Below are positions 1-32,000 of a DNA stretch of 32,000 bases, in pieces. The position numbers were made by a program, and so were the translations under genes. The notes below the pieces were generated by a model, which was not told the origin of the DNA, searched no databases, and saw only the letters and a list, made by a program, of their open reading frames with translations. Position 1 is the first letter of the stretch. Every line of letters starts with the position of its first letter. Origin of the DNA: an uncultured Actinomycetes bacterium (GTDB lineage Bacteria > Actinomycetota > Actinomycetes > S36-B12 > CAIYMF01); contig CAWJMG010000003.1 in assembly GCA_963843975.1 (NCBI GenBank), positions 1-32,000 on the forward strand. Direction: 5' to 3'.

Positions 1-963
1 GGCGACGTCACGTTCGGCCGCGAGCACGTCCCCGACTACGTCATCGTCCGCGGCAACGGGGAGCCGCTCTACACGCTCGTGAACCCGGTCGACGACGCGC
101 TCATGGGGATCACCCACGTCCTGCGCGGCGAGGACCTGCTCTCGAGCACGCCCCGCCAGCTCGCGATGTACGCCGCCCTCGCGCAGATCGGCGTCGGCGA
201 CGGCAGCACGCCGCGCTTCGGCCACCTCCCCTACGTCATGGGGGAGGGCAACAAGAAGCTCTCCAAGCGCGACCCGCAGAGCTCGCTCAACCTCTACCGC
301 GAGGAGGGCTACCTCCCCGAGGGCCTGCTCAACTACCTCGCCCTTCTCGGCTGGTCGGCCGGCGACGACCTCGAGTTCTTCTCGCCGGCCCAGCTGGCCG
401 AGCTCTTCGACCTCGGCCGCGTGCAGCCCAACCCGGCGCGCTTCGACCCGAAGAAGTGCCTCGCCATCAACGGCGACTGGATCCGTCACATCACGGCCGA
501 CGACCTGGCCGGCCGCATGCTGCCCTACCTCGAGGCCGTCGGTGCGATCTCCGGCGCCCCCACCGAGGCGCAGCAGGCCCTCATCGACGCGGCCGTGCCG
601 CTCGTCCAGGAGCGGATGGAGACGCTGCGCGGGGGCGCCGAGCAGCTGCGCTTCCTGCTCGTGGACGAGGACGACTTCGCCGTCGATGCCGAGGACCGCG
701 AGCGCGTGCTCACCGAGGACTCCCGCCCGACGCTGCAGGCGTCGTACGACGCCCTCGCGGGCCTGGAGTCGTTCGAGCACGCCTCGGTCGAGGCGGCCCT
801 GCGCGAGGCCCTCGTGGACGGCCTGGGCCTGAAGCCCAAGGTCGCCTTCGGGCCCGTTCGGGTGGCCGTGACGGGCCGTCGCATCTCGCCGCCGCTGTTC
901 GAGTCGATCGAGCTGCTCGGGCGCGATCGGACCCTCGCCCGCCTGCAGGCCGCGCTCGGCTGA
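1..963 (+). CDS. gltX: glutamate--tRNA ligase, C-terminal ~320 aa (5' end lies upstream of the window)
   Basis: Frame 1 is open from base 1 (GDVTFGREHVPDYVIVRGNGEPLYTLVNPVDDALMGITHVLRGEDLL ... KLSKRD). This is a class-I GluRS core with a KMSKS-type KLSKR loop. It is followed by tRNA-Gln and tRNA-Glu, as at mycobacterial gltS loci. Confidence 0.93.
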   Translation, partial: GDVTFGREHVPDYVIVRGNGEPLYTLVNPVDDALMGITHVLRGEDLLSSTPRQLAMYAALAQIGVGDGSTPRFGHLPYVMGEGNKKLSKRDPQSSLNLYREEGYLPEGLLNYLALLGWSAGDDLEFFSPAQLAELFDLGRVQPNPARFDPKKCLAINGDWIRHITADDLAGRMLPYLEAVGAISGAPTEAQQALIDAAVPLVQERMETLRGGAEQLRFLLVDEDDFAVDAEDRERVLTEDSRPTLQASYDALAGLESFEHASVEAALREALVDGLGLKPKVAFGPVRVAVTGRRISPPLFESIELLGRDRTLARLQAALG

Positions 964-1093
964 TCCGTTGCGGCGCTTGCCGTCCCGCGTGCGACCTCTC
1001 GGGCGGCTCTCCGGCGTACGGCTCCGGTTTGGGAACGGACCCGGCGACGGGCTACTATTTCCGGCGTCGACGATCCGCAAGGGTCGCAGGCCT

Positions 1094-1165
1094 TGGGGTA
1101 TGGGGTAATTGGCAGCCCAACTGATTCTGGTTCAGTTAGTCTAGGTTCGAGTCCTGGTACCCCAG
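1094..1165 (+). tRNA. tRNA-Gln (anticodon CUG)
   Basis: Hand-folded cloverleaf. Acceptor tggggta/tacccca, D stem gggt/gccc, anticodon stem actga/tcagt with loop ttCTGgt, T arm ctagg-ttcgagt-cctgg. CCA is not encoded. Confidence 0.9.
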
Positions 1166-1289
1166 CTGGTCGAGATCGATCGCGCGGTGGCTCACGTCAC
1201 GCGGCATGAATTTGCCGCTCCGACAAGCCCTCGGGTACCGTCTCTGACTCGCTGGCTGATCGCTCCATGAGCGGTCGAACAGCACCCAC

Positions 1290-1362
1290 GGCCCCGTTGT
1301 GTAGCGGCCTAGCACGCCGCCCTCTCAAGGCGGTAGCGCGGGTTCGAATCCCGTCGGGGCTA
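1290..1362 (+). tRNA. tRNA-Glu (anticodon CUC); its 3' portion from the anticodon loop onward is the left att repeat
   Basis: Hand-folded cloverleaf. Acceptor ggccccg/cggggct (G1-U72 wobble), D stem gtgt/gcac, anticodon stem ccgcc/ggcgg with loop ctCTCaa, T arm gcggg-ttcgaat-cccgt. CCA is not encoded. Confidence 0.9.
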
Positions 1363-1368
1363 CGTGGA
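1322..1368 (+). repeat. attL core: 47-bp direct repeat from the tRNA-Glu anticodon loop to 6 nt past the 3' end
   Basis: ctctcaaggcggtagcgcgggttcgaatcccgtcggggctacgtgga is identical to 15997-16043. Confidence 0.9.
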
Positions 1369-1402
1369 AAGGCCCAGGTCACAGACCTGGGCCTTTCGCT
1401 TT
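1368..1402 (+). terminator. Stem-loop terminator after the reconstituted tRNA-Glu (element-borne)
   Basis: aaaggcccagg-tcacaga-cctgggccttt followed by cgcttt. It has the same layout as the hairpin after the right att copy but a different sequence. Confidence 0.6.
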
Positions 1403-1416
1403 GCACTGGGTGCAAA

Positions 1417-1494
1417 TGATCTTGACCACAGATTGACCACAGACGATGTGGACAATTTCGACCCGAGGTGGCAGCAAACGGCTTGACCATCACG
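1417..1494. promoter_or_regulatory. Cluster of candidate integrase arm-type sites (TTGACCACA-like) just inside attL
   Basis: tgatcttgaccacagattgaccac (1417-1440) is matched at 23 of 24 positions by 15864-15887. There is also an inverted copy tgtggacaat (1447-1456) and a fourth copy cttgaccat (1482-1490). Confidence 0.5.
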
Positions 1495-1669
1495 TCGAGG
1501 AACGTCGTGTAAGCCAGCTACCAAGTGCTGGCTCGCCGCCGAGTCTGCCTCGGCGCCCCTCGGCCTCCGTGCTGCGAATGCAAGGCGTGGATTGCCCCGG
1601 TGGTGCCAGCGTTGAACGTTCGGTGCCAGCCGCACCCTTGCTCGGCCGCGGATGCGCGAACCGCCGAGA

Positions 1670-1894
1670 TCAGGCGGTCTCGCCGCCGCTGCTGAGTGCG
1701 GCGGGCTCGGCTTCGAGGAGGCGGCGCAGTCCGGCGGTGGGGATGCGGATGAGCTTGCCGACGCGCAGCACCGGGGTCGGGAAGCGGTCGGTGCGGACCA
1801 GGTCGTAGGCCAGCGTGCGGCCGATGCCCAGGACGGCTGCGGCGGTGGGGACGTCGATCAGAGGCGGCAGGTGGTCGAGGTCGGTGCGATCCAT
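1670..1894 (-). CDS. xis: excisionase-family helix-turn-helix DNA-binding protein (74 aa)
   Basis: This is the C-terminal 74 aa of the 1670..3067 ORF, starting at the ATG at 1894: MDRTDLDHLPPLIDVPTAAAVLGIGRTLAYDLVRTDRFPTPVLRVGKLIRIPTAGLRRLL. That is the typical Xis/MerR-like HTH_17 pattern. It lies immediately downstream of the relaxase on the same strand. Confidence 0.75.
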   Translation of the reverse strand: MDRTDLDHLPPLIDVPTAAAVLGIGRTLAYDLVRTDRFPTPVLRVGKLIRIPTAGLRRLLEAEPAALSSGGETA

Positions 1895-2025
1895 GCGTAC
1901 TCCCCGGTGCTGGTGGTGCTCGTCCAGCACGAGCACCCATCGGAAGGTGCGCGACGCGGCGCCCCGACACGCAGAAGGTCGCGAACGGTGCCGCGCTTGC
2001 CGCTGGGTTGCGTAGGCCGGCGTGG

Positions 2026-5000
2026 TCAGCGCGACGGCGGTTCGTGCCCCGCGACGGCGCGTCCCGGCCGGAGCAGCGGCAAGTCGCCCGCCAGGTCCGC
2101 GACGCGGCCTGCCGCCACGACGACGGGCTCGCGCACCGCGACGGTGGCGGGGTCGGCGGGGTCCGTGAGGAGGTTGGGGTTGCGGTAGGGCTGGGCACCT
2201 CGTCGCTGCCATCGGCTGCGCCGCTCCGCGGTCGCGGCAGTCGTTGCTGCGGCGTGCGCGGCCGTGTCCGCGTCGACCCTTGCGGTGGCCGTGGCGACAG
2301 CGGACTCGGCGCGGGCGAGGTGGCCGTCGACGATGTCGAGGTCCCGGCGTGCGGCGTGCAGGGAGGTGGTGAGGTCGCGTCGCCGGCGACGCGCCCACAC
2401 CGGCAGCTCCCCCGTCTCGAGTTCGAGGCGCACGACGTCGGCTCGGACGGTGTCGAGGCGTCGGAGCAGGTGGTCGCGGTCGGCGACGGCCCGTGCGAGG
2501 CGGGCCTGGTTGTAGCGGTGCTCCACCGGCGCCGGTGAAGCGGGTCGGGCGGCCTCGGCCGCGTCGAACCGTGCTCCGCGTGCGTGGTCGACGGCCGGGT
2601 CCAGGAGACTGTGGGCGGCGCGTTCGCGGCCGGTGGTGGCCAGGGCTCGCGTCAGCTGCTCGAGCGCATCCACCTCTGCGTGCGGTCGCTGGCTGGCGTG
2701 GTGGGGGCCGGCGTCGACATCTGCGCCGCCCGGGGTGGTGTGGAGGTGGTTCTCGTGCCGGCCGCGGGTCATGGCGACGTAGAGGTGCTCGCGGTCCAGC
2801 CCGGGGCGGGCGAGGGTGACGGCGATGTCGGTGGTGGCGCCCTGGGCGGCGTCGATGGTCGCGGCCCACCCGTACTCCGAATGCCTCGCGAGGTATGCGG
2901 CGGGCAGGTTCGTGGTGCCGCGGCCGGCGACATCCTGGACGAGCAGGCCGTCGCCGTCGGGGGTGGCGGCCAGGACGGTGAAGCGGTCGCCGTTGCGGAC
3001 CTGGTCGCCGCCGATGCGCAGGGCGGGAGTGTTCTTCTTCGTCAGGATCACGTCCCCGGCGCGCCACTCGCGGGTCTCGGGGCGGCTGCGGGTGGAGGCA
3101 GTGCGGGCGGTGACCGACAGCAGGGGCGGGCCGGTGACCTGGCCGGTGGCGATCGCGGCGGCGCGGGCTCGGGCGTTGAGGGCGGTGACGTCGGTCCAGC
3201 CGCGGGCCAGCATCAACGCATCCCGCCCGTGGGTGACGGCGTCGTGCCAGCGGTCGAACACCGCGTCGGCGGCGTCGTCCCCGTCGGCGGCGGGGTGGAT
3301 CCGGTCCTGCTCCTGGTAGGTGCGCAGGACGCTCGGGTCACCGGCGCGCAGCGCGAGCGTCGCCGCCGCCTCCCACGCGTGGGTGAAGCGGTGCAGGCCG
3401 CTGAGCTCGACCACCCGGTTCGGGACGAGGTGGGCGAGGTGCTCGAGCATCCCGCCGGGGGCGCGGATCGCCCCGATCTGGGCGGGGTCTCCGACGAGCA
3501 CGACCCGCGCCTTTGCTTCCCTAGCGCGCGCGGTGAGGGCGGCGAGGTCGGCGGTGGCGAGCATCGAGGCCTCGTCGACCAGGAGCACGTCGCCGCGGCG
3601 CAGCCGCCTCTCGTCCCGGATGCCGGGGCCGCTGTTCGTGGGTGGCTGGGTGTCGAGGGCGTTCTGCTGGGTCAGGAACCGCGCCACCGTCACCCCCGTC
3701 ACGCCGGTCGAGGCCGCGAGCTCGGAGGCGGCCCGCGCCGACGGCCCCAGCGCGAGCACGCGTTCTCCGCCCTGCGTCCAGCCGGCGACCGCCGCGCCGA
3801 GGACGGTGGTCTTCCCCGCCCCAGCCGGGGCCACCATCACCGTGACCAGGTCGCGGGAGGACACCAGCCTCACCGCGACGACCTGCTGCTCCTGCGACAG
3901 CCCCTCCCGGGCCGTCACCTGGAGAATGTTGGCGGGCAGCCGGCGGGGCGGGCGCAGCCCGTCCAGCACCGCCTCGATGACCATCGCTTCGGTGTCGACG
4001 ACCTCGCGGGAGGCGTAGCGGGCATCCGACGCCCGCGCCGTCACCCCCGGCGCATCCGCCCCCAGCGGAACAGCGCCCGCAGCAGTATCCATGAGCGCCT
4101 GCGCCGTGAGGGCCTCGACCATCGCCGCGGCCTCACGCGCATCCCGCGGCGCACCCGGGCCGGTGGCCGGGAGGCGGGCGGCCACCTGCACCGCCAGGTC
4201 CGCCGCCGACCACACCGCACCTGACCTGCCGGCCGCCGACACAGCGTCTACGAGCCACGCCTGCCCGGCGGCGAACGGCTCGCGGCCGACCTCGGCGCTT
4301 GCGTGTGCAGCCGCGGCGCCGTCGGGGTCCGTGACGGGCGCGCACGCCGTCGCGACGGAGTCGGTGACTGACTCCGTCAGGTCCCCACTCGCGTCCACCC
4401 CTGCGGCTGGCTGCTTCGGGACGTCCGCGACGGAGTCGGTGACGGAGTCCCCCACCGTCACGACGGACTCCGTCACCGCGACGCCGGTCCTCGTGACGGT
4501 GGTGACGGAGTTCGTGACGGAGTCCGCCGCGGTCGCGACGGCAGGCGTGGGAGTGCTGCCAGTGGCAGTGACGGTGCCGACAGGCCTGGTGACGGCGGTC
4601 GTGACAGTGGTGCCGTCGCTGGTGACGGTCACGGGCGAGCCGCTTCGCCCTTCGCGGGGGGTTCTGACGCCGTCGGGGCTCGCGAGGCGTGCGGACCGCT
4701 GCAGCCGCTGGGCGTCCCAGCCCAGCGCATCGGCTTGCTCCCGCCACCGGGCCCTCAGCCCGGCCTCGGGGACGGGGTGGTCCTTGGGCGGGCGGGTGGC
4801 CAGGACGGCGGTCTTGACGATCCGGGCCCGCTCCGACGGCGTGACTGGCCGCCCGAGCGCCTCCTCGGCCTGGGCGATTGTGGGGATGGCGTCGGCCATC
4901 ACCGCGGTGGTGCGGGTCGACCAGGCGGCGAGGAGCTCCTCGGGGACGCCGGCGATCTCGGCCTGCCCATGCTCGGACACCGGCCCGAAGGCGACGCCGA

Positions 5001-5641
5001 GGCGGGTGGCGAAGCTCGGTGCGCAGCGCCGCCTGGTAGAGCGCACCGGCGGCCTTCTTGTGGTGGAACACCTCGTAGCCGTCGATGGTGCGCCACACCC
5101 CGTCGGCGCAGCGGACCTTGTTCACCACCAACGCGTGCGTGTGCAGCTGCGGATCCCCGGTCCGGGACGTGGTGTGCTCGAACAGCGCCGCCGCGAACCC
5201 GGCCGTGGCGACCTGCTCGACCCCGTTGCGGCCCCGACGCGAGAACGACGCATGCGCCTCCAGGAACCCCAGCGCCACCTCCACCGCCGCCGTGTGCGCC
5301 GCCCGGACCCGAGCCGCTGTCGCGTCGTCGCCGAGCGCCCACAGCGCCGACACCGACTTCGGTGCCGAGAACGTCAGGTCGTGCCCGGTCACCGCGTCCG
5401 GACGCCACGCCCGCCCCAGCGCCGCTCCGGTGCGCGGGTGCAGGCCGCGGGCGAACAGCGCCTCCAGTTCCGCCTCCTCCACCCGCGCGCCGGATGACAG
5501 GCCGAGCTCGGGCAGGCCGGCGCCGTGCCAGCGGCCGGGCGCGTTGCCGGCCTCGGCGTAGTACTCGCACGCACCGCGGGCGACGGAGTCCTGGTAGTAC
5601 CGCCACGACGAGCGGCCGATCTTGGCACTGGACAGCACCAC
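2026..5641 (-). pseudogene. traA: TrwC/MobF-type relaxase fused to a RecD/TraA-like helicase, interrupted by a 1-nt frameshift near 5011
   Basis: The N-terminal frame (GTG start 5641 or 5638) reads VVLSSAKIGRSSWRYYQDSV ... HTTSRTGDPQLHTHALVVN, giving the catalytic YY and His-triad motifs, and runs to ...ALYQAALRTEL. The sequence continues in another frame as ATRLGVAFGPVSEHGQAEIAGVP. The helicase part has Walker A (APAGAGKTTV), Walker B (LLVDEASML), then TIDAAQGAT and VAMTRGR. Confidence 0.85.
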
Positions 5642-5734
5642 CGACCACCACCCATCATCAACCCATACGATCCGGCAAACCGTTGCAGCCCAACCGATTA
5701 CGACGATAGCAGGACGCGCGGACAATGCACATGT

Positions 5735-5750
5735 CTGCTGATCTCAGCAG
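5735..5750. promoter_or_regulatory. Perfect inverted repeat in the relaxase/RHS divergent intergenic region (candidate oriT hairpin or operator)
   Basis: ctgctga-tc-tcagcag lies in a locally low-GC non-coding stretch about 100 bp upstream of the relaxase start. Confidence 0.3.
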
Positions 5751-6005
5751 GGTTCAGCGCTATCGGAGTCGTCGTCACGGGCAGGGGCCGACGGTCGCTC
5801 GCTCCTCGGGGTCGGACGAGTCACTGGCGAGGTGTCTGGGCTCGCGCAGGTTCATGAACGCGTTGCGCCGCTCCGACTGCGCTGCGCACCGCGGACGCGG
5901 ACACATCGGCGCTCGGTAGCCCTTGCGCGTCGGTGGTCGTTGACGCGGCCGAAATCCGGGCACTACGTTCGCGAGCGCTTGAGCATCTGCAACGGGGGTT
6001 GGGCA

Positions 6006-9000
6006 GTGACCGTTCGTCGTTCGCGCGTGGTTTCCGCGCTGGGGCACTTGTCGCGGCGCGGGATGCGCGTGACGTGGGTGTCTTTGGCATCGGGTGCGCT
6101 GTGTGTGTCCCTGGTCGCCGGTATCCCCGACGCGGTCCTGGCCACCGCTCAGGCCGCTGACGCTGCGAAGGCAGTCGAAACCCCGTCACCCGCGGTGAGC
6201 GTCCCTCTCGTCGGCGCCAAGGATGTCCTGGGCGCCGACGATCGAGCGGCCGAGGCATTCCTGTCCACCAAGCGCCCAGCCCCCGTCTTCCCGGCAGCGG
6301 GTACCGCCATGGTCGAGGTGCCCGCCGCAGGCACTGCACCGGCGGATGCCGTCGGCCTTCCCGTGACCGTCGGCTTTCCCGACCCCGAACTGATCAAGAA
6401 GCTGGGGGTCGAGGACCTTCTGACCGCCGACGCTGCCGCGACGCAGGGCGAGCCGGTCAGCCGGACCGATCCGTTCACCCCACCGGCCTCCGTCAGCTCC
6501 ACGACCACGTCGACGACGGCAGATCCGCTGCCGGTACAGACCACGGTGTCAGGCAAGCCGCTGCCCGGCGACACTCCGCCCGTGGTCCCTGATCCGCCGA
6601 CAGGGCCGCCGGACATCAACGCCACCGCTCCGGCCGGGGCCGTCACGCCGTCAGCGCCGACGGCCGTTCAGGTCGAGGTGCTGGACCGCAAGACCTCCGA
6701 GGGTTTGGGGGTGTCAGGTTTCGCGTTCCTCGCCCGCCGCGCGGACAAGGGGGCCACGTCCGGCCCCGTCACCGTGACGCTGGATGCGAGCGGGTTCGCC
6801 GACGCCTACGGCGCCGGATACCTCGACAGGCTCCAGGTCCTCCGGTTCCCGGAGTGCGCGCTCGCCCCCGATGCGCTGGTCTCGGTGCCCGAATGCGGTG
6901 CCACATCGGTGATCCCCTCGGTCGTGGACCGCAAGGCCCGCACGGTCACGTTGGTGCTGCCCGCGGCCGCGGACCCCTCGGTCCCAGCAGCGCCCCTCAC
7001 GCCCGCGCCGGATCCGGTGGATCCCGGCCCGACTGCCCCGACGGCCCCGGCGACGCCGCTGGCGCCGGCCGCGCTCGACTCGACGACCATCGAACCTGCG
7101 GCGGCGACCACGGTCGACATGGCGGCCGTGGTGTCTGGGTCGTCCGGGGTGTTCGCTCTGACGGCGGGCGTCTCCAGCAGCACGGGCTCGTTCGCGGCGA
7201 CGTCGCTGAACGCGGCGGGGTCGTGGTCCGCGGGCGGGAACTCCGGCAGCATGTCGTACGACTACCCGCTGGTCCTGCCGCCGGCGACGGGCGGTGCGAC
7301 TCCGCGGGTCGCCTTGTCGTACTCGTCGGGCTCGGTGGACGGGATGACCCCGGCGAACAACACGCAGGCGTCCTGGGCCGGGCTGGGCTGGGACTTCGTC
7401 CCCGGGTTCATCGAGCGCAAGTACCTCTCGTGCAGCCTGGACGGGCATCCCGGGTACAGCGACCTGTGCTGGAAGACCTGGAACGCGACCCTGTCCCTGG
7501 GAGGGGCGTCCTATCCGCTCATCCCGGACGCGTCAGACTCCACGCACACGAACTGGTTCGTGCGGGACAACCCCGGCTACGAGGTGCACCGCGCGGTCTC
7601 CGGCCTCGCGGACCCCAACCAGTCCACGACGAAGGAGTTCTGGGTCGTCACGACCCCCGACGGCACGCAGTACACGTTCGGGCGCGGCTACGGGCAGAGC
7701 ACGACGGACCCCACGAACAGCACGTTCACGGTGCCGACGTTCTCCGACGACCCCGGCGAGCCGTCGTACTCCTCATCGGGCTGGACCGCCGGGCAGGTCA
7801 GCGCGCAGCCGTGGCGGTGGAACCTGGATCGCGTCGTCGATCCCAACGGCAACGTCACCCGGTACTACTACCTGAAGGAGAGCAACCGGTACTCCAAGCT
7901 GGGCAACAGCTCCTGGCCGATCGTGTACACCTCCGGCGGCCTGCTGGACCGCATCGAGTACGGCTCCCAGAGCGGGTCGGAGGCCAGCTTCGGTCAGGAG
8001 GTGGACTTCAACCGCCAGTACCGGTGCACCGCCCTGGACGCCAGCTGCACCGCGCCGACGAAGAACGCGACCGGCTACCCGGACGTCCCGACGGACCTGA
8101 TCTGCCCCATCTCCACGGTCTGCTCGGAGAGCTCCCCGTCGTTCTTCGACACCAAGCGCATCTCCTCGGTCACCACCCGCGCGATCAAGGACGCGGTGTG
8201 GAGGAACCTGGACACCTACACGTTCACCCACTCATGGCTGAGCCCGGCCGACTCGATCCCGCAGCTGTGGCTGAACAAGATCCAGCGCACCGGCTTCGAC
8301 GGTGCCGCCAGCAAGAACCAGCGCCCGGTCCTGTTCAACGGCGTCGCGCTGGCGAACCGCGCCGACTCGGGCGGGTCGGTGCTGCCCGCGTCGTTCTACC
8401 GCATCTCGATGGTCACGGACGAAGTCGGTGCCGAGACCTCCTTCACCTACAACCAGCCCGACCCGTGCGCGACCTTCTCCGGATGGAACGACAACGCCCA
8501 GGACTGCTACCCGGTCTACTGGACCCCGGACGGGCTGCCCAGCGGGTGGGGCGCGTTCAACAAGTGGATCCTGTCAGCCGTCTCGGTGCACGACTCGACC
8601 ACCGGCTCGCCGGACATCGTCACCACGTACACGTACAGCAACGGCGGGGCGTGGCATCACAACGACGACCCGGTCATCGACGGCACGCCGCTCACGACCT
8701 GGGACCAGTGGCGCGGCTACTCCACGGTGAAGGCGACGACCGGCTCGGGTGCCGGGCGCACGTCGGTCAAGACGCGGTACTACCGCGGCATGGACGGGGA
8801 CAAGCTCACCTCGACCACCACGAAGTCGGTGAGCGTCGTCGACGCCGACGGCACGACCACCACCGTGGACAAGGACATCCTGGCCGGCAAGGTCCGCGAG
8901 ACGCAGTCCTTCGACACGGCGAACGCCGAGATCGACGGGTCGGTCACGAGCTACACCCTCTACAACGTCAAGTTCGGGGGCACCGAGTGGCCGGACTCGG

Positions 9001-12000
9001 CCATGGTCCGCCCCACCGACTCGATGTCCCGCGAGCGGTACTACGACAGCGCGGGCGCGCAGACCCGGTTCCGGCACACGTCCACCGTGTTCGACTCCAC
9101 CTACGGCGTGCCCACGAAGGTCACCGACTTCGGCGACACCGCCTCGAGCACGGACACGACCTGCACGACGATCGACTACGTCCAGAACGCCGCGGCGTGG
9201 ATCATCGACAAGCAGGTCGAGACCACCACCGTCGACGGAGCCTGCGGCGCCGGGACCGTCGTGGGGCACACCAAGACGTACTACGACGGCGCCGCATCGA
9301 ACCTGACCGCGCCGACGGTCGGGAACGTCACGAAGTCGTTGAGCTACATCAACGGCACGGACACGACCTCGACGGTGATGGCGTACGACACGTACGGGCG
9401 CGTCGTGCGCACCAACCAGACCCTGGACGCGACGGCGACCGGCACGCCCCCGACGGGCCCGGTCGCCACCGACGGGTGGGCCACCACCCGCATCGCGTAC
9501 ACCCCGGCGTCGGGGCCCGGGTCGCCGACGCAGATCGACACCACGAACGACCTGGGCCAGGTGTCCAGCGTCAGCCCCGACGGCACCCGCGGCCTGCCGC
9601 TGTCCGAGCGCAAGGCCACCGGCACCACCACGCCGACCACGTCGTACCAGACCTCCTACGCCTACGACCCGCTCGGGCGGCTCACCGAGGTGTACCTGAA
9701 GTCCTCGACCAAGCCGTCGTACAAGTTCGCCTACTTCGATTGGAACACCGCCGGCGAGATCGCCCACGTGATAACCAGCGTGCTGACCGACGACACCGGC
9801 GCCGGGACGTACATCGACTCGGCGGACTACTACGACGGCCTGGGCCGCATCCGCGAGCACCAGGTCGAGTCCCCGGCCCAGTACACCGTCACCAAGCGGA
9901 TCATCAGCGCCACCCGGTACGACAACGAGGGCCGCGTCGCCGCCACGACGGCGGGCATCAACTCGTCGGTCGCGGTGGGCGGGTCGATGTACAACCCGGA
10001 CCCGGCCACCACGCCGTCCGAGACCCGGTACGTCTACGACGAGCAGGGACAGACCGTCTCCACGAACCTGTACTCCAGCGGCAGCTTCGAGTTCGCGACC
10101 AGCACCGCGACGTACTACGGCGACCACACGTCGGTCGTCACCCCGAAGAACGCCGCGACCGACTACGGCAAGGTCACCACCTACACCGACGTGTTCGGCA
10201 ACCCCACCTCGGTCCAGGAGGTCCTGCCCGGCTCGGTCGTGCACACGGTCGACTACGGCTACGACGCGCTGCACCGGCTCACCTCTGTCGCCACCAAGGC
10301 GGCCGCCGGCGCGCCCACGACGACGGCCTCGACCAGCTACGACCGCCTCGGGCGGGTCACCGGCAGCAGCGACCCGGACGCCGGATCCACCGCGAACACC
10401 TACGACTTCGGCGGGCGCCTGCTGGTCTCGGCCACCGCGGGCCTGCGGACCGTCACGACCTCCTACGACTCCCTCGGGCGGCCCAAGACCCGTACCTCGG
10501 CCGTAGCCGGGGCCGGCAGCAGCAGCAACACCTGGACCTACGACGCCGCGTTCCCGGGCTCGCTGGACGCCCAGTCAACCGTCGCCTACGCCAAGACGGG
10601 CGCCGCGGGGAACCCGGTCGTCGCGTCCGGGCTGCTCGCCACACCCGCCGACCGCACCTACACCGTCGCGTACAGCAACTACGACTCGCTGCAGCGCCCC
10701 CAGACCACGACCTACACCCTGCCCATCAACGAGGGCGCCCTGGGCCGCAGCTACGTCTTCGGCACCAGTTGGGACAAGGCCGGACGGGTGTCGTCGGTCG
10801 CCTCGCCCGCGGTCGGGCCGCTGCCGGCCGAGACGATCTCGTACGCGTACGACGCCAACGGGTACCCGACCACCGTCACCGGCACATACACCGCGACGAC
10901 GGCGTACACGACCCCGTACGTGCAGAACCTGAGCTACACCCCGACCGGTCAGCTTCAGACCGCGTCCCTCGGATCGGCGACCGGCGCCACGAACCTGGAC
11001 ACGACGGTCGCGGTCAACTACGGCTACGCCACCGACACGCTCTGGCTGAACCACACCGACGTCAAGATCGGCGCCGCAGGGAACGGCCTGTACCTGGCCA
11101 ACCAGGACATCACCTACGACTACGCGGGTCTCCCGACCGAGATCACCGACTCCGCGCCCGGCGTCGGCCAGACCGAGTGCTACCGCTACGACACCCAGCA
11201 GCGCCTGACCGCGTACTACACGCAGTCGGCCGCCCTGTGCGCCACCTCCGGCACGGACGCCTCGGTCGTCAACAATGCGAACGTCACATCGACGGCCGGT
11301 CCCGACGGGTACGCCGCCCTCTATACCGTCGACTACCTCGGCCAGCTCACCGGCCTCACCGAGCGCCGTCCCGCCACCAAGACCGCGACCCAGGCCACCG
11401 CGATCGTCAGCAGTCTGACGCGCGGAGGCAGCCAGCCGCACGCTGTGACCGCCGTCGCCCGAACGATCGACGGCCTTGCCGCCCCGGGCCAGACCTACGT
11501 CTACGACGGCACCGGCCGCCAGACCACGAGGACCCTGCCGGCGAACAGCCGCACTCTCGGCGACATCGCCCACGGCGGCACCTCGAACCTCACCTACGAC
11601 GGGAACGGGCGCTGGCTGTCCTCCACGGACTCCGACCCCGCCGTCCCGGCGACCGGCGTCCGCACCACCGGCTACATCTACGACGCCAACGGCACCCTGC
11701 TGGCCCGTCACGACGACGACGCTGGCGACGACCTCGCCGCTACCGGCGCCCGCCCGGGCGGGCAGCGCACTCTCTGGCTAGGCACGGGCGGATCGGCCGG
11801 CATCGGCGCCACCGGGATGGCCGGCACGGGCGGGCTGCAGATCCAGACAACCCGCAAGCCCGGAGCCACCCCGACCACGGCCGGCACCGCCAGCGCCGTC
11901 GACCCTGCCCAGCAACTGCTGACCGTGTCGCGAGCCATCGTGGCCCCCGTTCTCGCCAACGGGGCGCCGCTGCAGGTGGCCACCCACACGGCCAGTGCGC

Positions 12001-13367
12001 TGCTGTCGGCCTCCACCGCGAGCGGCGTCGTCACCCAGGCGGCCACGCCTGCCACCGGCAGGATCTGGTTCACCGTCGGCGACGCCCACGCCTCCCTCGG
12101 CGGCGCCGGCACCCCGGGCATCACCGTCGCAGGCAATGGGGCGAACACGGACGCTGCTTCACCCCAATCCCAGATGGTCACTGTCGCCGGAGCCAGCATC
12201 GCCGCCTGGCCCTCCGGGGCCTCAGGCGCAAGCGCCACCGTCGCCGGGACAGTCGGCATCCGGCGCACAACGCCGTACGGCGCCGACCGCACAGCACCCG
12301 CCACCGCGGCACCGCTGACAGGCACGATCGGAGCCACGGGTACGGCCAACACCAAGACCAACACTGCCGGCGGGATCGGCGCGCTCGGCTTCCTCAACGC
12401 GTCGGAGACCACCAACGGTGCCGAGGATGGACCCGTCCTGCCCGGCGCCGCGACGCTCGCCGGCAGCGGCTACGCGACCACCGGACTCGTTCAACTCGGC
12501 GCGCGCGGCTACGACCCAGCCCTGGGAGTCTTCACAGCGCCAGACCCACTCTCTAACCCGCTCAACCCCTCCGACGCCGGGTCCTACACCTACGCCAACT
12601 CCCGGGTTGGCATCTCCACCGATCCGACCGGGCTGCGTCCGCTGGAATGCACGGGCTCGTGCAACACCAACTACCACAAGTCCGTCAACAAGGGCCGTGA
12701 GCAGCGCAAGGAGTCGGAGGATGCCTCAGGTGGTGCTCAGGCTGCGCGCCATTTCAAGCTTCCTGTTGAGGACCAGGTCCAGAACGTCGAGCCGCAGGAA
12801 GGTCTCTCTGCCTGGCAATGGGCGGGAATCATCCTCGTTGCGGTCGTTGTCGTAGTCGTCGTTGTCGTCGCCTGCAATGCCTTCTGTGCGGCTCTAGGAG
12901 CGGCCGCATTTGAGGGCCTTGTTGCGGCCCAAACCACTGCCGTAGGTGGTGCGGCCATCTCCGCAGCCACACTGGGGAGCAAGGTCGCCGTGGACAGTTT
13001 TGGCGGGCAAGCTTCGGTTGCTGGAGCTGGTGCTGCCGCCCTCCGAACCACTGCCGCACAAGGCGCCGCCGACGATTGGCCAATCATCAGTGGGATCGTT
13101 CGAGACGCGACGAAGGGCAAGGGGAACTATGGACTTGGGTCTGGGACTGCATCCCAGGCTGAACGGGCAGGACAGGCCTGGGTTGGTGAGGGGCACAGAG
13201 TGGCCAGCGACGCCAAGACGCTAATCAGCCTGGACGGACTACGCCAGTTCCGGCCACCGAGTTTCAAGCCGAGTCTGGACTCCTGGCAGGCGAATTTTGA
13301 GCGGCGGTGGACCCCCGGAGGTCAGTGGCAGGGCAACGGTCACCTCGACGTAACGGACGTCTCGTGA
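6006..13367 (+). CDS. Secreted RHS/YD-repeat polymorphic toxin, WapA-like, with an SpvB/TcB-like N-terminal region and a variable C-terminal toxin module (about 2450 aa)
   Basis: The start is GTG 6006 (gggggt RBS) or ATG 6063. Signal peptide: MRVTWVSLASGALCVSLVAGIPDAVLATAQA/AD. SpvB-like motif: SMSYDYPLVLPPATGGATPRVALSYSSGSVDG...GLGWDF. There are about 15 YD repeats, for example YAYDPLGRLTEV, YYDGLGRIREH, YGYDALHRLTSV and YVYDGTGRQTT. RHS core end: RGYDPALGVFTAPDPL...YANSRVGISTDPTGL. Confidence 0.93.
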   Translation: MTVRRSRVVSALGHLSRRGMRVTWVSLASGALCVSLVAGIPDAVLATAQAADAAKAVETPSPAVSVPLVGAKDVLGADDRAAEAFLSTKRPAPVFPAAGTAMVEVPAAGTAPADAVGLPVTVGFPDPELIKKLGVEDLLTADAAATQGEPVSRTDPFTPPASVSSTTTSTTADPLPVQTTVSGKPLPGDTPPVVPDPPTGPPDINATAPAGAVTPSAPTAVQVEVLDRKTSEGLGVSGFAFLARRADKGATSGPVTVTLDASGFADAYGAGYLDRLQVLRFPECALAPDALVSVPECGATSVIPSVVDRKARTVTLVLPAAADPSVPAAPLTPAPDPVDPGPTAPTAPATPLAPAALDSTTIEPAAATTVDMAAVVSGSSGVFALTAGVSSSTGSFAATSLNAAGSWSAGGNSGSMSYDYPLVLPPATGGATPRVALSYSSGSVDGMTPANNTQASWAGLGWDFVPGFIERKYLSCSLDGHPGYSDLCWKTWNATLSLGGASYPLIPDASDSTHTNWFVRDNPGYEVHRAVSGLADPNQSTTKEFWVVTTPDGTQYTFGRGYGQSTTDPTNSTFTVPTFSDDPGEPSYSSSGWTAGQVSAQPWRWNLDRVVDPNGNVTRYYYLKESNRYSKLGNSSWPIVYTSGGLLDRIEYGSQSGSEASFGQEVDFNRQYRCTALDASCTAPTKNATGYPDVPTDLICPISTVCSESSPSFFDTKRISSVTTRAIKDAVWRNLDTYTFTHSWLSPADSIPQLWLNKIQRTGFDGAASKNQRPVLFNGVALANRADSGGSVLPASFYRISMVTDEVGAETSFTYNQPDPCATFSGWNDNAQDCYPVYWTPDGLPSGWGAFNKWILSAVSVHDSTTGSPDIVTTYTYSNGGAWHHNDDPVIDGTPLTTWDQWRGYSTVKATTGSGAGRTSVKTRYYRGMDGDKLTSTTTKSVSVVDADGTTTTVDKDILAGKVRETQSFDTANAEIDGSVTSYTLYNVKFGGTEWPDSAMVRPTDSMSRERYYDSAGAQTRFRHTSTVFDSTYGVPTKVTDFGDTASSTDTTCTTIDYVQNAAAWIIDKQVETTTVDGACGAGTVVGHTKTYYDGAASNLTAPTVGNVTKSLSYINGTDTTSTVMAYDTYGRVVRTNQTLDATATGTPPTGPVATDGWATTRIAYTPASGPGSPTQIDTTNDLGQVSSVSPDGTRGLPLSERKATGTTTPTTSYQTSYAYDPLGRLTEVYLKSSTKPSYKFAYFDWNTAGEIAHVITSVLTDDTGAGTYIDSADYYDGLGRIREHQVESPAQYTVTKRIISATRYDNEGRVAATTAGINSSVAVGGSMYNPDPATTPSETRYVYDEQGQTVSTNLYSSGSFEFATSTATYYGDHTSVVTPKNAATDYGKVTTYTDVFGNPTSVQEVLPGSVVHTVDYGYDALHRLTSVATKAAAGAPTTTASTSYDRLGRVTGSSDPDAGSTANTYDFGGRLLVSATAGLRTVTTSYDSLGRPKTRTSAVAGAGSSSNTWTYDAAFPGSLDAQSTVAYAKTGAAGNPVVASGLLATPADRTYTVAYSNYDSLQRPQTTTYTLPINEGALGRSYVFGTSWDKAGRVSSVASPAVGPLPAETISYAYDANGYPTTVTGTYTATTAYTTPYVQNLSYTPTGQLQTASLGSATGATNLDTTVAVNYGYATDTLWLNHTDVKIGAAGNGLYLANQDITYDYAGLPTEITDSAPGVGQTECYRYDTQQRLTAYYTQSAALCATSGTDASVVNNANVTSTAGPDGYAALYTVDYLGQLTGLTERRPATKTATQATAIVSSLTRGGSQPHAVTAVARTIDGLAAPGQTYVYDGTGRQTTRTLPANSRTLGDIAHGGTSNLTYDGNGRWLSSTDSDPAVPATGVRTTGYIYDANGTLLARHDDDAGDDLAATGARPGGQRTLWLGTGGSAGIGATGMAGTGGLQIQTTRKPGATPTTAGTASAVDPAQQLLTVSRAIVAPVLANGAPLQVATHTASALLSASTASGVVTQAATPATGRIWFTVGDAHASLGGAGTPGITVAGNGANTDAASPQSQMVTVAGASIAAWPSGASGASATVAGTVGIRRTTPYGADRTAPATAAPLTGTIGATGTANTKTNTAGGIGALGFLNASETTNGAEDGPVLPGAATLAGSGYATTGLVQLGARGYDPALGVFTAPDPLSNPLNPSDAGSYTYANSRVGISTDPTGLRPLECTGSCNTNYHKSVNKGREQRKESEDASGGAQAARHFKLPVEDQVQNVEPQEGLSAWQWAGIILVAVVVVVVVVVACNAFCAALGAAAFEGLVAAQTTAVGGAAISAATLGSKVAVDSFGGQASVAGAGAAALRTTAAQGAADDWPIISGIVRDATKGKGNYGLGSGTASQAERAGQAWVGEGHRVASDAKTLISLDGLRQFRPPSFKPSLDSWQANFERRWTPGGQWQGNGHLDVTDVS
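12636..13364 (+). other. C-terminal toxin (CT) module of the RHS protein after DPTGL: charged linker, hydrophobic poly-Val/Gly-Ala segment, and a terminal domain of about 110 aa from an unrecognised family
   Basis: GC falls to about 60% and A/T-ending codons (gtt, gta, aat, tgt, cta, gga, ttt, caa, act, agt) appear exactly after gat ccg acc ggg ctg (12621-12635). Hydrophobic segment: WAGIILVAVVVVVVVVVACNAFCAALGAAAFEGLVAA. Terminal domain: GNYGLGSGTASQAERAGQAWVGEGH...DGLRQFRPPSFKP...QANFERRW...NGHLDV. Confidence 0.7.
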
Positions 13368-13717
13368 AAGCCAAGGTGCGTCGTCTCCACAGTCCTGACG
13401 CTGACCTCGCTACGTTTGTTCCGGCCGATCCGAGCGACTTCGGAGTATTGCTCCAGATAATGGCGGGCCCGGCCGACAAGCCCGGCGAGGAGTCCTTCGA
13501 CGTCGTGGTGTGCACTCCACGCTGGCTAGGTCGCTGGATCGAGGAGAACGGTCCGACGGTCGGACGCCACTACCTGGTCGTGACCGAATACGACGAGCCG
13601 CGGATCAGGGCCTTCCTCACGGAAGCGGTGGAGTCTCCAGAAGCCGAGACCTGGCCGGAACTGGCGCTGCAAATCGGTCGGGTGGGGAAGTGGGAGTTCG
13701 AGGACTATCGACCCTGA
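13364..13717 (+). CDS. Putative cognate immunity protein (117 aa), possibly Imm8-like
   Basis: The GTG start overlaps the RHS stop (GTGA, 13364-13367). Protein: VKAKVRRLHSPDADLATFVPADPSDFGVLLQIMAGPADKPGEESFDVVVCTPRWL...WEFEDYRP. It is small, acidic and cytoplasmic-looking. GC is lower than the host. From memory, the FxxxVCTPxWL pattern resembles Pfam Imm8; this is unverified. Confidence 0.7.
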   Translation: MKAKVRRLHSPDADLATFVPADPSDFGVLLQIMAGPADKPGEESFDVVVCTPRWLGRWIEENGPTVGRHYLVVTEYDEPRIRAFLTEAVESPEAETWPELALQIGRVGKWEFEDYRP

Positions 13718-14000
13718 CCGTTTCCGGCGGCTCGAGAGGGGGCGGGTGAGGCGCGCGCAAGTCCAGGCCGCAGGTAAGGATGGCGAGGCTGGCGTGCGAA
13801 AACACTCTTCGGCGACTGGGGCTCTGTGACCGCCAGGTATCGACCACCCTGCCCGCGTCACCTCGTAGTGGGACGAGGTCCCGCGCACGACCTCGGGCTC
13901 GATGTCGCAACTGAGTGCTGACTGGCCTCACATTCGAGGCTCTGGTCGGCATCCGCGACGCTCGGGGGCTGTAGTGCCCAGCCGAGAAGGGAGGCGCACG

Positions 14001-14453
14001 ATGAGTGAGTACGATCGGATACGACTCGGCCGCCAAATTCTGGACGAAGCCCTTCAATCGCTCGCCATGCCGGTCGCAGCCCTGAATCCGGATTTCGAAT
14101 TGAGGTCAGCGAGTCCAGGGGTGCGACTGTATGCCCTTCTGCTCAAGCCGGGCGTCGCCCCATTCAGCTTTCACTTCGGGCACGAGTTGGACGTTTGGGT
14201 TGGTCCGTTCTCTGAACTCGTTGTGTTGGATGTTGCCGAGCTGCAACCGTCCGATTTGGTTGAACGCGTTCGGGCTCTGTTGGTGAGCGAGGTGCGATAT
14301 GTGCGCTCGGGGAAGACGCATCGATTGCGTCTCCAGGTTCCGGGTGGCCAGCCTTGGGTGGACTTGAAAGTTCGTAGTGTGAGCGAAAGTTCTCTGCTTC
14401 CCTACTACGAGGCGTACGCAGGTCGACGCCTCGACGAGTCAGGTCCGACGTAG
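14001..14453 (+). CDS. Hypothetical protein (150 aa); candidate orphan immunity protein
   Basis: ATG at 14001 is preceded by a strong RBS gaagggagg (13985-13993). GC is about 58-60% against about 72% background. I recognise no family. Its position downstream of an RHS toxin-immunity pair is typical of orphan immunity genes. Confidence 0.55.
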   Translation: MSEYDRIRLGRQILDEALQSLAMPVAALNPDFELRSASPGVRLYALLLKPGVAPFSFHFGHELDVWVGPFSELVVLDVAELQPSDLVERVRALLVSEVRYVRSGKTHRLRLQVPGGQPWVDLKVRSVSESSLLPYYEAYAGRRLDESGPT

Positions 14454-14649
14454 CCGCTGAGGCAACTGCCAGGGCCGGAGAAGGCCCGGCGACAGCTGGG
14501 CCGCAAGCCCACTGACTTGACCCGTCAGGTGGACGCACCACCGGTTGCCCGGCGCCCCGATGGGATGGCTGCTGATTCCGCCGATTGCCTGCCACCGTCC
14601 AACGGATGGACGTCGTGGCGCATGGCAAGCATCGGCACCTACATTGCGC

Positions 14650-15846
14650 TCACTTGCCATTCTGCGACGCAGTCCGGTGAGGAACGTCGCGAATGCCTGG
14701 CCGTTCTCGGCTGGCCAGCATGTATAGCTCCATCTTGCTCCGCCCCTCCTCGAAGCGCTCTCGCATGAGGTGCGTGTAGATCTCCGCCGTCAATGTCGGG
14801 GACTTGTGCCCGAGCCGCTGCTGCACTTCGAAGATCGTCAGGCCGGCATCGAACATGAGCGATGCCGCCGTGTGCCGAAGCGTTAGCCAAGTGACTCGTC
14901 GCCCCTCCAGGCCGGCGCGCACCACGGCTTTACGCAGGACGTCCCTGGAGAAGGTTCCGCGCAGCACGTTGGTTTCGCGGTTGCTCGTGAACACGAAGTC
15001 TTCGCGTGCGGCGTTCGGTCGATACTCCTCGAGGTGCGCCAGAAGGCTGTCCATGACCAAGCCCGGCACGGGGACGGTGCGCGAATCCTCCGTCTTGGAC
15101 ATCGCTTCCGAGAAAGTCGTGGAGCCGTTCTGGTTGACGACGACTCTGCCGAAAGTGAGCTCCTTGCGGAGCGGGTTGATGTCACATACCCGCAAGCCGA
15201 TGGCTTCGTTCCAGCGAGGGCCGAGCCAGGCGCCCATGAACACAAGCGCCTCGTAGCGACCGTTGGTCTTCAGCGCGGCGTAACGCGGATCGGGGTCGAC
15301 AATCGCCGCCACCAAGCGGTCGACCTCTTGCGCAGTCAAGACGTCGTCGAAGTTCTTACGAAGGCTGGGCAGCTTGGGGAGGGCGATGTCGATGCACGGG
15401 TCGTCGATGATGCGGTCCTTCACCGCTCGGCGCAGTGGACCGCGCAGAAGTCCGTAGCAGGCGCGCACCGACTGCGGCCCCATGCTCCGCGCGAGCTGAG
15501 CGACCCAGTCGTCGATGTCCGAGGGTCTTATGTCGCAGATGGGCCAGTCGCCCCAGTGGGGCAGCACGTGCTTCACGGCGCGCTGGTCGTCGGTGTAGCG
15601 CCGGCTGGCGGATATCTGGCGCGCCGCAGCCCAGGGGGCGTAGTAGTCGGCGAAGCGGACCTCGCGCTTCTCGCGAGGGACGAAGCGTCCGCGGCGCAAC
15701 TCCATCTCAACCTCGGCCTTGCGGTCGAGAGCCGATTCGGGCGGTCGGCGCTGGGAGCCGCCGCGGAACCGCTCGGTGCGCTCGCTGCCGTCGCGCTCGC
15801 GGTAGCGCAGGTCCCAGCCGCCTGACCGGAAGCGGAGACTGGCCAC
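14650..15846 (-). CDS. int: Tyrosine recombinase / phage-type integrase
   Basis: VASLRFRSGGWDLRYRERDGSERTERF N-terminal arm-binding-type domain. Catalytic region: AWLGPRWNEAIGLRVCDI, TLRHTAASLMFDAG, QQRLGHKSPTLTAEIYTHL (R..HxxR..Y). The preferred start is GTG 15846 behind the RBS aagggagga. Alternatives are GTG 15876 or the ORF start at 15963. Confidence 0.9.
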   Translation of the reverse strand: MASLRFRSGGWDLRYRERDGSERTERFRGGSQRRPPESALDRKAEVEMELRRGRFVPREKREVRFADYYAPWAAARQISASRRYTDDQRAVKHVLPHWGDWPICDIRPSDIDDWVAQLARSMGPQSVRACYGLLRGPLRRAVKDRIIDDPCIDIALPKLPSLRKNFDDVLTAQEVDRLVAAIVDPDPRYAALKTNGRYEALVFMGAWLGPRWNEAIGLRVCDINPLRKELTFGRVVVNQNGSTTFSEAMSKTEDSRTVPVPGLVMDSLLAHLEEYRPNAAREDFVFTSNRETNVLRGTFSRDVLRKAVVRAGLEGRRVTWLTLRHTAASLMFDAGLTIFEVQQRLGHKSPTLTAEIYTHLMRERFEEGRSKMELYMLASRERPGIRDVPHRTASQNGK

Positions 15847-15863
15847 GGCTCCTCCCTTGAAGT

Positions 15864-15887
15864 TGATCTTGACCACATATTGACCAC
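15864..15887. promoter_or_regulatory. Candidate arm-type integrase sites in the int promoter / 5' region
   Basis: tgatcttgaccacatattgaccac differs at one base from 1417-1440 at the other end of the element. Confidence 0.5.
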
Positions 15888-15996
15888 GGAAGCGCCGACA
15901 TGAGCCGATAGGACGCGGCAGGAGCCGACAGTAAAAGCCCAGGTCAGAGGCCCATTCTCGCACTTCCGACGGATCCCGTGAAGGGGCTGGAATGCG

Positions 15997-16043
15997 CTCT
16001 CAAGGCGGTAGCGCGGGTTCGAATCCCGTCGGGGCTACGTGGA
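15997..16043 (+). repeat. attR core: orphan 3' half of tRNA-Glu (displaced original copy)
   Basis: Identical to 1322-1368. The upstream bases (aatgcg) do not form the 5' half of a tRNA. Confidence 0.9.
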
Positions 16044-16044
16044 C

Positions 16045-16082
16045 GAAGGCCCGGATCCCGTGGATCCGGGCCTTCTCGCTTG
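16045..16082 (+). terminator. Original chromosomal tRNA-Glu terminator hairpin
   Basis: Perfect 14-bp stem gaaggcccggatcc-cgt-ggatccgggccttc followed by tcgcttgt. Confidence 0.65.
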
Positions 16083-16131
16083 TCCGGTGGGACGGTGTTT
16101 CCGCGCCTGCCCCGCGGGTATCTCCCGTTCC

Positions 16132-16488
16132 ATGACGGGTGCCGCAGCGACCGAACCGTTCCCCGACGACGGTGCCACCGTGACCGTGTATGAGGACGGC
16201 CCGCTCATCCTGCGCGGCGAGGTCGCGCTGCTCTCGATGGACGGCACCGCGATCGAGCCCGGTCGTCGCACCGTAGCGCTGTGCCGCTGTGGCTACTCGG
16301 CGATCAAGCCCTTCTGCGACGGCTCGCACCGCAGGGCCCGCTTCACGGCTGCGGGAGGCGACGAGCGCCCGTCCGGGTCGTCGTCACGCCCCGACGCGCA
16401 GCTGCGCACCGCCCCAGCGGTCCAGGAGCGCCTGCCCGGCGGCGGCGTCGAGGGCAAGGCAGCAGCCGGCGCCCCACAGGACGTCTGA
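16132..16488 (+). CDS. CDGSH-type iron-sulfur domain protein
   Basis: MTGAAATEPFPDDGATVTVYEDGPLILRGEV...RTVALCRCGYSAIKPFCDGSH is the canonical CxCxxSxxxPxCDGSH cluster-binding motif. The C-terminal tail runs 105 nt into the convergent gene. Confidence 0.8.
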   Translation: MTGAAATEPFPDDGATVTVYEDGPLILRGEVALLSMDGTAIEPGRRTVALCRCGYSAIKPFCDGSHRRARFTAAGGDERPSGSSSRPDAQLRTAPAVQERLPGGGVEGKAAAGAPQDV

Positions 16489-17436
16489 GCGCATCTCCGG
16501 CTCGTCCTCGACGAGCGACCCGCACAGGTCGACCGCGGCGATCTGCTCGTGCACGGCGTCGGCCTCGACGTGCTCGTCGAAGAACGCGGTCGCGGTGGGT
16601 CCGTAGCCCAGCCGGCGCAGCCCGTTCCCGTAGTTGCGGTTCGGCTCCGTCGAAGTCATCTCGAGCGCGGCCAGGTGCCCCGCGAGCGCGCCGCGGTGCC
16701 GACGGTGCAGGCCGAACATCGAGATCGCGTTCACGCCGGCCAGCGTCTCGGCGCTGGCCTCGTCCCAGTAGCCGCCGTACGTGTCGCTCAGGTCGACGGC
16801 CCGGAGCATCTGGGCGAAGAGGGTCGAGTGCATGCGCGCGAGCGTGCCGCCGCCGTACTCGTCGGCCTGGATCTCCACCAGGGCCGCCTTCGCCCTGCCG
16901 GTGAGCCGCGGGATCCCCCAGGTGTGGGAGTCGGCCTCCCGCAGGTGGTAGACCGAGCGCTGCACCAGGAAGTCGCGGAACTGCTCGAGCGTCGCGCGGC
17001 GGGCGAGATGGCGCGACAGGGGCGGGCCGTCGTCGGCGTCGACGAGCGCGCGGAGATCGCCCCACACCGTGCCGGAGGTGCCTTCGGGGATCCGCACCTG
17101 CTCGCGCAGCACCGCCTCGAAGACCTCCTCCAGCACGGCGCGAACAGCGAGCTGTGACGGCTCCCACTCCCAGCCGTCGGAGACGCCGCCGATGCCCCGG
17201 TAGTGCAGCTCGTAGAGGCAGCCGAGCGCCAGCTGGAGATCGTCGTCCGTCAGCGGGTCGTGCATGCCTCGCACGAGCCTGCGCGCCGCGTCGGTACTCA
17301 CGCGTGCACCGCCGGTCAGCATGGTGAGGACCGAGGCGGAGAGCGGGCCGCGGGCGGCCGGGGCTGTGAGCACGGTGGTCCTCCGGGGTGCATCGACGGC
17401 TGTGCGCCCGTCCGCCGGCCAGTGGTCGGCGGCCAC
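16384..17436 (-). CDS. Iron-containing redox enzyme family protein (heme-oxygenase-like fold)
   Basis: LQLALGCLYELHYRG...QFRDFLVQRSVYHLREADSHTW...ALVEIQADEYGGG...HLAALEMTS...FFDEHVEADAVHEQ is the HO-like di-metal ligand pattern (E...ExxH repeated). The exact start is uncertain. Confidence 0.7.
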   Translation of the reverse strand: MAADHWPADGRTAVDAPRRTTVLTAPAARGPLSASVLTMLTGGARVSTDAARRLVRGMHDPLTDDDLQLALGCLYELHYRGIGGVSDGWEWEPSQLAVRAVLEEVFEAVLREQVRIPEGTSGTVWGDLRALVDADDGPPLSRHLARRATLEQFRDFLVQRSVYHLREADSHTWGIPRLTGRAKAALVEIQADEYGGGTLARMHSTLFAQMLRAVDLSDTYGGYWDEASAETLAGVNAISMFGLHRRHRGALAGHLAALEMTSTEPNRNYGNGLRRLGYGPTATAFFDEHVEADAVHEQIAAVDLCGSLVEDEPEMRSDVLWGAGCCLALDAAAGQALLDRWGGAQLRVGA

Positions 17437-17494
17437 GCGGGCCTGTTCGTCCTACCCGTGGGGAATGCCGACAAACACCGTCACGCAGCGGATG

Positions 17495-19432
17495 TCACCA
17501 GATCTCGATGCGCTCCGCCCGCGGCCGCAGCACGGGGGCGTCGTCGGTGAGGCCGAACGCCTCCTGGAACGCGTCGCTGTTGGACAGCGGCCCGTGCACG
17601 CGCGCCCGGCGCGGGCTGTGCGGGTCGACCTGCGCCAGGGTGCGGGCGAGCTCCTCGCTCACGTTGCCGCGCCACACCGCGGCGTTCGCGAGGAAGAACC
17701 GCTGGGCCGGCGTCAGTCCGTCGATGTCCGGCGACCCCGCGCTGACGCGGGCGTGGGCCCGCTGGGCGAGGGTGATGCCGCCGAGGTCCGCGATGTTCTC
17801 GCCCAGGGTGAGGCGCCCGTTGACGCGCACCTCGCCGACGGCGACGTACTCGTCGAACTGCGCGACGAGGCGCTCGGCCAGTCCCGCGAAGTGGGCCTGG
17901 TCCTCCTCGGTCCACCAGTCGCGGAACGCGCCGTCCGCGTCGAAGCGGCGGCCCTGGTCGTCGAAGCCGTGCGTCACCTCGTGGGCGATGACGGTGCCGA
18001 TGCCGCCGTAATTGACGGCGTCGTCGGCGGACGCGTCGAAGAACGGCTGCTGCAGGATGCCGGCGGGGAACACGATCTCGTTGCGCACCGGGTGGTAGTA
18101 GGCGTTGACGATGTGCGGCGGCATGTCCCACTCGGCGGTGTCGACGGCCTCGTCGAGCTTGCGCAGCTGCCGCTCGAGGTCGAAGCGCGAGGCCTCGATG
18201 CGGTTGGCGGCGTACGACGTGCGGTCGATCGCCAGGCCGTCCCACGAGCGCCACTCGTCGGGGTAGCCGATCTTCACGCCGAACGAGTCGAGCTTGGTCA
18301 GGGCCTTGGCCCGGGTCTGCTCGCTCATCCAGTCACGGGTCTGGAGCGAGTGGCGCATCTCGGCCAGGATCTCGCCGACCATCGACTCGGCCCGCTCCTT
18401 GGCGGCCTCCGAGAAGGTGGCGTGGACGAAGAGCTGGGACAGCGCCTCGCCCATGTCCGAGCCGATCGCGGCCACGACGCGCTTCCAGCGGTCCTTGGGC
18501 TCCTGCTTGCCCTCGACCCGCTTGCCGTAGAACTCGAACGCCTCGTCCTCGAACGCGGCGGGCAGGGCGCTCGCTGTCGCCTTGATCACCTGGAAGGCGG
18601 CGTACGCACGCAGCACCTCGACGTCGGCGGCGTCGACGATCGGGCGCAGCGCCTCGAGGTAGGCCGGCTCGGAGACGTTGACGACCTGCGCGCCGGTGGC
18701 GCCGATCGCGGCGACGTACGTCGGCAGGTCGAGCGCCGGCGCGAGGGCTGCGAGCTCGTCGAGGGTGCGCTTGTTGAGGGTGCGGCCGCGGTCGCGGCGC
18801 TCCTCGGCCTTGAGCTGCGGCTCGGCGAGACTCGTCTCGAGCTTGAGAACGCGGGGGGCGAGCGCGGCGGCCTCGTCGGCCGGGGTGCCGGCGTTGGTCA
18901 GCTGGGCGGCGACGTGGTCGACGTACGCCGCGCGCAGAGCCACGGCGGCCTCGCTGTCGGCGAAGTACGAGTCGCGGTCGGGGAGACCGAGGCCGCTCGG
19001 CAGGATCCACAGCAGGTAGCGGCTCGAGTCCTCGTGGTCGACCGTGGCGCCGGCGGCGTACAGCAGCGGGAGGCCCTCGCGGAGGAACGGCGCGTGCAGG
19101 TCGAGGAACGCCTGCGGCGAGTCGACCGCGGCGACGGCGTCGAGCAGGTGCAGGACCGGGCCCAGCCCCGCGGCCTCGATTGCGTCGGTGTCCATGCCCG
19201 AGGCGTAGAAGTCGCCGAGGCGGCGCTCGAGGTCGTCGTGCGGGTCGGTGCCGGCGCGCTCGAGCTCGCTGCGGAGGACGAGCTCGTTGCGGGTGAGCAC
19301 CTCCTCGAAGGAGCCCCATGCGCCGAAGCCGGCCGGGATCGGGTGGGCGTCCATCCAGCCGCCGTTGGCGAAGCGGTAGAAGTCCGTGCCCGGGTCGACC
19401 GACTGGTCGCGGTCCTCGGCGTGCAAGGTCAT
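17495..19432 (-). CDS. pepO: M13 family zinc metallopeptidase (neprilysin/PepO-like)
   Basis: NAYYHPVRNEIVFPAGILQ, zinc motif VIAHEVTHGFDDQG (HExxH), GENIADLGG, and the C-terminal PRAERIEIW. Confidence 0.92.
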   Translation of the reverse strand: MTLHAEDRDQSVDPGTDFYRFANGGWMDAHPIPAGFGAWGSFEEVLTRNELVLRSELERAGTDPHDDLERRLGDFYASGMDTDAIEAAGLGPVLHLLDAVAAVDSPQAFLDLHAPFLREGLPLLYAAGATVDHEDSSRYLLWILPSGLGLPDRDSYFADSEAAVALRAAYVDHVAAQLTNAGTPADEAAALAPRVLKLETSLAEPQLKAEERRDRGRTLNKRTLDELAALAPALDLPTYVAAIGATGAQVVNVSEPAYLEALRPIVDAADVEVLRAYAAFQVIKATASALPAAFEDEAFEFYGKRVEGKQEPKDRWKRVVAAIGSDMGEALSQLFVHATFSEAAKERAESMVGEILAEMRHSLQTRDWMSEQTRAKALTKLDSFGVKIGYPDEWRSWDGLAIDRTSYAANRIEASRFDLERQLRKLDEAVDTAEWDMPPHIVNAYYHPVRNEIVFPAGILQQPFFDASADDAVNYGGIGTVIAHEVTHGFDDQGRRFDADGAFRDWWTEEDQAHFAGLAERLVAQFDEYVAVGEVRVNGRLTLGENIADLGGITLAQRAHARVSAGSPDIDGLTPAQRFFLANAAVWRGNVSEELARTLAQVDPHSPRRARVHGPLSNSDAFQEAFGLTDDAPVLRPRAERIEIW

Positions 19433-19481
19433 GGCTGTCCCTCCGGCGCTGGCGCTGTCGGGGGGAACCTACCCGCGCCGG

Positions 19482-20342
19482 TCAGGCACCGCCGTCGCGG
19501 TCTGCTCCGTCGTCCGTGGCAGGCCTCCGCTCGGCCTCGGGCTCGGCTGCCTGGACCTCCGCGATGAGTCCGTCGGCCGGCGGGAGCATCAGGCCGCCGC
19601 GGTCGGTTCGCCACTCCTGGGCACGCAGCCCGACGATCATGGCCACGAACACCACGAGGTAGACCTGCCCGACCACGGCGAGCGTCGTGGCCGCGAGCCG
19701 GCCGGCCTCGGTGACAGCCGCGAGGTCGCCGTACCCGACGGTCGTCACTGTGACCAGCGCGAAGTACATGAACGAGGTGGAGGGCTGCTGCGAGCCGAAG
19801 AACGGCGTCGGGGACCAGTGGTCGATGGCCATGAAGACGTGGAAGAAGGCCAGGGGGATGAGCAGGTACGCGGAGATCGCGCCGAGCAGCGTCGCGGAGC
19901 TGACGCGCTCGTGCCGTAGGAGGCGTCGTACCACCACGAACGGGATGGCCATCGAGAGCAGCGCCACGGCACCGGCAGGGTTGTAGCGGTTGTCGACGAT
20001 CGTGCCGTCGGTCAACAGAGCCACGAGCGTGATGAGCGTGAGGCCGGCGAGACCGATGCACACCAGGATGTCGATGAAGCGCTGGCGCCGCGCCGCGAGG
20101 CCGCTGGCGCGAAGCGCGATCAGCAGCGTCGCAGCGACGGTGACCGATGCGGCCCACGACCCGATCTCCGCCACGGCGGACTCGCCCTCGGGGTCGGAGA
20201 TGTCGAACAGGGACAGGCCTACGATGCTGGCCGCGGTGACCGTCAGCAGGAGCCCGAACCGGTCGACGTACGGGCCGTCGTCGGTGAATGCCTGAGGCCA
20301 CAGGATCCCGCGTCGCCCACCGCTCCTGGTCCCGACCATCAC
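19482..20342 (-). CDS. Potassium channel family protein
   Basis: Multiple transmembrane segments and the selectivity filter TVTTVGYGD. The start is GTG 20342 or ATG 20339, overlapping the stop of the upstream IclR gene. Confidence 0.8.
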   Translation of the reverse strand: MMVGTRSGGRRGILWPQAFTDDGPYVDRFGLLLTVTAASIVGLSLFDISDPEGESAVAEIGSWAASVTVAATLLIALRASGLAARRQRFIDILVCIGLAGLTLITLVALLTDGTIVDNRYNPAGAVALLSMAIPFVVVRRLLRHERVSSATLLGAISAYLLIPLAFFHVFMAIDHWSPTPFFGSQQPSTSFMYFALVTVTTVGYGDLAAVTEAGRLAATTLAVVGQVYLVVFVAMIVGLRAQEWRTDRGGLMLPPADGLIAEVQAAEPEAERRPATDDGADRDGGA

Positions 20343-21061
20343 GAGCCGCCGTTGCGTCGCAGGGCCTCCGTGAGCCGCGCGGCGGCGGTGACGACGGCCT
20401 GCGCGTGAAGGCGGCCGGGTGCCCGGCCGAGACGCTCGACCGGTCCGCTCACCGACACGGCGGCGACGACGCGGCCGCCCGGGCCGCGGACGGGGGCGGA
20501 GACCGAGGCGACTCCGATCTCACGCTCGCTCACGCTCTGCGCCCAGCCCCGGCGGCGTACCCCCGCCAGCGCGGTCGCGGTGAACTTCGCGCCCATGAGG
20601 CCGCGGTGCATGCGCTCGGGCTCCTCCCAGGCGAGCAGCACCTGGGCGGCGGAGCCGGCGTGCATCGAGAGGACGGCGCCGATGGGCACGGTGTCGCGCA
20701 GGCCGGTGAGGCGCTCGGCTGCGGCGACGCAGATGCGCTGCTCGCCCTGGCGGCGGTAGAGCTGGCAGGACTCGCTGGTGGCGTCGCGCAGGGCTGTCAG
20801 CACCGGGCCCGCTGCGGCGAGGAGACGGTCCTCGCCCGCGGCCGTCGCCAGCTCGCCGAGGCGCGGGCCGAGGATGAACCGGCCCTGCAGGTCGCGGGCC
20901 ACGAGGCGGTGGTGCTCGAGCGCGGTCGCGAGGCGGTGGGCCGTCGGGCGGGCGAGGCCGGTGGCCTGCACGAGGCCCGCCAGCGTGAGCGGGCCCGCCT
21001 CGAGCGCACCGAGCACCGTTGCCGCTTTGTCGAGGACGCCGACTCCGCTAGTGTTGTCCAT
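20339..21061 (-). CDS. ltbR: IclR-family transcriptional regulator (LtbR-like, divergent from leuCD)
   Basis: [54 protein letters not shown] is an IclR winged HTH followed by an effector domain. The position divergent from leuC is conserved in Actinobacteria. Confidence 0.85.
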
Positions 21062-21066
21062 GTGCT

Positions 21067-21086
21067 GATACTGCCGTCTCAGTATC
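21067..21086. promoter_or_regulatory. Candidate IclR/LtbR operator in the ltbR-leuC divergent region
   Basis: Perfect inverted repeat gatactg-ccgtct-cagtatc lying between the two start codons. Confidence 0.4.
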
Positions 21087-21129
21087 CGAGATGGCAAGTC
21101 ACTCGCAGCAACTCGAGAGGATGAGGCCG

Positions 21130-22530
21130 ATGGGCACCACGCTGGCTGAGAAGGTCTGGGACGCGCACGTCGTGCGCCGTGTCGAGGGCGAGCCCGACCT
21201 CCTCTACATCGATCTGCACCTCGTCCACGAGGTCACGAGCCCCCAGGCCTTCGACGGCCTGCGCGCGGCCGGCCGCCCGGTGCGCCGCCCCGACCTCACG
21301 CTCGCGACCGAGGACCACAACGTCCCGACGTTCGACATCGACAAGCCGATCGCCGACCCGATCTCGCGTGCGCAGGTCGAGGCGCTGCGCGTCAACGCCG
21401 CGGAGTTCGGCGTCCCGATCTACTCCCTCGGCAACGCCGAGCAGGGCATCGTGCACGTGGTCGGCCCGCAGCTCGGCCTCACCCAGCCGGGCATGACGGT
21501 CGTGTGCGGCGACTCCCACACCTCGACGCACGGCGCGTTCGGCGCCCTCGCGTTCGGCATCGGCACCAGCGAGGTCGAGCACGTGCTCGCCACGCAGACC
21601 CTCTCGCTCAAGCCGTTCAAGACCATGGCTATCGAGATCGACGGCACCCTCCCCGACGGCGTCACGGCGAAGGACGTCATCCTCCGCGTCATCGCCGAGA
21701 TCGGCACCGGCGGAGGCCAGGGCTACGTCCTGGAGTACCGCGGCGAGGCCATCCGCGCCCTCTCGATCGAGGCGCGCATGACCATCTGCAACATGTCGAT
21801 CGAGGCGGGCGCCCGCGCCGGTCTCATCGCCCCCGACCAGGTCACGTTCGACTACCTCGAGGGTCGCGACCGCGCGCCGCAGGGCGACGACTGGCACGCC
21901 GCGGTCGCCTACTGGCGCACCCTCGTCACCGACGACGACGCGGTGTTCGACAAGGTCGTCCGCATCGACGCCTCGACGCTCGCGCCGTTCGTCACCTGGG
22001 GCACCAACCCCGGCCAGGGCGTGCCGCTCTCGGCCACCGTGCCGTCGCCGTCCGACTTCGCGGACGAGTCCGAGCGCACGGCCGCCGAGCGCGCGCTGGA
22101 GTACATGGGCCTCACCGCCGGTACGCCGCTCAAGGACATCGCGGTCGACACGGTCTTCATCGGCTCGTGCACCAACGGCCGCATCGAGGACCTCCGCGCT
22201 GCCGCCGCCGTCTTCCGCGGCCGGCAGGTGGCCGAGGGCGTCCAGGCGCTCGTCGTCCCCGGGTCGGTCCGGGTGCGCCTCGCCGCCGAGGCCGAGGGCC
22301 TCGACAAGGTCTTCGAGGCCGCGGGTGCCGAGTGGCGCAACGCCGGCTGCTCGATGTGCCTCGCGATGAACGCCGACAAGGTGGCGCCCGGCAAGCGCAG
22401 CGCGTCGACGTCCAACCGCAACTTCGAGGGACGGCAGGGCCCCGGCTCGCGCACGCACCTCGTGTCCCCGCAGGTCGCCGCGGCCACCGCCGTGGTCGGC
22501 CGCCTCGCCTCGCCCGCCGACCTGGTCTGA
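21130..22530 (+). CDS. leuC: 3-isopropylmalate dehydratase large subunit
   Basis: [15 protein letters not shown]...[14 protein letters not shown]...[15 protein letters not shown]...[11 protein letters not shown]...CSMCLAMN. An alternative start is ATG 21121. Confidence 0.95.
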
Positions 22531-22541
22531 GGAGCAGCGAC

Positions 22542-23129
22542 ATGGAGAAGTTCACCGTCCACACCGGTCGTGCCCTGCCGCTGCGCCGCAGCAACGTCGA
22601 CACCGACCAGATCATCCCGGCCGAGTACCTCAAGCGGATCACCCGCCACGGCTTCGAGGACGCCCTGTTCGCCGCCTGGCGCCAGGACCCCGACTTCGTG
22701 CTCAACGACCCGCGCTACACCGACGTCTCGGTGCTCGTCGCCGGCCCCGACTTCGGCACCGGCTCCTCGCGCGAGCACGCCGTCTGGGCGGTGCAGGACT
22801 ACGGCTTCAAGGTCGTGCTGTCGTCCCGCTACGCCGACATCTTCCGCGGCAACAGCGGCAAGATCGGCCTGCTCACCGCCGTCGTCGACCAGTCGGTCGT
22901 CGAGCAGCTCTGGGCCGCCGTCGAGGCCGACCCGTCGCTCGAGGTGACCGTCGACCTCGTCGAGCGCCAGGTGCGCGCGGGCGACCTGGTCGCGCCGTTC
23001 GAGGTGGACGACTACGTCCGCTGGCGCCTGCTCGAGGGCCTGGACGACATCGGCCTCACCCTCCAGCACGCCGACGACATCACCGCCTACGAGGCGCTGC
23101 GCCCGGCCTTCAAGCCCGCCACCGCCTGA
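22542..23129 (+). CDS. leuD: 3-isopropylmalate dehydratase small subunit
   Basis: [33 protein letters not shown]...[17 protein letters not shown]... Confidence 0.95.
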
Positions 23130-23138
23130 CGACCTCTC

Positions 23139-23181
23139 CTCACCCCCGTCTGCCGTCCTCCGGACGAGCGGCGGGGGTGAG
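23139..23181 (+). terminator. Stem-loop after leuD
   Basis: ctcacccccg ... cgggggtgag (10-bp stem) with an inner cgtcc/ggacg pairing. There is no T tract, as is common in high-GC actinobacteria. Confidence 0.45.
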
Positions 23182-23367
23182 CCCTGCCGGCTGCGCTGAA
23201 GCCCTGAGGACCCGCCCCAGATCCGGCACCATCGCTCGCATGGCTCGTGGCGAGACACCACCCCAGAGCCTGCCCAAGACGACCTGGATGGCATCGCCGG
23301 GGCATCGATCGATGCGGCCCAGCACCTCCTCAACACGAGCGGAGAGTTCTTCCCGTTCGGGTTCGCT

Positions 23368-23628
23368 GTGTCTTCGGAGGGTGAGATGCGAATGTTGGCG
23401 GCGGATCCCGGACTGGGCGAGCACCCCGGGCCTCGGGCGGTCATCGAGTCCTTGCACTCAGGGATCGTTGGTGGTCGCGACGCCCCTCGCGCAGTGGCTG
23501 TCGTCGCGGACGTGAGGGCCGATGGGTCGGACGCAATCCGGGTCCTGTTCGAGCATCGTGATGTGGGTCCTGCGATGGAGATCCTCGTCCGGTATGCGAA
23601 GAAGCGGTTCCGAGGCGGCATCGAGTAG
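23368..23628 (+). CDS. Small hypothetical protein (86 aa as tracked); the coding-looking frame extends upstream without a start codon
   Basis: Lower-GC region. The frame is open from 23200 and reads ...DDLDGIAGASIDAAQHLLNTSGEFFPFGFAVSSEGEMRMLAADPG...AIRVLFEHRDVGPAMEILVRYAKKRFRGGIE. The first ATG/GTG/TTG in that frame is GTG 23368. Confidence 0.35.
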   Translation: MSSEGEMRMLAADPGLGEHPGPRAVIESLHSGIVGGRDAPRAVAVVADVRADGSDAIRVLFEHRDVGPAMEILVRYAKKRFRGGIE

Positions 23629-23733
23629 GGAGCCACGTCCGTCTCAGAACCGACCGGCAGGTCTGGTCCCTGGGCTGAGGGAGAACTGCCGATCTCGCTC
23701 GCAGGCCCTTTGCCCCATCGGGAGGATGCGCGG

Positions 23734-24027
23734 ATGGCGCACGACTCGACCGACCTGCTCACCGCGGCGTATTGGGACAACTTCGCCAACCCCAACCGAA
23801 GCAGCAAGGACATGGACTGGGAGCAGCTCGACCAGGTGGAGTCGGTCCTCGCGGCGGGCGGTTCTGCGGCTATCGACCTGCTTCTACGACTGATCAAAGC
23901 CGCGCCACGGGAACAGGAGGCCTGGCTCTCCTACCTGCTCACCGGCCCGATCGAAGGCCTCTGGAATCGCAGTGATCTCGGCTGGCGCGCTCTCGTGGGT
24001 GCCGGTAACGCGCCGAGGCTTCGATAG
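23734..24027 (+). CDS. Hypothetical protein (97 aa)
   Basis: ATG 23734 lies 7 nt after the RBS gggagga. Protein: MAHDSTDLLTAAYWDNFANPNRSSKDMDWEQLDQVESVLAAGGSAAIDLLLRLIKAAP... No family recognised. Confidence 0.45.
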   Translation: MAHDSTDLLTAAYWDNFANPNRSSKDMDWEQLDQVESVLAAGGSAAIDLLLRLIKAAPREQEAWLSYLLTGPIEGLWNRSDLGWRALVGAGNAPRLR

Positions 24028-24053
24028 CGCTCGGGCATTGCCGATCTGGAGGG

Positions 24054-24518
24054 CTAGTCGCGCACGTTGGCGACCAAGGCGTCGATCAGCCTCTCGACCC
24101 CGGCCGGATAGAGCGGAATCGTGGCGCCGTGCGTCGCGATTGAGCGCCACTCGACCCAGATCGCAGCACCGTTGTCGCTGAGCCAGCCACCTCCGTCGGG
24201 CACGGGTTCGGGCGGGCACAAGGAGCCCGAGTAGACGAACACGATCTCGTGGCCGGGCTGGTCTTCGTAGACGAACCGGTTCTCCAAGACACCGAGACGC
24301 CGAGGGTCCTGGAGCTCGGCCGCCGTCTCCTCGAGAATCTCTCGACGTACCGCGTCCAGTGCGGCTTCGCCGAACTCGACGTGGCCACCGAGCAGCCGGT
24401 GGAAGTCTGTGGGCGTCGTCGTCGCGTCGCTTCCGCGCTGGACCAGATGGGCGTCCCGCGCCTGATTGAGCAGCACAGCGAAGGCCTTCACCGTGATCTG
24501 AAGCCCGTCCATAGCCAT
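24054..24518 (-). CDS. NUDIX hydrolase
   Basis: Nudix box GGHVEFGEAALDAVRREILEETAAEL (GX5EX7REUXEEXGU). Confidence 0.85.
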   Translation of the reverse strand: MAMDGLQITVKAFAVLLNQARDAHLVQRGSDATTTPTDFHRLLGGHVEFGEAALDAVRREILEETAAELQDPRRLGVLENRFVYEDQPGHEIVFVYSGSLCPPEPVPDGGGWLSDNGAAIWVEWRSIATHGATIPLYPAGVERLIDALVANVRD

Positions 24519-24607
24519 CAAGATAGGCGCCAGGTTCCTGAACCGGGTGCACGCAGACGCGCCGAAACGGCTCGTTCTCGTGCCGCTGCAGGCAGCAGGA
24601 TGCGCGG

Positions 24608-24934
24608 GTGCGGGGGTTGAAGCGGGCGCGGACAGAGGCTGACGGGCAGCCGACGGAGGCGGGGCGCTGGGGCTACCTGATCGGGTCAGCCGCCACCGAC
24701 GAGGAGCGCCTCGCGTTCGAGCGGCACTGCGCGTTGGGGACGGCCGACCGCATCACGGAGTCACGCCTCCGGCATCTCTTGCGCTGCTCCGACCTGACGG
24801 CCGTCGCCGACGAGCAGGGGCGGGCGATCCTCGCGTCTCTGCCGAGCAAGAAGCCACGTCACCGACGCGAGGCTCTCGGTGCAGGCGTCGCGCGATGGTT
24901 CGCCGGGCTCCGGGCCGCGCGTCGGCACGGCTGA
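24608..24934 (+). CDS. Hypothetical protein (108 aa)
   Basis: GTG start and strong GC3 bias along the frame. No family recognised. Confidence 0.4.
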   Translation: MRGLKRARTEADGQPTEAGRWGYLIGSAATDEERLAFERHCALGTADRITESRLRHLLRCSDLTAVADEQGRAILASLPSKKPRHRREALGAGVARWFAGLRAARRHG

Positions 24935-25018
24935 GCGCCAGGGAACTGGATCCCCATCGTGGTCTGCTGCAACGGTGGTGCCGTCGGGTGACGGGTGGTG
25001 CGCCCTGACGCGATGCGG

Positions 25019-26401
25019 TCAGGGCCGGCGTCGGTCGGGGGGCGGGGTGAACTGCCAGTAGCCGGACAGGCGTGGGTCAGTTCCGGCGGAGGTGACGATC
25101 CAGCCACCTTCGTGGACTGCTCTGTGGTGGGCCTCGCACAGGAGCACGCAGTTGTCGAGGTCGGTCAATCCGCCGTGCTCCCAGTGCTGCACGTGGTGGG
25201 CGCGGCAGCGGCGGACGTTCACGTGACAGCCCGGGAAGGCGCAGTGCTGGTCTCGGTGTTCGAGCGCGCGACGGAGCCGGGGTGGCACCACGCGGAAGTC
25301 GCGTCCGACGTACAGGAACGGCTCGTTGGCCTCGCGCAGCACCAGGTCGATGGGGTGGAGTCCGCGGTCGGGGTTGGCGGTGATGACCGGGCTGATCTCG
25401 GCGTCGCAGAGGAACCGGCGGAACGCCTCGGGGATGACCACCGCGGGGGTGTCGTGCCCGGGCAGGAGCATCTCGCCTCCGAGGCCGATGTCGAGCCGGT
25501 CGAGGCTGCCACGTAGGGCGATGCGGGGGAGGAGGCCGTGGTGGGTGCCCAGGCTTCCGGACTCGAGGGCGTCGGTGCAGATCTGCGCGAGTGCGAGGGC
25601 GTGCAAGTGGGCCTGGCGCTGTCGCTCCTTGCGGTCGGCGGCACGGGTGTCGCCGTCGCAGTCGATACGGTCTTCGTCGGGGAGCTCGTTGTTGCGATAC
25701 CAGCCGTCGACGACCTGCTCGAGGGCCGTGCGGATCTGGGCGTAGGTCTCGTTGGACAGGTAGCCCTTGACCTGGACGCCCTCGCCGACGGGGGTGAAGC
25801 GGATGTGCTGCTCGTCGTTCGCGTCCATCTCGGCCTGGTTGGACCCGTCTGGATCCACGTGGCCGCGTAGGCCCTTGAGCTTGGCGGCCATCCGGTCGGG
25901 GGTCTGGCGCTCGGCGTGGGGCAGGAGACGCTGCAGGGTCGACTGGCGCAGGGCGGCGCGCTCGGCGCTGGGCACGCGGATCAGGCAGGTGTCGATGCCG
26001 TGCCGCACGGTGGAGGCCATGGAGCCGGAGATCGCCCCCGTGAGCCAGGCGTCGAGCAGGTCGGAGTAGTCCTCGGACAGCGATCGGGCGCCGGCGATGA
26101 GTCCGTTGGCCTCGCGGGAGTGCAGGCCGCCGGCCTGCTCGAGCCAGCGACCCAACGACACCTGCCCGTCGGGCAGCCACCCGGACGCGTGCACGGCACC
26201 GACCGCGACGGTGGCGGCGGCCTTGGCCTGGTCGGCGCTGCGCAGCACGCTCATGGCGAGGGCCGGCTGCACGACCGCGGGGGCCGCGGCGAACCCTCCC
26301 TCACGCGCAACCTCTGCGACGAGCTCAGTGGCCTCGGCGAGCAAGGACACCGCATGGACGGCCTTCTGCTCGAGAGTGAGACCCGTCAAACTCGTACGCA
26401 T
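25019..26401 (-). CDS. DUF222 + HNH endonuclease domain protein (13E12-repeat-type)
   Basis: The likely start is ATG 26401 (MRTSLTGLTLEQKAV...). C-terminal HNH: HCAFPGCHVNVRRCRAHHVQHWEHGGLTDLDNCVLLCEAHHRAVHEGGW. Confidence 0.85.
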   Translation of the reverse strand: MRTSLTGLTLEQKAVHAVSLLAEATELVAEVAREGGFAAAPAVVQPALAMSVLRSADQAKAAATVAVGAVHASGWLPDGQVSLGRWLEQAGGLHSREANGLIAGARSLSEDYSDLLDAWLTGAISGSMASTVRHGIDTCLIRVPSAERAALRQSTLQRLLPHAERQTPDRMAAKLKGLRGHVDPDGSNQAEMDANDEQHIRFTPVGEGVQVKGYLSNETYAQIRTALEQVVDGWYRNNELPDEDRIDCDGDTRAADRKERQRQAHLHALALAQICTDALESGSLGTHHGLLPRIALRGSLDRLDIGLGGEMLLPGHDTPAVVIPEAFRRFLCDAEISPVITANPDRGLHPIDLVLREANEPFLYVGRDFRVVPPRLRRALEHRDQHCAFPGCHVNVRRCRAHHVQHWEHGGLTDLDNCVLLCEAHHRAVHEGGWIVTSAGTDPRLSGYWQFTPPPDRRRP

Positions 26402-26781
26402 GTACGAATTCAACCGCGGCCCTCCGACAGGCGTCAACCCCCAAAGCGCAGCAACCGCAACGGATTCCGAGGCCTCTTGTCCACAGGACAAGCCGTACGG
26501 CGGGTCGTCCACAGGTAGCACCGCGAGGGTGTCCGGATCGTCGACCCGGCCCCTCGCAGATGCCGTCCGGACGGGCCTGCGCGGGCGGGAGGCCGTGCGC
26601 TCCAGGGGGTTTCGCCGCGTGACCTGCACCACTCCGACCAGTTGTCAAGGGCCTCTCGGCCCGAAAGCCGTTGGGATCAGGACACTTTCGCCCCGCGTGT
26701 CGTCGGGCGATCAGTGCACGGGGCCGGTTAGGTTCTGGTGAGCGCCGGACGGTGGGTCCGGCCGCACCCCGGAGGATTCCT

Positions 26782-27213
26782 GTGGCAGAGAGCGTCAACA
26801 AGGCAGAGCTGGTCGACCGTCTCGCGGCTCGCCTGGACGTCACCAAGAAGCTCGCGGGCGAGGCCGTCGAGGCCATCGTCGACGAGATCACCAAGTCGGT
26901 CGCCAAGGGCGACAAGGTCGCGATCAGCGGCTTCGGCGTGTTCGAGAAGGCCGACCGTGCCGCTCGCGTGGGCCGCAACCCGCAGACCGGCGCGACCGTG
27001 AAGATCAAGGCCACCTCGGTGCCGAAGTTCCGCGCCGGCGCCGAGTTCAAGGCCACCGTGGCCGGCAAGAAGAAGGCCGCCCCGGCGAAGAAGGCCGCCC
27101 CGGCCAAGAAGGCTGCTCCGGCCGCCAAGAAGGCCGCTCCGGCCAAGAAGGCTGCTCCGGCCGCCAAGAAGGCCGCTCCGGCCAAGAAGGCCGCTCCGGC
27201 CCGCAAGAGGTGA
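26782..27213 (+). CDS. hup: HU-type nucleoid protein with a lysine/alanine/proline-rich C-terminal tail (HupB/Hlp-like)
   Basis: GTG 26782 lies 5 nt after ggagga. HU fold: VNKAELVDRLAARLDVTKKLAGEAVEAIVDEITKSVAKGDKVAISGFGVFEKADRAARVGRNPQTGATVKIKATSVPKFRAGAEFK. It is followed by PAKKAA repeats. Confidence 0.93.
   Translation: MAESVNKAELVDRLAARLDVTKKLAGEAVEAIVDEITKSVAKGDKVAISGFGVFEKADRAARVGRNPQTGATVKIKATSVPKFRAGAEFKATVAGKKKAAPAKKAAPAKKAAPAAKKAAPAKKAAPAAKKAAPAKKAAPARKR
27067..27210 (+). repeat. In-frame tandem 18/21-bp repeats encoding (K)KAAPA(A)KK
   Basis: aagaaggccgc(c/t)ccggcc(gcc) is reiterated about 7 times within hup. Confidence 0.9.
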
Positions 27214-27250
27214 TCCGCGCGGCGCAGGCCGCGTGACACGCACCAACTCC

Positions 27251-27287
27251 GGAGAGGGCCCGGGTCCGCGAGGACCCGGGCCCTCTC
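27251..27287. terminator. Bidirectional stem-loop between the convergent hup and the small minus-strand gene
   Basis: ggagagggcccgggtcc-gcg-aggacccgggccctctcc, a stem of about 17 bp. Confidence 0.7.
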
Positions 27288-27341
27288 CGCGCGTCCTGGG
27301 CCAGTCAGCCCGATCAGGTCCGGTCAGGTCCGGTCAGCCGG

Positions 27342-27551
27342 TCAACCCGGCAGGCCGACGACGACGGCCGACCCCTCGGCGTCGCGCAGCACCTGCACGC
27401 GCTGGCCGCTGCGCAGGAGCAGGAGCCCGCCAGCAGCGAACGCGCCGGCGCTGTAGTCGAGCACGCTGCCGTCGTCGAGCAGCACGCTCCCCGCACCCGT
27501 CGCCGCGTCGTGGTCTCGGACGGTCGCGGCGACCGCCGTGCGGTCACTCAC
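27342..27551 (-). CDS. Small conserved protein (69 aa), cold-shock/OB-like pattern
   Basis: The GTG start overlaps the cofC stop. Protein: VSDRTAVAATVRDHDAATGAGSVLLDDGSVLDYSAGAFAAGGLLLLRSGQRVQVLRDAEGSAVVVGLPG. The G-x-G-x-LLDDG...F...LR-x-GQRV pattern recalls small actinobacterial CSD-like proteins. Confidence 0.5.
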   Translation of the reverse strand: MSDRTAVAATVRDHDAATGAGSVLLDDGSVLDYSAGAFAAGGLLLLRSGQRVQVLRDAEGSAVVVGLPG

Positions 27552-28204
27552 CCAGCACCAGCCGGGCGGACGCAGGTCCGAGACCGAGGCGCCCGGCGTC
27601 CCACAGGTCGACCTCGGTGTCGACGTCGCGGCGCAGACCGGGCACCGGGCCTGGCTCCAGAGCGATGGCACCCGACGCCGCGTGAGCCGCGCGCGACCGC
27701 GGGCCGAAGCGCGGGTCCAGCCCGACTCCGGGGGCGGCGGTGAGCAGCGTGGTGCCGGTGCCGGCGGCGTCCGCCACGAAGCCCCGGGCGACGTGCGCAG
27801 CGGCGGCCAGCGCTCGCCGCAGCTCGTCCGTCCGGAGGGCGGGCAGGTCGGCCACGAGCGCCGCGACGGCGAGCCCGGGCTCCTCGGCACCCAGCCGCTC
27901 GGAGACGGCCGACAGCACCCCGTTGAGACCGAGCCTCCGGCTCATCGGAGACCCAGGTCGCGCCGAGGGCGGCGACGGCGTCGCGCACCTCGGCGTCGTC
28001 GCAGATCACGACGACCCGGGCCACGTCGTCGCATGCGAGCGCCGAGCGCACCGTGTCGAGGGCGAAGGCGAGGGCGAGCGAGCGGCGCTCGGGTGCGGGA
28101 CGGGTGGAGAGCCTCGTCTTGGCCCGGGCGAGCTGCTTCACCGGGGCGAGGACCACCCACTCCGGCGAGGGCGGGGCGGTGGACACTCCGACATCCTCGC
28201 CCAT
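27544..28204 (-). pseudogene. fbiD: 2-phospho-L-lactate / phosphoenolpyruvate guanylyltransferase (F420 biosynthesis), apparent 1-nt frameshift near 27930
   Basis: The N-terminal frame reads EWVVLAPVKQLARAKTRLSTRPAPERRSLALAFALDTVRSALA...VVVICDDAEVRDAVAALGATWVSDEPEA. It continues in another frame as GLNGVLSAVSERLG...ALVADLPALRTDELRRAL...FVADAAGTGTTLLTA...DPRFGPRSRAAH...GLRRDVDTEVDL. Confidence 0.8.
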
Positions 28205-28280
28205 GAGTGGTGTCGCGCTGGACCCGCGCCCCCGCGAGGGCGAGGATCGGCACCCGGGACGGCGAGAGGAGGTGCAGGAC

Positions 28281-29102
28281 ATGGCCAAGCGGCGCAGCGG
28301 CAAGAAGCTCGGCTTCTGGTACCTGTTCTGCGTCGGCCTGCTGCGTCCCGCCCTGCTGCTGCTCACCAAGCGCGACTGGCGCGGGGTCGAGAACCTCCGG
28401 CCGGAGATCCTGCCCGACGGTTCGCAGGAGGGCGTCGTCGTCTGCCCCAACCACATCTCGTGGTTCGACCCGCTCGTGAGCGCGCACTTCTTCTACGACA
28501 ACGGCCGGCCGCCGAGGTTCCTCGGCAAGGAGTCGGTCTTCCGCGTCCCGGTGTTCGGCTGGATCCTGCGCAACGCCGGCCAGATCCCCGTCTACCGCGA
28601 GACGGCGGACGCGAGCAATGCAGTGCGCGACGCGATCTCAGCCGTGGAGCGGGGCGAGTGCGTCGTGCTCTACCCCGAGGGCACCATCACCCGCGACCCA
28701 GGCATCTGGCCCATGCGCGGCAAGACAGGTGCCGCACGCGTGGCGCTGCTCTCGGGAGCGCCGCTCATCCCGGTGGCCATGTGGGGGCCGCAGGCCGTGA
28801 TGCGCCCCTACGTCAACGAGTTCCGCATCCTGCCGCGCAAGACCATGCAGGTCGTCGCCGGCGAGGCGGTCGACATCGACGACCTGCGCGGCCGGCCGCT
28901 CAACGCCGAGCTGCTGCAGGAGGCGACCGATCGGCTCGTCGACGCGATCGTGCTGCTCGTCGAGGGCCTGAGGGGGGAGACTGCACCTACGGAGCGGTTC
29001 GACTTCAAGGCGTACCGCGCCGCACAGGCCGCAGCCTCGGGCGAGACGCCAGGGCAGCACGGCTCGACCGGGTCCATCGACGAGGAGAGGTCGCACGACT
29101 GA
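28281..29102 (+). CDS. plsC: 1-acyl-sn-glycerol-3-phosphate (lysophospholipid) acyltransferase
   Basis: ATG 28281 lies after the RBS gagaggagg. HX4D motif: CPNHISWFDP. Also FRVPVFGWILRNAGQIPV and YPEGTITRD. Confidence 0.88.
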   Translation: MAKRRSGKKLGFWYLFCVGLLRPALLLLTKRDWRGVENLRPEILPDGSQEGVVVCPNHISWFDPLVSAHFFYDNGRPPRFLGKESVFRVPVFGWILRNAGQIPVYRETADASNAVRDAISAVERGECVVLYPEGTITRDPGIWPMRGKTGAARVALLSGAPLIPVAMWGPQAVMRPYVNEFRILPRKTMQVVAGEAVDIDDLRGRPLNAELLQEATDRLVDAIVLLVEGLRGETAPTERFDFKAYRAAQAAASGETPGQHGSTGSIDEERSHD

Positions 29103-30106
29103 TGCGCATCGCGGTCATGGGAACGGGCTCGTGGGGCACGGCGTACGCCATGGTGCTCGCCGACGCCGGCAACGAGGTCGTGATGTGGGGCCGGGACGCC
29201 GAGCTGTGCGAGGCCATCACCTCGACGCACGAGAACCCGCGCTACCACCCCGGCATCGCCCTGCCCGCGTCGCTGCGTGCGACGACGGATCCGGGCGACG
29301 CGCTGCGCGGCGTCACCGTGGCGGTGCTCGCGGTGCCGGCCCAGACCCTGCGCGCGAACCTGTCGTCGTGGACCGACGTCCTCCCCAAGGGTGCCGTGCT
29401 CGTCTCGCTCATGAAGGGCGTCGAGCAGGGGACGACCAAGCGCATGAGCGAGGTCGCAGCCGAGGTCGCCGGCGTCGACGCCTCGCAGGTCGCCGTCGTC
29501 TCAGGGCCCAACCTCGCGCGTGAGATCGCCGAGCGCCAGCCCGCCGCCACGACCATCGCGTGCCCGAACCCTGCGACGGCCGAGCTGCTCGCCGAGGCCA
29601 GCACGACGGCGTACTTCCGCCCCTACTGGTCGACCGACGTCGTCGGCACCGAGATCGGCGGCTCGGTGAAGAACGTCGTCGCGCTCGCCAACGGCATGGC
29701 CGTGGGCATGGGGTACGGAGAGAACGCGCAGTCCGCTCTCATCACGCGCGGCCTTGCAGAGATGACGCGGCTCGGCGTCGCGCTCGGCGCCTCGCCGCTG
29801 ACCTTCCTCGGACTCGCCGGCATCGGCGACCTCGTGGCCACCTGCCAGTCGCCGCTCTCGCGCAACCGCACCTTCGGCGAGCACCTCGGCCGCGGTCTCA
29901 CCCTCGACGAGGCCACTGCGGAGATGAAGCAGACCTGCGAGGGCGTGAAGTCGTGCCGCGCGATCCTCGAGCTGGCCCAGGGCGTGGGCGTCGACATGCC
30001 CATCACCGAGCAGGTCGTCGAGGTCGTCCACGCCGGCCTCGACCCGCGCGAGATGCTCCAGGCCTTCATGAGCCGCAGCCTCAAGGCCGAGGCCGAGGTC
30101 GGCTGA
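29102..30106 (+). CDS. gpsA: NAD(P)H-dependent glycerol-3-phosphate dehydrogenase
   Basis: MRIAVMGTGSWGTAYAMVLADAGNEV...SGPNLAREIA...GSVKNVVALANGM... The ATG overlaps the plsC stop (TGATG). Confidence 0.95.
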   Translation: MRIAVMGTGSWGTAYAMVLADAGNEVVMWGRDAELCEAITSTHENPRYHPGIALPASLRATTDPGDALRGVTVAVLAVPAQTLRANLSSWTDVLPKGAVLVSLMKGVEQGTTKRMSEVAAEVAGVDASQVAVVSGPNLAREIAERQPAATTIACPNPATAELLAEASTTAYFRPYWSTDVVGTEIGGSVKNVVALANGMAVGMGYGENAQSALITRGLAEMTRLGVALGASPLTFLGLAGIGDLVATCQSPLSRNRTFGEHLGRGLTLDEATAEMKQTCEGVKSCRAILELAQGVGVDMPITEQVVEVVHAGLDPREMLQAFMSRSLKAEAEVG

Positions 30107-30118
30107 CCGTCCCGAGCG

Positions 30119-31249
30119 CTACGGCGCGAGGGTGTCGAGCGCCTTGCTCAGGTCCGTCCAGAGGTCGTCGACGTCCTCGATGCCGACCGAGAGGCGGATC
30201 AGCGTCTCGGGGATGTCGGGCCGCTCCTCGATCCACCGGCGACGCCGCTCCCACGACGTCTCGACGCCGCCGAGGCTCGTGGCGTGGATGACGACGCGGC
30301 TGCGGTCGCACATCGCGTCGGTCTCCGCGGCGCTGCCGACGGTCTCGAACGACACGATCGTGCCGAAGCCGTCCATCTGCTTGGCGGCGACGAGGTGGCC
30401 GGGATCGTCCGGCAGCCCCGGGTAGCGCACGTTGCGCACGGCCGGGTGCGACTGCAGGCGTACGGCGAGCTCGAGGGCCGAGGCCTGCGCCTGCCGGAGC
30501 CTCAGCGCGAGCGTCCGCATGCCCCGTAGGCCGAGGTACGCGTCCAGCGGCCCGGGGATCGCGCCGACCAGCGTCCGGACGCGCAGCACCCGCGCGAGCA
30601 GTGCGTCGTCAGCCGTGACGACCGCGCCGAGCAGCACGTCGGAGTGCCCGGCCAGCGCCTTGGTGGCGGAGTGCACGACGACGTCGACCCCGAGCTGCAG
30701 CGGCCGCTGCAGCAGCGGCGTCGCGAAGGTGTTGTCGCACACGGTCATGACGCCGTGCTCGCGTGCGGCGGCGGTTGCCGCTGCGAGGTCGCACACCTCG
30801 AGCGCGGGGTTGGTCGGCGTCTCGATCCACAGCACCGCGGCGCCCTCGCACGCGGCGGCGACGGCGTCCGCGTCGTCGATCTGCACGAGCCGCACCACCA
30901 CGCGGCCGGCCGCCTCGAGGTCGCGCAGCCGCGCGGCCGTGCCGGAGTAGGAGTGCGACGACACGACGACGACGCCGCCGGTCGGCACGAGGTCGAGCAC
31001 TGCCGAGACCGCGCCCATGCCGCTCGCGAAGGCGAGGCAGCGTCCGCCCTCGAGCCGGCCGAGCACCTCCTCGAACGCCTCCCAGGCAGGGTTCGACGTG
31101 CGCGCGTAGCCGACAGGGCCGCCGGCATGGAACGTCGAGGACAGCACGACGGGCACGTTCACGGGGGCGTCGGGCGCCGCCGCCGGTCGTCCGGCGGACA
31201 CGACCACCGTCTCGGGGCGCAGCGTCTCGGGGCTCGTGGGCTCGGTCAC
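30119..31249 (-). CDS. Cys/Met-metabolism PLP-dependent enzyme (cystathionine gamma-synthase/lyase family)
   Basis: GTG start. PLP-lysine motif VVHSATKALAGHSDVLLG. Family-typical C-terminus: IRLSVGIEDVDDLWTDL. Confidence 0.88.
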   Translation of the reverse strand: MTEPTSPETLRPETVVVSAGRPAAAPDAPVNVPVVLSSTFHAGGPVGYARTSNPAWEAFEEVLGRLEGGRCLAFASGMGAVSAVLDLVPTGGVVVVSSHSYSGTAARLRDLEAAGRVVVRLVQIDDADAVAAACEGAAVLWIETPTNPALEVCDLAAATAAAREHGVMTVCDNTFATPLLQRPLQLGVDVVVHSATKALAGHSDVLLGAVVTADDALLARVLRVRTLVGAIPGPLDAYLGLRGMRTLALRLRQAQASALELAVRLQSHPAVRNVRYPGLPDDPGHLVAAKQMDGFGTIVSFETVGSAAETDAMCDRSRVVIHATSLGGVETSWERRRRWIEERPDIPETLIRLSVGIEDVDDLWTDLSKALDTLAP

Positions 31250-31313
31250 GCGACGACGCTAGCCGACGGAAGCCTGGCGGGGGCAGCACGGAGCGCCCAC
31301 TAGGGTTGACGCC

Positions 31314-32000
31314 GTGAGCGAGTCCCGGCGCATCCGCGTGGCCGTCGTCTTCGGCGGCAGGTCCAGCGAGCACGCCATCTCCTGCGTCTCCGCCGGATCC
31401 GTGCTCCGCGCCCTCGACCGTGACCGCTACGACGTCGTCCCCATAGGGCTCACGACCGACGGCCGCTGGGTGCTCGAGAGCGACGACCCCGACCGCTTGC
31501 GCATCACCGACGGCGTCCTGCCGCACGTCGACGGCACCGGCACCGCACTCGTCCTCCCGGGCGACCCCACCCGCCGCGACCTCGAGGTCCACGCGCCCGG
31601 CGACGTGCCCGGCACGCTGGCGGGCGTCGACGTCGTCTTCCCCGTCCTGCACGGCGCGTACGGCGAGGACGGCACGATCCAGGGCCTGCTCGAGATGGCC
31701 GGCGTCCCGTACGTCGGCAGCGGCGTGCTCGCGTCCGCGGCGGCCATGGACAAGGGCGTCATGAAGGCGCTGTTCGCCGGTGCAGGCCTCGAGCAGGCGC
31801 CGTACGCCGTCATCACCGACCGCGACTGGGCTCGCGACCGCGACGCGGCGCTCGCCCGCGTGTCGGCGCTGGGCCTGCCCGTGTTCGTGAAGCCGGCCAG
31901 GGCCGGGTCCTCGCTCGGGATCAGCAAGGTGTCCGACGCCTCCGACCTCGTCGCCGCGATCGAGTTCGCCCGCCAGCACGACCCGCGCGTGGTCGTGGAG
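31314..32000 (+). CDS. ddl: D-alanine--D-alanine ligase, N-terminal 229 aa (continues beyond the window)
   Basis: This is not in the supplied ORF track because it has no stop in the window. My own translation from GTG 31314 reads VSESRRIRVAVVFGGRSSEHAISCVSAGSVLRAL...VVFPVLHGAYGEDGTIQGLLEMAGVPYVGSGVLASAAAMDK... Confidence 0.9.
   Translation, partial: MSESRRIRVAVVFGGRSSEHAISCVSAGSVLRALDRDRYDVVPIGLTTDGRWVLESDDPDRLRITDGVLPHVDGTGTALVLPGDPTRRDLEVHAPGDVPGTLAGVDVVFPVLHGAYGEDGTIQGLLEMAGVPYVGSGVLASAAAMDKGVMKALFAGAGLEQAPYAVITDRDWARDRDAALARVSALGLPVFVKPARAGSSLGISKVSDASDLVAAIEFARQHDPRVVVE

Follow-up and report, generated by a model that had tools for sequence, protein, structure and literature searches.

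The window, as we call the whole 32,000-nt stretch of DNA analysed here, probably contains an integrative mobilizable element (IME), about 14.7 kb long, which is inserted at the 3' end of a tRNA-Glu(CTC) gene of a high-GC actinobacterium. The only recognisable payload of this element is an RHS polymorphic toxin gene with its immunity gene. The genes found within its boundaries were xis, a MobF relaxase gene, an RHS gene which makes up about half of the element (~7.3 of 14.7 kb), an Imm8 gene, one orphan ORF and a tyrosine integrase gene. An earlier note on the same DNA had claimed that the element carries little besides a toxin and its antidote, and Pfam and NCBIfam scans of the element ORFs bore this out, as no recognisable cargo other than the toxin-immunity pair was detected. 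No further large ORF and no coupling-protein or mating-pore genes were present in the element, so transfer would need a helper conjugation system.

Boundaries and integration site of the element

The element is bounded by a 50-nt direct repeat of the tRNA-Glu(CTC) 3' end (repeat family D5), the two copies of which lie at 1319-1368 (attL) and 15994-16043 (attR, the displaced chromosomal 3' end of the tRNA gene) and are identical at 49 of 50 positions. The integration target itself was located by ARAGORN at 1290..1363 (+), with gltX (79-963, matching the Pfam tRNA-synt_1c and anticodon-binding domain models) upstream of it and a tRNA-Gln gene (1094-1166) between the two. Two hairpins were read from the sequence, one brought by the element 3' of attL (1369-1397) and one, a terminator, belonging to the attR side (16044-16075). 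A tandem TTGACCAC motif occurs at 1417..1443 and again at 15864..15890, just upstream of int (repeat D13, 93% identical); the same motif adjoins tRNA-Glu in the related element L007, and it is probably an arm-type binding site for Int/Xis. The genes scanned on both flanks of the element were housekeeping genes. The left flank showed 80% nucleotide identity to a MAG labelled Candidatus Nanopelagicales.

Between the Imm8 gene and the integrase lies the orphan ORF of 150 aa (14001..14453, +), which has GAAGGGAGG 6 nt before its ATG and a codon-position GC of 0.70/0.42/0.63. It gave zero Pfam or NCBIfam matches and zero homologues among 5.8 billion proteins, and tblastx of 13718-14649 against the related loci returned only noise. 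Its coding status is uncertain.

Mobility genes and the state of the relaxase

With att repeats at its target, a tyrosine integrase (Pfam Phage_integrase, 2e-17) and an excisionase (29.3 bits for Pfam HTH_17, the cutoff being 27), the element has the integration and excision features of an IME. The excisionase-type xis gene (1670..1894, −) encodes 74 aa, and homologues with 59-92% identity adjoin relaxases in at least 14 related loci. The integrase gene (14650..15846, −; 398 aa) has a GTG start and a GGGAGGAG ribosome-binding site, and a 398-aa gene was called at the same place in the independent assembly L001. Zero relatives of this integrase were detectable in the related loci at E below 1e-6, and the element is therefore a mosaic in which a shared xis-relaxase module and a shared RHS module are combined with a different integrase.

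According to the earlier note the element is integrated at a tRNA gene and encodes int, xis and a MobF relaxase; the att repeats and HMM matches agree with this except that the relaxase is not an intact ORF. A one-base frameshift at about 5014 breaks the MobF/TrwC relaxase-helicase gene (2026..5638, −) and leaves a 208-aa N-terminal relaxase piece and a separate helicase ORF. NCBIfam MobF positions 5-216 were found in ORF 4133..5725 (199.6 bits) and positions 216-299, together with AAA_30, in ORF 2026..5046; tblastn with the intact L003 relaxase as query placed the frame switch between 5015 and 5013. L001, the sole independent assembly, begins at window position 5634 and so stops short of the frameshift site. 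Intact relaxases are present in the sister elements L002 and L003. This copy of the element may be immobile or mis-sequenced at the relaxase, and since the gene is frameshifted the word mobilizable applies to the element family and not to this copy.

It is possible, but on the whole doubtful, that the element is a decaying, immobile island with a true relaxase pseudogene, in which RHS-Imm8 now acts as a plain chromosomal competition locus. The frameshift splits MobF at profile position 216 of 299 and cuts off the helicase, and its site, CTTCGCCACCCGCC, is not the long homopolymer typical of sequencing errors; however, neither relaxase half has lost its open frame and both are well conserved, at 76% and 50-52% identity to the L003 relaxase, which argues that the lesion is very recent or that the assembly is wrong here. 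Decay is also hard to reconcile with the near identity of the att repeats and with intact int, xis and RHS ORFs, and a unit of int, xis and RHS without any relaxase exists in L004. We retain the IME as the preferred reading. The relaxase and RHS genes diverge from an intergenic region (5639..6005) which, judged by position, is the expected place of promoters and an oriT; an inverted-repeat search of 5600-6100 returned only weak inverted repeats and no oriT.

The RHS gene and its protein

The RHS ORF is uninterrupted from 5832 to 13367 (+). Two starts are plausible, GTG 6006, which the earlier note had chosen, and ATG 6063, where an identical database protein of 2434 aa (P0001) begins; the gene is accordingly given as 6006..13367 with 2434 aa counted from ATG 6063. 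From either start the N-terminus reads as basic residues, then the hydrophobic core VSLASGALCVSLVAGIP, then a cleavage-type motif, AQA followed by AD, and resembles a signal peptide (about 6063-6155). Downstream, on the same strand, are an SpvB-like region (7239-7976), YD repeats (9384-11702), an Ala/Gly/Thr-rich insertion (11730-12257), the core ending in DPTGL (12474-12635) and a variable C-terminal region (12636-13364). About 15 YD repeats had been counted before; a regular expression recovered 18, at residues 1108-1873.

The earlier note had proposed HMM searches, which gave a mixed result. TIGR01643 scored above its cutoff (21.2 bits against 15.8) and SpvB marginally so (22.3 against 22), but Pfam RHS_repeat fell below (18.2 against 22) and TIGR03696, matched over positions 25-76, just below (30.2 against 32.5). 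Because these direct scores lie near or under the cutoffs, we relied on a family profile and on a structure model. Against a profile of the actinobacterial RHS family (16 members) the protein scored 1930 bits, end to end over positions 1-2042, in keeping with the giant secreted-type RHS protein first described, and it matched named actinobacterial RHS core proteins at E about 1e-160. A PDB sequence search with the whole protein returned weak Rhs matches only. The core terminus RGYDPALGVFTAPDPL...STDPTGL is present as claimed. In an alignment of seven close homologues RGYDPALGVF...DPTGL is invariant and aligns with the family profile, and the sequences diverge directly after it.

A structure prediction of the cocoon had likewise been suggested. 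AlphaFold was run on residues 991-2190, which make up two thirds of the shell, and returned a model consisting almost entirely of beta hairpins (pLDDT 74.7, pTM 0.77). In a Foldseek search each of the top 40 matches was an Rhs, Tc, teneurin or related YD-shell structure, among them Tse5, TcdB2-TccC3, RhsA and teneurins (E 1e-20 to 1e-29), the TcB-TcC/Rhs shells being matched at E about 1e-27. The model thus supports a closed beta-sheet YD-repeat cocoon of the TcB-TcC/Rhs type.

The C-terminal toxin domain and Imm8

The C-terminal region contains a strongly hydrophobic segment, WAGIILVAVVVVVVVVVACNAFCAALGAAAF (12798..12926, +; Kyte-Doolittle 19-residue means up to 3.26), and comparable stretches lie 3' of the core in P0004, P0012, P0013 and P0018. 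This may be a membrane-entry or pre-toxin segment. It is followed by a domain of ~95 residues (13053..13364, +), of which 58 homologues share KGKGNFGLG, S.DGLRQFRPP, QANFE and GNGHLD; in a set of 51 sequences the conservation of DGLRQFR and QANFE is 90% or higher. Short ORFs or fragments with this domain also occur, and several of these were named 'filamentous hemagglutinin' by their source. Its DGLRQFR...QANFE fits, as a motif match only, the published Ntox7 signature 'DGx+xhR, N'; Ntox7 is the usual partner of Imm8 and is classed as an interbacterial polymorphic toxin domain (PMC3482391).

The toxin domain was recognised by none of the Pfam or NCBIfam models, NCBIfam on all 51 homologues gave no family, and a PDB sequence search gave zero matches for the toxin domain or Imm8. 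AlphaFold modelled the domain with pLDDT 93, and the best match of this model in the PDB was not significant (E 0.16). The assignment as a BECR-fold RNase of the Ntox7 type is therefore a prediction from the published motif and the immunity partner.

The overlapping small gene which the earlier note took for the antidote was confirmed as a gene of the Imm8 immunity family (13364..13717, +; 117 aa; Pfam PF15586, 4.8e-34, 117.4 bits, full profile 1-114). Its GTG start at 13364 overlaps the RHS stop as GTGA, and its C-terminus, KWEFEDYRP, fits the 'WEa' motif. The toxin homologue P0131 has a 117-aa Imm8 gene 3' of it with the same 4-nt overlap at three loci. Zhang et al. 2012 (PMC3482391) associated Ntox7/Imm8 pairs with carriers of the RHS and TcdB/TcaC types, and the locus shares with those pairs the DGx+xhR and N motifs, the C-terminal WEa motif of Imm8 and the RHS carrier. 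GC falls from 70% in the RHS body to 63-66% over the C-terminal toxin, Imm8 and the DNA as far as int, as expected if a cassette had been swapped in. That the RHS gene is instead an inactive relic, a surface protein with a non-working tip, is most improbable, for even though the toxin fold matched no solved nuclease and its activity is a prediction, the 7.3-kb ORF is unbroken with a GC3 of 0.93, all conserved toxin residues (K, DGLRQFR, QANFE, GNGH) are kept and the toxin gene is coupled to an intact Imm8 gene.

Relatives of the RHS gene and their genomic context

As far as DPTGL the seven RHS homologues share 47-79% identity, and beyond it their C-terminal regions are mutually unrelated, in agreement with the variable C-terminal module described earlier. 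Members of the window sublineage share 47-84% identity and an Ala/Gly/Thr-rich expansion of ~175 aa before the core.

A survey for linked RHS genes, also proposed in the earlier note, showed that all six close relatives whose context could be read have xis and an integrase gene as neighbours, and that five of them also adjoin a MobF relaxase gene. They occupy different tRNA genes and have different toxin tips. The window RHS lineage was found in L002, at tRNA-Pro with direct repeats 14.9 kb apart, and in the relaxase-free L004, at tRNA-Phe (11.1 kb); in these two and in L003, L087 and L088 it stands beside xis/int and/or a relaxase. The flanks of RHS genes with about 30% identity contained relaxase or xis homologues in none of 20 loci. 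What is new here is this linkage of the close RHS relatives to xis/integrase and to the MobF relaxase, unlike the distant members.

The RHS gene is a frequent but non-universal payload of the backbone family. Some of the closest relaxase relatives have other cargo (Fic, AbiEi, IS elements), and the idea of RHS as a universal payload was rejected since L011, L012 and L016 carry AbiEi, IS elements or Fic instead. The suggestion that the element is dedicated to its toxin is strengthened by the close RHS relatives.

A giant YD-repeat ORF is divergent from the relaxase gene in the window, L002, L087, L088, L015, L017 and L076, which would also be seen if the protein served transfer of the element, for example as a donor-recipient adhesin, and its place next to the relaxase reflected function and not cargo. 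We regard this as very unlikely: the relaxase is downstream of RHS and not adjacent in L003 and is absent in L004, several backbone relatives are without such a protein, zero adhesin domains were detected in the window protein, and the full toxin layout of core, DPxGL, variable C-terminus and small downstream ORF is kept.

Comparison with known systems

Among proteins already described, the actinobacterial RHS core and polymorphic toxin-type HINT proteins of Streptomyces, Micromonospora, Kribbella and others (2000-2600 aa) share ~30% identity over ~70% of the length with the window protein. Common to both are the signal peptide, a conserved N-terminal domain, the SpvB-like region, the YD shell, the core, DPxGL and a variable toxin. 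Unlike them, the window protein has no PT-HINT domain and belongs to a distinct sublineage, each member of which, where the context is readable, sits in an int/xis element.

WapA/WapI of Bacillus subtilis consists of a Sec-type signal peptide, RHS repeats and a C-terminal nuclease-type toxin with a small immunity gene directly downstream. The window locus has this layout, both are Gram-positive, and by analogy the two probably work in a similar way. The likeness to WapA made in the earlier note stands as an analogy and fails as a family assignment. Cell-wall-binding repeats were not found in a Pfam scan of the whole RHS protein and of residues 1-479, which gave a weak SpvB match only, and membership of the WapA family was rejected for want of a wall-binding domain. 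The toxin and immunity families also differ (Ntox7-like with Imm8), the shell is of TcB-TcC size (about 1800 aa) and closest to TcB-TcC, and carriage on an IME is, to our knowledge, not a described feature of WapA.

The predicted shell superposes on TcB-TcC (TcdB2-TccC3, 4O9X), RhsA (7Q97) and Tse5 (8CP6) with Foldseek E values of 1e-25 to 1e-29 and TM scores of at most 0.61, the best superposition being with the TcdB2-TccC3 fusion (TM 0.61), and the core with its DPxGL self-cleavage motif is common to the window protein and to Tc and T6SS Rhs proteins. In contrast to these the window protein is a single polypeptide with a signal peptide, with no candidate TcA, no PAAR/VgrG and no T6SS. The T6SS is a diderm-type machinery and is not expected in a Gram-positive cell. 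The structural likeness and the marginal SpvB match might suggest a component of a Tc-type (ABC) toxin, with eukaryotic cells and not bacteria as its target, but this is a remote prospect. No candidate TcA gene was found in the element or in the scanned flanking ORFs of the window, the only unassigned ORF of the element being the 150-aa one, and the scanned flanking genes are housekeeping; membership as a BC subunit was rejected in the absence of that partner. A dedicated immunity gene translationally coupled to the toxin gene, the naming of several toxin-domain homologues as 'filamentous hemagglutinin' and the interbacterial class of the domain (PMC3482391) all point instead to bacteria as the target. 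Neither a CdiB transporter nor an FHA-repeat CdiA is encoded in the element; with no CdiB, and only the toxin tip resembling proteins named filamentous hemagglutinin, membership of the CDI systems was rejected as well.

The earlier note overstated the novelty of the combination. Polymorphic toxins have been documented on plasmids, prophages, transposons and ICEs, and Rhs/T6SS effectors on Mx-alpha prophages (PMC10047993), cdi genes are carried on genomic islands and plasmids (PMC4927057), and 125 PLSDB plasmid records, 112 of them from Streptomyces, encode the actinobacterial RHS family. As in the CDI and Rhs loci on mobile elements, toxin and immunity travel jointly and loss of the element would expose a cell to the toxin of its siblings. 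Unlike the documented cases, the vehicle is a minimal tRNA-integrating IME of Actinomycetota with int, xis and a MobF relaxase only, the toxin gene is half of the element and the RHS lineage recurs at tRNA-Glu, tRNA-Pro and tRNA-Phe.

Discussion

The 2434-aa RHS protein would be exported through its N-terminal signal peptide, and residues ~390-2190 would fold, as the structure model supports, into the closed YD-repeat cocoon. The cocoon would enclose the C-terminal region and release it by the conserved aspartyl self-cleavage at DPTGL, a motif which is present here and whose cleavage we infer from solved Rhs and Tc proteins. The hydrophobic segment, and after it the Ntox7-type domain, would enter a neighbouring bacterium, where the predicted BECR-fold RNase would halt growth. 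Imm8, assigned by its family and presumably co-translated from the overlapping gene, would shield carriers of the element. Since the toxin-antidote pair moves together with int, xis and the relaxase, any cell that has lost or never had the element would become a target. By analogy with CDI work (PMC4927057), such targeting would stabilise the element in an addiction-like manner and favour its carriers.

We also put forward, tentatively and as a possibility below even chances, that in Actinomycetota this lineage of giant Sec-exported RHS toxins is more than occasional cargo and has co-evolved, as their regular payload, with a family of minimal tRNA-integrating IMEs ('killer IMEs'). Such elements would owe their persistence and spread to the elimination, by the toxin, of cells in which they are absent or have been lost, and would exchange toxin tips with one another. 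On this view the divergent layout of RHS and relaxase, which is conserved, might even link toxin expression to transfer.

Toxins on mobile elements and the stabilisation of elements by toxins are already documented, and the locus is a tidy new example and not a new principle. It comes near to a minimal 'weapon on vehicle', in which three genes for mobility accompany a single toxin gene of 7.3 kb and a single antidote gene, and it provides a confident fold model for an unannotated toxin domain which partners Imm8. Stabilisation of elements by contact toxins has so far been shown mainly for CDI on E. coli plasmids. The locus offers a compact natural system for asking whether a secreted contact toxin stabilises or spreads an integrative element in Gram-positive, high-GC bacteria, and how an RHS cocoon without a T6SS or TcA delivers its toxin across the actinobacterial envelope.

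The RHS protein and its predicted cocoon

The giant gene occupies a single uninterrupted plus-strand ORF (5832-13367) in a window of about 70% G+C. Its start is, judged from the sequence, equally plausible at GTG 6006, the choice of the earlier note, and at ATG 6063, where an identical 2434-aa database protein (P0001, on a 2.76-Mb contig) begins. From either start the N-terminus contains a basic stretch, a hydrophobic core and an AQA|AD site and reads as a predicted signal peptide. A regular expression identified 18 YD-type repeats at residues 1108-1873, where about 15 had been claimed, and the core-terminus motif RGYDPALGVFTAPDPL...STDPTGL was found. The last YD repeat is separated from the RHS core by an Ala/Gly/Thr-rich expansion of approximately 175 aa (11730-12257), which the IME-borne sublineage conserves and the wider family lacks, and which the AlphaFold model covers with low confidence.

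Curated HMMs applied to the protein alone were borderline (SpvB, 22.3 bits, cutoff 22; TIGR01643, 21.2 bits, cutoff 15.8; RHS_repeat, 18.2 bits, cutoff 22; TIGR03696, 30.2 bits, cutoff 32.5). Actinobacterial proteins named as RHS core or polymorphic-toxin HINT proteins (more than 100, each 2000-2600 aa long) matched it at E values of 1e-100 to 1e-174, and a family profile built from 16 of these scored 1930 bits, aligned over positions 1-2042; at the sequence level, homology to actinobacterial RHS proteins is clear. The AlphaFold model of residues 991-2190, with 35 sequences as input, consisted nearly entirely of beta hairpins (pLDDT 74.7, pTM 0.77). Foldseek matched this model at E values of 1e-16 to 1e-29 to Tse5, TcdB2-TccC3 (4O9X, TM 0.61), the Salmonella and Advenella Rhs cores, RhsA, RhsP, teneurins and YenBC. 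Because the model and these matches point to Rhs and Tc shells, the predicted RHS cocoon, whose failure the earlier note had named as a possible refutation, is supported. The protein belongs to the RHS polymorphic-toxin family. Its modelled shell is similar to the TcB-TcC cocoon, although no candidate TcA gene is present.

The predicted toxin tip and its Imm8 antidote

In seven close RHS homologues (47-79% identity) conservation stops at DPTGL and the sequences beyond it are unrelated, bearing out the proposed variable C-terminal module; one homologue has PT-HINT in this region and another, by eye, an HAE...CPAC deaminase-like motif. The corresponding region of the window protein has a very hydrophobic stretch and, after it, a domain of approximately 95 aa with 58 homologues, mostly short ORFs or fragments of 66-181 aa, seven of them named 'filamentous hemagglutinin' by their source and only three carrying an organism label (Kapaibacterium, Akkermansiaceae and Actinomycetes MAGs). 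The conserved motifs KGKGNFGLG, S.DGLRQFRPP, QANFE and GNGHLD fit the 'DGx+xhR, N' signature of Ntox7, predicted to be a BECR-fold RNase by Zhang et al. (PMC3482391), who described Imm8 as its predominant immunity protein.

The gene downstream (13364-13717, plus strand) begins with GTG and overlaps the RHS stop codon as GTGA. Its product covers the whole Imm8 profile at 117 bits and has the WEa motif at its end, in agreement with the antidote that had been claimed; with ORF, start, motif and overlap checked, the earlier coordinates and description of both genes were correct. The pairing recurs at three unrelated loci, where a toxin ORF of 65% identity precedes a 117-aa Imm8 gene and again overlaps it by 4 nt. 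G+C content falls from 70% in the RHS body (GC3 0.93) to 63-66% across the C-terminal toxin, Imm8, the orphan ORF and int, which fits cassette exchange.

Ends and gene content of the element

ARAGORN placed tRNA-Gln at 1094-1166 and tRNA-Glu(CTC) at 1290-1363, downstream of the glutamyl-tRNA synthetase gene. The last 45 nt of tRNA-Glu and 5 further nt recur at 15994-16043 (49/50 identical), with a different G+C-rich hairpin 3' of each copy (1369-1397 and 16044-16075). Since the tRNA-Glu 3' end is repeated and each copy then has its own hairpin, attL and attR enclose 14.7 kb. The rebuilt tRNA-Glu seems to have a terminator-like hairpin brought by the element, the original chromosomal hairpin being left behind attR. 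On the minus strand the element encodes a 74-aa HTH_17 excisionase-type xis (1670-1894) and a 398-aa tyrosine integrase (14650-15846), and the RHS gene makes up half of it, as had been proposed. Tandem TTGACCAC(N2)ATTGACCAC motifs just inside both ends (1417-1443 and 15864-15890), also found beside tRNA-Glu in a related element (L007, 5062-5080), are probably arm-type Int/Xis binding sites.

A 150-aa orphan ORF (14001-14453, plus strand) has a strong ribosome-binding site and no homologue among 5.8 billion proteins. It lies in a region (13718-14649) of 63.5% G+C, lower than the RHS body, where automatic gene prediction for L001, the same sequence assembled independently from short reads, has an opposite-strand 71-aa ORF in its place; it is an uncertain, putative coding ORF only. 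The genes flanking the element are housekeeping genes, and no conjugation genes were found among the flanking ORFs scanned in the window. A DUF222 gene (13E12/HNH-endonuclease type; 25019-26632, minus strand), some 9 kb away from the element, adjoins an HU-like DNA-binding protein gene (26671-27213, plus strand); genes of this DUF222 type are often tied to mobile DNA in actinobacteria.

A split relaxase and a mosaic element

The MobF/TrwC relaxase-helicase gene (2026-5638, minus strand) was present as the earlier note had it, but its reading frame is split. MobF profile positions 5-216 fall in ORF 4133..5725 and positions 216-299, with an AAA_30 helicase, in ORF 2026..5046; in tblastn with the intact relaxase of L003, a related locus, the frame changes between 5015 and 5013. 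This is either a one-base frameshift or an assembly error. L001, the only independent assembly, covers window positions 5634-16026, with the split site outside; one of its ends coincides exactly with the relaxase start and the other falls within attR. The break at the relaxase could reflect a second related relaxase copy in the genome; MAG JBFWNE01 holds two such elements (L031 and L076). Three 75-nt tandem repeats in the relaxase linker (4351-4525, repeat family D6) encode TESVTDSV-type peptide repeats, and the relaxase of L002 has a similar VTD-rich linker. Small plasmids of Corynebacterium, Mycobacterium and Iamia encode MobF relaxases of approximately 40% identity.

A search with the relaxase alignment recovered 80 genomic loci. 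The xis-relaxase module shares 85-86% nucleotide identity with L007 and L076. Very divergent giant YD-repeat ORFs lie divergently upstream of the relaxase in three backbone loci (L015, 2200 aa with PA14 and RHS_repeat matches; L076, >2008 aa; L017, 1792 aa), and other backbone relatives (L016, L011, L012) carry Fic, AbiEi and IS elements in place of RHS. No relative of the window's integrase was found in these related loci and, because xis-relaxase and RHS are shared, the element is, by sequence comparison, a mosaic of shared backbone, shared RHS module and different integrase.

The xis gene directly abuts tRNA-Glu in the window, L007 and L010. The left flank (1-1368) is 80% identical in nucleotide sequence to L010 6465-7151, from a MAG labelled Candidatus Nanopelagicales, and both share the gltX, tRNA-Gln, tRNA-Glu neighbourhood. 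Since the tRNA-Glu of L010 has another member of the relaxase/xis element family inserted in it, this site looks like a recurrent integration hotspot.

Relation to known systems

The observation of a toxin-antidote gene pair on a tRNA-integrated element is confirmed and its interpretation supported, with the split relaxase as a caveat. Bacillus WapA has a wall-binding domain. The window protein lacks it, so that 'WapA-like' holds, by analogy, for a probably similar mode of action and not for this domain. The carriage of contact-dependent toxins by plasmids, prophages, transposons and ICEs is the subject of a review (PMC10047993), and experiments have shown that a CDI system stabilised a plasmid (PMC4927057). 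Toxins on mobile elements are therefore known. An actinobacterial IME organised around an RHS gene was not described in the open-access literature searched. PLSDB lists 125 plasmids that encode members of this RHS family, and 112 of these are Streptomyces plasmids.

The RHS sublineage in other elements

L002 (RHS 71% identical) lies at tRNA-Pro between direct repeats 14.9 kb apart and contains xis, int, an intact relaxase, RHS with PT-HINT and a small ORF. It also has a TacA1-type antitoxin gene adjoining a GNAT acetyltransferase gene (18467-19259); should these pair as toxin-antitoxin, they would give the element, in addition to its RHS toxin, a second addiction module, one acting inside the cell. 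L003, with a cluster representative RHS of 84% identity, has eight small ORFs including DUF416 and Ntox27, together with relaxase, xis and int. At tRNA-Phe, the element of L004-L006 (RHS 56% identical) is 11.1 kb long and consists of xis, RHS and int alone; that of L004 (8549-19707; RHS gene of 2420 aa, no relaxase) is a 'toxin-only' integrative element, more minimal than the window's. In L087 and L088 (RHS 71% and 49% identical) a relaxase is directly upstream and divergently transcribed.

The earlier note had proposed a survey for RHS genes linked to integrases and relaxases. Xis and integrase or relaxase accompanied the close RHS in all six contexts (relaxase in five), while in 20 control metagenomic loci, whose RHS genes are approximately 30%-identical members of the wider family, neither relaxase nor xis had a homologue in the flanks. 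Of the new results, the most useful is the apparently consistent carriage of one RHS sublineage by elements of this type.
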